In this document: piece by piece, positions 1 to 64,000 of the stretch | Layout: every line of letters starts with the position of its first letter | Numbering within the stretch: position 1 is the stretch's first letter | Origin: Thermoplasmata archaeon | Lineage (GTDB): Archaea > Thermoplasmatota > Thermoplasmata > GCA-020350865 | NCBI GenBank assembly: GCA_020348445.1 | Contig: CP070751.1 | Location: forward strand, 16,832 to 80,831 | DNA: 64,000 nucleotides | Reading direction: 5' to 3' | The notes under the pieces: model-generated | The model's database searches: none | Seen by the model: only the letters and a program-made list of their open reading frames with translations | Told to the model about the DNA's origin: nothing | Position numbers and translations under genes: made by a program

Positions 1-173
1 TTCACATAGTTAAAATATCTATCAATCTCCTGTTCTAAATATAATGGAAGGGGCTTTACGGGTTCTTCTTTGGGCTTTTCATCTTCATCATGCTCTTTTA
101 TCTTTTTATCTTTAGTTTTGCTATTCAGTTTTGCTTCTTTCTCCTCCTTACGCGCTAAAGTTATATACATCAT
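1..173 (-). CDS. partial ORF, Lys/Glu-rich hypothetical protein (N-terminal part only; continues past left window edge)
   Basis: Own minus-strand translation from ATG-ATG at 173/170: MMYITLARKEEKEAKLNSKTKDKKIKEHDEDEKPKEEPVKPLPLYLEQEIDRYFNYV..., open to position 1. Absent from the ORF track because truncated. No family recognised. Confidence 0.3.
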   Translation of the reverse strand, partial: MMYITLARKEEKEAKLNSKTKDKKIKEHDEDEKPKEEPVKPLPLYLEQEIDRYFNYV

Positions 174-227
174 CAATACAGGAATTGCGGCTATCTGTGT
201 AAATCTCAAATTGTAATGTTTCGTTAT

Positions 228-455
228 TCATTCCCCCTTGATCAGTAAAAATGACACACCGAAATTCTCCTCTGCAAAATCTGAATTACCTCTATGTATA
301 TCAAATACCCTTAGCTCTTCATCCCAGGTTTCCCTAAGCTCGAGTTTTTCATGGTTTGCTTCGATCCCCTTTCTTATCGAAATCTGGGTTTTTAATGGGT
401 TTTGTTTCATCCTTTTATCCTCCATTTTTCGTATCGAATCCGGTTCATGGCACAT
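228..455 (-). CDS. small hypothetical protein (60-75 aa)
   Basis: ORF track. Internal ATG at 410 is preceded by GGAGG with an 8-nt spacer and is the likelier start (MKQNPLKTQISIRKG...). Sits downstream of the RHH genes and of a conserved palindrome. No family recognised. Confidence 0.45.
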   Translation of the reverse strand: MCHEPDSIRKMEDKRMKQNPLKTQISIRKGIEANHEKLELRETWDEELRVFDIHRGNSDFAEENFGVSFLLIKGE

Positions 456-487
456 CGATTCTAAATTATGACAGATTTAATTGATAA

Positions 488-512
488 CTCTTTGTGGCTA
501 CATGTGACCACA
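488..512. promoter_or_regulatory. conserved palindromic motif, copy 1 (CTCTTTGTGGCTACATGTGACCACA)
   Basis: Matches the copy at 981-1005 at 22 of 25 positions. Core is TGTGG-N2-ACATGT-N2-CCACA (16/20 self-complementary). Lies between RHH gene 687-878 and the start of ORF 228-455. Confidence 0.45.
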
Positions 513-686
513 GAGTGGTGCTCCTTCAAAGGGATCGTTAAAAAGTTACTCTTTAACTGAACTAGATAAAAAAGAAATATCAATTGCCCTAGCGCCAATA
601 ATTACTCTAAACAATGAGGACTTTTAAAATAATCATGTAATTCCATGGATCCTCACAAAAAAATACGAAGCTTATCTTTGTAGAAT

Positions 687-878
687 TTACTCTATCTCAT
701 CCCCTCTTGAACGAATATATACGTTCAGTTCATCCAAATATAATCCAGTTCTGATACACCATCTAACATATGTGGACATGTCCGTATTCAGCCTATCGGC
801 CTCTTTTTTTACATGCTCTAACAATTCTGGATCGATTCTCACCCTGATGGTCTTGGTATATTTTTCCTCAACCGTCAT
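687..878 (-). CDS. ribbon-helix-helix (CopG/Arc/MetJ-like) DNA-binding protein, paralog A
   Basis: 63 aa. N-terminal beta-strand then two helices (KTIRVRIDPELLEHVKKEADRLNTDMSTYVRWCIRTGL). Clear paralog of 1083-1268 and 5742-5933 (shared YTK..V/IR.DPELL..VK.....TD.S.Y/FVR.CIRTG.YL). Confidence 0.75.
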   Translation of the reverse strand: MTVEEKYTKTIRVRIDPELLEHVKKEADRLNTDMSTYVRWCIRTGLYLDELNVYIRSRGDEIE

Positions 879-980
879 TTATGATTCACCACTAGCGTCT
901 ATTTCATGCATTTTTCGATTCACGTATTATAATTCACAAGATCGTTTTCCAAACAGTGAATTGTTGTGACTTTCATATAA

Positions 981-1005
981 CCCTTTGTGACTACATGTGC
1001 CCACA
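981..1005. promoter_or_regulatory. conserved palindromic motif, copy 2 (CCCTTTGTGACTACATGTGCCCACA)
   Basis: 22/25 identical to 488-512. Sits between RHH gene 1083-1268 and the start of RHH gene 687-878. Confidence 0.45.
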
Positions 1006-1082
1006 TGATTGCCTTTTCTTCCTCATCTGGAGGAAAGGGATTGTTCCCAATCATGGATTCTAAGATATGGCCATACATATTT

Positions 1083-1268
1083 CTACTCCTCGCTTTTTGA
1101 TTTTAGAAACTTGTTCACGTCCTTTAGGTACAATCCCGTTCTGATACACCATCTTACATAGGTGGACAAATCAGTGTCAAGCTTCTTGACTTCCTCTTTA
1201 ACCAGGGCAAGAAGCTCAGGGTCCACCCTCACCTTGAGGATTTTGGTGTACTTCCCCTCTTTCTCCAT
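1083..1268 (-). CDS. ribbon-helix-helix DNA-binding protein, paralog B
   Basis: 61 aa, MEKEGKYTKILKVRVDPELLALVKEEVKKLDTDLSTYVRWCIRTGLYL. Very close to 5742-5933. Own AT-rich promoter region in the 125-nt gap after the GTPase gene. Confidence 0.75.
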   Translation of the reverse strand: MEKEGKYTKILKVRVDPELLALVKEEVKKLDTDLSTYVRWCIRTGLYLKDVNKFLKSKSEE

Positions 1269-1393
1269 TTTATTTCCTCTGCAGTCTTACCATAATAATA
1301 TTTCATACTAAAAAAGGTTCTTGATGGGTATTAAAGCCTGAGATTTGGCCAAATAAAAATAGGTTATACGAGGCATATCGGGGTATTTTCTCA

Positions 1394-2266
1394 TCATTTG
1401 ATGTCATTGGCCAGCTCCCTTCTTCTTTCTAGATTGGAGAAAACTGTCTTTTCATCCATGAACTCGTTCTCTGCCTCTGCAAAATATTCCACAGCCTTGA
1501 GTATCCCTTCTTTTGTGGGTTTGTTTATATCGAGTCCGGCCCTGGCTATCTCCTGACGAAGGATCACCATGGCCATCCTGGAATCAGAAAATCCCTCGCA
1601 GAAATCAACGATTATTACATCAAGTGCGCCTATAGGGGTGGTTCGGTCAGAATTTCGGCGTATGCCTGTTGCCGTAAGGATTTCATAGACTTTTTTTACT
1701 GGATCTTCATACTTACCTTCAGCAAGAACAAGATGCCCAAGTGCTTCAAATGCCTCCTCAACATTAATTGCCTCCTTGGCACTTGTGGAATAATTTGTTT
1801 TCAATGTACCTCTGAGGATTGTATCAGCAGCGCTGTTGTACCTTTTGGCCATATCCTCCAATTCCTCGGGCTGGAACTCGAAGTCTTCTTTCAAATCCGA
1901 CTTGTTGCACACGAAGATCATGGGCACCTCCTCCACGACCTTGAACAAAAGGGGAATCCAGTATCGCTCCAGACTTTTTAGGGTCTCCTTTCTTGTCAGG
2001 TCTGCTACCAGAATGGCACCGTCTACTCCCACGAACGTCCTGGTTTGAACGGCACTGTACCCTTCCCTGCCGATGAGATCCCAGATCACGAATGTGAGGT
2101 TGTGGGTCTGATCAGGTCTTTGGATCAAAAGGTTCTTTTTAGTGATCTTGCAGCCGACTGTGGAGATGTAGGAGCTTTCGAACACATCGAAGACATATCT
2201 TCGAATGAGGCTTGTCTTGCCCACTGCACTGTCCCCTAAAAGGGCTATCTTCTTTTTCACTGTCAA
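1394..2266 (-). CDS. Ras/Rab-like small GTPase fused to a ~110-aa C-terminal domain of unknown family (paralog 1)
   Basis: All five G motifs are readable: G1 GDSAVGKT, G2 YISTVG, G3 WDLIGRE, G4 NKSD, G5 TSAK. TTG start preceded by AAAGGTGAACAA, the same initiation region as paralog 5952-6830. The C-terminal half (TTPIGALDVIIVDFCEGFSDSRMAMVILRQEIARAGL...) is conserved in the paralog. Confidence 0.85.
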   Translation of the reverse strand: MTVKKKIALLGDSAVGKTSLIRRYVFDVFESSYISTVGCKITKKNLLIQRPDQTHNLTFVIWDLIGREGYSAVQTRTFVGVDGAILVADLTRKETLKSLERYWIPLLFKVVEEVPMIFVCNKSDLKEDFEFQPEELEDMAKRYNSAADTILRGTLKTNYSTSAKEAINVEEAFEALGHLVLAEGKYEDPVKKVYEILTATGIRRNSDRTTPIGALDVIIVDFCEGFSDSRMAMVILRQEIARAGLDINKPTKEGILKAVEYFAEAENEFMDEKTVFSNLERRRELANDIK

Positions 2267-2435
2267 TTGTTCACCTTTCTTTGTACAATATTTTCGTATC
2301 CAATAAACTCTGGGCTATCGATTGGTGGCTAATGGCAATGAAAATACTTATGTTTATTTGTGATAAGACATAAGAAGGATTTAGCCATTCTTTTTCAATA
2401 TAAAAAATAGAAAATATTAAGGTACGGCGACTGTT

Positions 2436-4337
2436 CTATATGCCCAATTTTTTCCTGTTCGCCTCTATATGGGCCAAAATACCATCAGCAGCTTTGACTG
2501 GATCCTTCTCCACATTCATCACCCCGCCAGTCACCTGCTTGCAATCTTGAGTTAGGAGCTTCACAAGATCCGGTCCTCCAGTTACAGTGGGAACTGGATT
2601 CACATAAGTATAGAGTCCAAAAGCCAAAGCGAACACGGCATCTATTGTAGCCTTCTGCTCCATGTACTCAGGTGCACACGCTGCAACGGGTAAATCTGGA
2701 ATGGGCACATCTCCCAAGGCTTTGGAAACCGCCCCAACAAGATCAGCTAGTCGGCCTGTATCAGTGCACGTTCCGAAACTGAGAACTGGGGGAATCCCAA
2801 GTTTCTCACATAGGCCTTTAAGTCCCGATCCAGCCAGTTCCTTTGCTTGGGGGCTGCAAAGACCAGCAACCTGCACCCCACCGTTTCCGCAGCCCAAGGA
2901 AAGCACAAGGATGTCTCTTTTTATCAATTCCTTGACCATCCTTACAGTGTGAACATCCTGACCAGTGTCTCTTAGGGTTGTGCAGGAAACCATTCCCACC
3001 ACGCCTCTTATTACTCCATCCTTTATCGCCTCAAGCAAGGGATCCAGTTTTCCCCCCAGGGCCTCTAGTATACTTTCAGTGGAAAAACCCACAATCGCTT
3101 CTTTTACAGGCAATCCTGAGACAGGCTCATTTGATGACCTACGATCCTTGAAATTATCAATTGCCATCTCAAGAAGTCGGGAGGCTTGCGCAACTGCTCT
3201 ATCGGGAATATAATCCACTCGATCCTCTACTCCTTCAAAGGCAACAACTTCACTTATGGGAACAAGTTTGAACTTATATTTTTGGGCATATATTGGATCA
3301 ATGGGCATGGAGCAGTTCATATCACATGCAAAAAGATCAACACATCCGCTGGCCAAAACTGCTTCCTGCATTATCCAGTTTCCTGTGAATCCATAAAAGA
3401 CATCGTCCATCTCCCATCTTTGGATCATCTCCTGGCCAGTCTCGATATTAGCGATAATGCGTAATCCTTTGGCTCCAGCTTTTTTGGCTTTGTCCTGCCA
3501 CTCTGGAGTTCGAGCCAATTGAACCATTGCAAATCCAAGAAAAGGCTCGTGGCCGTTGGGAAGGACGTTCACATAATCCGGATCCAATACTCCAAGATCC
3601 ACACGCATATTATGAGGCCTTGGAATGCCGAATAAAATATCCTGGCAGAACTCGTTCACTATTTGACTTTGGTATGCCATTGCGATACCCAAACGCATGG
3701 CTTTAAGTGCGAGGGTTGCATAATAGCCATCCACGTTTGTTAGGCAGGAGCTTGTAGAGAACATTATCTCCCCGTGAATCCCACCTGGAAATATCCCCAA
3801 TTTTTTCCAGAGCTCCTTACGCTCATTGGGAGCCAGGGCTTCAACAATTTCACTTGGCTCATCATACTTTCTATTGAATTCTTTCTCCACGAAATCACAA
3901 AGGCGAAGGGCAATTTCTTTTTCAGAGCCAGAGGTATCCACACCAAGGCGTGCAGCAAAGGTTTTCAGCTTCTCAGGCTCCTTGATCTCAAAGGGTGTTT
4001 TATCGTTTGCAGTTGCGTAAAGGGTTTTTATTGTCTGGTCTGTATGATAATGATAGGTGGAGGCACCCATGACATTTCTGAGGAGCATCATGCGCATGGC
4101 CATTCCGTCTCCTGTGATGCCGCACACTCCCCTTTTGTCCTTTGATACGTCTGCACGGCACGGACCGTTTGAGCAGAGATCGCATCGAACACCGCCCATA
4201 CAAAAAGGACAGCGTTTGTCGGGATCACCAAAGCCCTGGGCCTCGAAGCGGTCCCAGATATTTGTCATGTTGTCCGATTTGATCTTCTCGTACATTTTAC
4301 GAACTGATTCATGATAAGAAATCCTATCGTCTTTCAT
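2436..4337 (-). CDS. cooS: anaerobic carbon-monoxide dehydrogenase catalytic subunit (CooS family)
   Basis: 633 aa. N-terminal Cys pattern CPFCMGGVRCDLCSNGPCRAD...GVCGITGDGMAMR and the overall length are typical of Ni-CODH CooS. No cooF/cooC/acs genes in the window. Confidence 0.85.
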   Translation of the reverse strand: MKDDRISYHESVRKMYEKIKSDNMTNIWDRFEAQGFGDPDKRCPFCMGGVRCDLCSNGPCRADVSKDKRGVCGITGDGMAMRMMLLRNVMGASTYHYHTDQTIKTLYATANDKTPFEIKEPEKLKTFAARLGVDTSGSEKEIALRLCDFVEKEFNRKYDEPSEIVEALAPNERKELWKKLGIFPGGIHGEIMFSTSSCLTNVDGYYATLALKAMRLGIAMAYQSQIVNEFCQDILFGIPRPHNMRVDLGVLDPDYVNVLPNGHEPFLGFAMVQLARTPEWQDKAKKAGAKGLRIIANIETGQEMIQRWEMDDVFYGFTGNWIMQEAVLASGCVDLFACDMNCSMPIDPIYAQKYKFKLVPISEVVAFEGVEDRVDYIPDRAVAQASRLLEMAIDNFKDRRSSNEPVSGLPVKEAIVGFSTESILEALGGKLDPLLEAIKDGVIRGVVGMVSCTTLRDTGQDVHTVRMVKELIKRDILVLSLGCGNGGVQVAGLCSPQAKELAGSGLKGLCEKLGIPPVLSFGTCTDTGRLADLVGAVSKALGDVPIPDLPVAACAPEYMEQKATIDAVFALAFGLYTYVNPVPTVTGGPDLVKLLTQDCKQVTGGVMNVEKDPVKAADGILAHIEANRKKLGI

Positions 4338-4403
4338 TTTCTAATCCCCCAATTGGTAATGCCCACAATGATTTGGATTATTTAAAACTAATGTGTAGAC
4401 TTT

Positions 4404-4448
4404 TTACTCCCAATCCAAAAGCCTCTTGCCATGAGTTTTGAAAATGGA
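4404..4448 (-). pseudogene. remnant of the 3' end of a PAS-domain (DUF438-type) gene, copy 1
   Basis: Minus-strand reading SIFKTHGKRLLDWE-stop. The 18-nt core TTACTCCCAATCCAAAAG is identical to 9831-9848 and to the true gene end at 10879-10896. No upstream ORF body. Confidence 0.6.
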
Positions 4449-4603
4449 TTGGGGGGATATTCACTGGATTGAGGGAGTACCGTGCAAGCTATGTTATTAA
4501 AAAAAAGAAAAAGATATGCGGCGAGGGTTTTGGAAATAGTCTATAATTCATGTGTAACTACTGCTGGATCCCACCGCGAGTCTTCTATTCTGAAGAACCT
4601 AAT

Positions 4604-5581
4604 CTATCTTTTCCAGTCAGGCCACCAACCTTTTGCGAGCTCCTCAGTCTGTTCAGTGCCGAAGTCGTATATATATACAGTCCATCCAGAAACACGTCCG
4701 CCTCCAGAGATACGTTTAGGCTTGGAAAATGCCTGTTGGGAATCATCGGGCGACCATGAGGGATAACGACTTTCTCCGCCGGAAACAAGCTGGGCTGTGG
4801 GGTTGCTCTGTGTCAAGTCCAGAGTGTATATAGCACTTCCATCAGATCCATCAAGAGCTGGCCATAACGTAAATGCCAGTTTATCTGGAGAACGAGACCA
4901 ATCTAGATCCTTAATACCTGCCTGTTCATAGTCATAGACTGTCACTGGGTCTTCTTCTGAATCAATTGTTAAGATATTGATATACGATTTACCGTCGATT
5001 GCTGTTGTCCAGTCAACAAATGCTATTTCTGTACCATCAGGGCTCCAGGCAATATCCACTAGATAATGCCCTTCATCTGCAGTATAAAGTGTATCAACTG
5101 AACCGTCGCTGAGAGAAATTGTCTGAATCAGCCTTGGGCGCTCACTACCCGTAGAAGGATCGTAGAGCTTTTGAATAAAGGCTATTTCACCACCCAAAGG
5201 TGACCATGCAATACTATATTGGATGTCTTGACACAGGAGTGTTGGTTCGCCTGCCTGCACTTCTCCTTCATTCACAGATATTTCAATAGTGTATAGATCA
5301 TGTGGAATGTTCTTGGTATATGCTATTGATGTTCCATCCGGTGCCCAGGTTGGACTGTATAGATTACCTGCTGAATCCACTTCGACCTGGTTAGTTCCGT
5401 CAGCATTCATCACCATGAGTGCATCATTTTTACCTACTTTAATAAACGCTATTGCCGGATCTGCTGGTGGTTCCTCATCAGGTGGTGGTTTTGGCGGTTT
5501 TTTTGCGGTAGCCATGGGTATGGCCATGCTCACAAGCAAGGACACTAATACTATGCCGATTAACAGCTTTCCTAGTTTCAT
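4604..5581 (-). CDS. secreted/lipid-anchored TolB-like beta-propeller protein (PD40/WD40-like repeats)
   Basis: N-terminal hydrophobic signal (MKLGKLLIGIVLVSLLVSMAIPMATA) followed by a Pro-rich linker. Repeated W(S/A)PDG..IAF motifs are typical of PD40 blades. Confidence 0.75.
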   Translation of the reverse strand: MKLGKLLIGIVLVSLLVSMAIPMATAKKPPKPPPDEEPPADPAIAFIKVGKNDALMVMNADGTNQVEVDSAGNLYSPTWAPDGTSIAYTKNIPHDLYTIEISVNEGEVQAGEPTLLCQDIQYSIAWSPLGGEIAFIQKLYDPSTGSERPRLIQTISLSDGSVDTLYTADEGHYLVDIAWSPDGTEIAFVDWTTAIDGKSYINILTIDSEEDPVTVYDYEQAGIKDLDWSRSPDKLAFTLWPALDGSDGSAIYTLDLTQSNPTAQLVSGGESRYPSWSPDDSQQAFSKPKRISGGGRVSGWTVYIYDFGTEQTEELAKGWWPDWKR

Positions 5582-5647
5582 ATTCTTTTCCTCCGATTAT
5601 CTTTCTAAATAGTCAAAAATCCTAAATCAGATTAATAAAGATAAAAT

Positions 5648-5669
5648 TTTGTCGGTACATGTACATACA
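5648..5669. promoter_or_regulatory. conserved palindromic motif, copy 3 (TTTGTCGGTACATGTACATACA)
   Basis: 16/22 identical to copy 1 and contains the perfect palindrome GTACATGTAC. Lies between RHH gene 5742-5933 and the start of the beta-propeller gene (5581). Confidence 0.4.
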
Positions 5670-5741
5670 TGACTATTTAATAAATAACGGAATTAAATAA
5701 ATCCCAATCCAAGAAACTCATCATCTTTTCCAATAAATTAC

Positions 5742-5933
5742 TCAATATAGCTTTCCTTTCCTCGATCTTAACTCTACATTCATCTCCTTCAAATAAAATC
5801 CAGTGCGTATGCACCCTCTGATAAACGCGGATATATCGGTCCCTTGTACCTTTGCCTTCTTTTTCACTTCTTCAAGGAGTTCCGGTTCAATTCTTATGGT
5901 GAGAACTTTAGTGTACTTTCCTTCCTTTTCCAT
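5742..5933 (-). CDS. ribbon-helix-helix DNA-binding protein, paralog C
   Basis: 63 aa, MEKEGKYTKVLTIRIEPELLEEVKKKAKVQGTDISAFIRGCIRTGFYL. SD AAGGTGG upstream. Starts 18 nt after the GTPase stop. Confidence 0.75.
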   Translation of the reverse strand: MEKEGKYTKVLTIRIEPELLEEVKKKAKVQGTDISAFIRGCIRTGFYLKEMNVELRSRKGKLY

Positions 5934-5951
5934 CTCGCCACCTTTTTTGAA

Positions 5952-6830
5952 TCAGTCTCCAACAATGCTTTCGGCCCACTCTCTTCTTCTTTTCATATTG
6001 GCTAAAACAATATCTCGATCTTTAAACTCACTCTCTGCTTCTGCTAAATACTCAACAGCTGTTAGAATCTTCTCTTTTGTGGGATTGTTAACATCGATTT
6101 TCGCTCTTGCAAGTTCCTGGCGCAGGATTAGCATTGCTATTCTCGAATCCTTGAAATCCTTGCAGAAATCCACCATTATAGCATCCAATGCACCAATGGG
6201 CGTTGTCTTATCCAAATTTCTCTGAATACCTGTTGCAAAGAGAGTTTCAAGGAGAATCTCAACAGTATTATCTGGTTTATACTCACTTAGCATAAAATTC
6301 CCCAAGCTCTCAAAGGCGCATTCGACATTGTTCCCATCTTTTGCACTGGTCGCATAGCAGGATTTTAATCCCTGAAATGTTGTTTTAAGGGATTGACCGC
6401 TGTATCTTCCCGCCAAATCCTCCATATCCTCGAATCCGAACTCGTATTTTCCTTTCAGATCGGATTTGTTACAAGTAAACACCAAGGGCACATTCTCTAC
6501 TATCTTGAACAAAAAAGGAATCCAATATTTCTCAAGGTTCTCCAGGGTCTCCTTTCTCGTAAGATCCGCCACAAGGATTGCACCTTCCACACCCACAAAG
6601 GTCCTGGCATGAAGGGCGTGATATCCCTCTCTACCGATAATGTCCCAGATCATAAATTTGACATCTACATTAGCGTTGGATCTATGAATGGAAAATTCCT
6701 TCATGGTTACCTTGCTTCCTATTGTGGAGGTATAGGAATCCTCGAACTGGTCGAAAACGAATCTTCGAATGAGGCTGGTTTTGCCTACGGCGCTGTCGCC
6801 GAGCAGGACGATTTTCTTTTTTATTGCCAA
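5952..6830 (-). CDS. Ras/Rab-like small GTPase fused to a ~110-aa C-terminal domain of unknown family (paralog 2)
   Basis: G1 GDSAVGKT, G2 YTSTIG, G3 WDIIGRE, G4 NKSD, G5 TSAK. TTG start after AAAGGTGAACAG. 39 nt downstream of the STAND ATPase gene. Confidence 0.85.
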   Translation of the reverse strand: MAIKKKIVLLGDSAVGKTSLIRRFVFDQFEDSYTSTIGSKVTMKEFSIHRSNANVDVKFMIWDIIGREGYHALHARTFVGVEGAILVADLTRKETLENLEKYWIPFLFKIVENVPLVFTCNKSDLKGKYEFGFEDMEDLAGRYSGQSLKTTFQGLKSCYATSAKDGNNVECAFESLGNFMLSEYKPDNTVEILLETLFATGIQRNLDKTTPIGALDAIMVDFCKDFKDSRIAMLILRQELARAKIDVNNPTKEKILTAVEYLAEAESEFKDRDIVLANMKRRREWAESIVGD

Positions 6831-6869
6831 CTGTTCACCTTTCCGTTTGTGATTTTGTAGATTCCACCT

Positions 6870-9683
6870 CTACAAATCCTTGAGCGCTGCTCTCACCTTC
6901 TCTTTTTTCTTTTCCAACTTCAATTCCTTGTAAATATCGATTGCCTTGTTTAGTTGTTCTTTCGCTTTATTAGGATCTCCCTTAGCCTTCCACATCAATC
7001 CAAATTCGAAGTGGGATTCTGCCAATTCCCTTTTTATTCCAATTCCCTTAAAAATCTTTACGCTCTCTTCAAAATTCTCAATGGATTCCTTCCATTTTCC
7101 CTGGTTTGTAAATATAATTCCTAAAATTCTTCTCGAGCTTGCTAGGGTCACTTTTGAACCAATCTCTTTAGATAGTTCAAATGATCGTTTGCAGAAATCA
7201 AATGCTCTTGTCAGATCCTTTTTTCTAAGATAGGCTTCCGCTATAAACCAATAGTTGTAAGCCATCAGTATCCGGTAGCCGATCTTTATAACTATTTTCA
7301 TGCTCTTTTCGAATTGATCAAGGGCTTTGTCATATTCTCCTTTATAAAAGTGTGCAACACCAATGTTGTGTAAAATTACAGCAATCCTCTTTTGGTCACC
7401 CATCCTCTCATGTATTTCTTTGGTCCTATCATAGTATTCAAGGGCTTTGTCATACTCTTCTATTTCAACATGAACAATACCAATGTTCATCATGTGAATG
7501 GCAGTAAATTGCATATCACCGATTTGCTCCGAAATGCCTAGACTTTTTTTGTAGTATTCGAGAGCTTCATTATATTTTCCAATCCACATATGAATTATGC
7601 CGATATTGTTGAGGGACCCTGCGATTCCTTTTTTATCTTCTATTATTTCCCTTATCTTAAGGCTCTTATCGTAATATCCAAGCGCCATTTCTATTTCTCC
7701 TCTTTCTTGGTGCACAGTGCCAATTAGATTTAGGGCATCCGCTTTTTCCCTGCATTCCTCATCTCTAACCAAGAATAGTGCTTCATTACAAATTTTTATT
7801 GATTCATTATATCCTCCCATATGCCTATGACAGTTCCCAATCCCAATCTTAATCTCAGCTTTTTTCTTATTATCAATGCTCAATTCCAATGCACGCTCGT
7901 AAGCCTTGATACTATTCTGATAATCCCCAATCAAGGAATAAATACCTGCCATTTCTTCGAGTGTTTTCCTCCTCTTTTTCGGATTATCCTCAAGTCCAAG
8001 AGCATAGGAATAGAATCTTATTGATTCTTCATTTGAATAATCCTTCTTTGCCTTCTCCGCCGCTTTAAGGAGATAGTGAAGTGCTTTGTCCTTATTCTTG
8101 CATTGATAATAATGAAATGCTAAATCTTCAACCACTTCATCCAGATTATCTTGGCTCAGTGTCTCAACCGAGTTTGCGATTATCGAGTGATAATCCCTTC
8201 TCAATTCTTCTGGTATTTCGCTGTAAAGCACCTCTTTTACTTTGGCATGGTCGAACTTGAAATATCCATTATGGGATTTGAGTAATCTATGAACTTGCTC
8301 TAAACTTCTCAACTGCTCTAAAAGTTGAGTTCTGTTCGTATCCAGGGCATAGGTTAGGATCGATGATGTGAACGTTTCTCCGATGATAGAAGCATAATCC
8401 AATACCTTCCTGTCTTCTTTTTCCAATCTGTTCAATCTTCTTTCAATCACGTTGTATATTTTGGATGGGATTTCGATATCTTTTAGATCTTTGGCTAACT
8501 TCCATGTTCCCTCATCTTCCAAAATGATCTTTTCATCGACTAGGAATTTTATTAAAAGGATAAAGAACAATGGATTCCCTTCGGTCTCCTTGTAGATTCG
8601 ATTCTTAAATTCATCAGTGAAATCGATTTTTCCAAGCAGGACAGACAAAAATTCGTCCATAATCTCTTCGGGTAATCTCGCAAGCTCCATCTTTTTCAAC
8701 AGATCCTCGCGGTCCATCAACTGCATGGTTCCCACAAGAGGATGACTCTTTTCATCCATTGAAGCAACATCCTCAGGTCTATAAGTGCCCATAATAAATA
8801 GCCCAGTCTCTCTCGTGTTTCTAGCGAGGTAGTGCATTAGAGCTAAGGATGATAGGTCTGTCCATTGTAAGTCTTCTATGCATAAAAGAGTGGGCATTTG
8901 CTGTGCCTGCCTTATCAATCCCAAAGAGACATTCTCGAATAATAAATTCCTTCTAATCTTTGGATCATCTTTACCATAATAGATACCGTCATACTTTCCG
9001 GATGTGATAAGAGGTTTGAGGAGCTCGTCGATTCCAGCAACCTTTTTTTCGTCACCACCCCATTTCTCAAGGATTCGTTTAAAAGTTTTTGTTATCTTTA
9101 ATAGGATCTCTCTCATATCGTTTAGCAGGAATTCATTTTCTCTTCCTGTTAGTATAACCACAAGATTGGTATCCTTATAATTATCGATTAATATACGATA
9201 ATTCTGGTATCCTAACGAATTCAAAGTTCCTTTTTCTTCCTCTCCAGACAGCTTTGAAAGAGATTCATTAAGAAAGTCAGTTATAGTGGTAAACATTGAT
9301 GCAAAAACATCAGGATTAAGTTCTGTTTCTTCTCTCACAAGATTTCTTATTAATATGCCCGCATTGGTTACCAGATAAACAGCTTCCACTCGTGGGGCTT
9401 CCTCTGCAAAAAGCGATTCCAGGCCTACAGATCTCAGGGCTTCCATAATGGGCATGAAGGGAGTAAGGGATTCATACATGCAGTTACCTGACAAGATCTG
9501 GAAGCCTTTGGATTGAGCAATCTCTTTCAGCTCGTTTACCAAACGGGTCTTTCCGATTCCTGCCTCCCCTGAGATGAATATTGTCCTTCCTTGCCCTTCC
9601 ATGGCTCTTTCTAGATAAGACTGCAGTTCTCTGAGTTCATCCTCGCGACCAACCATCTTGGGTTGGAGATCTAGATTCTGCAT
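6870..9683 (-). CDS. STAND-type (AAA_16/COG3899-like) ATPase with Roadblock/LC7-like insertion and C-terminal TPR array
   Basis: Likely start is ATG 9683 (MQNLDLQPKMVGREDEL...). The 45 codons upstream in the ORF track run through an AT-rich promoter. Walker A GEAGIGKT, Walker B-like LLCIEDLQWTD, and more than 10 TPR-like repeats (G.Y.EAL.YY.K.L.I). See the separate insertion feature. Confidence 0.8.
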   Translation of the reverse strand: MQNLDLQPKMVGREDELRELQSYLERAMEGQGRTIFISGEAGIGKTRLVNELKEIAQSKGFQILSGNCMYESLTPFMPIMEALRSVGLESLFAEEAPRVEAVYLVTNAGILIRNLVREETELNPDVFASMFTTITDFLNESLSKLSGEEEKGTLNSLGYQNYRILIDNYKDTNLVVILTGRENEFLLNDMREILLKITKTFKRILEKWGGDEKKVAGIDELLKPLITSGKYDGIYYGKDDPKIRRNLLFENVSLGLIRQAQQMPTLLCIEDLQWTDLSSLALMHYLARNTRETGLFIMGTYRPEDVASMDEKSHPLVGTMQLMDREDLLKKMELARLPEEIMDEFLSVLLGKIDFTDEFKNRIYKETEGNPLFFILLIKFLVDEKIILEDEGTWKLAKDLKDIEIPSKIYNVIERRLNRLEKEDRKVLDYASIIGETFTSSILTYALDTNRTQLLEQLRSLEQVHRLLKSHNGYFKFDHAKVKEVLYSEIPEELRRDYHSIIANSVETLSQDNLDEVVEDLAFHYYQCKNKDKALHYLLKAAEKAKKDYSNEESIRFYSYALGLEDNPKKRRKTLEEMAGIYSLIGDYQNSIKAYERALELSIDNKKKAEIKIGIGNCHRHMGGYNESIKICNEALFLVRDEECREKADALNLIGTVHQERGEIEMALGYYDKSLKIREIIEDKKGIAGSLNNIGIIHMWIGKYNEALEYYKKSLGISEQIGDMQFTAIHMMNIGIVHVEIEEYDKALEYYDRTKEIHERMGDQKRIAVILHNIGVAHFYKGEYDKALDQFEKSMKIVIKIGYRILMAYNYWFIAEAYLRKKDLTRAFDFCKRSFELSKEIGSKVTLASSRRILGIIFTNQGKWKESIENFEESVKIFKGIGIKRELAESHFEFGLMWKAKGDPNKAKEQLNKAIDIYKELKLEKKKEKVRAALKDL
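9084..9395 (-). other. Roadblock/LC7 (MglB-like) domain-like insertion inside the NTPase domain
   Basis: About 100 aa between Walker A and Walker B: VEAVYLVTNAGILIRNLVREETELNPDVFASMFTTITDFLNESLSKL...LNSLGYQNYRILIDNYKDTNLVVILTGRENEFLLNDMREIL. By eye this follows the beta-beta-alpha-beta-beta(-alpha) pattern of Robl_LC7. No profile search was run. Confidence 0.55.
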
Positions 9684-9830
9684 CTTCCCCCCACAATGAT
9701 TTATTATCCCCGGGCTATTTATATACAAAACGTTTTTAAAATATATAAGGTTATATGTAAATTTGTGAGATTTTAAAAAATATGAGAGGAATTTAGCAAT
9801 GTTTCTAAAATATTGCATTTTTATAACTTT

Positions 9831-9898
9831 TTACTCCCAATCCAAAAGCCTCTTTTCGCCCTCGAGTTTTTTCATATCAGTTACATCCTGCGAGACCA
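9831..9898 (-). pseudogene. remnant of the 3' end of a PAS-domain (DUF438-type) gene, copy 2
   Basis: Reads ...MVSQDVTDMKKLEGEKRLLDWE-stop versus the intact gene end LEVSQDVTDIKKLEGENRLLDWE-stop. About 68 nt align to 10879-10946 with 6 mismatches. An upstream in-frame stop leaves no gene body. Confidence 0.7.
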
Positions 9899-9981
9899 TG
9901 AGAGGGATAATAGCTACAATAAGTTAAAAAAAAAACCCAAAGGTCAACTCTCGTCATTACTTTAAAATCCAAACCATAGTG

Positions 9982-10485
9982 TTAACTTTTAGCAATTCTT
10001 TCCATAATAGTTTTATAGAGAACCACTGTCATTCTAAAGTCACTCTCAGCAAGCTTGGCAATTACCTCCTTGGCCTTCTTTTTATCGATTTTTTTCATCT
10101 CGACCGCAGCTACAATCAAACCCAAAAGCCCGGTATAATCTCTATTCTCAACATCCGCAACCCTTCTTGCATTTAGCTCGTCTATAATCAGCCTCGCCTT
10201 TTTTTCAGTGAAAAATAAAGTCGCCTCGCCTTCGCCTAAACCATATTTTGTAAACTGTTTCACATTCCCCTTCACTCTAACTGATATTATCCAATCTCCC
10301 ATTGCTTGCATGATCTTGTCAGTTTCTGGATAGTTATGGCCAAGAAGCTCTTTCTCGATGGATTTTGTAATATATATTTTACCCAACAATTTTTTTAAAA
10401 GGTCAAGCTCTCCAATCCTGGATAACGCGATTATGGTGGATGAGTCCACAAAAGTTCTCATACTGACACTCAGCTTTTGAGCCAT
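9982..10485 (-). CDS. PIN-domain toxin (DUF3368-like)
   Basis: The N-terminus VDSSTIIALSRIGELDLLKKLLGKIYITKSIEKEL matches the typical DUF3368/PIN start. Overlaps the upstream antitoxin gene by 16 nt. An alternative start is ATG 10461. Confidence 0.7.
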   Translation of the reverse strand: MAQKLSVSMRTFVDSSTIIALSRIGELDLLKKLLGKIYITKSIEKELLGHNYPETDKIMQAMGDWIISVRVKGNVKQFTKYGLGEGEATLFFTEKKARLIIDELNARRVADVENRDYTGLLGLIVAAVEMKKIDKKKAKEVIAKLAESDFRMTVVLYKTIMERIAKS

Positions 10486-10790
10486 TTCTTGGCTTTCCTT
10501 GTGTCCTTCTCAAGTTCGCTTTCCGAGTATTTGAAGAATGGTATCTCTCTTTTCCCCAGATAGTCAGCCATTTCTTGGATGCTTACATCCGCAAACTCCG
10601 CTGCCCTACATAATGTAAATTCATTGCTCAGGTATTTCTTTTGAGCGATTTCCAGTTTTAAAACCTTAATACCTTCATGAAGTGCATTTCTTGCCACTTC
10701 TGATTTGGTCATATGGAGAATCTCGATTAACTCCTCCATTTCCGATATTTCATCATCGGGTAATCGTATCTGCAAGTTTTCCATATTCAA
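10470..10790 (-). CDS. UPF0175-family antitoxin-like protein
   Basis: 106 aa with an HTH-like segment CRAAEFADVSIQEMADYLGKREIPF, characteristic of UPF0175 partners of DUF3368 PIN proteins. N-terminal RHH-like strand IRLPDDEISEMEELI. Confidence 0.65.
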   Translation of the reverse strand: MNMENLQIRLPDDEISEMEELIEILHMTKSEVARNALHEGIKVLKLEIAQKKYLSNEFTLCRAAEFADVSIQEMADYLGKREIPFFKYSESELEKDTRKAKKWLKS

Positions 10791-10878
10791 CCCATTACAA
10801 TATAATGTTTTGTAATGATATAAAGGTTGTGGTTGTTATTATCTGCAAGTTGTAAGGCAATTGTTTTTTGGGGTTCCT

Positions 10879-12681
10879 TTACTCCCAATCCAAAAGTCTG
10901 TTTTCACCCTCAAGTTTTTTGATGTCAGTTACATCCTGCGAGACTTCAAGGGTGCCCTTGTAAATACCCTCAGAATCCCTCACAGCAAAATATCTAATAT
11001 GTATGAACTTACCATCCAACTGCAGCCAGAACTCGGCAACGTCCTTGTAACCTGCCTTGAATTGATTTAGTATTTTTTGGACGGTATCCACGCTCTTTGA
11101 GGGATGGCATTTCTGAACCTTCCTTCTGATCACTGCGGGACTTCTTGGGAAGATCCTCTCCTTGGTTGCAGAATAATACGCAACCCTATCAGTCTCATCA
11201 ACAAAAGAAATATCCACTGGGAGATGAGTCAGTATCAAATCGATCTGCTCCTTGGATAGAGCGCCTGTAGCCAGAGGTATCTTCTGCTCTTTAACAGGTA
11301 TTTCCAGTATTTGCACCTCTTTTGGCATTTCAAAATCCTCAGGTGGCCATTTCTCCTCAGGTTCAACCCAGGCATAACCTATCTCCTCTTCACCAGATCG
11401 CACCTTTGTCCACTCTGATTGGGATAGTTGTTCAAGACTCATGGGAAACAGTATGTGCTCCTCCTTGTAGATCATCTCCCGGGTTGTTGGGATCAATTCC
11501 TTTAACGTCTTCACAAGTGCGGTGGGTTCCTCCTGGGATAACAGCTCACTTGCCTTTTTTAGCAATGTCCTTACATCATCATGTATTCCCCACATGACCT
11601 GTGAAGGTCCTGAGACATCATGGGACTCAAGCATCGGAAACAGCTGGTTCTCCTTTCTCAGATAATGATAGTCGATCTTGGCAAAGCTTTCAAGTAATCT
11701 CCCCAGTCCTCCACGACAGTCCAAAAATACAGTCTCATTTGGAGGATCCCCCAGCCTTTTCAGCATCTCCTCGATTTCATCCATGATCTTTTCAGCTTCC
11801 CTGTTCTCCTTCATGAATGTGTGAACAGGGTGACCTGGGGGTGCAGTTGGAATCTCTTTTTTATCAAGCGATTCCTTGAAAATCTCAACATGAACATCAC
11901 AAAGTCTCTTTACTTCTTCCTCGGGAATACCCTCATCAATCAATTGTTGCTCCATCTTTGATATCTCGGAGGGATCGACATCCTTTATGAGCTCTCTGAA
12001 TTTATTCTTCAGAACATTCATGTCCTCCCCTTCATGAACCCCCCTTATGATTTCCTTTAGAACCTCCTGCCTTTTATCAGATTCTACTAACTGTTCTTTG
12101 GGTTCCTCAAAAGGTTCTTTAGGTTCTTCAAAAGGCTCTTTAGGTTCCTCAATAGGTTCCCTAGGTTCCTCAAAAGGTTCCTTGGGCTCCTCAATATGTT
12201 CTTTGGATTCCTCAATAGGTTCCTTGGGCTCCTCAAAAGGTTCTTCAAAAGGTTCTTTGGGCTCTTCAAAAGGTTCTTTGGGTTCCTCAAAAGGTTCTTT
12301 AGGTTCTTCAAAAGGTTCTTTGGGTTCCTCACCAGGCTCCTTGGGCTCCTCAAAAGGTTCCTTGGGTTCTTCAAAAGGTTCCCTAGGTTCTTCAAAAGGT
12401 TCCTTGGGCTCTTCAACAGTTTCTTTGGAAAATTCAACCTTAATAACAAGCTCTTCGTTTGTCTTCTCCAAAACCTCCCGTGCGATCTCATTCATAAGCA
12501 GGTTAAGTTCGATTTTACCCATGGATGCTACTTTTTCCAATGTGGCAACCTTGGCCATGGTCTTACGTAAGATACGGCTCTTCAATTGTCGTAAGTCAGG
12601 CGAAAGTTCGGCTAAAAAATCCACCAGAAAAGGATATCTGCTCAATAGAACATCAAGTTTGGTATTAGCGTCAATTTTCAT
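10879..12681 (-). CDS. DUF1858 / DUF438 / hemerythrin-like / PAS domain protein with internal acidic Pro-rich repeat
   Basis: N-terminus MKIDANTKLDVLLSRYPFLVDFL (DUF1858-like). Middle region has His/Glu-rich hemerythrin-like helices (HPVHTFMKENREAEKIM, DYHYLRKENQLFP). C-terminal PAS domain (FVDETDRVAYYS...IRYFAVRD). 108-aa EEPKEPF repeat. Confidence 0.8.
   Translation of the reverse strand: MKIDANTKLDVLLSRYPFLVDFLAELSPDLRQLKSRILRKTMAKVATLEKVASMGKIELNLLMNEIAREVLEKTNEELVIKVEFSKETVEEPKEPFEEPREPFEEPKEPFEEPKEPGEEPKEPFEEPKEPFEEPKEPFEEPKEPFEEPFEEPKEPIEESKEHIEEPKEPFEEPREPIEEPKEPFEEPKEPFEEPKEQLVESDKRQEVLKEIIRGVHEGEDMNVLKNKFRELIKDVDPSEISKMEQQLIDEGIPEEEVKRLCDVHVEIFKESLDKKEIPTAPPGHPVHTFMKENREAEKIMDEIEEMLKRLGDPPNETVFLDCRGGLGRLLESFAKIDYHYLRKENQLFPMLESHDVSGPSQVMWGIHDDVRTLLKKASELLSQEEPTALVKTLKELIPTTREMIYKEEHILFPMSLEQLSQSEWTKVRSGEEEIGYAWVEPEEKWPPEDFEMPKEVQILEIPVKEQKIPLATGALSKEQIDLILTHLPVDISFVDETDRVAYYSATKERIFPRSPAVIRRKVQKCHPSKSVDTVQKILNQFKAGYKDVAEFWLQLDGKFIHIRYFAVRDSEGIYKGTLEVSQDVTDIKKLEGENRLLDWE
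12091..12414. repeat. 21-nt (7-codon) tandem repeat encoding about 15 copies of EEPKEPF
   Basis: Directly visible in the DNA and the protein. It generates three spurious repeat-frame ORFs in the track. Confidence 0.95.
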
Positions 12682-12750
12682 TTTTTACCCCCCTGTAATC
12701 CAAGCCTACATCGAATAGGAAAATATAAATGTAATGGCCAAATTTGGGCT

Positions 12751-13755
12751 CTACCTAAGATATTGACCGCAAGTTTTGCATTTGGATTCATGCTCCAGAT
12801 TGACTGTTTGACAGCTTGGACATTTTACATAACCCACTGGGACAACTGCTGAATCATCCCCCTTTGGTATTTGCTGTTCATAATCCATATCTCTTTTATA
12901 CCGAGGTTGCGGGCTCTGATATGTGGGATAATGACCTCCTGAATCTTGATATGTGTGTGGAGGTGTTACCTCCATTAGGTCAGACGGTATTATATTGACC
13001 TGTCCTGTCGTGGCATACCGATAGAGGGCCGCGGTAAGCACTCCCTGGGCTGCTGTGGAAATGCAGAAAAGAACTATGAAATAGACTATCCCCACACTCA
13101 GGCCCACCCAAATCCAAATTCCGCCTGCCATGATCCCCAAGACGATTGGAATCACTCCTAAAAGACCGAATAAGAAGAAGATTATTCCCAGGCCAAAGGA
13201 GGATATAAACGTCTCTCCCCATGTATCCTTGAAAACATGGGCACTTCTTTTGACGGCTTTAAAAACTGATACCTTCTCATATATCAAAACAGGTATTATA
13301 AAGAAAGTGGCCATGGTCCACGCAAATCCAATTAATGAGATCATGATTCTTCCCAGGGCATCCATTCTTTCTTCAAGTGCCCTTAATATCAAACCAACTG
13401 TTGCGGCAAGTACTGCCCACCCCAGTATTCCCTTTATATTTTCATTGGCGATTCTAAAACCGTCTTTTAAGGTGGGGTCGCCGCCCTGTAACCTAATGGT
13501 AGCGCATCCGATCACAGCGGTATTGAAATATATTCCAATAAAATAAAGTATAAAATAGAGCAAAATAAACAATACCACCATTAGGATACCATTTGAAAGG
13601 AAAAGACCTGTAAAAAAGATGCCCAGGATAAATGTCATTCCTATCACTGCCATAACTATACCTGCTATCAGAGGAAACAGCAGTATTTCCTTATCCTTTC
13701 TTATGACACCCAAGCTGATTTTCATGAGCTCCCAACTACGACCAAATCGACCCAT
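12751..13755 (-). CDS. polytopic membrane protein with C-terminal zinc-ribbon
   Basis: 334 aa with about 6 hydrophobic helices. Tail is Pro/Tyr/Gln-rich and ends CPSCQ...CKTCG. Confidence 0.6.
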   Translation of the reverse strand: MGRFGRSWELMKISLGVIRKDKEILLFPLIAGIVMAVIGMTFILGIFFTGLFLSNGILMVVLFILLYFILYFIGIYFNTAVIGCATIRLQGGDPTLKDGFRIANENIKGILGWAVLAATVGLILRALEERMDALGRIMISLIGFAWTMATFFIIPVLIYEKVSVFKAVKRSAHVFKDTWGETFISSFGLGIIFFLFGLLGVIPIVLGIMAGGIWIWVGLSVGIVYFIVLFCISTAAQGVLTAALYRYATTGQVNIIPSDLMEVTPPHTYQDSGGHYPTYQSPQPRYKRDMDYEQQIPKGDDSAVVPVGYVKCPSCQTVNLEHESKCKTCGQYLR

Positions 13756-13902
13756 TTGATCACCTCGATGTTATAAATTCAATTTTTAATCAAGACCCAA
13801 ATCCAATTTATCTATAATAAATATATTGTTATTATTATCGTCGTGAACTTAAAGTGCAAATGTAGGTTCATAAGAGCAGAATGTCAACGGGCAAATCAGT
13901 AT

Positions 13903-14826
13903 CTATCCTTCTAATATGTCTCCTTTTACGCCAATTGTGTAATCCTTTACTGGGATATCTTTGCCTGAATCTCCAATGGCATCCTGAATCAGCTTCACAA
14001 GACCAAAGCAGCACAGAACCTCCATATGAGCAACTGTTATGGATTTTATATTGTTGACCTTAAGAATCTGGGCGATCTTCTCCCTATAGAATGCGTAGTC
14101 ATCCAATTTAGGACAGCCTACAAGCAGTATCTTGTCTTTCAAGAAACCATTGTGGAAATCGGGGTATGCAAAGGGAACGCAGTCAGCAGCAATCAAAAGA
14201 TCAGCATCTTTAAAATACGGTGCATTTGGAGGAACCAACATGATCTGAACGGGCCACTGTCTCAGCTGGGATACTCCTTTAGGAACTACCTTTGTAACCT
14301 CCTCAACGCATTCCTCTTCTTCTTTTCTAAGATCCATAACTGCAGATCCTAGACATCCGCAGGGAAGTGTATCCTCCTTCTTTTCTTCCCGAAGGTCCAT
14401 CACAGCTGAGCCCGGGCATCCGTGGACTCCACCTTGAGAAGGGGCAGGCTCCTCTTTGGGCTCTTCCCCAAGTTGCGGAACCTCCATAATGTTCTCCTTT
14501 AGGTAGTCTATTGCCTGGTTCAAATATTCAGTTTGACCGTGTTCTTTGAGATGCACAAGATGAGCCTCAATAACATTGGGTCCCTCCTTTACAACATTAG
14601 CCATGACCTTTTTCTCATCGTACTCCTCGGCCTCTCTTTCCTCAATTGAAATGGCATCAACTGGGCAGTGGCCAATGCAGGCTCCAAGCCCATCACAGAA
14701 TAAATCTGAAATTATTCTTGCCTTGTCATCAATAATTTGAAGAGCTCCTTCGGGACAGTTGGGAATACAATCTCCGCAGCCCGTACAAGTATCCTCATCG
14801 ATCTTGATTATCTGTCTTTTTACCAT
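13903..14826 (-). CDS. 4Fe-4S dicluster domain protein with duplicated C(P/L)GSAVMDLR motif
   Basis: CTGCGDCIPNCP and CDGLGACIGHCP ferredoxin motifs at the N-terminus. Internal duplication HGCPGSAVMDLREE / CGCLGSAVMDLRKE. C-terminal Cys-containing domain. Confidence 0.7.
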   Translation of the reverse strand: MVKRQIIKIDEDTCTGCGDCIPNCPEGALQIIDDKARIISDLFCDGLGACIGHCPVDAISIEEREAEEYDEKKVMANVVKEGPNVIEAHLVHLKEHGQTEYLNQAIDYLKENIMEVPQLGEEPKEEPAPSQGGVHGCPGSAVMDLREEKKEDTLPCGCLGSAVMDLRKEEEECVEEVTKVVPKGVSQLRQWPVQIMLVPPNAPYFKDADLLIAADCVPFAYPDFHNGFLKDKILLVGCPKLDDYAFYREKIAQILKVNNIKSITVAHMEVLCCFGLVKLIQDAIGDSGKDIPVKDYTIGVKGDILEG

Positions 14827-15196
14827 CTAATTCACTCCTTCTTTCACAGTATTTTTTAATCTTTTCCATATACTCCTTCATTTTCTTCTCTTCATCCTCA
14901 GTTCTTTTTTTATCCTCTCTTGTAGCTTCTTTAGCCTTCATATATTTGGTATAAGCCTCCTCCCCAACACATTCTTTTCCATAATCGCACCATTCGATGC
15001 AAGTTGGAACTTCTTCCTTTAGGACATTGCTCCCGCACACCTGACATTTACGTGAGAATTCGTGGGTCCATATCTCAACCTCAGCACCGCATTTTCCGCA
15101 TTTGAAGAACTCGGGAATGGGTTCTTTTATTCTCGAGGCGCCGGGGCACGAGAATTGCGTCAATTTATTGCTCATCTCCTTTTGTATTGGGTTCAT
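14795..15196 (-). CDS. Cys-rich zinc-ribbon protein with Lys/Glu-rich tail
   Basis: 133 aa with FSCPGASR, CGKCG...CQVCG, CIEWCDYGKEC. Overlaps the downstream ferredoxin-like gene by 32 nt. Confidence 0.55.
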   Translation of the reverse strand: MNPIQKEMSNKLTQFSCPGASRIKEPIPEFFKCGKCGAEVEIWTHEFSRKCQVCGSNVLKEEVPTCIEWCDYGKECVGEEAYTKYMKAKEATREDKKRTEDEEKKMKEYMEKIKKYCERRSELDGKKTDNQDR

Positions 15197-15365
15197 ATCT
15201 TGGCTTTTTACATTGCACTAGGACATAATATAAACACTATAATATATATAGGTTGTTGCTATACTTAATAGGCATTATAATTCATCAATCTATTACATAT
15301 AATCTATTATCCAATATTATATGGGGTTTTCGAATATTTTCCAACACCCGCCATACCAGGGATTC

Positions 15366-16100
15366 TTAAACGAGTCTCTCATCCACGAGGGTCAGGAGAT
15401 TCACGACCTCGATATCTGCACCTATAAGGTCACGCCCGAAATTTAAGGACCGCTCACAGAAAGGGCAGGCCGTGACAATAACTGAGGCACCTAATGATTG
15501 GGCTTCTTTTACTATCAAGTAAGACATGGAATCTGCAAGGTCCTTGTTCAGGGCTCTCAAACCTCCACCTGATCCGCAGCAGAGTGCCTTTTCCCCGTGG
15601 TATGAAAGCTCTTTGAGTTTCAGGTTCGGGATTTTATTTAGTATCTCGCGGGGCTCCTTTACAACACCCAATCCCTTGGCAAGGTGACATGAGTCATGGT
15701 AGGTCACAGTGATTGGATTTGGATTCTCGAAATTCATTTTGTCAAGGTTCTGGGATAGAAATTGGGTCACATGAAGGGGCTTTTTATCTAGGTCATATTG
15801 CTTGGTGAATATCTGAGTGCACCCCGGACATGGTGAAACCAACTGGGAATCACCTTCTGTTTCACTTTTTATTACTGGTTCCATTTTAGCCTTGTTTTCT
15901 TCTGCAACATCAGAAAGTCCTATTCCCCAGAGAGTTGAAGCGCAGCAGGAGTTCTGATTGTCATCCTTGTCAATCACGTCGAATTTGAGGTTCATTTTTT
16001 CAAGAACAGATTGCAAGGATTTCATGGTGTTGTCAAAATAGTACCGCGTTGTGCATCCGTGCCACAGCTTTATTGAGTTTCCATTATCAGGGCCTGCCAT
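15366..16100 (-). CDS. CCG-domain (Fe-S)-binding oxidoreductase subunit (LutA/GlcF/HdrD-like)
   Basis: Two Cys-rich CCG-type motifs (SCCAS..., CCGSGGG, CPFC). Preferred start is ATG 16100 with SD GGGGTGAT, 1 nt after the upstream stop. Confidence 0.7.
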   Translation of the reverse strand: MAGPDNGNSIKLWHGCTTRYYFDNTMKSLQSVLEKMNLKFDVIDKDDNQNSCCASTLWGIGLSDVAEENKAKMEPVIKSETEGDSQLVSPCPGCTQIFTKQYDLDKKPLHVTQFLSQNLDKMNFENPNPITVTYHDSCHLAKGLGVVKEPREILNKIPNLKLKELSYHGEKALCCGSGGGLRALNKDLADSMSYLIVKEAQSLGASVIVTACPFCERSLNFGRDLIGADIEVVNLLTLVDERLV

Positions 16101-16101
16101 C

Positions 16102-17313
16102 TCAATCACCCCTTCCATAAGGATTTCCAAAGGTCCTTACATTCTCAGCAATAGTCATGTGCTTTTTAGGGGCGAGGTTTTCCGCAACTGCATTGTTACG
16201 GATGTTTAAAAGAAAATCAGGCAGGGGAATTCCCAGGGGACATGCGATCTCGCAGTTTCCGCATAAGGAGCAGTTGTACAGTCCCTCTGAAACTGATTGC
16301 TCAACACCTGAAGTGAAATTCAGAAGCACAAGTTCCCTTGGGGTTCGATACTCCCCCTCCTTCATAAAAAGGGATCTGGGACAGACTGAGCCGCAGGCTC
16401 GGCAGTTGATGCACTGTAGGAACTCCGAGAACTCACCAGCCACAAGATCCGATCTTCCATTGTCCAAAATGATCACGTGGAGGTTGTTTTCCAAAGTGCC
16501 TGTTGTTTTAGAGAACTTTTTTGGGAGTTCATCAACATGAACCTTCTGAAACTCAGTGTCGTAGGAAAGTATCCCAAGAAGCAGGCTCGGAAGACCGAAC
16601 ATCCCGGACGCCCGAGAAATGTATTTGGCCTGTTCAGAATCATTTACTATCTTTTCCAGGCTCACTACCAAAATCGTCTCTTTGGACTGCGATATCAGAC
16701 TTGAGATGTTGTTGAAGTGCTGGACAAAGAAGAAGCTTCCGTCCTTTGAGGATACAGAATTTGCACCGATGAGAGAGGCAAACTCAAGTGGTTTTTTGTA
16801 CTTGATTTTAAAAATGTCAAAGGATTTCCAGATATGATCCTCAGATATTTTAGGAATTTCCCATAAATCAAGATGCTTGGCATCTTCGATCTCTTTCTGG
16901 CTTGCATGGTACGTATCAAATACTGTAATGTCCTTGGGAAGGTCCCCTATGATCTCCTTTACAACTGAAGAATTGTTGATGCAAACATTCTTTAGATCGG
17001 CTTTTGTCAGCACCTTTTGAATATAAGAAGCTGCATCTGAAGAGGTCTTGGCATTGTAGGTGTCGATTCCTTTTCCCTGCAAAAAAAATGTGAGATTTTT
17101 TACATTTGATTCGAGATTTTTTAGGCTCGTCTCTCTTATAGATTTTAACTGCTTCTTGATTTCTTCAATATCTATTTCCTGATAATCCTTGTCATCCAAC
17201 TTCCTTAGCTTGGAATAAATGAAGTGCTCTCTTATAAGATTGGCAGAAGGCTCTAAAACGTGGATGGGTATTCTTGTTTTCTGTGACTGTGAGTCTGATT
17301 TGCTTTTATTCAA
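16102..17313 (-). CDS. LUD-domain / 2x[4Fe-4S] protein (LutB-like)
   Basis: CINCRACGSVCP and CSLCGNCEIACP motifs after a LUD (DUF162)-like region. TTG start with SD GGAGGT 8 nt upstream. Confidence 0.65.
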   Translation of the reverse strand: MNKSKSDSQSQKTRIPIHVLEPSANLIREHFIYSKLRKLDDKDYQEIDIEEIKKQLKSIRETSLKNLESNVKNLTFFLQGKGIDTYNAKTSSDAASYIQKVLTKADLKNVCINNSSVVKEIIGDLPKDITVFDTYHASQKEIEDAKHLDLWEIPKISEDHIWKSFDIFKIKYKKPLEFASLIGANSVSSKDGSFFFVQHFNNISSLISQSKETILVVSLEKIVNDSEQAKYISRASGMFGLPSLLLGILSYDTEFQKVHVDELPKKFSKTTGTLENNLHVIILDNGRSDLVAGEFSEFLQCINCRACGSVCPRSLFMKEGEYRTPRELVLLNFTSGVEQSVSEGLYNCSLCGNCEIACPLGIPLPDFLLNIRNNAVAENLAPKKHMTIAENVRTFGNPYGRGD

Positions 17314-17779
17314 AATTTAAACCTCCATATCATCATTCCAATAATTTCTTCTTTAGAATATCGTCAATAGTCTAATAATTTTTCTATGCCATCTTGTTTG
17401 ATAAACTCTACTTATTCATAATAACAAAAATAGAGAAAATAGGAGGGGGGAAAAGAGAGAATTTATCATTCACATTAGTTGGGGCATCCAACAGAGAACA
17501 TCAAATAACATCTGGGTAGATATGGGGTATCTAAATAGATCGACATCCAATAATTTAAGGGAGTGGTTCCCTCAACTCCCCCTCCATAGGGTAGAGCGTT
17601 TTTTTCCAAAGGATCCTCAAATTCTCTCTGAAACATTAAATGACATCTCTTAGAACACTAAACGAGGTTATAATATATATAGATACCTAAAATACTATAT
17701 TTGAGTATATGTTGCATTACCTATATATTATCGTTAATTATTTATATTACCAACGTTATTACGCGATTTCAGGGATAAA

Positions 17780-18343
17780 ATGAAAATCGATAAAAAGGAC
17801 AGAGTCATAATCTCGATGTACGCTGAAAATCCAGATGTTTCACAGGAAGAAATTGCTAAGAAAATAAGCCTCTCTCAGCCTTCTGTTGCCATGAGAATAA
17901 AGAAGCTTAAAGAAAATGGAGCAATAGAAACTCAGACAGGAATCAATCCCTTGAAGATGGGTTTGTACATGGCAAAGGTGGATATCTCATCCAACGATCC
18001 TGCTGAGATACTTAGAATGTTTAAGAACTGCCCTTATTTTGCAAACGGATTTTCAATATCTGGAAAAAGTAATTTATGTTTGTTCTTCGTCAGTGAGAGT
18101 ATAGCAACTTTGGAGGCAATAATAAATGGCCATGTGAGACCTAATAAGTCAGTTACAGACGTTGATTTCAATATCGTCATTGCAACTGAAAAGGACTTCG
18201 TAGTTCCCAGTATTTTGACCCCTGAAAAATCTGAAAAACCTCCCTGCGGAATTCTGGTTCAATGCAGAAATTGTCAGTCCTTCAAAGAAGATAAATGCCT
18301 TGGCTGTCCTGCAACTGGAACCTACAAAGGCTGGTTCTACTAA
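17780..18343 (+). CDS. Lrp/AsnC-type HTH regulator with C-terminal Cys cluster
   Basis: N-terminal HTH (VSQEEIAKKISLSQPSVAMRIKKLKENG). C-terminus CGILVQCRNCQSFKEDKCLGCP. Long AT-rich promoter region with TATA-like boxes upstream. Confidence 0.7.
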   Translation: MKIDKKDRVIISMYAENPDVSQEEIAKKISLSQPSVAMRIKKLKENGAIETQTGINPLKMGLYMAKVDISSNDPAEILRMFKNCPYFANGFSISGKSNLCLFFVSESIATLEAIINGHVRPNKSVTDVDFNIVIATEKDFVVPSILTPEKSEKPPCGILVQCRNCQSFKEDKCLGCPATGTYKGWFY

Positions 18344-18348
18344 CAAAA

Positions 18349-19008
18349 TTAATCTATTTTTCTTTCCACACATTCAACAGTTTGGCATAAGCTGTCGTAT
18401 GCAGCCTTGTAACCCAGATCAAATGCTTTGAGGTTCACATCCAGGGCTTTTTTAGGAACAGATTCGGCCACGCTTTCTTTTAGGACCTCTGCATCCAGAG
18501 GAAATGATTTTAATGCAGACAACGCTCCAATAAAAACCACGTTCTCGGTTAAAGGATTTCCAGCCTCTTTGGCAAGATCAAGAGCGGGAAGGGGGGCAAT
18601 ATTTTGGGTAATCACATTTAACTTCTCTTTGATTTCATCAAATTTTATAAAATCTGTGCGTTTTTCCTTGGATAGTTGTGCAACCTCAATTGGAGGATTT
18701 ATCACCCTTTTATTAAGAATTATCACACCGTCATCCTTAAGATATTCGAGGTACCTCAAAGCTTCCACTGCCTCCAAGGATATGAGGGCATCGGCTTCAC
18801 CATAAGGTATCAGAGGTGAAAGATTGTCTTTCCCGATTCTCATGTGAATGTATATGGTGCCGCTGCGCTGGGAAAGGCCGTGCAGCTCTCCAGTTCTTGC
18901 CTCTAAATCTGCCTTGGCACAGCCGCGGCCTATTATATTTGAAAGCAGGACTATTCCCTGACCACCAACTCCGCAGATCACGAGATCGAATGAGGAATCT
19001 TGGCTCAT
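18349..19008 (-). CDS. iorB: indolepyruvate:ferredoxin oxidoreductase beta subunit
   Basis: 219 aa, DLVICGVGGQGIVLLSNIIG. ATGA overlap with iorA. Confidence 0.85.
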   Translation of the reverse strand: MSQDSSFDLVICGVGGQGIVLLSNIIGRGCAKADLEARTGELHGLSQRSGTIYIHMRIGKDNLSPLIPYGEADALISLEAVEALRYLEYLKDDGVIILNKRVINPPIEVAQLSKEKRTDFIKFDEIKEKLNVITQNIAPLPALDLAKEAGNPLTENVVFIGALSALKSFPLDAEVLKESVAESVPKKALDVNLKAFDLGYKAAYDSLCQTVECVERKID

Positions 19009-20915
19009 TGTTTCACCTCCCTACCTGGTGCTTCTTCTCCTATTGGATGAATCGTGCCAAAGGGACAGATTTTTGCACACACTCCACAGCCGTCACATAT
19101 TTCAGGCAGGATCCTTGCTGCCCTGTCATCAGAATCGAACCTAAAAGAAGGGCAGTAGAAGTCTTTAATGCATGTATGTGGTTTTTTGCAGATTGACTTA
19201 TCCACTTCATTTTGGACTATGGGAACGCCGGTTCTCCGCTTTATTCTGTCACCATGAAGTGCGCAGGATCTTCTTGATATTACAACAGAAGGACCTTTAA
19301 AATCAAGAGCTTCCTTTATTATATCTACATTGTTCTTTACGTCGTATGAATCCATTATCGCAACATGCCCAACTCCAATTCCTCTGCACACATCCTCGAT
19401 TATTATTCTCTTTTTGCCTTCGGGCATACCGCGATCCTCAGGTGTTCCTGCATGGAACTGCTGGCCTGTCATTGCTGTAACTTCATTGTCCAGAACAAAG
19501 AGGGTGATATTCAGGTTATGATAAACAGAATTGACAAGTCCTGGAAGTGCTGCGTGAAAGAAAGTGGAATCCCCTACCACGCACATGACATCGTCCTCCA
19601 AAACCTGGGACATGCCTGCAGAAAGTCCCAAAGAAGAGCCCATGCACAAAAGGGACATGGTCATGTTAAGGGGAGGAAAGAACGCCATGGAGTAGCAACC
19701 AATGTCGTTGTTGAACACCACATTCCTTCCTCGTACAGCCTGTTTGATTGCCCAGAATGTTGCCCTGTGAGGACAGCCTGCACAAAAACACGGCATCCTT
19801 TCAGGAAGTATTGTCTTTAAGTCATTTGCCCTTTTAAGAATTCCATCGTAGTCTATCGGAGATTTGATTCCCAAAGCAGATGAAATCCCCATAACAACTA
19901 TTGGAACGTTATATTCCATAGCTTCGCTGAAATGCCCTGCATCTTTTCCTAGTATTGTCACATCGAGCTCAAAATCCTTGGCAATCCTTTTTGCATTGTG
20001 CTCCAGATACGGGGATAATTCCTCAATGACCACAACTTTCGAAAGCCCCTTCATAAAGTCAGCGATTTTCTTCTCTGGCAAGGGAAATGGTGTGCCTATC
20101 TTGAGTATCTTTGGATTTATTTTAAGAATCTTACACGCATCCTTGGCATAGCAGTACCCGACACCTGAAGTGAGTATACCGATATCACCCTCACCCTCTG
20201 AAATTACATTGAAGGGCGAATCCTCGAATTCGATTTGAATATTCTTAACCTTCTCAAGAAGTTTGAATTTGTTCTGCCTGGCTGTCTCCCCAACTGTAAA
20301 ATAATTTTCTCCCACCTCTGACCATTTGGCTTTCACAAATGGAGTTCGGTTAAGTGCCTCAGTTTCAACAATACCGCTTTGGTGGTTTACCCTTGTTGTT
20401 GTTCTGATGACGACTATGCTCTTATGACGCTCCGAAATCTCGAAGGCTGTCTTGACCATTTTTCTTGCTTCTTTCGGATTGGAAGGCTCGAGCATTGGGA
20501 TGTAAGCATTTGGCCCAAAAAACCTGCCGTCCTCCTCACTTTGGGAGGAATGACAATGGGGATCATCTGCTACTATCATTACACATCCTGCATTTATCCC
20601 TGTATAAGCCAGGGAGAAGAATGCATCAGAGGCCACATTCAGACCCACAGATTTCATGGATGTCAGGGCTCGAAAACCGGACATGGAGGCTCCAGCCACA
20701 GTCTCTAAAGCTACCTTCTCATTTGTGGCTGTTGTGAATTTATAATCAAACTCGTTACGCAGCAAAAAGAAAGTGTCAAGTATCTCGCTCGTTGGAGCTC
20801 CAGGATAACACGATATGACCTTGACATCTGCTTCAAGGGCACCTCTTACCATGGCCTCGTTGCTCATCATGAATGCTTTTTTTGGATCTTTGTTTACCAA
20901 ATATTCCTTTGCCAT
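19005..20915 (-). CDS. iorA: indolepyruvate:ferredoxin oxidoreductase alpha subunit
   Basis: 636 aa. TPP-binding region (GDSTFFH) and a C-terminal ferredoxin motif (CDGCGVCAKICP), typical of IorA. Confidence 0.9.
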   Translation of the reverse strand: MAKEYLVNKDPKKAFMMSNEAMVRGALEADVKVISCYPGAPTSEILDTFFLLRNEFDYKFTTATNEKVALETVAGASMSGFRALTSMKSVGLNVASDAFFSLAYTGINAGCVMIVADDPHCHSSQSEEDGRFFGPNAYIPMLEPSNPKEARKMVKTAFEISERHKSIVVIRTTTRVNHQSGIVETEALNRTPFVKAKWSEVGENYFTVGETARQNKFKLLEKVKNIQIEFEDSPFNVISEGEGDIGILTSGVGYCYAKDACKILKINPKILKIGTPFPLPEKKIADFMKGLSKVVVIEELSPYLEHNAKRIAKDFELDVTILGKDAGHFSEAMEYNVPIVVMGISSALGIKSPIDYDGILKRANDLKTILPERMPCFCAGCPHRATFWAIKQAVRGRNVVFNNDIGCYSMAFFPPLNMTMSLLCMGSSLGLSAGMSQVLEDDVMCVVGDSTFFHAALPGLVNSVYHNLNITLFVLDNEVTAMTGQQFHAGTPEDRGMPEGKKRIIIEDVCRGIGVGHVAIMDSYDVKNNVDIIKEALDFKGPSVVISRRSCALHGDRIKRRTGVPIVQNEVDKSICKKPHTCIKDFYCPSFRFDSDDRAARILPEICDGCGVCAKICPFGTIHPIGEEAPGREVKQ

Positions 20916-21003
20916 TTTCCTTCCCCCTAATGTCCAATAATCTGTGCATAAATTATTCTTTTTTGGTAATCGAGTTTTGATAGCTCACTTCAAAGGCAAT
21001 GAC

Positions 21004-21516
21004 TTAACCTTCTAGTATTGGAACATAACCGTACCAGACACCCTCATCTTTTAGGGTGCGGAGATTTTCTTTTAGAAGGGCAAGATGCTCCCTTTCCCAA
21101 TTCGAAAGGTCATTAAACAGCGTGGCAATATCTTGCTCTGGAGTCTTTTGGGCGTTATTTTTGTAGAAATCAATGGACTTTGCCTCCACCTCCATGCCCA
21201 ATTTCATTGCTTCGATTGCATCTACTATCTCCAGTCTATCCTTTGCCATTAGATCCTTGAATATATTCTGGATGCCCTCCTCCATGAGAATATCCGCCAT
21301 AAGTGTGTCTATTTCAGTTTTCCTAGCCTCTGCACCGTATTTATTGAGGATACTTGTTAGTTGCTCCCTGTGCTCGTTTTCTGCATTGGCTAAAAAACCT
21401 AGCAATGCGCTTCCCTCTCTATCCTCAACAGCACCTTTGAGTTTATTGTAGTAATCCAGCCCAAACGCCTCAATCTCTATTGCCCTTTGAAGTATCTCAA
21501 TGCTCTCTTCCTCCAT
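21004..21516 (-). CDS. ferritin-like diiron (rubrerythrin-family) protein
   Basis: 170 aa. Repeated E..H-type helices (AENEHREQL, NWEREHLALL). Confidence 0.7.
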   Translation of the reverse strand: MEEESIEILQRAIEIEAFGLDYYNKLKGAVEDREGSALLGFLANAENEHREQLTSILNKYGAEARKTEIDTLMADILMEEGIQNIFKDLMAKDRLEIVDAIEAMKLGMEVEAKSIDFYKNNAQKTPEQDIATLFNDLSNWEREHLALLKENLRTLKDEGVWYGYVPILEG

Positions 21517-21593
21517 AATATCACCTCCATGCTAAATCAAGTTGGTTTGTATATCTTTTTTGATTATGCAAATATTTTTGTGAACAGGAAATA

Positions 21594-22052
21594 CTAGTAG
21601 CCTTCTGTCAAAAAGAACTCGTCATATTCCATCTCAAGACGCAATTTATGCTTGGCCTCTTCCTGGGCCAATCCCTGCATAAGTGATTGCAGAGTGCTAT
21701 CTTCGGTTGTTGCAGCTAAATCGGTGTACAGTCTAAAGGATGCCTTCTCCTTTTTCATTGCTAGTATCAACGCATCCTGGTAGTCCATATCTGGACCTGC
21801 AGGAACATCTACAAGATAATCACCTATCTTAAGATCTGTGATCTTTTGCTCAACAGGCATCAACTGCTTTCCTTCTTTTACTGCCGATATTTTTTCCTTG
21901 TGCTTGGCCTCTTCGGCTGCAAAACCCGTAAAGACCTTCTTCATATGTTCTCTTTCCATCTTTACGGCGAGACCAAGATAGAACTTGTTGGCCTCCTCTT
22001 CTTTCTCCATTGCAAAGTTCAATAGTGCGTCCACAGATTCAAATGTATCCAT
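21594..22052 (-). CDS. rubrerythrin-family diiron protein
   Basis: 152 aa. EEANKFY, AAEEAKHKEK, AQEEAKHKLR motifs. Confidence 0.7.
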   Translation of the reverse strand: MDTFESVDALLNFAMEKEEEANKFYLGLAVKMEREHMKKVFTGFAAEEAKHKEKISAVKEGKQLMPVEQKITDLKIGDYLVDVPAGPDMDYQDALILAMKKEKASFRLYTDLAATTEDSTLQSLMQGLAQEEAKHKLRLEMEYDEFFLTEGY

Positions 22053-22072
22053 TTTCTCATCCTCCTTTCTTT

Positions 22073-22648
22073 TTACAAATTCTCTCCGAGCAACTCAAAG
22101 TAAGCCTGTTCATGCTTGCATGCCGGGCATAACTCAGGTGCTTCGGGACCCTCATGAAGATATCCGCAGTTTAAGCAGCGCCAAACCACTGTACCGTCCT
22201 TTTTGAATACCTTGCCTGCCTCAACATTCGCCAGAAGGCCGAGATATCTTTTTTCGTGCTGTTTCTCTGCAACAGATATATTTTTAAAGGCCGCTACAAC
22301 CTCAGGGAAACCCTCTGATTCTGCATCACCAGCAAAGTCCTGATAGAGTTTTGTCCATTCGAAATTCTCACCCGCAGCTGCTGCCTTGAGGTTCTCTTGA
22401 GTGGTTCCAATTACTCCAGCAGGGTATGCTACGTTAATCTCCACGTCCCCACCTTCGAGAAACTTGAAGAACCTTTTTGCATGTTCTTTCTCCTGATTTG
22501 CTGTTTCCTCGAATATCAATGATATCTGCACAAATCCGTCCTTTTTCGCCTGGCTTGCAAAGTAGGTGTACCTGTTTCTTGCCTGCGACTCACCTGCAAA
22601 GGCTTTCAACAAATTCTTTTCTGTTTTGGTTCCTTTCAAACTTGGCAT
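22073..22648 (-). CDS. rbr: rubrerythrin (diiron domain plus C-terminal rubredoxin-like CxxC..CxxC)
   Basis: LKGTKTEKNLLKAFAGESQARNRYTYF...WRCLNCGY...CPACK. Start ATG 22648 with SD GGAGGT. Confidence 0.9.
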   Translation of the reverse strand: MPSLKGTKTEKNLLKAFAGESQARNRYTYFASQAKKDGFVQISLIFEETANQEKEHAKRFFKFLEGGDVEINVAYPAGVIGTTQENLKAAAAGENFEWTKLYQDFAGDAESEGFPEVVAAFKNISVAEKQHEKRYLGLLANVEAGKVFKKDGTVVWRCLNCGYLHEGPEAPELCPACKHEQAYFELLGENL

Positions 22649-22667
22649 TTTTCCTACCTCCATAAAT

Positions 22668-22850
22668 TCACTTTGTTGGTGCCCAATAGCATCTTTTCGG
22701 GGATGACACCTTCCCCTTTTCCTTTAAGCCTTTTATGGCGTTGGAAACTTCTTTGCTATCTATACCTGTCATCTTCGCAACATCACCTGGTCTGACAGGT
22801 TTTCCTGCATTCTTCATAGCTTTTAATACAGTTTGTTCTGTTGTTGCCAT
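22668..22850 (-). CDS. small winged-helix DNA-binding protein
   Basis: About 60 aa, VLKAMKNAGKPVRPGDVAKMTGIDSKEVSNAIKGLKEKGKV. ATG 22850 preceded by GAGGTG. Confidence 0.6.
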   Translation of the reverse strand: MATTEQTVLKAMKNAGKPVRPGDVAKMTGIDSKEVSNAIKGLKEKGKVSSPKRCYWAPTK

Positions 22851-22896
22851 ATCATTCACCTCTAAATTCTCTCCTTTATTATAAATCTATATTACT

Positions 22897-23403
22897 CTAT
22901 TTAATGGAAGAACCCCTCCATTGTCCTATCTCCTGTAAGCTCTTTAGATTCTCCTCTAATATGATTATATGATCCCTTTCGAAATCTGCGAGCCGTTTAA
23001 AGAGTTCCTTTGTTTTATCATCCTCTGAAATATCCATGTTCTTTTCGTAGAAATCCACGGACCTGTTTTCAATTCCTATTGCAAAGTCTATCGCTTTTAT
23101 GGGATCGAATTCCCGAAAGATGTCGGGTAACTTATCTTGCTCAAGAAATATCTCCTCTTTTCCTAAAATAGATATCTTCTCTTCTGGCTCATCCCTAAGC
23201 TCATCCAATTTCTCTAACTGTCTGTGATATTCCTCCTCCAGCCATTTTATGTGGTCGACTTCTAATCTGGCTAGATGAGATACAAGTTTTTGTCCATTTC
23301 CATCTTTGACAAAATCCCTCATGCTGTTGTAAAAATCATAGCCAAATCTTTCAATTTCTATGGCCTCTTTTACCGTCCCAAGTACCTTTTCTATATCGGA
23401 CAT
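22897..23403 (-). CDS. ferritin-like diiron (rubrerythrin-family) protein
   Basis: 168 aa. LEVDHIKWLEEE and DFERDHIIILEE motifs. Confidence 0.7.
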   Translation of the reverse strand: MSDIEKVLGTVKEAIEIERFGYDFYNSMRDFVKDGNGQKLVSHLARLEVDHIKWLEEEYHRQLEKLDELRDEPEEKISILGKEEIFLEQDKLPDIFREFDPIKAIDFAIGIENRSVDFYEKNMDISEDDKTKELFKRLADFERDHIIILEENLKSLQEIGQWRGSSIK

Positions 23404-23427
23404 TGAAACACCTCTGAATATTTATCT

Positions 23428-23973
23428 TCATCCCCCAGCCAAATCAAATTCCTTGAAATCGAACCAATAACCTGGTCCGCTCAGGTAATCGATTTCTGCC
23501 TGCACTATGGCCAAATGCCCCTCTTCAATTTCAACAAAGCGCGAAAAAAGCTGCTGCCCCTCGGCCGGAATCTCGCTGACCATCTTTTTGTAGAAGGTGC
23601 TCGTTTCCCTTTCAACCTCAAGGGCGTTTTGGAGCATCCTCAGTTCAGAACCATGATGTCGATCCATGTCATGTTCTTTCACCTTGCCCTCGAGTTTATC
23701 CACCTCTTGCAGGATTGTTTCTTTGGAGGGAATTGCGGTCTTTAGACTAGTTTGTGTTATCGTACCAGTTTCCTTCCATTCAGCAAGCCTACTGTTTAGA
23801 TAATCCAGATGACCAAGTTCCTCGTTCACCAAGACCCCAAATACCTTTTTTCCAATTGGATCCTTAGCCTGGTCCTTTGCCTCTTTATATAATTGACTTA
23901 CTCTTGTTTCAAATTCTATTGCTGTTTTTATCGCTTTTTCTATACTCATACTCATATTCAACACCTTTTCCAT
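23428..23973 (-). CDS. ferritin-like diiron protein
   Basis: 181 aa. NEELGHLDYL and EIEEGHLAIV motifs. Start could be ATG 23955 instead. Confidence 0.65.
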   Translation of the reverse strand: MEKVLNMSMSIEKAIKTAIEFETRVSQLYKEAKDQAKDPIGKKVFGVLVNEELGHLDYLNSRLAEWKETGTITQTSLKTAIPSKETILQEVDKLEGKVKEHDMDRHHGSELRMLQNALEVERETSTFYKKMVSEIPAEGQQLFSRFVEIEEGHLAIVQAEIDYLSGPGYWFDFKEFDLAGG

Positions 23974-23977
23974 TGTT

Positions 23978-23994
23978 TAATAAGAATCTTATTA
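23978..23994. promoter_or_regulatory. perfect 17-bp palindrome TAATAAGAATCTTATTA (7-1-7 Fur/PerR-box-like)
   Basis: Verified base by base. Lies in the 26-nt gap between the ferritin stop and the start of 23428-23973. Confidence 0.35.
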
Positions 23995-23999
23995 TTGTC

Positions 24000-24518
24000 T
24001 TACTTTTCCGCAGATGTAGTAGGTGGGGTGAATACACGCTGGCCTAATTCTTGGTCAAGCATGAACAGGCCACTACCCTCCCCACCAATTATCTTTATCT
24101 TCTGAAGTATTCCATTTGCAGATGCCTCCTCCTCAACCTGCTCTGTTACGAACCATTGTAAGAAGTTGTTTGTTGCATGATCCTTTTCCGAAATGGCCAG
24201 ATTCACTAGATCGTTTATCAAATTCGTGACCTTCTGCTCGTGGGAATAGACATGCTCAAATGCTGCCTGCGGTGACTCCCACTCAAGTTGTGGAGCTGCA
24301 ATTTCCTTTAACTTTACCCGACCACCCCGCTCGTTTATATAATCATAGAACTTCATTGCATGCATCAGCTCTTCCCTGGCCTGAACACGCATCCAGTTTG
24401 CAAAACCAGCAAGATCAGTTCCCTGAAAATAAGCTGACATGGACAGGTACAGGTAAGATGAGTAGATCTCAGCATTTAGCTGCTCATTAAGCGCTTCCTG
24501 AATTTTCTCGTTCATCAT
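24000..24518 (-). CDS. ftn: ferritin
   Basis: [31 protein letters not shown] is a classic Ftn N-terminus. The ORF track start 24530 adds 4 codons. Confidence 0.85.
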
Positions 24519-24533
24519 ACAAGTCACCATATC

Positions 24534-24908
24534 TCAGCTCTTCCATAAACCGTGGACATTGCAGTACTCCCTAGCAAAAGAAATATCCCTTTTACAGTCA
24601 AATACCGCTTCAGGGGCCTCCCCTGGTTTCAGGTACCTTCGAACAACACCTGAATCAGTCACTATCTCTATCCATTCTATGTAGTGTGCGTCTTCCATTG
24701 GATGTGGAACTGAACCCACCTTGACCTTTGTGCTGGACTCTGTCTTCTCAACCACTGGTACGTGCTTCTCAGTGGTGGCATCTGCTGTCTTTTCCTCAAA
24801 CAGCTTCATTGGCTGTCCGCAGCACACGAGTTCACCTGCACCTCCATGCAGTACCTCCACTATGTTCCCGCATATCTCACACTTATAGACTTCCAATCTC
24901 TTTGCCAT
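24534..24908 (-). CDS. dfx: desulfoferrodoxin (2Fe superoxide reductase)
   Basis: N-terminal desulforedoxin motif VYKCEICGN...VCCGQPMK plus the SOR domain (HVPV...[12 protein letters not shown]). ATG 24908 after GGAGGAG. Confidence 0.9.
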
Positions 24909-24940
24909 ATTTTCTCCTCCATTCAAATTTCCAAGTCACT

Positions 24941-25183
24941 TTATTTTGTTCTTTTTATAAAGAAGGTCATTTGTGCTCCTTCTTTTTGGAATTTTAAAAC
25001 TTCATGTCCCGTCCTTTTGGCCCATCGCTTTATGTCCTCTTCTGCAGCTGGATCGTCTGCTTCAACCTTTAGGACCTGGCCGATTTCGATTTTATCGATC
25101 TCTTCCTTTGTCCTGGCAATTGGTATTGGGCAGTACAGACCTATGCAGTCAAGTTCTGCATCAGCGACGATGTCGGAATTCAT
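24941..25183 (-). CDS. TusA/SirA-like sulfur-carrier protein
   Basis: 80 aa with the CPxP motif (LDCIGLYCPIPIARTKEEI). Confidence 0.75.
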   Translation of the reverse strand: MNSDIVADAELDCIGLYCPIPIARTKEEIDKIEIGQVLKVEADDPAAEEDIKRWAKRTGHEVLKFQKEGAQMTFFIKRTK

Positions 25184-25207
25184 TTTTTTACCTCCATCTT
25201 ATTGCAT

Positions 25208-25360
25208 TCACAATCTTTTATCAACGCCTGTATCCTCGCACTCGGGAATGTAGCATGTCACATTCACAAATTCGCACTTGTGATTGCATGATGGACATTC
25301 CGCAGGGGGATTCTCGGCATTTAATTGATATCCACAATCAGAGCATTTCCATTCCGGCAT
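25208..25360 (-). CDS. 50-aa rubredoxin-like zinc-ribbon protein (not in ORF track)
   Basis: Own translation: MPEWKCSDCGYQLNAENPPAECPSCNHKCEFVNVTCYIPECEDTGVDKRL. SD GAGGAGGTG upstream. Below the 60-aa track cutoff. Confidence 0.75.
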   Translation of the reverse strand: MPEWKCSDCGYQLNAENPPAECPSCNHKCEFVNVTCYIPECEDTGVDKRL

Positions 25361-25376
25361 ATCTTCACCTCCTCAT

Positions 25377-25490
25377 TCAATCTGGCAGTTTAACGAACTT
25401 TGAAGCAGGTGCGCCGCATTTTGGGCATCTTCTTGGAGGCGCATCCCCCTCATGTATGTAATTGCACACCAAACATTTCCATCTCGTCAT
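25377..25490 (-). CDS. 37-aa mini-rubredoxin-like protein (not in ORF track)
   Basis: Own translation: MTRWKCLVCNYIHEGDAPPRRCPKCGAPASKFVKLPD. SD GAGGAG upstream. Confidence 0.7.
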   Translation of the reverse strand: MTRWKCLVCNYIHEGDAPPRRCPKCGAPASKFVKLPD

Positions 25491-25500
25491 CTTCATCTCC

Positions 25501-25653
25501 TCATTTCACTCTCTTCATTGGTGCACCACAGCAATACGGCACAGATTTTGGCTCCTCATCAAATTCAATGACGCCGCAGGCGCAATCGTCTCCACAATCA
25601 CATTTGTATACAACCGGTTTTTCTGGTACGCTACATCCGCATGTTTCACACAT
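25501..25653 (-). CDS. 50-aa desulforedoxin-like Cys-rich protein (not in ORF track)
   Basis: Own translation: MCETCGCSVPEKPVVYKCDCGDDCACGVIEFDEEPKSVPYCCGAPMKRVK. VYKC...CCG.PMK parallels the Dfx N-terminal domain encoded at 24534-24908. SD GGAGGTG upstream. Confidence 0.7.
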   Translation of the reverse strand: MCETCGCSVPEKPVVYKCDCGDDCACGVIEFDEEPKSVPYCCGAPMKRVK

Positions 25654-25671
25654 ATTTTTCACCTCCAAATT

Positions 25672-26850
25672 TCATACTTTGATCAGTTTTCCCAATTCAC
25701 ATCCAATTTTTTTTACATTTGCCAATTCATCCTCATCAGGAATGAATTTGATCTTCGTGCATTGAACGGGTAACTCCCATTTCAGCTCCTTCATGATTTC
25801 TTCAATATCACCAACAGCTTGTCCGCCCCAACCATAGGAGCCGAATGCAAAGCCAATTCTGTTTCTGGGACGAAGGCCTTTAAGGTAAGTGAGAAAGGCT
25901 CCCATGGATGGGAGCATGCCATTGTTGAGGGTAGGGGAACCTATCAGAATCATCTTTGTTGATATAACATCTGTCATAACATCCGAGATATGATTTGTCT
26001 TGAGACTTCTGATGGTCACATATATACCCGCATCCTCCAATCCTTCTTTAAGCTTGTATGCCATCTTCTTTGTCGATTCCCACATTGAATCGTACACAAT
26101 TAGAGCTTTATTTTCTGTCTTATGATTTGCCCATTTGGTATATTCCTCCAGAATATTGGGGATAAGAGAGCGCCATATGATACCATGACTGGGCCCTATC
26201 ATATCGATCTCCAAACCAGATAGGGCCTCAAGCGCCTTTTTTACTTGGTCCCCATATGGTAGGACTATATTGGCATAGTATTTGGCTGCTTCTTCTTTTA
26301 ATATCTCCAAGCCAATTTCATCATCGAACCTCTCAGAACAGGCAATATGCTGCCCAAAGGCATCGTTTGGCAGAAGCAGCTTGTCTTCAGGAATATATGT
26401 GACCATATTATCGGGCCAGTGAACCATTGGAGTGTGAACAAAATGTAAGGTTCGCTTCCCGATATTCAGCGTATCCCCCGAGTTGACCACCTGAAAGTTC
26501 AGGTCTTTTTTGTAGTGCCGTAAAAGGCCTTTTTCACCCTGTGTAGAGGTTATTACCTTGGCATTGGTTGCATATTCTAGAATTTTTAGAATTGAACCCG
26601 AATGGTCCATTTCCACATGGTTTGACACTATATAGTCTATCTTTGTCGGGTCTATTATTTCCCTGATTCTCGCCAGCATCTCTTCAAACAGATAATGCTT
26701 TACAGTATCCACGAGAACTATCTTTTCATCTAGGATCAGATATGCATTGTATGTCGTTCCTCTTTGGGTTAGATATCCGTGGAAGTTCCTGATATCCCAG
26801 TCTACGCCTCCAACCCAATATATATTTGGTTTGATCTCTTTCTTACCCAA
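25672..26850 (-). CDS. fprA: flavodiiron protein (FprA; metallo-beta-lactamase-like plus flavodoxin domains)
   Basis: IYWVGGVDWDIRNFHGY...SNHVEMDHSG...flavodoxin-like C-terminus. Preferred start is TTG 26850 after GGAGTG. The track's 427-aa version runs out of frame across the rubredoxin gene. Confidence 0.85.
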   Translation of the reverse strand: MGKKEIKPNIYWVGGVDWDIRNFHGYLTQRGTTYNAYLILDEKIVLVDTVKHYLFEEMLARIREIIDPTKIDYIVSNHVEMDHSGSILKILEYATNAKVITSTQGEKGLLRHYKKDLNFQVVNSGDTLNIGKRTLHFVHTPMVHWPDNMVTYIPEDKLLLPNDAFGQHIACSERFDDEIGLEILKEEAAKYYANIVLPYGDQVKKALEALSGLEIDMIGPSHGIIWRSLIPNILEEYTKWANHKTENKALIVYDSMWESTKKMAYKLKEGLEDAGIYVTIRSLKTNHISDVMTDVISTKMILIGSPTLNNGMLPSMGAFLTYLKGLRPRNRIGFAFGSYGWGGQAVGDIEEIMKELKWELPVQCTKIKFIPDEDELANVKKIGCELGKLIKV

Positions 26851-26863
26851 GGTATCACTCCTA

Positions 26864-27022
26864 TTAGATCTTCTTAAAATCTTCTTTTGCTGCTCCGCAT
26901 GTGGGACAAACCCAGTCAGCTGGAAGGGATTCAAAAGCAGTCCCAGGGGCCACATTGTTATCTGGGTCGCCTACTTCAGGGTCATATACATATCCACATA
27001 TCTGGCACTCATACTTATCCAT
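26864..27022 (-). CDS. rub: rubredoxin (not in ORF track)
   Basis: Own translation: [52 protein letters not shown], a canonical rubredoxin. SD GGGGGAGAG upstream. Confidence 0.9.
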
Positions 27023-27035
27023 ATTTCTCTCCCCC

Positions 27036-27461
27036 TTAATTATTCGTCACTGTTTTCCTTTTTCCTCTGCAAACATTACATATGCCTTTAAAGTATCCGT
27101 GGACCTCATCCACCTTGTATTTACCCTTCAACATCTTGTTGAGTTTTGGGCACTCAACATCAATGTCAATTATTTTACCACAGCTTTTGCAGAGGAAATG
27201 ATGGTGAAGGGTATTTTTGAAATCATACCTAAGCTCTGATTCTGAGATGGTAAGCACTTGTACAATATTATATTTTCTCAATATCTCTAATGTATTATAT
27301 ACCGTCGTTTTGGATAATGCTGGGTTCTTCTTTTTAAGATCTGAATAAATCTTTTCCACATCAGGATGTGTCATATGTTCATCGAGATATTTCATAATCT
27401 CCAGCCTCTGAGGGGTTACTTTTATCCCGTTTTCTTTCAAGATATTTACATATTTTTTCAA
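27036..27461 (-). CDS. fur: Fur-family regulator (PerR-like by context)
   Basis: 141 aa. [25 protein letters not shown] and C-terminal CNVC pairs. First gene of the oxidative-stress gene string. Confidence 0.85.
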
Positions 27462-27590
27462 GGGTTTGCACCTCGGACTTGGAATTATTTTCAGTTTGTA
27501 ATCATTTCAATGTAACACCGGATACAAGTTCCATTATTTATAGTTTTCTACTTTTAGTGGGATACAGGTTTCGGTTATCCCCCCCTTACC

Positions 27591-28994
27591 CTAGTGTCCA
27601 TGTCCATGGTCATGCTCATGACCTGGCTGTTTGAGACTTGCGAAGGCGTTTATTACCACCTCGCTTAGAGCAGGATGAATTATCTGCGAGGTGACAAGTG
27701 GCATGTAATCTTGCTCCCCTGCATTCATAAGGTAGACCACCTGTTGTACCAGGTCTGCTGCTTCCGAGCCAACAATGTGACAGCCCAGTATCTTCCGGGA
27801 TTCTCCATCAACAACAACCTTCACGAGGCTGTCCTCTTCCCCCATGGCAAATCCTTTGGCCACATCAGTATATTTGGCCTTACCAACCAAAATGGCATAT
27901 CCTGCGGCCTTTGCCTCGGCTTCCGTCATTCCTACAGACCCTACAGTTGGATAGCCAAATACGGCATGTGGAACTGCATGGTAATCTGTTTTTTGTTTAT
28001 GCTCTGTAAATGCGTTCCTCCACACTATACTTGATTCGTAGTTGGCTGTGTGCCTGAACATATATTTGCCTGTGGCATCGCCCAGGGCCCAGATATTAGG
28101 CTTGCTGGTTTCAAGATACTCGTTTACAATAATCCAGCCGTTTTTATCGGTGGCAACGCCGGTTTTTTCGGGCTTAAGCAGATCTGCATTGGATTTTCTG
28201 CCTATTGCCAGCATGATCTCCTCGGCTTTGAATTTGTACACCTTGTTATCCTGTCTGTTCTTTGCCAAGACAACCTTCTGATGACCTTCTTTTCTCACTT
28301 CCCGCGCCTCGTAACCCGTATAAACATTGGCATATTTTGAAAAACGATTTTTAACTATCTCCGATATTTCGGGCTCCTCCCTTTTAAGCAATCTCGGGTT
28401 TCTGCCAAGTACGGTCACATTGGTTCCAATGGCAGAGAAGAAATGCCCGAACTCGCATGCTATGTACCCCCCGCCCATTATTATGAGGCTCTTTGGCTGT
28501 TTTTTAAGATCGAATACCGAAATGTTGTCGATGTAACCTGCTTCTTTTAATCCTGGAATCGGCAAGACGAGCAACCTGGCCCCTGAAGCTATAACTATCT
28601 TGGGTGCCGTGATCGTATCTGAACCAACCTTCAATGTGTAATCCTTGATAAATTCCCCTGTTTCACGGAACCATGTGATCGCATCTGTTGATGCGATGCC
28701 CCTTTCCATCTCAATTCTGCCCTCATCAACAAAATTACGCATCCGTTTCATTATGAAGGGAAAGTCCACCTTTGTGACTTTGCCAAACACCCCGATTGCC
28801 GAGGCGTCATCCATATTGCGGATGACATCAGCAGGATGAAGAAGGATTTTTGAAGGGATGCATCCGTAATTAAGGCAGGTGCCCCCCATGAGGTAGCGCT
28901 CCACAATCGCCACGTTCAATCCGGCATTGACTGCGTTGGATGCTATGTTCATACCGGCTCCAGAACCAATAACTATGAGATCGAATTTCTTCAT
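27591..28994 (-). CDS. class I pyridine-nucleotide disulfide oxidoreductase (glutathione/mycothione/dihydrolipoamide reductase-like) with His-rich tail
   Basis: GSGAGMN FAD motif, redox disulfide GGTCLNYGCIPSK, dimerisation domain. Ends GHEHDHGHGH. Confidence 0.8.
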   Translation of the reverse strand: MKKFDLIVIGSGAGMNIASNAVNAGLNVAIVERYLMGGTCLNYGCIPSKILLHPADVIRNMDDASAIGVFGKVTKVDFPFIMKRMRNFVDEGRIEMERGIASTDAITWFRETGEFIKDYTLKVGSDTITAPKIVIASGARLLVLPIPGLKEAGYIDNISVFDLKKQPKSLIIMGGGYIACEFGHFFSAIGTNVTVLGRNPRLLKREEPEISEIVKNRFSKYANVYTGYEAREVRKEGHQKVVLAKNRQDNKVYKFKAEEIMLAIGRKSNADLLKPEKTGVATDKNGWIIVNEYLETSKPNIWALGDATGKYMFRHTANYESSIVWRNAFTEHKQKTDYHAVPHAVFGYPTVGSVGMTEAEAKAAGYAILVGKAKYTDVAKGFAMGEEDSLVKVVVDGESRKILGCHIVGSEAADLVQQVVYLMNAGEQDYMPLVTSQIIHPALSEVVINAFASLKQPGHEHDHGHGH

Positions 28995-29045
28995 TTCAAC
29001 CCCCCATAAACTTAATTCCGAAATGTATTGCGCCTATAATAATTT

Positions 29046-29063
29046 CACCTATTTTAATAGGTG
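29046..29063. promoter_or_regulatory. 18-bp near-perfect palindrome CACCTATTTTAATAGGTG in a divergent promoter
   Basis: 8-bp arms verified. Located between the divergent disulfide reductase and glutaredoxin-like genes. Confidence 0.3.
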
Positions 29064-29122
29064 TAGTATCTCTTGGTTACATGCAAAGCTTTTAGTTGTA
29101 AAATAAATATCACCTTGGGATT

Positions 29123-29410
29123 ATGATGACGAAAGTTGAGGGAAAAAACCGTGAACATAAGGTCACGATATATACATTGAGCACATGCGGTTGGTGCAAG
29201 AAAACAAAAAAACTTTTAAAAGACCTGGAAGTGGAGTACGAATACTTTGATATCGACATTTTAACAGGCGGGGAAGAAGGTAGGATTCGGGAAGAGATGA
29301 GAAAGCACAATCCCAGAATGGCTGCACCCACGATAGTTGTGGATGATGGAAAAGAGGTCATCGTGGGATTTGAAGAAGAGAAGATAAGGAGGGCTCTTGG
29401 CCATGGCTGA
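29123..29410 (+). CDS. glutaredoxin-like protein (YruB/NrdH-like, CGWC active site)
   Basis: VTIYTLSTCGWCKKTKKLL. Confidence 0.8.
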   Translation: MMTKVEGKNREHKVTIYTLSTCGWCKKTKKLLKDLEVEYEYFDIDILTGGEEGRIREEMRKHNPRMAAPTIVVDDGKEVIVGFEEEKIRRALGHG

Positions 29411-29948
29411 TAAAAATGCAATCCTAAATCGGACGAAAAAGAACGCAGAGGACAATGGCTATTATGTATGTCCAGATGAGGATCTTTTAAAGGACCTCAT
29501 CGATGGTTTGGCCACAAACGAGGACAGATACGGATATGGTGCCTGCCCATGCAGGATATCAAGCGGGCTAAAACAGTACGATTCAGATATCATATGCCCT
29601 TGCGAATACAGGGATGCCGATGTTGCCGAGTTCGGTATGTGCTACTGCGGGCTCTTCGTGTCAGAAACGATAAAAAATGATCCCTCTAAAATGAAACCCG
29701 TTCCTGAAAGGCGTCCTGTGGAGGCCCAGGATGCAGGTATGGAGGCCAAGGCAAAAGCTGAATCTGGGGAAGAGATGCCCTCCCCTTCCGAATCCCATGA
29801 ACATGTTCAAGTTGGAACAGACTCAAAAGGAATCCCTATCTGGCGGTGCGTAGTATGCGGCTATCTATGTGCAAGGGAACTGCCCCCACCCATATGCCCA
29901 ATCTGTAAAGCCAAAGCCGATAAGTTCGAGAGATTCAGTTTTGGGTAG
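29403..29948 (+). CDS. ferredoxin:thioredoxin reductase catalytic-subunit-like protein fused to a C-terminal rubredoxin domain
   Basis: FTRc Cys pattern (CPCR...CPCEY...CYCGLF). C-terminus WRCVVCGY...CPICK. ATG 29403 overlaps the glutaredoxin stop. Confidence 0.75.
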   Translation: MADKNAILNRTKKNAEDNGYYVCPDEDLLKDLIDGLATNEDRYGYGACPCRISSGLKQYDSDIICPCEYRDADVAEFGMCYCGLFVSETIKNDPSKMKPVPERRPVEAQDAGMEAKAKAESGEEMPSPSESHEHVQVGTDSKGIPIWRCVVCGYLCARELPPPICPICKAKADKFERFSFG

Positions 29949-30037
29949 ATTTTACCTGAAGGGCACTGAGCTTTCTATCCTTTTTCTCTTGTGGGATGAA
30001 AAAACATTAATACACCAAATAACACATTCCCCAAATC

Positions 30038-30934
30038 ATGCCCGAACCCGACAAAGAGACTGTGGTTGACGCTGTCCAAAACGTTGCCGGAATTACGGTG
30101 GTCATTCTCGTGATTCTGGGCATAATCCAGATCGTTCTGAGTGCAACCATCTCAAAAAGTGTCGCACTCACTGCCAATGGAATCGATTGCATAGGAGACG
30201 GCTTCGTCTCGGGTATAGTATGGGTTGGATTGAGATTTTTCAGAAAACCTGCAGATCATAGGTTCCATTTCGGTTACTATAAACTCGAAAACCTTGCTGC
30301 AATAGGAGCGGCAGTTGTCATGATAGTTTTGGCCTCGTACATAACATACAGATCATATTTACAGCTTATCGACCCTCATGAAATCCAGCTGCCTCTAATT
30401 GGTGCCTTTGTTGCACTTATCGCAGCCCTTATCGCCTGGGGTCTTGGAGTCAAGAAGTACAAGGAATGGAAGCAGTCCAATTTAAGTTCCGTGAAATTGG
30501 ATGCCTACAATACCATTAAAGACGGCACGGCATCCTTTTTGGCGGTAATCGCCCTTTTAGTTTCTGGATATGGATACCCTGTGGCCGATGCAGTTGTGGG
30601 TTTTGTGATAGCCGGGATAATTCTGAGTATCGGATTTGCCACTATAAAAGAGGCCAGTTACGTTTTGGTAGATGCATGTGACACTGAATGCATCGAGCAG
30701 GGTCAGGTCATGATGAAATTTATAAATGGAATCGAGGGTGTACATTCTGCCAAGGTGGTTAGGCTCAGACGCACAGGTCCTGTACTTCAGGGGGAGATCG
30801 AGATTCATGTCCCAGGGGATATGTCAATCTCAGAGGTGAACAAGATTCGAAACAAGATCACCTCGCAACTAAAGGAAACCATCCCCGATATAGAGAGGTT
30901 GACTGTTGTTGCCCTGCCTGAGAAGGAGGATTAA
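30038..30934 (+). CDS. cation diffusion facilitator (CDF) metal efflux transporter
   Basis: 298 aa with six TM helices and a C-terminal cytoplasmic domain. Typical CDF layout (SATISKSVALTANGIDCIGD). Confidence 0.8.
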   Translation: MPEPDKETVVDAVQNVAGITVVILVILGIIQIVLSATISKSVALTANGIDCIGDGFVSGIVWVGLRFFRKPADHRFHFGYYKLENLAAIGAAVVMIVLASYITYRSYLQLIDPHEIQLPLIGAFVALIAALIAWGLGVKKYKEWKQSNLSSVKLDAYNTIKDGTASFLAVIALLVSGYGYPVADAVVGFVIAGIILSIGFATIKEASYVLVDACDTECIEQGQVMMKFINGIEGVHSAKVVRLRRTGPVLQGEIEIHVPGDMSISEVNKIRNKITSQLKETIPDIERLTVVALPEKED

Positions 30935-30965
30935 AGTATTCAAGTAAAAAATGGAGGTGCAATGT

Positions 30966-31283
30966 ATGACTTTAGAGCCAGAGGTTATGAAGGTTTCAGG
31001 CATGGTGGAGTACCAGGACGGCTCCGTAGTGAGCAGGACCCTAATCGATAAAGGCACAGGAACTGTTACATTGTTTGCCTTTGCCAAAGACCAGGGGCTA
31101 AGCGAGCACACTGCTCCGTTTGATGCCATGGTTCATATTATCGACGGTGAAGCCGAGATTATAATATCTGGAAAGAAGTATAATGTAAAAAACGGTGAAA
31201 TGATAATCATGCCGGCAAACGAGCCCCATGCCCTGAACGCAACTGGAAAGTTCAAGATGATCCTTACGATGATAAGATCTTGA
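30966..31283 (+). CDS. cupin-domain protein
   Basis: GLSEHTAPFDAMVHIIDGEAEI...MPANEPHAL. ATG 30966 after GGAGGTG. Confidence 0.7.
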   Translation: MTLEPEVMKVSGMVEYQDGSVVSRTLIDKGTGTVTLFAFAKDQGLSEHTAPFDAMVHIIDGEAEIIISGKKYNVKNGEMIIMPANEPHALNATGKFKMILTMIRS

Positions 31284-31465
31284 ATTTTTACTTTTAGGAT
31301 ATATTATTGCAGGGGTAATTAAGATCCCAGTTGGGCAAAGGGATATTTTCGAGGAAAGCGAAGCTTTCCGAGTGGTGAATATAATTCGAAACATTTACAT
31401 AGCCACTCATTATTTGGGTGTATGTATTGGAAATCTCTATAAAATAAAATGTAACGAGGGGGAAC

Positions 31466-31864
31466 ATGACTGAAAAAAAGATCAGAGTTTTGATTGCAAA
31501 GCCCGGTTTAGATGGGCATGACAGAGGTGCCAAGGTCGTGGCAAGGGCCCTTCGGGACGCAGGCATGGAAGTGATTTACGTTGGCCTTAAGCAGACACCA
31601 GAGCAGATCGTGGAAACAGCGATTCAGGAGGATGTGGATGTAATTGGGCTCAGCTGCCTATCAGGGGCACATACCTATCTGTTTCCAAAGGTCATGGAAT
31701 TACTTAAGAAGAATAACGTCGAGGATATCCTGGTGACATGTGGCGGGATAATACCAGATGATGATGTGAAAACGCTAAACGAGGCGGGCATCAAGGGCAT
31801 TTTTGGCCCTGGCTGCTCAACCGAGGATATTGTGGAGTTTATAAAACAGAATGTAAAAAGATGA
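31466..31864 (+). CDS. methylmalonyl-CoA mutase, B12-binding small subunit
   Basis: [27 protein letters not shown] contains the DxHxxG cobalamin motif. Confidence 0.9.
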
Positions 31865-31886
31865 TTTTATTTCCCAGGGTGCCAAA

Positions 31887-32834
31887 ATGAAGCTTGAAGA
31901 GGGTGTTTTGAAGAAGGACAGAAGAGCGCTGGCGAGACTCATCACGCTTGTGGAGAATGATTCTGATGAGGCGCAAGAAGCGCTTCGCGTTCTTCATTCA
32001 CATACCGGTAAAGCCCACATAATAGGTATAACAGGGCCTCCCGGCGGAGGTAAGAGCACCTTGGTGGACAAACTCGCAAAGGAGCTGAGAAAGCGAAATA
32101 AGACAGTTGGAATAGTTGCAGTTGATCCCACGAGCCCCTTTACTGGAGGAGCACTTTTGGGTGACAGAATAAGAATGTCTGAATTGAGCACAGATTCTGA
32201 TGTCTTCATAAGAAGCATGGGCACGAGAGGCGCCCTTGGGGGAGTCGCCCGGGCCACCTCCGATGTTGTTAAACTACTTGACGCGTTCGGTAAGGATACT
32301 ATATTCATAGAGACAGTGGGAACAGGACAGGCCGAGGTTGATATAGTAAAAATCGCACACACCACGATTATTGTCACGATGCCAGGTCTAGGCGATGATA
32401 TCCAGACGATCAAAGCGGGCATCATGGAAATCGGGGACATATTTGTTGTGAACAAGGCTGATCGTCAAGATGCCGACAAGAAGGTCATGGAAATTCAGGC
32501 CATGCTGGAATTGGGACAGAAAAAGAATTCCTGGGAACCCCCCGTGTTAAAAACCACTGCAAGAGATGGGGTGGGAATCCCAGAGCTTCTTGATTTGGCA
32601 GAGAATCATTATAGGTGGCTTTTGGAGTCTGGAAATCTGAAAAAAATGAGTATCGAGAAAAGCAGGGCCGAGCTGTTTTCCATAATCGAGCAAAACGTTG
32701 AAAAGGTGGTAGTGGATAGGGTGGATGAGGGTGAAATTGATAAATTATGCCAGCAAATTGCCAATAAAGAAATCGATCCATACAAGGCAGCGGACGAGGT
32801 ACTTGCAAAAACTGGAATTAAATTGAAAAAATGA
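31887..32834 (+). CDS. meaB: MeaB/ArgK G3E-family GTPase (mutase chaperone)
   Basis: GITGPPGGGKST P-loop, VETVGTGQ, NKAD. Confidence 0.9.
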   Translation: MKLEEGVLKKDRRALARLITLVENDSDEAQEALRVLHSHTGKAHIIGITGPPGGGKSTLVDKLAKELRKRNKTVGIVAVDPTSPFTGGALLGDRIRMSELSTDSDVFIRSMGTRGALGGVARATSDVVKLLDAFGKDTIFIETVGTGQAEVDIVKIAHTTIIVTMPGLGDDIQTIKAGIMEIGDIFVVNKADRQDADKKVMEIQAMLELGQKKNSWEPPVLKTTARDGVGIPELLDLAENHYRWLLESGNLKKMSIEKSRAELFSIIEQNVEKVVVDRVDEGEIDKLCQQIANKEIDPYKAADEVLAKTGIKLKK

Positions 32835-32854
32835 CACAGGTATGAGGGAATAGA

Positions 32855-34534
32855 ATGGGTGAAGACAAAGATTTGAAGAAACCTTCAAGAAGTCGCAGGG
32901 ATTGGGAAGATGACACCCTCAAAAAACATCTAGATAAACACCCTGAATGGAAAGAGGACTTCATCACCACTTCAAGTGTTCCAATTAATCGACTTTACTC
33001 ACCTGATGACATCAAGGATTTCGAGTACCTAAAAGACCTGAACTTTCCCAGCCAGTACCCCTATACAAGGGGAGTTCAACCCACGATGTACCGCGGAAAG
33101 CTTTGGACCATGAGGATGTTTTCTGGTTTCGGAACTGCCGAAGAATCCAATGAACGATACAAGTACCTTCTCGAGCACGGTGAAACAGGCCTTTCTGTTG
33201 CCTTCGACTTTCCAACACTATACGGTTTTGATACTGATCATCCCATGGCAAAAGGTGAGTTCGGAAAATGCGGCGTTGCCATATCATCACTAAAGGATAT
33301 GGAAATACTTTTTTCAGGCATCCCCATCGATAAGATCACAACGTCCATGACCATCAATGGTCCGGCAGCCATTTTATGGGCCATGTACATCGTCAATGCA
33401 GAAAAACAAGGCTTCTCAAAGGACCAGATAGGAGGAACCATTCAAAACGATATTCTGAAGGAGTACATAGCCCAAAAATCCTATATATTTCCCCCCGAAC
33501 CCAGCATGAGACTGATCGTTGATACCTTCGAGTATGGATACAAACACGTTCCTAAATGGAACACCATAAGCATCTCAGGTTATCATATTCGCGAGGCTGG
33601 CTCCACAGCGGTGCAGGAATTGGCATTCACTCTTGCCGATGGCCTTGCCTATGTTGAGGAGGCAATAAACCGCGGTCTTGATGTGGACGACTTTGCTCCG
33701 AGACTCTCCTTTTTCTTCAATGCCCACAACGATCTTTTCGAGGAGGTAGCCAAGTACAGGGCAGCAAGGAGAATCTGGGCCAGGGAGATGAAGGAAAGAT
33801 TCAAGGCTAAAAATCCCAGATCATGGTGGTTGCGCTTCCATACCCAAACTGCGGGCTGTGCACTTACTGCCCAGCAGCCCGAGAACAACATCGTTCGGGT
33901 TACAATCCAAGCCCTTGCCGCTATTCTGGGCGGGACTCAATCCCTTCACACGAACTCCATGGACGAGGCCCTGGCCCTACCCTCAGCGAAGGCTGTTAGA
34001 ATTGCCCTCAGAACCCAGCAGATCTTGGCCCATGAAAGCGGTGTTGCCAACACAATAGACCCTGTGGGAGGCAGTTATTTTATTGAAACCCTGACAAATC
34101 AGATGGAGGAGGAAACCTACAAGTACTTTGACAAAATCGATGCCCTGGGTGGAGTAATTCCCGCCATAGAAAAGGGATTCTTTCAAAAGGAGATAGCAAA
34201 TGCCTCTTATCTGTATCAAAAGGAGATAGAGAAGAAAAAAAGAACGGTAGTGGGAGTAAACGATTATGTCCTTGATGAGCCTCTTAGAATCGAGCTGCTC
34301 AAGATGGACCCTGAAGGCGAGATGCGGCAGATCAACAGGCTCAAAGAATTAAGAGCAAAAAGGGACAACAAAAAGGCCACAGAATCACTTGATACCCTGA
34401 AAAACAAGGCCGAGGGCAATGAAAATCTCATGCCATACATCATAGATTGCGTCAGTGCCTATTGCACCCTAGGTGAGATCACAGATGTTTTTAGAAATGT
34501 GTTCGGTGAATACAAAGAGGAGCCTATTTATTAG
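32855..34534 (+). CDS. methylmalonyl-CoA mutase, large catalytic subunit
   Basis: 559 aa. [32 protein letters not shown]... is a canonical MCM substrate domain. Confidence 0.9.
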
Positions 34535-34583
34535 TATTAAAAAATCCCCTTTTAATCCAAATCTGTTGCCCTAAAATCGAACA

Positions 34584-35150
34584 TTAGCTCCAATTTCTCT
34601 TGGGCTCCCGCCACGAAGTCTCGAACTTGCAGAACTTGTCTCCTTTGCCTCTGCACTTCACCTCTTCTACAAAGGCATCATTTCTTCCGCACACAGCTGA
34701 GATGATCCCCTCCAAGAATCCTTCCATGCGTTTGCAGTAGAGTGGATTGGCTGGATAGTCACAGATATATATGGTTGCTGAGGATTCGCTTTCCTTTTTA
34801 ATCTCTATTTTTCCGAAATCGTTGAATCGACTCCAGTTGCTCTGCATCATGTTAAAAATGGTGATTGGATCTGTTTTCTTCTTGTGATATTCAAAAAATT
34901 CCAGGGTCTTTGCCCTGTCGAAGCCGATTCGAAATATTATGTTTGGATCATTATGTTCAAAATTGCTATTGATGACCTCCAAAAGGTCGATATACATCTC
35001 AAAAGGATACATTTTTTCAGGGTAAATATCTTCAATAGTTTTACCTGTTTCGCTAACAATCCAATTCAATCCCTCTATTCCCTTCTTTCTTCTTATAAAC
35101 TCCAAAGCATGGGTAAGATTATCTCCAGAAATGCGCAACTGCTCGTTCAT
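34584..35150 (-). CDS. V4R/DUF2378-like small-molecule-binding domain protein
   Basis: 188 aa. C-terminal CRGKGDKFCKF is typical of V4R-type domains. Weak call. Confidence 0.45.
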   Translation of the reverse strand: MNEQLRISGDNLTHALEFIRRKKGIEGLNWIVSETGKTIEDIYPEKMYPFEMYIDLLEVINSNFEHNDPNIIFRIGFDRAKTLEFFEYHKKKTDPITIFNMMQSNWSRFNDFGKIEIKKESESSATIYICDYPANPLYCKRMEGFLEGIISAVCGRNDAFVEEVKCRGKGDKFCKFETSWREPKRNWS

Positions 35151-35279
35151 TTCAACCCGTACATTAAAAAACGATAATCATGTTATTTAATGCTTTTTAT
35201 ATTATATTAATAAAATGATAATGTTATCAATGATCGTTTTTTACCCCCGGGAATCCTTTTTACTGACAGGGAGAAATGC

Positions 35280-35744
35280 CTATTTGTCAAACACGCTTTT
35301 GGCGTACACCATTATTTCAAGACTGTTTAACTCACCAACCAGTGTATTTTCATCATCAATAATGGGAAGATCATTTAAATGATTCTCGACCATGAGTCGC
35401 ACAGCATCCAGCACTTTGTGTCTGTTCGTTATGGTCACTGGTTGTTCCATGATCTCAGACACGTTTTCCTTGAGAACTCCAGAGAGGAACTTGAAGAATG
35501 ATATCATTCCAGTCTCCCTTACACCAACAATATATCCTACATGTTTAAGAAGTGTCTCAATTGTTATGGCTCCTTTGAGTTTTCCTTCTTCGTCAACAAC
35601 GTACACCTTGTGCGATGTGGAATCCTGGGTAATGGCATCCACAGCATCTTTGAGTATGGCATCCTCCTTTACAGTTGCGGGCTTTCCCACCATACTCTCG
35701 TGTATCTCTCCCACGGTAAGGTCCCTAAAATCCTTTTCAACCAT
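35280..35744 (-). CDS. CBS-pair domain protein
   Basis: 154 aa with two CBS motifs (VYVVDEEGKLKGAITIETLL; LPIIDDENTLVGELN). Confidence 0.8.
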   Translation of the reverse strand: MVEKDFRDLTVGEIHESMVGKPATVKEDAILKDAVDAITQDSTSHKVYVVDEEGKLKGAITIETLLKHVGYIVGVRETGMISFFKFLSGVLKENVSEIMEQPVTITNRHKVLDAVRLMVENHLNDLPIIDDENTLVGELNSLEIMVYAKSVFDK

Positions 35745-35755
35745 TCATATCACCC

Positions 35756-37309
35756 CTACTCCTTTTTAACATGAACCACCCTTTGCGGGAACGGTATCTC
35801 GATTCCCGCCTTTTCGAACCTCTTGTAAATCTCGGTGTTGAGGTAGTCGATTACACCCAGCTTGTTATCCCTGTCGTCCACGATAACTTGAATAAAGAAA
35901 TTGATGCTGGATTCACCTAGCTCATCGAATCTTATAATCGGTTTAAGGGCCTCGTCGTCTTTTATAATATGCTCATTTTCTGCAAAAACCTTGTCGAGGA
36001 TTTTTCTGACCTTTGCAGAATCAGTACCGTATGCCACGCCTATGGTCATCCTGATTCTCACCTTGTCATACGGATTTGAGTAGTTAATTATCTTGTCCCC
36101 TGCGAGTTTGTTGTTTGGAATGCTGATTAGGCTGGCGTCCTTGTATCGGAACAAGCGCGTGCTTCTCAGGCCGATGTCTCGAACTTCATACCAATCGCCA
36201 TCTGGTAGGATTATTGTATCCCCCTCTACAAATGGGCGGTCAGTAAGAATAAATATCCCAGAGAAGAAATTTGATAGGGTTTCCTGGGCTGCAAATGCTA
36301 TGACCATGCTGATGACCACTCCACCAGCTACGAACATTGTCAAATCTATATTCATATATCCAAGTAGGTATCCCAAGGCCAGTAAACCTATTATCACAAC
36401 ACCGATCTTCTCGACTATTGGAATGATCACATTGTCGATGTTGGAGGCTGTCTTCTCTGCGATTACTTGCCCATAGTACACTAGAATATCTTTAAACAGT
36501 TTGTAGGCCACGTAAAATAATATTAGAACAGCTGCTATTCCATAAAGAGCATTTAATATATCAATAACCACAGAAGGGATTATATCTTCCAGGATAACCA
36601 GGGATGAGACAAAACCGTAGAAGAAAACCAAGATTAGAAGTGGAGTCCTTATGATCCTCAGAACTATATCGTCGATCTCGGTTTTGGTTTTCAATGTAAA
36701 TGCTTTTACGCATGGATCCAAAAGGAACACAAGAATAAGGGAACCAATGAGCCAAAAGATCACTGTAAGAAGAAATATGCCCCATTCGTTGTCCAGGGGA
36801 GAAGGCAGTGGATTTTCAAACCAGCCAAGGACCTTCTCTTCTTCAGGTTTAATAATATCTTCCAATGATGTTAATGTGTACTTTTCATCCTCAAATACTT
36901 TCGATGCATTATGCGTAATTGTGAAAGTCAAAGTCACATTTGTCTTTCCCTCGTCTTTGTTTGAGGGGGCTGTCACAGTCAATGTAACCATTTTCCATTC
37001 CGTGGATCCAATTGTGAAAGGGGATTGAGGTTCGATTGTTGCCTCCCAATCGCTATTGCTATTGTCAATAATTATGGCAACATCGTATGTTAAATCATCA
37101 GGATCTATATTATGTAAAGTCCAGTTGTAGGTTGTTGCTTCTCCTGAGGAAATCTCTCTCGAATATCCTTTGATTCTGTCGGAATCTTCGATTGTAACAA
37201 CTTCATTGTCCGCTGTTGCACAAAATGCAAAAAAGGTCAATTGTAACAACATAATTATTAGAGTAATTAACAAGGTTCTTTTAATTAGCTGTTTCTTTCG
37301 AATTTGCAT
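35756..37309 (-). CDS. MscS-family mechanosensitive channel with large N-terminal extracellular domain
   Basis: C-terminal MscS beta domain (PFVEGDTIILPDGDWYEVRDIGLRSTRL). Start ATG 37309 after AGGGGGAG. Confidence 0.8.
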   Translation of the reverse strand: MQIRKKQLIKRTLLITLIIMLLQLTFFAFCATADNEVVTIEDSDRIKGYSREISSGEATTYNWTLHNIDPDDLTYDVAIIIDNSNSDWEATIEPQSPFTIGSTEWKMVTLTVTAPSNKDEGKTNVTLTFTITHNASKVFEDEKYTLTSLEDIIKPEEEKVLGWFENPLPSPLDNEWGIFLLTVIFWLIGSLILVFLLDPCVKAFTLKTKTEIDDIVLRIIRTPLLILVFFYGFVSSLVILEDIIPSVVIDILNALYGIAAVLILFYVAYKLFKDILVYYGQVIAEKTASNIDNVIIPIVEKIGVVIIGLLALGYLLGYMNIDLTMFVAGGVVISMVIAFAAQETLSNFFSGIFILTDRPFVEGDTIILPDGDWYEVRDIGLRSTRLFRYKDASLISIPNNKLAGDKIINYSNPYDKVRIRMTIGVAYGTDSAKVRKILDKVFAENEHIIKDDEALKPIIRFDELGESSINFFIQVIVDDRDNKLGVIDYLNTEIYKRFEKAGIEIPFPQRVVHVKKE

Positions 37310-37464
37310 AACGTCTCTCCCCCTATCTCTCACCTGTAAAAGCAATTGTCATATGTATATCTTTCTATTCCGATTGGTTATGAGTATTTAGACATGTTAT
37401 CATTCGGAAAGGATGTGAAAAAGTATGATATTCTCATTAATAAATGAACCTTATTATGATATCA

Positions 37465-40215
37465 CTACTTTTTTTTCATTCTTTTCTTTTCTTGTGCTAT
37501 TCCTAAAAGCATCTTTGCCTCTTCACGTAGATGTGGGGGGGCTTTTTCGAGTAACTCTTCAGCTTTCCTTGAGGATTTTACTTTAGTTTCAATATATTTC
37601 GCTACTAGATTTACAGGTTCGAATGATGGATATATTTTCTCATCTTCAGAGAAATCCTTTTCAAAGCATTCAAGGATTTCAAGAGTTTCCCAGATGAGAG
37701 TGGTTTTTCCCAAGTGGATAAAATTTTGAAAAAGAGTAAGTAAAAGTTGAACACCTAACTGGGTTGAAACTCCAGGTTTTCTAAGGTTTTCAAGTAAGGA
37801 TTCTAATTCTTCTCGAAAGTTAAAAGATGAGTTACTAACAATGAGGGTTTGAATCTTATTCGTCTTGACGATAGATGCTATGACCCAGTCATCTTTTTCA
37901 GTTAAGAGAACCAATGCTTTATCATATGCTTCCATTGCTTCTTTATGTCTTCCGAGGTGAAAGAGTATATTACCTTTGTTGTTCCAAGCATTGGCATATT
38001 TTGAATTGATTTTCAATGCTTTATCACATGCCTTAAGTGCTTTTTGATACTTTTTTAAGATAAAGAGAGTATTGCATTTGTTGTTCCATGCTTTTTCAAA
38101 ATTTGGATTAATTTTCAAGGCCATCTCGAACACTTCTAAAGCCTTTTGGAGCCTTCCTAGTTCTTTAAGAGCAATGCCTTTATTGTTCCAAGCTTCAACT
38201 AGTTTTGGATTGATATCCAGGGCTTTTTCACAGGCCTCTAGACCTTTTAAAGGTTTTCCAAGATTCGTGAGAGCGAGGCCTTTATTGTTCCATGCCTCCG
38301 ATAAATTGGGGTTGATTTCTAGAGCTTTTTCACAGGCTTCTAAAGCTTCAAGGTGCCTTCCAAGTTTGATAAGAGCATTGCCTTTGTTATTCCATGCTTC
38401 TGCGAGATTTGGATTGATTTTTAGGGCTTTTTCACAAACCTTTAGACCTTCCTTGAATCTTCCAAGGTATATAAGAGTGAGGCTTTTATTGTTCCATGCG
38501 ATAAACAAATCAGGATCGATATCAATAGCTTTATTATAACTATCCAAGGCTTCCCTTAGTTTCCCTAAAAGACCAAGAGTGACACCTTTGTTGTACCATA
38601 TAAGGGCATTATCAGGCTTAATCTTTAAAGCTTTATCAATTGCTTTTAATGCATCTTGGTATCTTTTAAGATAACCGAGAGTACTGCCTTTATTCACCCA
38701 TGCTATAATATCATCTGGATTGATTTTTAAGGCTTTATTATATGCATCAAGAGCTTCTCGATGCCTTCCTCGGTTAAGATTAATCTCACCTATATTACGC
38801 CATCCACTAGCTTCAACTTCCCTATCTTTCTTTCTCTTTGCAGCTCTTATAGCTTTTTCAAAAACACCTAAAGCTTTATCAAGTTTTCCTTCTTCTACTA
38901 AAGTCATTCCCAATGTCATGGCCGCGGAGACATATTCCTCCTTTAGACTTTCAAAAGCACGTCTTATGGGAACTGAAGCCATGTCAGGGTCTGTTAAACC
39001 GCCGAATCGTTCTACAAATTCTTCTATAGTATAATATGCATGGATAAATTCCAGAATATACTTACCCTCAAATGTAGCATCCTTGACATGAGTTTTTAGG
39101 TACCATATACCAAAAATAGGATTGCTCAGGCGGTGGAATACCTTACGACCTTCCTTATGATGAACTGTAAGGAATCCTTTCTTCTTCAATTTGGAAAATA
39201 AAGCTCTATTTCGGCCCCGCTCATTCTCAGATCCATTCTCAAAGATATCCTCAAATGAAAAGTTAGCTTTAGTCATATTTGGTGAAAGGTTACGCACTAT
39301 CTGACCAAAAACGTAACGCTCTTGCGAACTGAGTCCTGCATCGATTCCTTCAAAATAAGGTGATAGGCGATCTAACATAGAATCAAACGACTTTGCGATG
39401 TCCTGAGGCTCCTCTAAAAGGAGCACCTCATACAATGAGACACCAAGCCGAGGATACCCAGAGGTTAGATGATGCATAGATCTGATTTTTATCGATATTT
39501 CTTTTCTCAATTTTCCATTGTCATCTAAGAGGGTCTCTCCATCATAAAACCTAGCCATTCTTTCCATCATATCTAGGAAATCTTTCTCGTTCAGAGGTTT
39601 TACATCGTGTACTTTGAAAAATGCCCAGAAACGAGATTTGTACTTCCATATTGACTTTGGTATTTCGGTTGCTGTTCCAATTAAAAGGATGTTACTATGG
39701 TTCTCAAGGAAGGCTCTCATTCCTTCAAAACCTTTATCACGCGGCCGCATTTCCATCAATTCTTGGAGATTTTCCATCATTAAAACAATTTTCTTTTTAT
39801 ATAACTTCTCAAACCGTTTCTCAACTATTTCTAATTTTTCTTCAAAATATACTGCCGGTGTCTTTTCAATAGGGAGGTTAAGTAGGCGATAAAGTTCCGT
39901 CGTAATACGTAAAAGGATATCGCTTAAATCTTGAGCATCATGAACGCATTTGTAATCAGTGAATAACAGCGGGATAATAGACTGTTTTTTGTTATATCGT
40001 TTGTATATTTTTTTTTCAAAAAAACGTAAAAGAGCACTCTTTCCAACCCCACGTTCTCCAACCAGTAAAAGATGATTTCGAGAATCATTCTTTATAAATT
40101 TGTTAACAGCGTTTTCCATAATTTTCAAAAGTTCCTCTCTGTCAGTGAATATATCATTAAGCTCAGCTGGGGAAAGCGCATCAGGATCAAAAAGTGGAGG
40201 GCTTCTCTTTACCAT
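37465..40215 (-). CDS. AAA+/ORC-Cdc6-like ATPase with wHTH and long C-terminal TPR array
   Basis: Walker A GERGVGKSALL, Walker B-like VLMMENLQEL, and about 10 near-identical TPRs (AWNNKG.AL..LGR..EAL....KAL.INP). Start ATG 40215 with SD AGGAGG, 4 nt after the upstream stop. Confidence 0.75.
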   Translation of the reverse strand: MVKRSPPLFDPDALSPAELNDIFTDREELLKIMENAVNKFIKNDSRNHLLLVGERGVGKSALLRFFEKKIYKRYNKKQSIIPLLFTDYKCVHDAQDLSDILLRITTELYRLLNLPIEKTPAVYFEEKLEIVEKRFEKLYKKKIVLMMENLQELMEMRPRDKGFEGMRAFLENHSNILLIGTATEIPKSIWKYKSRFWAFFKVHDVKPLNEKDFLDMMERMARFYDGETLLDDNGKLRKEISIKIRSMHHLTSGYPRLGVSLYEVLLLEEPQDIAKSFDSMLDRLSPYFEGIDAGLSSQERYVFGQIVRNLSPNMTKANFSFEDIFENGSENERGRNRALFSKLKKKGFLTVHHKEGRKVFHRLSNPIFGIWYLKTHVKDATFEGKYILEFIHAYYTIEEFVERFGGLTDPDMASVPIRRAFESLKEEYVSAAMTLGMTLVEEGKLDKALGVFEKAIRAAKRKKDREVEASGWRNIGEINLNRGRHREALDAYNKALKINPDDIIAWVNKGSTLGYLKRYQDALKAIDKALKIKPDNALIWYNKGVTLGLLGKLREALDSYNKAIDIDPDLFIAWNNKSLTLIYLGRFKEGLKVCEKALKINPNLAEAWNNKGNALIKLGRHLEALEACEKALEINPNLSEAWNNKGLALTNLGKPLKGLEACEKALDINPKLVEAWNNKGIALKELGRLQKALEVFEMALKINPNFEKAWNNKCNTLFILKKYQKALKACDKALKINSKYANAWNNKGNILFHLGRHKEAMEAYDKALVLLTEKDDWVIASIVKTNKIQTLIVSNSSFNFREELESLLENLRKPGVSTQLGVQLLLTLFQNFIHLGKTTLIWETLEILECFEKDFSEDEKIYPSFEPVNLVAKYIETKVKSSRKAEELLEKAPPHLREEAKMLLGIAQEKKRMKKK

Positions 40216-40219
40216 TTTA

Positions 40220-41377
40220 TTAATCCCTCCTTTCTTCCAGTTCACCCTCAAGTGGATGTAATCTTGACCACACATCCCCAAGAAATTTCAAGTAAGAGAT
40301 ATAATTATCCCCAGAACTCTTGATTAGATAGTTATCACTAAGAGTATTAAGGATTGTTTCTATCCCCTGGTCCTTAAACGAAGAAATGATAACAGGTGTG
40401 ATTTCGCCCATTAAGAGTATTCTGGTTACTAATTGTGTCCTATTTCTAGAGAGAGTTCCAGTGCGAGTTAAATCTCCCTCGATTAAGTGAATATATCCAA
40501 TAAGGTCTTGAAGAGGACCACCTCCGGTACTTCTTCTATTATATACATCGACAACCTGTTGAAGACATCCATCATAAATCTCTTTTATAACTTCTTCAAG
40601 TTTTATTTTTTTCTGCGGATCGATATCGACATTAACCTTATCATTGCTTATTTCATTAGTAATTATCTTCTGCCAATCCTCGCTAGATCTAAAATGAGAT
40701 CGAACTGTATGGGTTATGAATCGATCTAGAAATAAAGGGAAAAGCGAGTCTTTTCCAAAGCACATAGTAATTGATTCTGTTAGGACCGATAAAATACCAT
40801 CTGGTAGAGTCTGACCATTCCCTAAGAAACATTCTTTTATAAAACCCTGTGCTGTATCTTCATCGAATGGTTCAACATATAGTGGAACGAACATGGCTCG
40901 AATTTTATATGCTTTTTTATAATTTTCTAGTATCTTATCAAAACCAATTGAGCCACATATTATCATTTGTATTCCTAGTTTATCTGGTATCCATAGGAGA
41001 CCATCGAGAAATTCATGTCTTTCTTCTTCGGTCATTTTATCCAAAGAATCGGATAGTTCATCAATTATAATTATACAATCAGTGTTTTTTCTTTTTAAAA
41101 ATTCATAGACCTCATACATTACTTCTACCCAAGAATCTTCTGGTGCTTCACGGGGTGTATTTACATGAAATAATCGCTTCATACTGTTCGCAATAGTAAC
41201 CGGGGAGCTTACACCTGTAGTTTCACAATTAAAATAATAAAACTTGGTCTCTAATCGATCATTAAGATTTTCAAGGATTGTTGTCTTTCCTACTTTTCTT
41301 GGACCACAAACTTGAATATGTCTTCCTTCACTTAGAAGCTTTTCAATAGCTTTTACATCTTTTTCCCTATCATACAT
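40220..41377 (-). CDS. archaeal-type ATPase (COG1672/Arch_ATPase-like) with C-terminal wHTH-like region
   Basis: Walker A CGPRKVGKTT, Walker B IIIIDELSD. Confidence 0.7.
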   Translation of the reverse strand: MYDREKDVKAIEKLLSEGRHIQVCGPRKVGKTTILENLNDRLETKFYYFNCETTGVSSPVTIANSMKRLFHVNTPREAPEDSWVEVMYEVYEFLKRKNTDCIIIIDELSDSLDKMTEEERHEFLDGLLWIPDKLGIQMIICGSIGFDKILENYKKAYKIRAMFVPLYVEPFDEDTAQGFIKECFLGNGQTLPDGILSVLTESITMCFGKDSLFPLFLDRFITHTVRSHFRSSEDWQKIITNEISNDKVNVDIDPQKKIKLEEVIKEIYDGCLQQVVDVYNRRSTGGGPLQDLIGYIHLIEGDLTRTGTLSRNRTQLVTRILLMGEITPVIISSFKDQGIETILNTLSDNYLIKSSGDNYISYLKFLGDVWSRLHPLEGELEERRD

Positions 41378-41546
41378 CTATTTCACCATTTTAATACATG
41401 CCCATTCAAGATTCTTTGTAATATATATAGTAATTATTCAACGAAGATATTTCGCAGCTTATTTGTTTCGAAACACTTTCGTTTCGTAATATATTCGTTT
41501 CTGGGTATATAAAGGTTTCTATAGGCGGGGTAAGCTCTATTAGACG

Positions 41547-42416
41547 TTATTCCAATATCTTTCCTTCGTATAACTCCTTTCTTCTCGCTTCAAACATATC
41601 GTTTTTTTCCCCGGCGAACTCTGCAATGGTCATTATCTTCACTTTTTTCTTTTTCGCCTGTGCAAATACCCTCTTAATCTGCTCTTTCCACCCAAGGTCC
41701 CTTAAAAGATGGTGGTCCAAAACAAATTTCTTGACCTTGGTTTCTCTGATTATGCGGTTTATGTTTCTTACGCTTTTCTTTAGGTTCTTTTTTGAATATC
41801 TAAATCCCAGCATGTAGGTCATGGGACCATCGCAGAATATCACCTTTGGCCTTTCATCCAATATGAACTGAAGCTGGTCCTTAAGAGAAGGCCCTTGAAC
41901 ATCGGATGTGTACACAAATCTATCTCTGCCCTCTATCACACATACCTCGGTTACATAACCGAGTTTGGTATTTGTCCCGTGGGGCACGGCTTCGGAAAAT
42001 CTTATGGTTGTCTTTCCAAATGAGAATTCGTTTCCGTCGGAAAACTCGATTTCTTTGGGTAATTCTCCCAACTGGTTAAGGAAGTATCTGGCCCTTTTCT
42101 TCTGACTTTTATTGATGTTCTCCTTGGGGTGTTTTGTGAAGAGAATCTTGTTTTTGAAAACACCGGGCTCATCAGGGTCGTGATGATCGTAGTGGTAGTG
42201 GGTGACTATTAATACCTTGGCCTTTTTTGCATAGCGTTTGATCTTCTTCCAGTCTTCGTCCATTCTTTCCCATTCTAATGGATGAGGTTCAAGACCGTAC
42301 CTGTACGGCCCCAGAGCCACCCCGGGATCGATTAATACCTTGGTGTCCTTGGTTTCAATGAAAGTGGCCATGCTTCTTGTTCCCATACTGTCGCTGGCAA
42401 GCGGAGTTATCTTCAT
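41547..42416 (-). CDS. metallo-beta-lactamase-fold hydrolase (UPF0282-like)
   Basis: MKITPLASDSMGTRSMATFIETKD...VTHYHYDHHD. Confidence 0.75.
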   Translation of the reverse strand: MKITPLASDSMGTRSMATFIETKDTKVLIDPGVALGPYRYGLEPHPLEWERMDEDWKKIKRYAKKAKVLIVTHYHYDHHDPDEPGVFKNKILFTKHPKENINKSQKKRARYFLNQLGELPKEIEFSDGNEFSFGKTTIRFSEAVPHGTNTKLGYVTEVCVIEGRDRFVYTSDVQGPSLKDQLQFILDERPKVIFCDGPMTYMLGFRYSKKNLKKSVRNINRIIRETKVKKFVLDHHLLRDLGWKEQIKRVFAQAKKKKVKIMTIAEFAGEKNDMFEARRKELYEGKILE

Positions 42417-42463
42417 CTCGCCTCCCGCCCCTTATATGTTGGAAAATATTATAAAAGAAGAAA

Positions 42464-43087
42464 TTAACTGACTACCTTTCCAAAGGCTATTGTACCTGAG
42501 ACATTCTCTATCTGAACCTTGACCTTTGCCCCCTTTGCTGTACCAGGGACATAGATGATATAACCTCCCCTTTTGGCCATACCATCCCCCTTTCTCCCCA
42601 CATCCTGGATCATTAGCTCGTAGACCTTGCCGACCTCCAACACAGCTTGAGGCTCCGGACCTCTGCTTCCCTTCCTCACCTTTACTGGCCTGTGGGCACC
42701 GCATGCATCACACTCGAGAATCAAGGTCCTGCCGTCCTTTACAAGCTTGGTATCTGGTCTTTCGCATTCTGAGCAAAGGACGTACGTGGAAACGTAAGAA
42801 TCGATCCTGTCCTTTATCTGATCAGCCTGCACCTTTCCTTTGAAAATCACCCTCTTGCCATCGCTGGAGCCAGCAGTTCCCAATTCCTTGAGCAGGTAGG
42901 CGAGGATATCAGCCGGATCTCGGTTGACTGCACTTGCTATATCTGCAAAATTTCGAAGCACTGTTGTCTTTCCTTCGATTAGTACATCCACTTCCGGCAC
43001 TTGAAACCTCGAATGCTCTGTTATTGCCGAAGGAAGTTTGTCCCTTGCCCTTTTGAGCAAGGTCTTGTAATCGTATTGTTCTGACAT
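42464..43087 (-). CDS. eif2b: translation initiation factor aIF-2 beta subunit with C-terminal TRAM domain
   Basis: Start MSEQYDYKTLLKRARDKLP. Zinc ribbon CSECERPDT...CDACG. The extra about 65 aa (VGKVYELMIQDVGRKGDGMAKRGGYIIYVPGTAKGAKVKVQIENVSGTIAFGKVV) look TRAM-like. The track start adds 41 codons. Confidence 0.85.
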   Translation of the reverse strand: MSEQYDYKTLLKRARDKLPSAITEHSRFQVPEVDVLIEGKTTVLRNFADIASAVNRDPADILAYLLKELGTAGSSDGKRVIFKGKVQADQIKDRIDSYVSTYVLCSECERPDTKLVKDGRTLILECDACGAHRPVKVRKGSRGPEPQAVLEVGKVYELMIQDVGRKGDGMAKRGGYIIYVPGTAKGAKVKVQIENVSGTIAFGKVVS

Positions 43088-43327
43088 GTTGATTATGGAA
43101 AGGAAAAAACCACTTATAAAACCTTTGGTTTCTTTTATTAATAGGGGGATAGAGGGAGTATGAAGACCTAAGGTATCAAAATAAGTTAGACTGCTAAGAT
43201 TTACATTCAAATCAGATACTCAAATAGTTGAGGAAATTATTATTCATGGCTTCATTGAGGAAATCTTTAAATATCAGGAGTATAAATACTCCTTAAGGAG
43301 TGCTTAGGCTCCTTGGAGTGAATATGA

Positions 43328-43564
43328 ATGCCGAAAGTGAACATCACCCTTAACCAGGATATTTGGGAATGGTGGAAGGCCAATAGATGGATCAACCTGT
43401 CACAGCTTTTGGAAAAGGAGCTGTGGCGGATCAGGCGCATGGAAGAGATTCATCAAGGAGCCAGGGACATAGGGATGGGGAACTGTCCAAAATGTGGTAA
43501 TTCCAAACTCAAGTTCATAGACGGTGTAAGCTACAAATGCACCAAGTGCGGATCCATTATATGA
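43328..43564 (+). CDS. small RHH-like plus zinc-ribbon protein
   Basis: 78 aa. KVNITLNQDIWEWWK strand-helix start. C-terminus CPKCG...CTKCG. Confidence 0.5.
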   Translation: MPKVNITLNQDIWEWWKANRWINLSQLLEKELWRIRRMEEIHQGARDIGMGNCPKCGNSKLKFIDGVSYKCTKCGSII

Positions 43565-43587
43565 TATTAAAAAAAGGAGTGGTATAG

Positions 43588-43902
43588 ATGTTGATAACAA
43601 CAACAGAAGAAGTGCCAGATAAAGAAATCAAAGATATATTGGGAGTGGTCTTTGGCAGCTGTGTGCAGACCAAGCATCTTGGAAAGGATATTGGTGCAGG
43701 ATTGCGCTCGGTGGTTGGAGGCGAAGCCAAAGGATATACTGAGATGATGGAGGAGTCCCGTCGCACGGCAACTGAACGTATGATCAAGCAGGCCATGGCT
43801 CTGGGAGCCAACGCTATCATCACCATGCGGTACATGACGGCCCAGACCATGCGGGGAGCCGCCGAGATCATTGCATTCGGTACCGCCGTAAGAGTGACCT
43901 GA
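43588..43902 (+). CDS. YbjQ/UPF0145 family protein
   Basis: 104 aa. LGVVFGSCVQTKHLGKDIGAGLRSVVGGE...ANAIITMRY. Confidence 0.8.
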   Translation: MLITTTEEVPDKEIKDILGVVFGSCVQTKHLGKDIGAGLRSVVGGEAKGYTEMMEESRRTATERMIKQAMALGANAIITMRYMTAQTMRGAAEIIAFGTAVRVT

Positions 43903-43914
43903 GGTGGAATTGGC

Positions 43915-44424
43915 ATGTCCAATGACTCTTCCGCCCTTGGTTTTTTGATATCTATGGTGTTACTCAGCGTGGTCCTTGCATTAATATTCTTTTTTTACGT
44001 TGATCCCCTGTGGACCGCGATAATAATTATATTTTGGATGGTGTTGTTCGCTTCGATTCTCGCATACGACAGCCGCCACTGGGGACGGCCCGGGCTCGAT
44101 ACCCTTGGAGTGCAGCTATCCTCTCGGACCCGAAAACTTGAGCTGGGCGAATACTCAATCGAAGGAATGGTGATGGGTACCTGCGTTAAGGCCCGCAATA
44201 TGTTCTCGGCTGCCAGGGCCGAGGCAAGATCACTTATTGGTGGCGAGGCCACTCAGTTCACTTCATTGGTGGACGAGTGCCGCAACATCGCACTGATGCG
44301 GATGTGTCGCAAGGCCAAGGACATGGGTTGCAACGGAGTTGTGGGATTTCGAATGATCACAGCAGAAACCCTTTGGGGGGCAACTGAGATTATCGCGTTC
44401 GGGACTGCTGTTAAGATCAAGTAG
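43915..44424 (+). CDS. membrane-anchored YbjQ/UPF0145 domain protein
   Basis: Two N-terminal TM helices followed by a YbjQ domain (GMVMGTCVKARNMFSAARAEARSLIGGE...CNGVVGFRM). Confidence 0.7.
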   Translation: MSNDSSALGFLISMVLLSVVLALIFFFYVDPLWTAIIIIFWMVLFASILAYDSRHWGRPGLDTLGVQLSSRTRKLELGEYSIEGMVMGTCVKARNMFSAARAEARSLIGGEATQFTSLVDECRNIALMRMCRKAKDMGCNGVVGFRMITAETLWGATEIIAFGTAVKIK

Positions 44425-44574
44425 TCCAATAGAGTGTGTGAAGTTGATAGGGATGAACGGGCCCCATAAATTCGCATAATTCAAAATTCTAAGTGGTGTT
44501 CAGAATTTCATTTTAATCTATAAGGAATAGAAAGTAAACCTTAAAATAAATCAAAATCCATTCAAAAGATAGTG

Positions 44575-45108
44575 ATGGATATGGAGATAAAAATAGGCAA
44601 CACAACAATTACCCTTCAGCAGGGTGACATCACAGAAATCGAGGCTGATGCCATTGTGAACGCCGCCAACAACCATCTTTGGATGGGAGGGGGTGTTGCA
44701 GGAGCAATAAAAAGAAAAGGTGGTAAAATCATCGAAGATGAGGCAGTGAAATTGGGACCCATACCAATTGGCGAAGCCGTGGCCACCACTGCAGGGAAAT
44801 TGAATGCCAAGTACGTGATTCACGCGGCAGGGATGGGTACAGATCTAAAAACAGATGAGGAAAAAATCCGAAATGCAACCTTAAATTCACTAAAACGCGC
44901 CAACGAGCTTAAGATCAAAAGCATAGCTTTTCCTTCCATTGGCACTGGTGTAGGGGGATTCCCCTTGGATACCGCAGCAGATATCATGCTGAGATGCGCA
45001 ATAGAACATGTGAAAAAAGATACCTCCTTAGAAAACGTTATCTTCGTCCTCTACCAAAAAGATGCGTACAAAATCTTTGAAAATGTGCTGGGATCTTTAA
45101 AACGTTGA
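44575..45108 (+). CDS. Macro domain protein (ADP-ribose binding/hydrolase)
   Basis: GDITEIEADAIVNAANNHLWMGGGVAGAI...FPSIGTGVGGFP. Confidence 0.85.
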   Translation: MDMEIKIGNTTITLQQGDITEIEADAIVNAANNHLWMGGGVAGAIKRKGGKIIEDEAVKLGPIPIGEAVATTAGKLNAKYVIHAAGMGTDLKTDEEKIRNATLNSLKRANELKIKSIAFPSIGTGVGGFPLDTAADIMLRCAIEHVKKDTSLENVIFVLYQKDAYKIFENVLGSLKR

Positions 45109-48100
45109 TTATCTTCTGAGATCTGCAGAAAATCCGCAATCTGGGCACTGTATTGACGAGGAAATATCTGCATTGAATAATCTCTTGCATCTCGGGCATC
45201 TAACTGTATCGTACACCAAATGATGCGGAATTTCTTCTTCGACTGAGAAAGAGACAGGTTCTATGCCAGAGATAAAAGTAACTTCTGGCTCCTCGCTTAA
45301 GGCTGTTGTATCTGGAATGAACGATATTTCGTCTTCTGTTCCATCAGAGATTTCGGGCTCCTCATCAGGTATAAATCCTATTTCCTGTGCATCCGAAGTC
45401 GGGGTAAAACCTATGGAAAAAGGCCCTTCTACACCGTCGATTTCCTCCATTAAATCCAATGTCTCAGAGGTAGGTCTTGGACGGCGGCGCATGCGTGATA
45501 TCGCAGGTACAACAGCGATAATTATGATGGCAACCAACGCAATGATAAGATAAGGCAGCCATGATGAAGTCTCCCTCTCTCCCGCTTTTTCCTGATGCTC
45601 TACAAAGAATGTTATATCCTCTTCCATTGACACTTCGCCTACCATGGCCCTTACATAGAGGGTGTGCTCGCCCTCCGAATACACGGATGTATCGAGCTCG
45701 ATTGCGAAGGTTCTGTCTTTTCCCAGGCTTTTCCAGGTTTCGTTATCTATTCTGTATTCAATTGATTGGATATCGCCTGTCCCGCCAGTTACCTCACCCA
45801 TGATGGTTACGACTCCTGTTAGAATGTCTCCTTTGCCAAGGTTATTGAACCTAATATCGATGGGTATTACCACTTCTGGAGTCTCAAAGGAATAATTATA
45901 ACTCTCAAATACGTTTCCAGCTTCATCTGTGGATTTGACCCTGAAATAATATGTTGTTGAAGGAGTCAAGCCCGTTATTGTGATCATATGTTCTTTTACC
46001 TTTGAATCATCTTTTTCAGAGTACCCCATATTCAATTCTGTTCCGTAGATGACCTCGCTGGTACTGGATTCGTCTGTAATCCAGGTTATTGTTGCAGTGT
46101 ACTCGCCTATGATTGTGATCGGGCTACCGATCATTATTGGAGGTGTTATATCTGGTGCAATTAATGTTTTGAAGGTGTCATCAACTGAGACGATTTCATT
46201 GGCATTGGGGCTGCTGTCCCTGGATTTGACCCTGAAATGGTAGGTTGTATCTGATTTGAGGTTTGTCAAGGTGATGTTGTGTATCAAGACGTAATTATCA
46301 TCCCTTTTCTCTGATTCATAATCATCCTTATCAAATCCATATTCAACCAAGCTGTCGCTCTTTTCATCGGTTGTCCACACTATTGAAGCTGTGGAGTGGG
46401 TGATCATGGTTACTTGGGGTCCGCTTTCGATATATGGAGGTGTGGTATCAGGGGGACCTTCGGTGTAGAAATAGATGGTTTCGTCCCCGATACTTGCGTT
46501 GTTATCGCTTGGATCTTTGGATTCCACTCGATAATAGTACCTGGTGGATGGTTTCAGACCTGTCAATTTTATTGAAAATTCCTTCCAATAATAGTCGAGA
46601 TCCGAATATACCTTTCCATAAGAGTCCGTCTCACCGATTTTGATGATCCAGTTGCATGGTTCGTTCGTTTTCCATTCTATAATCGCTGTTGTATCAGTTA
46701 TATCCCTTACCGTAAGCTCTGTTATGACGGGATCTAAGATATCAGGAGTATCGTCTGTCGTAAAATTGAAATCTTCACTTAAATTGTAATTCAGGCTTGC
46801 ATCAGAGGAATTGATACGAAAATGGTATGTGGTATCTGACTCCAAACCGAACAACGTGATGGAATGCACCCACACCATTTTAATATCGATCACCATGGAT
46901 CCATATTCGGCGGTGAGACCGTACTCCACCTTACTATCAGCGAGTTCATCAGTATTCCAGAAAATCGTTGCAGTACTATCACTTTTACCAATGATCTCAA
47001 CGTTGTAAATTCCAGGCGGTGTTGTATCAGGTAATATCTCGGTTGTAAAATTCCCAATGGGACTTTCCCCGGGACCGATATTGTTCTCATCATAACCTTT
47101 TATCTTGAAATAGTAATCTGTCCCTTCATCTAAACCAGTCAGCGTCATGGAATGGTTATACGTATAATTGTCAAGATCGCTTTTCGATTCAGTAAGTTGG
47201 CTCTGGCTAGTCCCATAATCGATTATGCTGTTGGCCTTTTTGTGAGTGAGCCAGTTGATGGTGGCTGTTATGCCGCTCACCTGAACAGAGATGTCAGTGA
47301 TAATTGGCGGTCTATCATCGTACTCCTGTGTCATTAAGGTTGCCATGTACGCATCGACAATCCCCCAACCAAAATCTTCGTTGTATTTATCGCTTTGTTC
47401 GGGATCGTATGGATCACCTCTTGCCTCGGCTGTTTCATGAAGAATCCATATCACTTCATCAGGTGTCAGGTTGGGTGCAACCTCGAGCATCATGGCCACC
47501 ACACCAGCCACATGCGGTGCAGCAAAGGACGTGCCGCTTGCCTCGATTCCAGTTGGAAGCCCGTACCGTTTATAGCTGTTGCGCGTGGGTGCTGTTATGA
47601 ACTGTCCAGGTGCTGAGATGTCGGGTTTTAGGGCACCGTCCACCCTGGGACCCCTGCTGGAAGAAACGGCTAGTGTATCGTCATCCCGTGATATTGTTTC
47701 CTGATCAAAAACCGAAGCAACTACTATTACCTTATCGGGCCAGGCTGTTACACTTGGCGGAGGATTATTTGGCCCGTCGTTACCAGCAGATGTCACAACA
47801 ATGATTCCAGATTCAGCTGCTGCAGCAGCCGCTTCTCCGGGTGTTCCGTCTATGTCTGAGCTTATGGAAATCACATCGATCCCATCATATTCATCTGGTT
47901 GATCCGGCCAATCAGTGTCCTTGTAATCGATAACCCATTGAATTGATCGCGTCATCTGATCTGATGTGGCTCCAAGATTAATTGAATATTGAACATCTAT
48001 GATCTTCGCATCTGTTGCCACGCCCATAAAGTCAGGCTCTCCATCCAGGTCCAAATCTGTTGTACCTCCTGTCCCCAAGGCGATGCCGGCACAGTACGTA

Positions 48101-48744
48101 CCATGCCCTACCACATCATTTGGATTGTAGGTCCCGTCCTTTGATGTGGCATCTTCTTCGAATGAGACACCGGCCACAAATTTACCCATTAATGACTCGT
48201 GATACTCATCCACACCTGTGTCGATGATGGCGATATTGATTCCCTTTCCAGAGTAACCCAATGTCCATGCCGTGTTGGGGGAATATTCTGTGGAGTTTCG
48301 GGCCTTGATTGCCGGGTTACTAACATCCAGATGAGGTTCGATTGGTAATTGAAGTTCTATCATTCCCACCCCGGGTAATTGGCGAAGTCTCATGATGTCT
48401 TTCAAATGGACATCTCTTGCCGAAATGGTGTTGATGAACTCAAAGACGTACTTCAGTTCTAAATCGAATTCTGTGACTATTTCTGAATCTGATTGTTTTA
48501 GTTCTCGCTCGTATTTTAAGTAAATCGGCACCCGCTCATTTAAATTGGATGCGATTTTTTCATCTATTAAATCGTCGATACCGTTGCGATTTTTATCCCT
48601 TTCCCAATGCTCCCACCAGAAATCATTGGATGATTCGTCCCCAAAATCGGAGTCGATGGCATCACTTGAAATTGCCACTGAAAAGCTCGATGACAGGAGC
48701 ATTATTGAAAATAACCAAAACACTGCAAGAACAGTTTTTTGCAT
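45109..48744 (-). CDS. extracellular subtilisin-like (S8) serine peptidase with multiple FN3/Ig-like domains, TM anchor and cytoplasmic zinc-ribbon tail
   Basis: Catalytic triad contexts AIIDTGVD, GHGTYCAG, GTSFAAPHVAG. At least 6 repeats of about 95 aa (T.DE.S.S.VEYG...Y.H.ITLTGL...TTYYFRV.S.D). TM helix LIIALVAIIIIAVV. Alternative start 48765. Confidence 0.85.
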   Translation of the reverse strand: MQKTVLAVFWLFSIMLLSSSFSVAISSDAIDSDFGDESSNDFWWEHWERDKNRNGIDDLIDEKIASNLNERVPIYLKYERELKQSDSEIVTEFDLELKYVFEFINTISARDVHLKDIMRLRQLPGVGMIELQLPIEPHLDVSNPAIKARNSTEYSPNTAWTLGYSGKGINIAIIDTGVDEYHESLMGKFVAGVSFEEDATSKDGTYNPNDVVGHGTYCAGIALGTGGTTDLDLDGEPDFMGVATDAKIIDVQYSINLGATSDQMTRSIQWVIDYKDTDWPDQPDEYDGIDVISISSDIDGTPGEAAAAAAESGIIVVTSAGNDGPNNPPPSVTAWPDKVIVVASVFDQETISRDDDTLAVSSSRGPRVDGALKPDISAPGQFITAPTRNSYKRYGLPTGIEASGTSFAAPHVAGVVAMMLEVAPNLTPDEVIWILHETAEARGDPYDPEQSDKYNEDFGWGIVDAYMATLMTQEYDDRPPIITDISVQVSGITATINWLTHKKANSIIDYGTSQSQLTESKSDLDNYTYNHSMTLTGLDEGTDYYFKIKGYDENNIGPGESPIGNFTTEILPDTTPPGIYNVEIIGKSDSTATIFWNTDELADSKVEYGLTAEYGSMVIDIKMVWVHSITLFGLESDTTYHFRINSSDASLNYNLSEDFNFTTDDTPDILDPVITELTVRDITDTTAIIEWKTNEPCNWIIKIGETDSYGKVYSDLDYYWKEFSIKLTGLKPSTRYYYRVESKDPSDNNASIGDETIYFYTEGPPDTTPPYIESGPQVTMITHSTASIVWTTDEKSDSLVEYGFDKDDYESEKRDDNYVLIHNITLTNLKSDTTYHFRVKSRDSSPNANEIVSVDDTFKTLIAPDITPPIMIGSPITIIGEYTATITWITDESSTSEVIYGTELNMGYSEKDDSKVKEHMITITGLTPSTTYYFRVKSTDEAGNVFESYNYSFETPEVVIPIDIRFNNLGKGDILTGVVTIMGEVTGGTGDIQSIEYRIDNETWKSLGKDRTFAIELDTSVYSEGEHTLYVRAMVGEVSMEEDITFFVEHQEKAGERETSSWLPYLIIALVAIIIIAVVPAISRMRRRPRPTSETLDLMEEIDGVEGPFSIGFTPTSDAQEIGFIPDEEPEISDGTEDEISFIPDTTALSEEPEVTFISGIEPVSFSVEEEIPHHLVYDTVRCPRCKRLFNADISSSIQCPDCGFSADLRR

Positions 48745-48894
48745 TTTGTACACCTTTTTACCCATCTTTTTGCGTTTTTTTCGGATAAGGGATATTGTCT
48801 CCTCAGTAAACCACTATTGATTATTATTATATAAATATTATATGGTAATTACCCATCTTAACCACATAACCAAGGCCTATTTGGGCTTTTTGGT

Positions 48895-49812
48895 CTAATA
48901 TGGATATACCTTTCCTAGAACCTCCATGGAGGTCAATGCCGCAACCGCGCCCTCTGCACACGCCGTGACCACCTGTCTCAGCCCACCTGTGACATCACCT
49001 GCCGCATAAACCCTCTTGATGTTGGTTCTCATGTTTCTATCGGTTTTAATGTATCCCTTTACGTCCAATTCCACTCCTATTTGCGCAGCCAGCTGACTTT
49101 GGGGCTCTTCGCCTATTGAAACGAAGACAGCAGCCACCTTCATCTCGGACTTGCTCGCGTCTTTTACATTGTGTAATACAACCTTTTCTACCTTATCTTC
49201 ACCTTTTATTTCTTCCATGTGGGTTTCATAGAGTATTTTCACGCCCACCTCCTGGGCTTTGTCCTTGTAGGCATCCTCGGCTCGAAGCATGTCCCTTCGG
49301 TGAACCACGGTGGCATCAAGACCCATCTGTTTCAGTGCAATGGCCTCTATCAGGGCGCTGTTGCCTCCGCCCACAACCAGTGCCGATTTACCCTTGAAAA
49401 AGGGACCATCGCAGGTTGCGCAGTAGGAAACACCCCTTCCAGTGAGCTTCTCTTCGCCCTCTATGCCCAGTTTCCTGTGTTTAGTGCCTGTAGCGATTAT
49501 GACAGCACCGACATCGTAGGTGGCTTTGGAGGTGGTTATCTTGACCTCGCCTTCTGAGACCTCCAATTTGGTAACATCTTCTACCAAGTTGATCTTCATG
49601 TATTTTTCCAGATGCTCCCTCATCTTGTCTGAAAGCTCCATTCCCGAGATGCTTTTAAAACCTGGATAGTTCTCTATTTCAGGGGATAAGGCCATGAGAC
49701 CCCCGCCTGCACCCGAGTCGAACAATACGGCCTTGATGCCCGCTCTTGTTGCATATATTCCTGCCGTGAATCCAGCGGGGCCGCCGCCTATGATGGCAAG
49801 TTCATAATCCAT
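48895..49812 (-). CDS. trxB: thioredoxin reductase
   Basis: IIGGGPAGFTAGIYA, active site CATCDG. Confidence 0.9.
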   Translation of the reverse strand: MDYELAIIGGGPAGFTAGIYATRAGIKAVLFDSGAGGGLMALSPEIENYPGFKSISGMELSDKMREHLEKYMKINLVEDVTKLEVSEGEVKITTSKATYDVGAVIIATGTKHRKLGIEGEEKLTGRGVSYCATCDGPFFKGKSALVVGGGNSALIEAIALKQMGLDATVVHRRDMLRAEDAYKDKAQEVGVKILYETHMEEIKGEDKVEKVVLHNVKDASKSEMKVAAVFVSIGEEPQSQLAAQIGVELDVKGYIKTDRNMRTNIKRVYAAGDVTGGLRQVVTACAEGAVAALTSMEVLGKVYPY

Positions 49813-50003
49813 GATACCGCCGTAATTATGTCTAGATTGAAAATAATGTTAAAACTGTATATTATGTTTTTGGTTGACATGTTGACCTATCCAATTTAAT
49901 TTTGCTTTTTCCTCTGCTATATCGTTTTCCCTTTATGTTTATTTACCCAAATCAACCCAATCTCTTATATATAAAACCGTTCATTTCCGTTTTCTGTGAG
50001 AAA

Positions 50004-51902
50004 TTGAAGAACAACATCTACAGTGTAATTGGCATGGGCCTTCTGTTTGTGATCGTTCAGATCATTGCAATTGCCATTGCACCCATATACAGCCATACCC
50101 AATCCGAGGCCATGGGCGGCAGGGAGACCATCGAAAATCCCAGCTTCGCCTTCTTCTATCTTGGTATCATACTTCTGTTCACGTTCGTTATATTGTGGAT
50201 AGCAAAGCGCAAGAAGGAGAAGTTCATCAAAGTCCTTATTCTGGCGGCTATCTTCATGACAATGGTTTACCTTTTCATACCACTTAATATCGCTATTATG
50301 TATCCGTCCTCTGGGGATGGATGGAAATTCACGGAAGTGGACGCTGATGTAGTTGCCCTTGAGGCCGAGGATATTGATGGCGATGGTGTAATCGAGATAA
50401 TTGCAGGCTGCGCTGACAATAGGATCAGGGTCTATGAGAGTGAGAACCACACTCTTGAGTGGGAGAGCGGAGATTTAGGTTCCAACATAACACAAATATT
50501 GGCCGATAATTTGGATAATGATGAATTTTTTGAAATTGCAGTTGTTTGCGATACCATTAATGTATTTTCTGGGGAGAACTTATCAAACAATTGGACTCTT
50601 GGCCCCGCAAATCTCAGCATCGTCGCAGCTTATGATTTGAATGCAAATGGAACATCTGAACTCATAGTGGGAACAGAGAATGCGAGCATAATGATATTCG
50701 AGTCTGGGTTGCTTGTAAGGGAGATCAACGTCTCGTCAAATCTGCACAATATTTCGCATCTTGACACAACTGATGACGGGCAGATAGTTGCCGCCGATAA
50801 TACGACAATTATATTACTTGATCCCGCAACTGAAGAAATCTTGCTTAAAATAACTGAAAGGGAGGAGATAAATGCACTTTTGGTGGTTCATGATCCCTCA
50901 GGCGAGGATAACTTAATTGTTGCCGATGCCAACAGGGTTTACTTTTATAACCTGGCCAGTTCGGAATTTGTCAGGCGTGGTCCCAAGTTCCGCGATGTCG
51001 AGGCTATGTACCTTGAGTATTACTCCATTCCAGATTATAAGGATGATATCCCGGATGTCATCGCATTCGGTGATGATACCGTTTACTTCTCTCCTGATTT
51101 GCTGAAAGAACGTGATTCTTATTATTACCTGAGGTTCAGATACGATGTTCACTCGATACTTAGCAAGGACCTGGACGCAGACGGTGACAATGAGATGATT
51201 ATGGGTGTGGATGAAGGTTACAGGCACACGTCCATCGTATTTGGCGAGGGGGCGAACATGGCGCTGCCCATAATCATCGCCATCGTCATCGCCTTTTTGC
51301 TCACACTAATAGTTCACAAGTATCCTGAATGGTATGTAGTGGACGCTGTTGGTCTTGTCATGGCTATAGGAGCAACTGTTATACTGGGGGTCACATTTGC
51401 GATTCTTCCTGCCATTGTTCTTCTTCTGGTCCTTGCCATATATGACGCCATATCAGTTTACAAGACAAAGCACATGATAAGCCTGGCTGATAGTGTAATA
51501 GATTTAAATCTTCCTGTTTTGTTGGTTATTCCAAAGAAGCTGGGTTACTCATTTAGAAAGGAAAAGCCACGTCTAAAGGAGCAGCTTGAATCAGGGGAAG
51601 AGAGGGAGGCAATGTTCATGGGACTTGGAGACATAGTCATACCGAGCCTTTTGATCGTGTCCGCCCTTTCCTTTTTGCCCGATACAAGCAGCGGGATTGG
51701 GGTACCAGGCAATCTTCTGGTTTGTATAGGAACCATGATAGGAATCTTGATTGGATTCTCGGTTTTGATGAGATATGTCATGAAAGGCAATCCCCAGGCA
51801 GGCCTTCCCCTCCTGAACTCGGGAGCAATTACAGGCTATATAATCACCTACATCATCGTTTTTGGTAATTTCGGATTCGGCTTCAACCTGAACTTCATAT
51901 GA
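50004..51902 (+). CDS. presenilin/signal-peptide-peptidase homolog (A22 family, PSH-like) with large FG-GAP-like propeller insertion
   Basis: Catalytic motifs LAIYDAISVY (YD) and GLGDIVIP (GxGD). The N-terminus GMGLLFVIVQIIAIAIAP resembles archaeal PSH. TTG 50004 is the preferred start (the track begins at TTG 49902; ATG 50034 is also possible). Confidence 0.75.
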   Translation: MKNNIYSVIGMGLLFVIVQIIAIAIAPIYSHTQSEAMGGRETIENPSFAFFYLGIILLFTFVILWIAKRKKEKFIKVLILAAIFMTMVYLFIPLNIAIMYPSSGDGWKFTEVDADVVALEAEDIDGDGVIEIIAGCADNRIRVYESENHTLEWESGDLGSNITQILADNLDNDEFFEIAVVCDTINVFSGENLSNNWTLGPANLSIVAAYDLNANGTSELIVGTENASIMIFESGLLVREINVSSNLHNISHLDTTDDGQIVAADNTTIILLDPATEEILLKITEREEINALLVVHDPSGEDNLIVADANRVYFYNLASSEFVRRGPKFRDVEAMYLEYYSIPDYKDDIPDVIAFGDDTVYFSPDLLKERDSYYYLRFRYDVHSILSKDLDADGDNEMIMGVDEGYRHTSIVFGEGANMALPIIIAIVIAFLLTLIVHKYPEWYVVDAVGLVMAIGATVILGVTFAILPAIVLLLVLAIYDAISVYKTKHMISLADSVIDLNLPVLLVIPKKLGYSFRKEKPRLKEQLESGEEREAMFMGLGDIVIPSLLIVSALSFLPDTSSGIGVPGNLLVCIGTMIGILIGFSVLMRYVMKGNPQAGLPLLNSGAITGYIITYIIVFGNFGFGFNLNFI

Positions 51903-51911
51903 GGTGGGAAA

Positions 51912-52547
51912 ATGAGGATATTGGCTATTGCAGATGTCCATGGCTCAAAAGAGGCAAGAAAGAAAGTTGATGCCCAGATAAGGGATTATATTCCAAACAT
52001 CGTGATCGTGGATGGCGATATTACACAGTTCGGCCCCCCTGCATGGGCAGAGGAATTTCTAAACAGTATTATGCTGAAGACATTGGCTTTACCAGGTAAC
52101 TGCGATCCAAGGGGAGTTCTGGAGGCAATTGAGAACAGCCAGGCAATTCCCCTGCATGCCAAAAAAGTGGATGTCGGAGATTATGCTGTGGTTGGCCTGG
52201 GCGGCTCAAATGCCACACCTTTTGGCACACCCTTTGAGCTTTCAGAGGATGAGATATACAGTGCCTTGGATGATCTCATGGTTGAGGGAGCTCTGCTGGT
52301 TGTCCATGCCCCACCGAAGGGGCATGTAGATAAAACCTCAAGCCAGACACACTCGGGAAGCCAGGCAATCGCAGACATCATTTCCAAATACTCACCACCT
52401 CTTGTTATCTCTGCACATATACACGAGGCAAGAGGTGTGGAAAGAGAAGGGGCAACCACTTATGTGAACCCCGGACCTGCTTCAAGGGGCTACGCAGCTG
52501 TTATAGATTTAAATGGTGAGGTAAAGGTCGAGCTGATCCAAAGCTAA
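51912..52547 (+). CDS. calcineurin-like metallophosphoesterase
   Basis: MRILAIADVHGS...VDGDIT...GNCD...HAPP...SAHIHE motifs. Confidence 0.8.
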   Translation: MRILAIADVHGSKEARKKVDAQIRDYIPNIVIVDGDITQFGPPAWAEEFLNSIMLKTLALPGNCDPRGVLEAIENSQAIPLHAKKVDVGDYAVVGLGGSNATPFGTPFELSEDEIYSALDDLMVEGALLVVHAPPKGHVDKTSSQTHSGSQAIADIISKYSPPLVISAHIHEARGVEREGATTYVNPGPASRGYAAVIDLNGEVKVELIQS

Positions 52548-52735
52548 GGCTCCCCTATGTCCATATCTGGTAATTCAATGAGAATTTTGAGGGAGGATTG
52601 ACTTGATACAAAGCTAAGGCTCCCCTATGTCCATATCTGGTAATTCAATGAGAATTATGAGGGGGGGTTGACTTGATACAAAGCTAAGGCTCCCCTATGA
52701 CCCTATCTGGTAATTTAATTAGAATTTCGAGGGTA
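52539..52735. repeat. tandem repeat, 2 full plus 1 partial copy of a 70-bp unit
   Basis: Units start at 52539, 52609 and 52679. Copies 1 and 2 differ at 3/70 positions. Copy 3 matches for about 55 nt with 5 mismatches. The unit begins with the last codons and stop (CAAAGCTAA) of the phosphoesterase gene. Confidence 0.9.
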
Positions 52736-52829
52736 TAATCATCTATATTCTCTGCCTAGAATTTTTAGGTATTATTAAATACAAGATATTTACTTAATGT
52801 TAATAATATTATCATGAGGAAGGACCCTT

Positions 52830-53216
52830 ATGAAAAGGCCAACATCAATTTATAAAAAGGGGCAACTCTTTGTTTCGGCAGTTTTCGCACTGGATATTCT
52901 GTTGTGTTTCACTTTATTGATTTTGGTTACCCTTTTACTAGTTTCCGAAAATCTTCAACCCAGGATAATAAAGGATGAAATTGTTGAGCAGTTTTCTTTA
53001 CCTGCGTCTATTATCGGATTCTGTTTGGCTGCGATTCTGATGTTGAATATGAGATATTTTGTTTCCTCTTTTAGAGGGACTTTATTATTTCTCAGAATCA
53101 GTTTTCTTGCGGGTATGGCCCACTTGATCTGTGCACTTGCCCTTATCTTCTACTGTGCCACCCATTTGGGTCAGCTTACCGTATATCTGGGTCATATATA
53201 CAGGGATTATGGTTAA
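52830..53216 (+). CDS. hypothetical membrane protein (about 4 TM)
   Basis: ORF track, with hydrophobic segments throughout. No family recognised. Confidence 0.5.
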   Translation: MKRPTSIYKKGQLFVSAVFALDILLCFTLLILVTLLLVSENLQPRIIKDEIVEQFSLPASIIGFCLAAILMLNMRYFVSSFRGTLLFLRISFLAGMAHLICALALIFYCATHLGQLTVYLGHIYRDYG

Positions 53217-53424
53217 ATACATCTAGCAAATGCAGTTTTTTTATTTGGTCTGTTTATCTTCTTTATCCTGTATCTTAGGCCCTCGACTTCCAAGGCTTAA
53301 CTCCAAAACATCTTCTGAAAGTCTAATCCTTTCACCCGCATCAGGCACACCCAAAAATATATAATACCTATTTAACATCATATGGCCAGAATAAATGCAG
53401 AAAATTTGAATTTCGGTGGTTACA

Positions 53425-53652
53425 ATGCGAGAAAAAATCGAGAAGATAATTGATGAGCAAATCAGGCCCGGACTGCAGATGGACGGCGGGGACATAGAGC
53501 TTGTTGATGTTGATTCGGACGGTACAGTCAAGGTGCGTCTTATGGGAGCCTGCGGCGGATGCCCAATGTCCCAGATAACGCTCACCATGGGGGTTGAGAG
53601 AAAGCTAAAAGAGGAGATCCCCGAGGTAAAGGCCGTGGTTGCAGTTCCGTGA
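53425..53652 (+). CDS. NifU-like (C-terminal domain) Fe-S cluster scaffold/carrier protein
   Basis: IRPGLQMDGGDIELVDV...VRLMGACGGCPMS. Confidence 0.85.
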   Translation: MREKIEKIIDEQIRPGLQMDGGDIELVDVDSDGTVKVRLMGACGGCPMSQITLTMGVERKLKEEIPEVKAVVAVP

Positions 53653-53670
53653 TCCTTTAATTTGGTTTTC

Positions 53671-53689
53671 TTTTTTTAAAAAAAAAAAC
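53671..53689. terminator. T7/A12 run, putative (bidirectional) archaeal oligo-T terminator
   Basis: TTTTTTT followed by AAAAAAAAAAAA, about 20 nt after the NifU-like stop. Confidence 0.3.
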
Positions 53690-53834
53690 ACTAAGGATGG
53701 GAAAATAGCGGGTTAAATTATCGGCCAATACCCCGATTTAACCCAAAATTTAAATGATATTAACACCTTTTCAGTAATAGAGCAAGGCAATTCACACAAG
53801 CAATTGCAATCGAGCGAAGTCGAGGATGAGTAAC

Positions 53835-53960
53835 ATGACAACCATATTTCCATCGTGTCCACAGTGCAGTGAGGGAGTGCTTCTGCCCTTTTCAAGGGGC
53901 CAAGACCTGTTCGAACTCTGGAAATGCAGCAAATGTGGGCATACAATCTATAAGAAGTAA
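53835..53960 (+). CDS. 41-aa zinc-ribbon protein (not in ORF track)
   Basis: Own translation: MTTIFPSCPQCSEGVLLPFSRGQDLFELWKCSKCGHTIYKK. GAGG 9 nt upstream. More plausible than the antisense 106-aa ORF. Confidence 0.45.
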   Translation: MTTIFPSCPQCSEGVLLPFSRGQDLFELWKCSKCGHTIYKK

Positions 53961-54224
53961 CGATGTTCCTGCAATACCTGTTCGCAATTCTATGCCCTTG
54001 TAGTGATTGGGTTGGTGGTGGCAGTAACTTCAACTTACTTTATAGCTCCAAAGCTGGTAATAAATAGCCCGTGATTCTGAATGCCAATTTATTAGATTTT
54101 GATCTTGATTAGCTATTTTTATTTCTGGGTGGGAGTCCTGAGGCTTAAGATATAATTATTTCATAGCATAACCGAAGGACAAAGTGGTCTATAAATAAAT
54201 CGTTTAATAGATGGAATAGACCAC

Positions 54225-54442
54225 GACGGTGGGGGCTAGGAGGAGGGGTGAGATGGAGAAGGTAAGTAAAAGAGGATTAGATGGATAGAGGGAAGAAGAG
54301 GAGAGGTAACGCGGAGGAGATAAGGTTAAGGAGGGCAATCTAAAGGACCTTAATCACACTGTTTTTTTATTGTGGGTGGGAGGCGGGGGAAAGGTGGTGG
54401 GGCAAAGAGGAAGAGATAAGGTGGAGGATTTAAGGTGGAGAG
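54225..54442 (+). other. C-depleted polypurine tract in two blocks (54225-54347, 54373-54442)
   Basis: Hand count: 6 C in 123 nt and 2 C in 70 nt on the plus strand. Six GGAGG motifs. No credible ORF on either strand. Preceded by a 9-bp-stem hairpin (54184-54192 / 54216-54224). Confidence 0.8.
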
Positions 54443-54517
54443 CCTAATTTGACATCCAAATAAAATCTTCAAAAAAATCGATAGGCTGATAAAGAAAGGA
54501 AACAATATACGATTCAC

Positions 54518-55552
54518 ATGTTCCTGAAACTCCATCTTGCTGATCTAGAAGGTGCCAAGAAGGTCATGCCCAGGTATTTTAGAATACTGGATGGCGAGGA
54601 GGTGGCCTCCTTTCTCAAATCCAAAAGATACCCTATCGCCATTGACTTTGGTTCTCCCGAGGATGTCCTTTGGGAGGAGCACGATAAGATAATAAAGAGC
54701 CAGGGGAGGGCCTCCGAATTAACTGAAAATCCACAATCATCCTTACTTGATCTCAAACTAAAACTCTCAAGACATATGCTGGCATCCTGTGATTTATGCG
54801 AGAGAAGATGCGAAGCAAACAGGTTGAAGGGAAAGAAAGGGCACTGCGGTGTTCTTCAATCGAAAATCTCCTCTGAATTCGTACATTGGGGAGAGGAGCC
54901 CGAGCTTGTCCCCTCCCATACAATATTCTTCTCAGGCTGCACTTTCAACTGCGTGTTCTGCCAGAACTGGGACATAAGCCAGAATCCAAAGGGCGGTAAT
55001 GTGATGTCACCCCGCAGGGTTGCCGAGATAATTGAAAGGCGCAGCGAGACAACAAAAAACACGAACTGGGTGGGAGGCGATCCCACATCCAACTTGCCCT
55101 TTATTCTCGAATGTCTCACCTACAGCAATGTCAACACACCCCAGGTCTGGAACTCCAATATGTACGTCACAGAAAAGACCATGAGATTGCTTGACGGCAT
55201 AATAGATGTATATCTTACCGACTTCAAATACGGCAATGATGAATGCGCCAAGAGGCTCTCCAATGCAACCAATTACTGGGAGATAGTCACAAGAAACCAT
55301 AAGATGGCTAGGGCACAGTGCGAGATGATAATAAGGCATCTTGTTCTTCCCGGTCATTTTAAATGCTGCACAAAACCTATTCTTACCTGGATTTCCGAGA
55401 ACCTCAAAAATGTCAGGGTAAATGTAATGGACCAGTACCGACCCGAATATAATGCTTATGAACACGAGGAACTGACAAGGAAGCTGCATAAGAACGAGTT
55501 CGCAGCGGCGTTTGACCTGGCCCAGGATCTTGGACTCAGCATCACAGATTGA
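54518..55552 (+). CDS. radical SAM protein (PflX/COG1313-like, PFL-activase homolog)
   Basis: CTFNCVFCQNW radical-SAM cluster motif. Upstream CDLCERRC...HCG motif is typical of the PflX group. Confidence 0.8.
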   Translation: MFLKLHLADLEGAKKVMPRYFRILDGEEVASFLKSKRYPIAIDFGSPEDVLWEEHDKIIKSQGRASELTENPQSSLLDLKLKLSRHMLASCDLCERRCEANRLKGKKGHCGVLQSKISSEFVHWGEEPELVPSHTIFFSGCTFNCVFCQNWDISQNPKGGNVMSPRRVAEIIERRSETTKNTNWVGGDPTSNLPFILECLTYSNVNTPQVWNSNMYVTEKTMRLLDGIIDVYLTDFKYGNDECAKRLSNATNYWEIVTRNHKMARAQCEMIIRHLVLPGHFKCCTKPILTWISENLKNVRVNVMDQYRPEYNAYEHEELTRKLHKNEFAAAFDLAQDLGLSITD

Positions 55553-55637
55553 TTTTTTTCTGTTTTATTAAAATTAGACATATATGATATTAAAAACAAC
55601 ATATTTAAATACCAATAAAAATCTTCAAAATTCGAAG

Positions 55638-56135
55638 ATGAACATGGCAAAGATATCTGGTTTTTCAGTTGAAGAGGGCAAGATACCCAAGCTGTCTTTG
55701 AGAGACTGGGTCCTGGCGATAATCCAGGATAAAGAGAAAAGAAAGAACAAGGATGCCATCTTCATAATGAACGAGGTTTTTATTTTTGTAAACGAAGTTG
55801 TACCGTCATTAAAATCTGAATTTGATTTCAAGAGCGCGTGGTGCGGTCCGTACAGCGAAAAGGTGGTAAAGAGTTTAGAGCATTTTATTGATGCAAAGGT
55901 CCTTGAGGTAAAGGAGAGCAAATCCACGGCAATAGGTTTTACCTATGAATTGACAGAGAGCGGTGCCAAGAAGGCATCCGAGATTACGTCAAAGCTTCCT
56001 GCTTCACTGAGGGACAAGATAGAGTTTTTAAAGACAGCGGTATCGCATATGGGCCCCACTGGAATGTTCCAGTACATATACTCGATATATCCTGAGTATG
56101 TGTTTCTGAGGGAGGGAGGAGAGAACATTGTATGA
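55638..56135 (+). CDS. Panacea/DUF4065 (SocA/GepA)-like putative antitoxin
   Basis: WCGPYSEKVVKSLEHFID resembles the conserved GPYS motif region of DUF4065. Start 55638 or 55644 (the TATA-like AATAAAAAT about 27 nt upstream suggests a leaderless mRNA). The track start 55584 is unlikely. Confidence 0.45.
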   Translation: MNMAKISGFSVEEGKIPKLSLRDWVLAIIQDKEKRKNKDAIFIMNEVFIFVNEVVPSLKSEFDFKSAWCGPYSEKVVKSLEHFIDAKVLEVKESKSTAIGFTYELTESGAKKASEITSKLPASLRDKIEFLKTAVSHMGPTGMFQYIYSIYPEYVFLREGGENIV

Positions 56136-56709
56136 CAGCATAATATGGATAGGGGTTATTATCTTCATAGCCTTGATTATCGCCTCCGTACTTTTTTATT
56201 TCCAGAATGAAAAATTCGATACAAAGTACAAGAAGAACATCGAGATCATAAGGGCTATCAAGGCCCAGAAGTTAAAGGATTTTGGTATGAAGTACTTTGA
56301 GGAGGAGGCTCTTGAGGTTAAAGCCAAATCAAAAAAGGAAGTTCCAAGTGGTGAGGACTTCAAGGACCTGGGAAAGAAGGCGCTTCGCTCTGGAAAGAAC
56401 CTCAACAGGCTAACCAAGAAGGCAGCTGATCTGAAGATGTGGTATGATTACCAGCCCAGGGCAAAGGATTTTTTGGTGAGTGCGGCCTTGTGGACTTTTC
56501 TTCTCGGTCTGATCTCCCTGGTGATCTGCCTCTCTATCTGGGCCGAGTTGAACAACGCGGGGGAGATACGCTACTCAGGCTACCTGAGTTTTATCTGGAT
56601 AATCATGGCAATTAATTTATTCAAGAATATTCTGAGGTATAACATAGTGACTACGAACATCAATAAACACATGGATATGATAAGAGAGGGGGATGTGGAG
56701 AAGTTCTAA
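56128..56709 (+). CDS. 3-TM membrane protein, putative toxin/effector partner
   Basis: TTG start overlapping the upstream stop by 8 nt. N-terminal TM, Lys-rich cytoplasmic region, two C-terminal TMs. Confidence 0.5.
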   Translation: MYDSIIWIGVIIFIALIIASVLFYFQNEKFDTKYKKNIEIIRAIKAQKLKDFGMKYFEEEALEVKAKSKKEVPSGEDFKDLGKKALRSGKNLNRLTKKAADLKMWYDYQPRAKDFLVSAALWTFLLGLISLVICLSIWAELNNAGEIRYSGYLSFIWIIMAINLFKNILRYNIVTTNINKHMDMIREGDVEKF

Positions 56710-56762
56710 GAAATGGATTAAGGGGATTAGGCTAATTCTCTTTTTGTGGTCTTGTTCTTTTT

Positions 56763-59700
56763 TTATAATAACTCAGTATCTTCCTCGGAAACATCTTCTT
56801 TTACTTCACCTACATCTTGTTCCTCAGATATTGGCTCAGTGATGTCCCCCTCTGTTGTGATCTCCTCTTTACCTTCCAATGTTTTCAATTCCATTAAGTA
56901 GTCGTCTATCCTTTTATCTAAAATCAGAAAATGGTTTTCCTCGATCTTGCCCCTGTGAACGTCCTTTTTGATGTCATTTCTCAGGATGATTAATTCTTCC
57001 TCACAGGTCTTGGGATCATCCTTGTATTCATCGAAGGTGTCTTCTACCCTTTCCATATACCGCCTGAGCTTACCCCGCTTTCTTCTTATAGTCAGGAACC
57101 CAATAAGAAATACTATAATTGAAGCTAGGACCGTTAGGCCAGTAACTATTGGTTCCATGGTCTCCCAGCTAAATAATCCCTTCTCTTCGGGGGCTTTCTC
57201 GGTGATAAATTCAATATTATAATTCTTATCGAGTTTTCTTCCGCCGATTTCTGAAGTGGCATTTGAGTAAATTGTAATTACATATTTCGTACCGTATTGC
57301 AAGTTTGAGTCGGGAATAAATATAATAGATTTACCTTCCTTAGCAAACATCCCATCAATGGAAGGGGAAATTGAAAATGCCTTATCGACACTTGTCTTAT
57401 CCATGGCTTCGGTGAAATAAATAGTAATTCTTGTTTCAACATCCACATTTGTAGAAGCATCTTCTGGAACGGTACTTAAGATTTGAACATTTACCGTACT
57501 CGGATCTGAAACAGTGGTAAATTCCCAAGATATTGCTGATTCAAGAGGATTACCAGTAATGTCCGTTGCACCAGTGCCAATAGTGACATTATATGTGGTA
57601 CTATAATCCAAATCAGAATTTGGTCTGAATACGAGTTGATTGCCTATCCAACTAGAAGAACCACCAACGTCAGGAAGAATTGAAAATGCACTTTGAACCG
57701 AAGCTTGATTCATTGGCCCATCAAATGATATCGTTATGGTTGTGTTTACGGCCACATTGTTGCCCATTGGGGACTTATCGATTACCGTTGGCGATGTTAT
57801 ATCCTGTGTAACTGTGATATCGATATCATTTAATCCGCTGGGCTCCGTACTGATCTGGCCACTTACTCCGTAATATTTAATGTTGGAAGGATCAACTCCA
57901 TCTTCTGCTTTGATGTAATATTCAAGTCCATCTGTCGTAACTGCAGTCCCTGGAATTTCCGAATAGTAAGTATCTCCAATTGGATTCATTTGCTGCATAG
58001 TGTAGGTTGATTGGGAAGGTTTTTTGTAATACAAAAATACATTTTTCACACCACTTTCATCTGTCACATCGACAGTGATATTGATAGGGATGCCAGATGA
58101 GCCGCTTGTTACGGGAGAATGGGTAATAGAAGGTGGAGTGGTATCAGGATCTTGTATAGTGATATCTATGTCAGTGAGAGGGGTGGGCTCAGTACCAGTT
58201 TGGCCACTGTTGCCGTAATATAAAATATTGTTAGCTTTGTCTGATGCCTTTAAATAATATTCAAGTCCTGCCGAAGTTGCTGCACTCCCAGGAATTTCTG
58301 CGGAATAGGTATTTCCATCGGCAGTCATTTGCTGCTCAGTATAAAGTGATTCACCCGGTTTTTTATAGTATAAAAACACATTTTTTACACCACTTACATC
58401 ATCTGTCACACCCGCGGTGACAGCAATCGGTGTTCCTGATGTTCCACTGGTAACAACATTATGAGTGATGGAGGGTGGAGTCGTATCATCTGTTATTGTT
58501 ATATCGATATCATCTGTCGAGGTGGGCTCTATCTCAACTCCGCCAAACGAACCAAAGTATATGGTAATGGCTGGGTCGGTTTTATCAGTTGCCTTTATGT
58601 AATATTCAAGTCCTTCTGTGGTAACCGCGGTTCCAGGTAATTCTACATAGTAGGTATTTCCGATGGCGTACATTTGTCGTTCGGTATAAGTTGATTCAGT
58701 GGGTTTTTTACAATAGAGATATGCCTTATCTATACCACTATGGGCATCCGTAATAACTGCAGTGAAATTGATTGGAATACCGGTAGCACCGGTTGTAATA
58801 GGTGTATGTGAGATGATTGGAGCGGACGTGTCAATATACACATCGACATATCCTTCAATAAGATTTCCAGCCGTATCAAAAGCTCTTACTGTTATGTTAT
58901 GAATTCCATCTTCTTGGGAAGGCAATGTATAGGGGCTTGCTTGGGTATAAAAGGAACCATGGTCTATACTTACTTTGTAATATTCAACACTGCTTGTCTC
59001 ATCCGTGGTTGAGAATGAGATCACAGGTTGGGTATCTGTAGTCCAATTACTTGGAGCTGCTATGGGAATGAAAGCATTAGGAGGAGTTATATCAATGTAC
59101 ACCTCCACATATTCATCTCGATAATTTCCAGCTTGATCATAGGCCCTGACCGTTATGTTGTGCGTCCCTTCGGCCTGGGAAGGTAATGTATAAGGACTCA
59201 TTCGGGTAGTGAAATCACCAGAGTCTATGCTGATATTGTAATAGTCAATACCGCTGAGATCGTCCGTGGTGAGAAACTCAATTACAGGTTGGGTATTGGA
59301 TGTCCAGTTACTTGGATCTGCTGTGGGTGTAAAGGAATTTGGGGGTGTGGAATCAAAGATGTAATAGGATGCTTCAGGAGGGGTTGATGGATCGGGTGGC
59401 TCCTCGTTCTCGGATATGGCTAACCAGCTGTAATAACCGTCCGCGGGTACGGTCCAGGGGTAGATCCCATCGGGTGTATTATCGGTATCCATTAAAGTCC
59501 ATGAATATGGCGCACTTGTATTGAGTGTGTAGTAAATAGTTACATTCGGTGGGGTTCCACTCATATTGTATGATATGTTAATGTCCGCCTCATTCACAGG
59601 GCCGCCCACTGGACCCGTGGCCATGGTGTATGGAGCTACAGTGAGGCCTGTGTTCCTGAAGTACTCAACAATAGTTACAGCTCTATCATCCCTGGTATAT

Positions 59701-60566
59701 GAGATGTTGAGCTCAGGCCTATAATAATCTGGGGGGACGTCCATGGATACATCAAAATTCCAATTCAATTCCAAGTTTCCATCTGCTGAAATGGGCCCTG
59801 GATTCGTTGACAGATTGATACCGTCCGAAAAAGTTATGTCTTGAGGTATTCCGCCTAAATTGAGATCGGCTTCAATATCAGAAATCGAGTAAGGGGCGTG
59901 ATTTGTCAGTTGAATCTCGCCATCCTGCCAAGTCTCGCCTGCCTCGAAATCCGGGTGAAAATCTGTCTCATCGATATCAGGAAGGTCCTCATGCATATCG
60001 GTTTCACCAGGGCTATTATCAGGATCGAATATGGAACTCACATAGATATCGAAATAAAAAGACTCGTCTGCGATAGAGGTGCCTATCGGCTGTTCCATGT
60101 TCTCTAGTAATATCCCAAGAGCATCCTCATACAAGAAATTGACATCTCCGCTGTTACCTATGTCAATTGTAAACTGGAATGTCTCGGATCCAAATGGGAA
60201 TATTGTATGACCATCATCCTCATCCATATTAGGAGTGAATAGGGGATGGTATGAAACAAGCGTCGCGTCGCCAACAAAGATATTATCAGTAGAATCAGTA
60301 TTTTCAAGTGTTAGCCACACATTTACATCCATGTCTCCAAGATGGTAGGCATTACCGTTCATGCTGTCAAAGTTGATTTGTATCAATTCATCCCAAGGGG
60401 GAATTGCTGGGTCATCCTCCATCCAATTATCTTCCCAACGGGCTAATATATCCCCACCTACATTCTCATCAGCCATAGCCCTTAAACCTACCATGGCCAC
60501 AAACGAGCTCACTGACAAGAAAGCTGCCACGCAAATAACAAATAGTATCCTTTTCACACCCGTCAT
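56763..60566 (-). CDS. giant modular cell-surface protein (Ig/FN3-like repeats, C-terminal TM, conserved cytoplasmic tail)
   Basis: Signal/TM at MTGVKRILFVICVAAFLSVSSFVAMV (ATG 60566). Module counts: 2x SGIDYY-type, 3x PxITHxPVTSG-type, 2x SbsA-Ig-like. TM then RRKRGKL tail. Confidence 0.8.
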   Translation of the reverse strand: MTGVKRILFVICVAAFLSVSSFVAMVGLRAMADENVGGDILARWEDNWMEDDPAIPPWDELIQINFDSMNGNAYHLGDMDVNVWLTLENTDSTDNIFVGDATLVSYHPLFTPNMDEDDGHTIFPFGSETFQFTIDIGNSGDVNFLYEDALGILLENMEQPIGTSIADESFYFDIYVSSIFDPDNSPGETDMHEDLPDIDETDFHPDFEAGETWQDGEIQLTNHAPYSISDIEADLNLGGIPQDITFSDGINLSTNPGPISADGNLELNWNFDVSMDVPPDYYRPELNISYTRDDRAVTIVEYFRNTGLTVAPYTMATGPVGGPVNEADINISYNMSGTPPNVTIYYTLNTSAPYSWTLMDTDNTPDGIYPWTVPADGYYSWLAISENEEPPDPSTPPEASYYIFDSTPPNSFTPTADPSNWTSNTQPVIEFLTTDDLSGIDYYNISIDSGDFTTRMSPYTLPSQAEGTHNITVRAYDQAGNYRDEYVEVYIDITPPNAFIPIAAPSNWTTDTQPVISFSTTDETSSVEYYKVSIDHGSFYTQASPYTLPSQEDGIHNITVRAFDTAGNLIEGYVDVYIDTSAPIISHTPITTGATGIPINFTAVITDAHSGIDKAYLYCKKPTESTYTERQMYAIGNTYYVELPGTAVTTEGLEYYIKATDKTDPAITIYFGSFGGVEIEPTSTDDIDITITDDTTPPSITHNVVTSGTSGTPIAVTAGVTDDVSGVKNVFLYYKKPGESLYTEQQMTADGNTYSAEIPGSAATSAGLEYYLKASDKANNILYYGNSGQTGTEPTPLTDIDITIQDPDTTPPSITHSPVTSGSSGIPINITVDVTDESGVKNVFLYYKKPSQSTYTMQQMNPIGDTYYSEIPGTAVTTDGLEYYIKAEDGVDPSNIKYYGVSGQISTEPSGLNDIDITVTQDITSPTVIDKSPMGNNVAVNTTITISFDGPMNQASVQSAFSILPDVGGSSSWIGNQLVFRPNSDLDYSTTYNVTIGTGATDITGNPLESAISWEFTTVSDPSTVNVQILSTVPEDASTNVDVETRITIYFTEAMDKTSVDKAFSISPSIDGMFAKEGKSIIFIPDSNLQYGTKYVITIYSNATSEIGGRKLDKNYNIEFITEKAPEEKGLFSWETMEPIVTGLTVLASIIVFLIGFLTIRRKRGKLRRYMERVEDTFDEYKDDPKTCEEELIILRNDIKKDVHRGKIEENHFLILDKRIDDYLMELKTLEGKEEITTEGDITEPISEEQDVGEVKEDVSEEDTELL

Positions 60567-60703
60567 TCCTATTCCCCCTATCCATTGTGTAGTCACAACT
60601 CCAGTTCCATGCAATAGGCCACCTCCTGGAATTGGACCAGGTATTTGAATAATATATGGATATATAAGTTTATCTTTTTATCTGGTCTTGGTCTCCCTCA
60701 ATC

Positions 60704-63700
60704 CTATTCAAATCCCCCACCAAGATCTTCTTCCTCTGAAATTGACTCCTCGGAAACTGGCTCTGTAATGTCCTCCTCCAACACCTCCCCTGCCTCCTCT
60801 TTTTCCATGGTTTTCAAATCCAATAAGTAGTCGTCTATCCTTTTATCCAATATCAGGAAGTGATTTTCCTCGATCTTTCCCTTCCTAACATCGACTTTAA
60901 TGTCTTCCCTAAGAGCAATTAGCTCCTGCTCACAAGCTTGTGGGTCCTTTTTGTATTCGTTGAATGTATCTTCTATTCTATCTATATGCTTCTTGAGCTT
61001 ACCACGCTTTCTTCTTATGGAAAGAAATCCAATCAAGAATACGATAATAGAGGCTAGAACTGTTGCTCCGGTGATTATGGGTTCCCAAACATCCCAAAAG
61101 GATTCCTTATCCTGAACCGCGTCAGCTTCTTTTTCTGTTTGGAATGCTTGATTAAATTCAGTCTCAAGGTCAATGTTAGCCAAATCTTTCGCACTTGTAG
61201 AAATTGTTACAGTATACTCGGTATCATAACTCAAGGGAATATCAGGCTTGAATTTTAAAGTGATCCCAGCCATTTCAACCCATTCGAATTTACCCTCTAC
61301 ATGCGGGGTGATTGAAAAAGCACTCTGTGTAACATTCATAATCATAGTTTCACTAAATGTAATTGTGATAATCGAATCAATAGGCACATCAGAACCATCT
61401 GGTGACATATCTAATACCTTGGGAGGTATTGTATCTCTTTCCTGGATTAATATATCGATATCATCTAAAGTTGATGGTGCTGTTAGAACTCGTCCATTTT
61501 TACCGAAGTATATAGTGTTAGATGGTAACGAATTATCTACCGCTTTTATATAGTATTCAATAAAATCTGTGTCAACTGTTGCAGCAGATATTTCAGCGGA
61601 ATAGATATTTTCTTGAAGGGTCATTTGAATTGGTGTATATACGACTTCGTTTTGTTTTTTAAAGAAGAGAGTTACACTTGCAACCCCACTATTTTCGTCA
61701 GTAACTGTTGCAGCAATTATTATTGATGTTCCTTTGAGTCCGCTTGTAACAGGTGTATGAGTAATCACAGGTGGAGTTGTATCAATATATACAACAATGT
61801 CTTCTTCGATAAAATTACCAACATTATCGAATGCCCGTATGGTTATATTATGAATGCCATTATCTTGATGGGGTAATGTGTACGGACTTGTTTGGATCGA
61901 AAAACTTTCACCATCAATACTAATTTCATAATGAGCAATATCGCTAAGATCATCTGTTGTCGAAAATGATATTTGTGGTTGGGTATTGGAAGTCCAACCC
62001 TCAGAACTAGTGGTAGGAGTAAAACTCTCCGGGCCTGTAGTGTCAATATAGACGAATACATATCCTTCAATGTAATTTCCAGCTTTGTCAAATGCCCGGA
62101 CGGTTATGTTATGGATGCCATCATCTTGTGAAGGTAATATATATGGACTTGTTTGGATTGAAAAACTCTCACCGTCAATGCTTATCTCATAATGATCTAT
62201 ACCGCTAACAACATCCGTTGTTTCGAATGTAATTGTAGGTTGTGTATTATCGGTCCAGCTACTAGGATTTGCTATAACAGTTAATGGAGAATCAGGAGGC
62301 GAGCTGTCATAATATAAATATGTGGTGTTGTAGCTAGTATAATCTTTATTGTTTATGTCGTCTACCAACCATATAAATATTTCATTCGAGCTTTCCAAAG
62401 GAACTGGAATACCCATGAGGGAATTTATCCCAGGGTTAGTAATCAATGTTCCATCGGTATTGGATGTAGGTGGAGAGTTGAACCTATAGTAAGCTCCTGC
62501 AATACCCGTTAAATCACTTGGATTCGTCCAGGATATATCGAATGAATTTGTGTTAATCCAATTGCTTGGTGTTACAGAAACTCCAATAGGGGAATCTGGG
62601 GCTGTTGCATCGTAGTAAAGATATGTTGTTGTGTAATTCAAATAATTGACATTACCCGCCTCATCGATTAACCAGACATAAATTGTATGATTGCCATCAC
62701 CTGTAACTGTGATACCATTTAAGGAAGTAACGTTTGAACCGGCAACGTATGTCCCATCGGTGTCTGAGGTCGGAGCAGAATCTAACTTGTAATACGCGCC
62801 AGTAATACCTGCCGTATCACTTGGATTGGTCCATGAAATATCGAATGAATTTGTATTATTCCAAGTTGCAGGATTCGCTGTAAGACCTATGGGTGGATCA
62901 GGGTCTGAATTATCATACAATAGATAAATTATCGAGTGATTATTATAATCTTTATTGTCTAAGTTATCGTTTAACCAGACATAGATAGTATGATTGCCTT
63001 CACCACTGACAATGATATTATCAATATATGTGATATCCACACCAGCGACATAAGTGCCATCCGTATCGGAGGTGGGTGCCGATTTCAATTTATAAAATGC
63101 CCCAGCTATTCCCGAGAATTCGCTAGGATTAGTCCATGATACCGTAAATGAATTCGTAGATGTCCAATCACCAGGTGTAGCTTTCAAATTTATTGGCGAA
63201 GAAGGTGCAAGACCATCATAGAATAGAATTGTTGAACTGTAAGTAGTAAAATTCACATTATTTGCATTATCTTTTAACCAGATATAAATCGTATGCACAC
63301 CTGAATCCAAAACAGATATACCGCTTATGTTGTTTATTTCCTGACCCTGGACGTATATACCATCATCATTGGATGTTGGCGCAGAATACAATTTGTAATA
63401 AACTCCCGCAATACCCGCGTCATCGACTGGGTTAGTCCAAGATACATTGAACGAATTCATATTAGTCCAACTGCTGGGAATTGCAGAAACACCAATCGGG
63501 GAATCCGGGTCCGTTGTGTCATAATGAAGATATGTTGTTGTGTAATTCAAATAATTGACATTGCCGGCTTCATCTTTTAACCAGACGTAAATTGTATGAT
63601 TGCCATCACCTATAACAGAGATATTACCTAAGAAAGTAATGTCCGAACCTACCACAAATATCCCGTCAGTATCTGAAGTCGGAGGAGAGTCTAGCCTGTA

Positions 63701-64000
63701 ATATACACCAGCTATCCCTGAGGCATCGATTGGATTGGTCCATGAAATATTAAACGAATTCCTTGAATTCCAGGTGCTCGGTTCTGCAGAAATTCCACCA
63801 GGTGGATCCGGTGCGGTTATATCTATTCCTAGAGTTTGGTAGGAGCTGTACGCACTCCAATTTCCATCAGAGTCCTTTGTGCGGACTTTCCAGAACCAAA
63901 AACCCTCAGCCATTGTAGTGTATCCTGTACCTGAAGGGAACTGCCAAAATTCGTTTGATGAACTTTGTTCACCGCTGTTATAATCTAGGCTTGTAAAACT
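60704..64000 (-). CDS. giant modular cell-surface protein, paralog (5' end beyond right window edge)
   Basis: The frame stays open upstream of the track's ATG 63913 to position 64000 (SFTSLDYNSGEQSSSNEFWQFPSGTGYTT-MAEGFWFW...). Six repeats of about 95 aa (SWTNP.D..GIAG.YYKLDS.PTS..DG), then the same module types and tail as 56763-60566. Confidence 0.8.
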   Translation of the reverse strand, partial: SFTSLDYNSGEQSSSNEFWQFPSGTGYTTMAEGFWFWKVRTKDSDGNWSAYSSYQTLGIDITAPDPPGGISAEPSTWNSRNSFNISWTNPIDASGIAGVYYRLDSPPTSDTDGIFVVGSDITFLGNISVIGDGNHTIYVWLKDEAGNVNYLNYTTTYLHYDTTDPDSPIGVSAIPSSWTNMNSFNVSWTNPVDDAGIAGVYYKLYSAPTSNDDGIYVQGQEINNISGISVLDSGVHTIYIWLKDNANNVNFTTYSSTILFYDGLAPSSPINLKATPGDWTSTNSFTVSWTNPSEFSGIAGAFYKLKSAPTSDTDGTYVAGVDITYIDNIIVSGEGNHTIYVWLNDNLDNKDYNNHSIIYLLYDNSDPDPPIGLTANPATWNNTNSFDISWTNPSDTAGITGAYYKLDSAPTSDTDGTYVAGSNVTSLNGITVTGDGNHTIYVWLIDEAGNVNYLNYTTTYLYYDATAPDSPIGVSVTPSNWINTNSFDISWTNPSDLTGIAGAYYRFNSPPTSNTDGTLITNPGINSLMGIPVPLESSNEIFIWLVDDINNKDYTSYNTTYLYYDSSPPDSPLTVIANPSSWTDNTQPTITFETTDVVSGIDHYEISIDGESFSIQTSPYILPSQDDGIHNITVRAFDKAGNYIEGYVFVYIDTTGPESFTPTTSSEGWTSNTQPQISFSTTDDLSDIAHYEISIDGESFSIQTSPYTLPHQDNGIHNITIRAFDNVGNFIEEDIVVYIDTTPPVITHTPVTSGLKGTSIIIAATVTDENSGVASVTLFFKKQNEVVYTPIQMTLQENIYSAEISAATVDTDFIEYYIKAVDNSLPSNTIYFGKNGRVLTAPSTLDDIDILIQERDTIPPKVLDMSPDGSDVPIDSIITITFSETMIMNVTQSAFSITPHVEGKFEWVEMAGITLKFKPDIPLSYDTEYTVTISTSAKDLANIDLETEFNQAFQTEKEADAVQDKESFWDVWEPIITGATVLASIIVFLIGFLSIRRKRGKLKKHIDRIEDTFNEYKKDPQACEQELIALREDIKVDVRKGKIEENHFLILDKRIDDYLLDLKTMEKEEAGEVLEEDITEPVSEESISEEEDLGGGFE

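Follow-up and report, generated by a model that had tools for sequence, protein, structure and literature searches.

A predicted Roadblock/longin-superfamily domain nested within the nucleotide-binding domain of an archaeal STAND ATPase encoded beside a Rab-like GTPase

A 937-aa STAND ATPase of a Thermoplasmata archaeon contains an additional domain inserted between its Walker A and Walker B motifs, and the insert is predicted to adopt a divergent Roadblock/longin-superfamily fold. The gene is located in a 64,000-nucleotide stretch of contig CP070751.1, referred to here as the window, and lies next to a gene for a Rab-like small GTPase. The arrangement recurs in related archaea, and on balance it is probable that the insert serves as the output module, a GTPase docking platform, of an ATP-gated STAND switch. 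The features on which the analysis is based are as follows.

1394..2266, minus strand: second Rab-like GTPase paralogue, 290 aa, G3 motif DLIGRE; no adjacent STAND gene in the window.
4604..5581, minus strand: PD40 β-propeller protein with an N-terminal signal or anchor sequence (Pfam PD40, sequence).
5952..6830, minus strand: Rab-like small GTPase, 292 aa, UCE37689.1 (Pfam Ras, Roc, Arf), 40 bp downstream of the STAND gene.
6870..9683, minus strand: STAND NTPase gene, 937 aa (open reading frame), encoding an AAA_16 nucleotide-binding domain (NBD) that encloses the nested insert, then a helical arm and TPR repeats at the C terminus.
6873..8126, minus strand: C-terminal TPR sensor region, residues ~520-937 (Pfam TPR families).
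8856..8888, minus strand: Walker B strand LLCIEDLQWTD, residues 266-276 (motif; model strand 265-270).
8964..9065, minus strand: helical tail of the insert with its return linker, residues ~207-240 (short model helices at 202-227; alignments A2 and A4).
9066..9392, minus strand: predicted Roadblock/longin-like core of the insert, residues ~98-206, β1-β2-α-β3-β4-β5-α (AlphaFold2, Foldseek, sub-threshold Robl_LC7 alignments of homologues).
9546..9569, minus strand: Walker A P-loop GEAGIGKT, residues 39-46 (motif, invariant among homologues).

Judged by its sequence, the 937-aa protein is an AAA_16/COG3899-type STAND ATPase comprising a P-loop domain, a helical arm and a C-terminal repeat sensor. 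The Pfam AAA_16 match reaches 87.7 bits, with the cutoff at 32.6, TPR_12 scores 199.9 bits and is accompanied by TPR_1, TPR_2, TPR_10 and TPR_MalT, and the alignment of TIGR03903 covers residues 241-561. The ATG start codon at 9683 is kept among the homologues, which begin with MQNLDFQP or similar residues; an exact database look-up of the protein with three choices of start gave no match. The Walker motifs, helical arm and TPR sensor are held in common with MalT, AfsR, the adenylate-cyclase- or kinase-fused relatives and TIGR03903 proteins. Ordinary STAND proteins of this class carry a terminal effector domain, whereas here the N-terminal effector domain is absent and a folded domain of ~150 aa resides within the NBD instead. 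Pfam identified no toxic effector domain in the protein, whether nuclease, protease, TIR or another kind.

The distance from Walker A to Walker B is 226 aa, close to the ~220 aa that the initial annotation had singled out as unusually long. The spacing is 207-226 aa in 13 homologues that bear the segment and 72-133 aa in 20 ordinary AAA_16 proteins retrieved in the same search. A contiguous NBD, with ~70-130 aa between the two motifs, is a trait of AAA_16/COG3899 proteins from which the 937-aa protein departs as a variant. Positions 2-165 of the 167-position AAA_16 profile span residues 10-296, so that ~120 residues are unaccounted for, and in the alignment the segment faces a clean gap in the ordinary proteins P0029, P0031, P0038 and P0044. 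The second AAA_16 and TPR protein of the window (37465..40281) is also devoid of the segment. The insertion of an extra segment into the AAA_16 core, as the initial annotation had proposed, is thus confirmed. It had been placed at 9084..9395, a region that reads PRVEAVYLVTNAGILIRNLV...LLKITKT on the minus strand and corresponds to residues 97-200; the segment is indeed there, but the true insert is wider and extends over residues ~91-240 (window ~8964..9413). The nesting site is an NBD loop that runs from the helix following strand β2 to the helix preceding the Walker B strand. The helical tail of the insert contains conserved W-x-G and SGKYDG motifs (alignments A2 and A4), of which SGKYDG is present in the copies nested in STAND proteins and missing from the aligned non-STAND copies. 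A conserved helix of the insert bears an R...D-x-D-I-F motif.

AlphaFold2 models were built on alignments of only 21-27 sequences. The model of the insert alone has a pLDDT of 81, and that of residues 1-329 has a pLDDT of 86 and a pTM of 0.81. In the latter, the domain is situated inside an otherwise complete P-loop core, where it adjoins the nucleotide pocket. The two independent models agree on the order of secondary structure elements assigned by DSSP, E-E-H-E-E-E-H followed by a short helical tail (strands 98-106, 111-116, 154-159, 162-169 and 172-179; helices 124-145 and 184-200). The strand-strand-helix-strand-strand-helix pattern read from the sequence by eye was therefore of the right type, but one strand had been missed. 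A Foldseek comparison of the insert with the PDB returned 74 matches at E <= 1e-3, and all 50 of the matches listed are Roadblock or longin proteins, among them MglB, MglC, LC7, LAMTOR/MP1-p14, VAMP7, ζ-COP, AP σ and Prometheoarchaeum Roadblock2/3. The Foldseek probability is 1.00 for MglB, MglC, LC7, 3KYE and LAMTOR, and the highest TM-scores among the listed matches belong to the longin domains of VAMP7 and Ykt6 (0.55-0.63, the best being 0.63 for VAMP7). The proposal of a Roadblock/LC7-like domain is thus borne out at the level of the predicted fold, an α-β-α sandwich of the Roadblock/longin type.

The insert models contain the five-stranded antiparallel sheet of the Robl_LC7 sandwich in the order β1-β2-α2-β3-β4-β5, and the element order also agrees with the longin order β-β-α-β-β-β-α-α. 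Only short helices of the ATPase (77-84 and 89-92) precede β1 in the model. With no evident N-terminal helix and with C-terminal helices present, the insert fits longin or MglB equally with LC7, and "Roadblock/longin-superfamily" is a more appropriate designation than bona fide PF03259. The models support its description as a divergent member of that superfamily, in which a five-stranded sheet would be sandwiched by helices and followed by a short helical tail.

The signal is fainter in sequence comparisons. A search of the window segment against Pfam Robl_LC7 (PF03259), one of the checks that the initial annotation had named, gave no match at E <= 10. Three of 21 homologues match the model with 17.2, 13.7 and 12.6 bits, all under the gathering cutoff of 23; these three alignments are colinear and span the whole model length. 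Two of 30 diverse members of the domain family also match (best E 0.045), and three homologue fragments were named "Roadblock/LC7/MglB family" (COG2018) by the JGI pipeline. When compared using hhalign, single sequences of MglB and human LC7 yield probabilities of 21% and 2%, respectively, and the MglB profile places the β1-β2 hairpin in register with a local probability of 49% (P = 2e-4); that profile is shallow, as the M. xanthus MglB seed gave only close relatives of at least 76% identity. HMMER profiles of the insert (A2, A4) retrieved no Roadblock protein from the PDB sequences, the matches being noise such as SlmA and designed helical proteins, together with AP-1 σ at E 0.37. Longin-type signals are negligible as well (Sybindin E 0.1, in addition to the AP-1 σ match). 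Searching the database with A4, the diverse alignment of the domain, returned 13 proteins only and no intermediates bearing PF03259. Matches to Pfam CTD8 (ABC-3C), weak and confined to 4 of 21 members (21.4 bits versus a cutoff of 27.6), were regarded as non-significant.

The nested architecture is common in metagenomes, with 4803 cluster representatives, mainly from Thermoplasmata and Asgard archaea. No description of a Roadblock domain nested in a STAND or AAA ATPase was found in the searchable literature. The architecture is unusual relative to described proteins, as had been suggested, but it is not rare in nature. The domain also occurs as two tandem copies in a non-STAND membrane protein, the P0172 type, which has neither ATPase nor TPRs, and in large surface or membrane proteins with CARDB and DUF5915 that have no GTPase nearby. 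Its presence in several unrelated architectures indicates a mobile module rather than a loop elaboration, and the tandem copies are in keeping with a fold that acts as a dimer.

The GTPase UCE37689.1 contains G1 GDSAVGKT, G3 DIIGRE, in which the catalytic glutamine is missing, and G4 NKSD, followed by a helical C-terminal extension of ~110 aa. Its nearest solved structures are a Thorarchaeota Rab and Rab11/Rab5. The MglA trait of a G3 motif without the Asp of DxxG does not apply, since the partner GTPase keeps this residue. In the partner GTPases, the position of the catalytic glutamine is occupied by R (9 of 9) or S (5 of 5). A Rag-like Roadblock pairing between the C-terminal half of the GTPase and the insert was considered and dropped; that half looks all-helical in sequence and has no Pfam match.

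Related loci were sought with an alignment of seven closer sequences. A GTPase of the Rab-like family flanks eight of ~16 related STAND genes, and a ninth STAND gene has one ~2.6 kb away (L004). The window, L001 and L016 each have the GTPase gene directly downstream of the STAND gene, and L005 shows this arrangement twice (with one degraded copy); in L010, L011 and L013 the GTPase gene is directly upstream. About seven of the 16 STAND loci have no small GTPase within 5-6 kb, nor do any of the domain family's more distant clades. The gene for the P0172-type tandem protein is convergent with a GTPase gene at all seven loci with readable flanks; this GTPase belongs to the same subfamily (41% identical), and the linkage holds down to 49% protein identity. 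As the P0172-type protein has no ATPase or TPRs, its 7/7 linkage suggests that it is the domain that is associated with the GTPase. In one large survey, prokaryotic Rup GTPases were never found coupled to MglB homologues (PMC4316618).

Homologues of the PD40 protein adjoin the STAND genes in L001, L004, L005 and L016 and recur beside STAND-GTPase pairs. A PIN/UPF0175 toxin-antitoxin-like pair neighbours the STAND cassette. Stand-alone Roadblock genes were found neither in the window nor at 17 related loci by phmmer with MglB and LC7.

Roadblock/longin domains are recurring platforms for the regulators of eukaryotic Rab, Rag and Arf GTPases, and their known prokaryotic relatives are small stand-alone partners of MglA-type GTPases. 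With MglB and the other Roadblock/LC7 proteins (PF03259, COG2018), including the MglA partners and the CvnB of the actinobacterial CvnB-CvnD conservon, the insert shares the predicted fold, the strand order and an MglB-like C-terminal helix, and it is likewise encoded beside a small Ras-superfamily GTPase. Those proteins, however, are stand-alone and ~100-160 aa long, whereas the insert is nested in an ATPase domain, scores under the Pfam threshold and has no evident N-terminal helix α1. The partner GTPase also differs from the MglA type in being Rab/Ras-like, with DxxG present and a Thorarchaeota Rab among its nearest solved relatives. The eukaryotic and Asgard platforms (Ragulator/LAMTOR, TRAPP, DENN/FLCN, the VAMP7/Ykt6 longin domains and Prometheoarchaeum Roadblock2/3) match the insert in fold, and here too the partner GTPase is Rab-like; they are separate subunits or terminal domains without a P-loop ATPase drive, whereas the lineages here include Thermoplasmata as well as Asgard archaea. 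RagA/Gtr1-type GTPases unite a P-loop NTPase with a Roadblock domain in a single chain, but their Roadblock domain is C-terminal to the GTPase domain; in the present case the Roadblock-like domain is enclosed by an ATPase and the GTPase is encoded by a gene of its own. A folded domain between Walker A and Walker B is also found in RuvBL1/RuvBL2 (Rvb1/2, Pontin/Reptin), the top Foldseek matches of the 1-329 model. This likeness is one of architecture only (TM ~0.3), as the insert of the RuvBL proteins is domain II, an OB fold, in another class of ATPase with no GTPase link.

The insert is proposed as the output module because the STAND protein has no N-terminal effector domain. The TPR region would sense a signal, upon which the protein would undergo ATP-dependent STAND switching or oligomerization. 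Inserts of neighbouring protomers could then meet and form the dimeric platform typical of the Roadblock fold, which would bind the Rab-like GTPase encoded downstream. The GTPase, being without the catalytic glutamine, probably requires a partner for its cycling, and the platform may act as GAP, GEF or scaffold, so that an ATP switch would be relayed to a GTP switch. The insertion, its predicted fold, its wide distribution and the gene linkage to the GTPase are shown by the analysis, whereas we infer the dimerization, the GTPase binding and the direction of regulation. Counting against the proposal are the sequence similarity to Roadblock, which is sub-threshold throughout, the STAND loci and distant clades with no small GTPase nearby, the Rab/Ras-like rather than MglA-like type of the GTPase, the survey result on Rup GTPases and the small alignments behind the models. 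More tentatively, and with somewhat less than even confidence, the STAND ATPase with its nested domain may regulate a glutamine-less Rab-like GTPase in an ATP-gated manner, as GAP, GEF or activating scaffold. Such a two-nucleotide relay would occur widely among Thermoplasmata and Asgard archaea, and it would be related, as a prokaryotic counterpart, to the longin/Roadblock GEF/GAP platforms of eukaryotic membrane traffic.

The same fold could instead serve the ATPase alone, the insert being only a homo-oligomerization or dimerization module or a structural brace, like domain II of RuvBL1/2, that makes no contact with the GTPase; the latter would be bound by the TPRs or merely co-regulated. Dimer formation is obligate for Roadblock and longin folds, the non-STAND relatives carry tandem copies, the best structural matches of the whole NBD are RuvBL1/2, where the insertion between the Walker motifs is a domain for regulation and assembly, and about seven of 16 STAND loci are without a nearby GTPase. 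The linkage at all seven membrane-tandem loci, where there is neither ATPase nor TPRs, speaks against it, and this explanation is considered unlikely. The position of the insert beside the nucleotide pocket in the model would also suit a sensor that binds a small molecule, peptide or lipid on a longin/profilin-like fold and gates ATP binding or hydrolysis allosterically, with the GTPase as an unrelated upstream or downstream component, and the GTPase-free surroundings of the CARDB/DUF5915 surface or membrane proteins are in keeping with such a role. The STAND protein already has a large TPR sensor, though, and the 50 listed fold matches are without exception protein-protein platform domains and include no small-molecule sensor, which leaves a sensory role quite improbable.

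A role of the cassette in anti-virus defence or conflict (Avs/STAND type), in which the Roadblock insert and the GTPase would be effector parts, would be consistent with the STAND and TPR architecture, the paralogue arrays and the often split or degraded copies of related genomes, and the neighbouring PIN/UPF0175 pair. PADLOC, however, assigned only TPR models and weak matches in the P-loop region to the STAND protein (SngB, BrxD, E > 8e-4) and nothing meaningful to the GTPase, the PD40 protein or the tandem protein, and Pfam shows no toxic effector domain in the STAND protein; the probability of a defence function is accordingly rated low. It is least plausible, to the point of being highly improbable, that the Roadblock/longin likeness is convergent or a modelling artefact and that the segment is a family-specific elaboration of a variable AAA_16 linker unrelated to GTPase regulators. 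Every sequence-based score does lie under its threshold, but two independent confident models give one fold, the listed fold matches come exclusively from a single superfamily, three full-length sub-threshold Pfam alignments are colinear, and the domain is mobile between architectures and linked to the GTPase in two of them.

Beyond the RuvBL-type AAA+ proteins, the nested architecture provides a clear example of a functional domain lodged between the two Walker motifs. Its carriers are archaea both outside and inside the Asgard group, and they constitute a large metagenomic family. If the coupling to the GTPase is functional, it would represent a new class of signal transduction in archaea, with an ATP switch driving a GTP switch, and an experimentally tractable prokaryotic model of Roadblock/longin platforms acting on Rab-like GTPases. 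It would also add to the lineages that may have contributed such modules before eukaryogenesis.

The gene and motifs that frame the extra segment are as follows.
6870..9818, minus strand: open frame of the STAND NTPase
Residues 39-46: Walker A motif, GEAGIGKT
Residues 266-276: Walker B motif, LLCIEDLQWTD

The start was placed at the ATG at 9683, which is common to the homologues and gives the 937-residue protein of the initial annotation. Pfam identifies AAA_16 at 87.7 bits and numerous TPR families in this protein, with AAA_16 residues 10-296 spread across only 164 profile positions, so that about 120 residues are extra. The Walker motifs are spaced by 226 residues, and by 207-226 in 13 segment-bearing homologues, whereas the spacing is 72-133 in 20 ordinary AAA_16 proteins found by the same search. 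In the multiple alignment, residues ~91-240 face a clean gap in the ordinary proteins. A second AAA_16 and TPR protein in the window (37465..40281) lacks the segment and serves as an internal control for normal spacing; it comprises 938 residues and, in the region 37465..41377 (minus strand), overlaps the end of an archaeal ATPase_2/AAA_22 gene. The proposed insertion in the nucleotide-binding domain is thus real. The interval originally assigned to it, 9084..9395 (minus strand; residues 97-200, translation PRVEAVYLVTNAGILIRNLV...LLKITKT), falls inside the segment, the true extent of which is somewhat wider.

AlphaFold2 models the isolated insert confidently (pLDDT 81, pTM 0.76; 21-sequence alignment) in the order strand, strand, long helix, three strands, helix and several short helices. 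The model of residues 1-329 (pLDDT 86, pTM 0.81; 27 sequences) repeats this fold at residues 98-200 and positions the insert between the helix after P-loop strand b2 and the helix entering the Walker B strand, leaving the ATPase core otherwise intact. Foldseek returned 74 PDB matches to the insert at E <= 1e-3, and all 50 of those listed belong to the Roadblock/longin superfamily. They include MglB, MglC and dynein LC7, Streptomyces Roadblock 3KYE, LAMTOR/MP1-p14 and the GATOR-Rag-Ragulator complex, zeta-COP and AP sigma subunits, the longin domains of VAMP7 and Ykt6 (best TM 0.63), and Prometheoarchaeum Roadblock2 and Roadblock3. The two models and the listed matches agree with the fold type that the initial annotation had read by eye. 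The best matches of the whole 1-329 model are RuvBL1/2, AAA+ proteins in which a domain is known to interrupt the stretch from Walker A to Walker B, at a TM-score of only ~0.3; hence no solved protein has this architecture. The predicted structures show the STAND nucleotide-binding domain to be intact, with a folded Roadblock/longin-like module nested in it.

An artefact of fold is an unlikely rival reading of this resemblance. The sequence-level link to Roadblock is weak but consistent. The window segment has no match among Pfam or NCBIfam models, and the suggested Robl_LC7 membership was not borne out: three of 21 homologous inserts match this model at 17.2, 13.7 and 12.6 bits, below the gathering cutoff of 23. 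HMMER profiles of the insert recovered no Roadblock protein from the PDB. The three alignments are colinear over positions 9-90 of the 91-position model, and Robl_LC7 also matches two of 30 more diverse domain members (best E 0.045). Three homologue fragments were named 'Roadblock/LC7/MglB family' by the JGI pipeline, a name also applied to true MglB proteins. Alignment with a shallow MglB profile using hhalign brings the b1-b2 hairpins into register (probability 49%), and in global mode all elements are colinear. The N-terminal helix is not evident and the C-terminal helices are present, an element order that fits LC7 and equally longin or MglB-minus-a1. Based on the sub-threshold scores and consistent alignments, the segment is classed as a divergent Roadblock/longin superfamily member outside PF03259.

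With the insert profile, a search of 1.84 billion proteins detects 4803 cluster representatives at E <= 1e-3, and 2591 of them reach E <= 1e-10. Among the best 150 matches, most are proteins of ~1000 residues in which the domain occupies residues ~90-240. About 123 of 193 domain instances have a Walker A within 130 residues upstream. Some carriers have N-terminal extracellular-type domains. Where sources are named, they are Thermoplasmata/Methanomassiliicoccales or Asgard MAGs (Hermod-, Heimdall- and Hodarchaeales); the window itself belongs to a Thermoplasmata archaeon MAG, on a contig of 5.16 Mb (proteins UCE37686 to UCE37723). The domain also occurs outside ATPases and is therefore a mobile module. 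Proteins of 1200-2400 residues with CARDB and DUF5915 contain two to three copies, and membrane proteins of ~550-580 residues carry two in tandem at the cytoplasmic end. In three of the giant proteins (P0049, P0061 and P0114; 1231-2171 residues) the copies are ~500 residues apart and DUF5915 is C-terminal. The ~550-residue proteins of loci L018-L025 (e.g. L019 249..2510) comprise N-terminal TM helices, an extracytoplasmic region and the two tandem cytoplasmic copies.

Three genes lie beyond the 3' end of the STAND gene.
5952..6830, minus strand: Rab-like GTPase, 292 residues (Pfam Ras, Roc, Arf), 40 bp downstream of the STAND gene on the same strand
4604..5581: PD40 beta-propeller gene, product secreted or anchored
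1394..2266, minus strand: GTPase paralogue

The closest solved relatives of the 292-residue GTPase are Thorarchaeota Rab and Rab11/Rab5. Among related loci, a same-family GTPase is directly downstream of the insert-bearing STAND gene in L001, L005 (two genes, one GTPase degraded) and L016, directly upstream in L010, L011 and L013, and ~2.6 kb away in L004; about seven insert-bearing loci have none within 6 kb. PD40 genes also recur. The gene for the tandem-domain membrane protein (P0172 type) is convergent with a GTPase gene in 7/7 loci with a readable flank, even as protein identity falls from 85% to 49%, and this GTPase (187-190 residues) is 41% identical to that of the window. This pairing is independent evidence for the domain-GTPase link. 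No small GTPase was found at the examined loci of more distant clades, nor near examined relatives of the giant CARDB/DUF5915 proteins. The G3 motif is DxxGR in 9/9 STAND-linked copies and DxxGS in 5/5 tandem-linked copies (DLIGSK beside the L018-L025 proteins), and partners of both types lack the catalytic glutamine. A recurrent Rab-like GTPase of this kind is probably co-transcribed with the STAND gene.

Both window GTPases have a conserved ~110-residue C-terminal extension (residues ~180-292) that looks helical, has no Pfam match and is missing from the tandem-linked GTPases. In L005 (CP070672.1, a 4.23-Mb Thermoplasmata genome; 8001..16623), at least four insert-bearing STAND genes are interleaved with Rab-like GTPase and PD40/Tricorn_N genes, with a neighbouring CODH (prismane) gene, as also seen in the window; here the cassette has expanded through paralogues. 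Frameshifts, pseudogenes or assembly errors could account for STAND homologues that are broken, near residues 476-548, into two successive ORFs in L001 (8001..10913; P0001 + 474 residues), L004 (791..3713; P0002 + 456) and L003 (2036..5079; P0015 + 460). These splits and a degraded 56-residue GTPase fragment in L005 suggest rapid paralogue turnover.

Directly upstream of the STAND gene, at 9982..10790 (minus strand), a PIN-like (DUF3368) gene overlaps a UPF0175 gene, and the pair looks like a toxin-antitoxin module. A DUF1858/DUF438/hemerythrin/PAS_10 protein (10879..12681, minus strand) carries ~20 tandem EEPKEPF-type acidic proline-rich repeats (about 12090..12480) between its N-terminal and DUF438 domains, which produce long spurious ORFs on the opposite strand. 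The large predicted surface proteins encoded at 45109..48765 and 56763..63913 (minus strand) are an S8 subtilase carrying purple-acid-phosphatase-N/fn3 repeats and two proteins (1283 and 1069 residues) with Big_5/Big_13 Ig-like repeats.

The window protein is a bona fide AAA_16 STAND ATPase save for its interrupted nucleotide-binding domain. In Rag GTPases too, a P-loop domain is combined with a Roadblock domain, but there the Roadblock is fused at the terminus of the GTPase. The proposed way of working resembles that of MglB/Roadblock or longin platforms, although the insert is below the Pfam membership threshold and the partner GTPase resembles Rab and not MglA. In a 2014 survey (PMC4316618), no prokaryotic Rup GTPase was coupled to an MglB homologue. 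In the full-text literature, with few subscription journals covered, no paper was found on a STAND ATPase with a Roadblock or longin domain nested within it; the architecture, although widespread, has apparently not been described.

The 937-residue protein has a TPR sensor and no terminal effector domain. Two possible rival readings are that its insert is a pure oligomerisation brace, as in RuvBL, or an allosteric ligand sensor; to a third, a role of the cassette in defence, PADLOC lends no support. The strongest argument is that the same GTPase subfamily occurs beside a protein that has the domain and neither ATPase nor TPRs, which points to the domain, not the TPRs, as the GTPase-associated part. 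We propose that the insert would be the output element of the STAND ATPase: ATP-dependent activation would assemble the inserts into a dimeric platform, as is characteristic of the Roadblock/longin fold, and this platform would bind and regulate the Rab-like GTPase.
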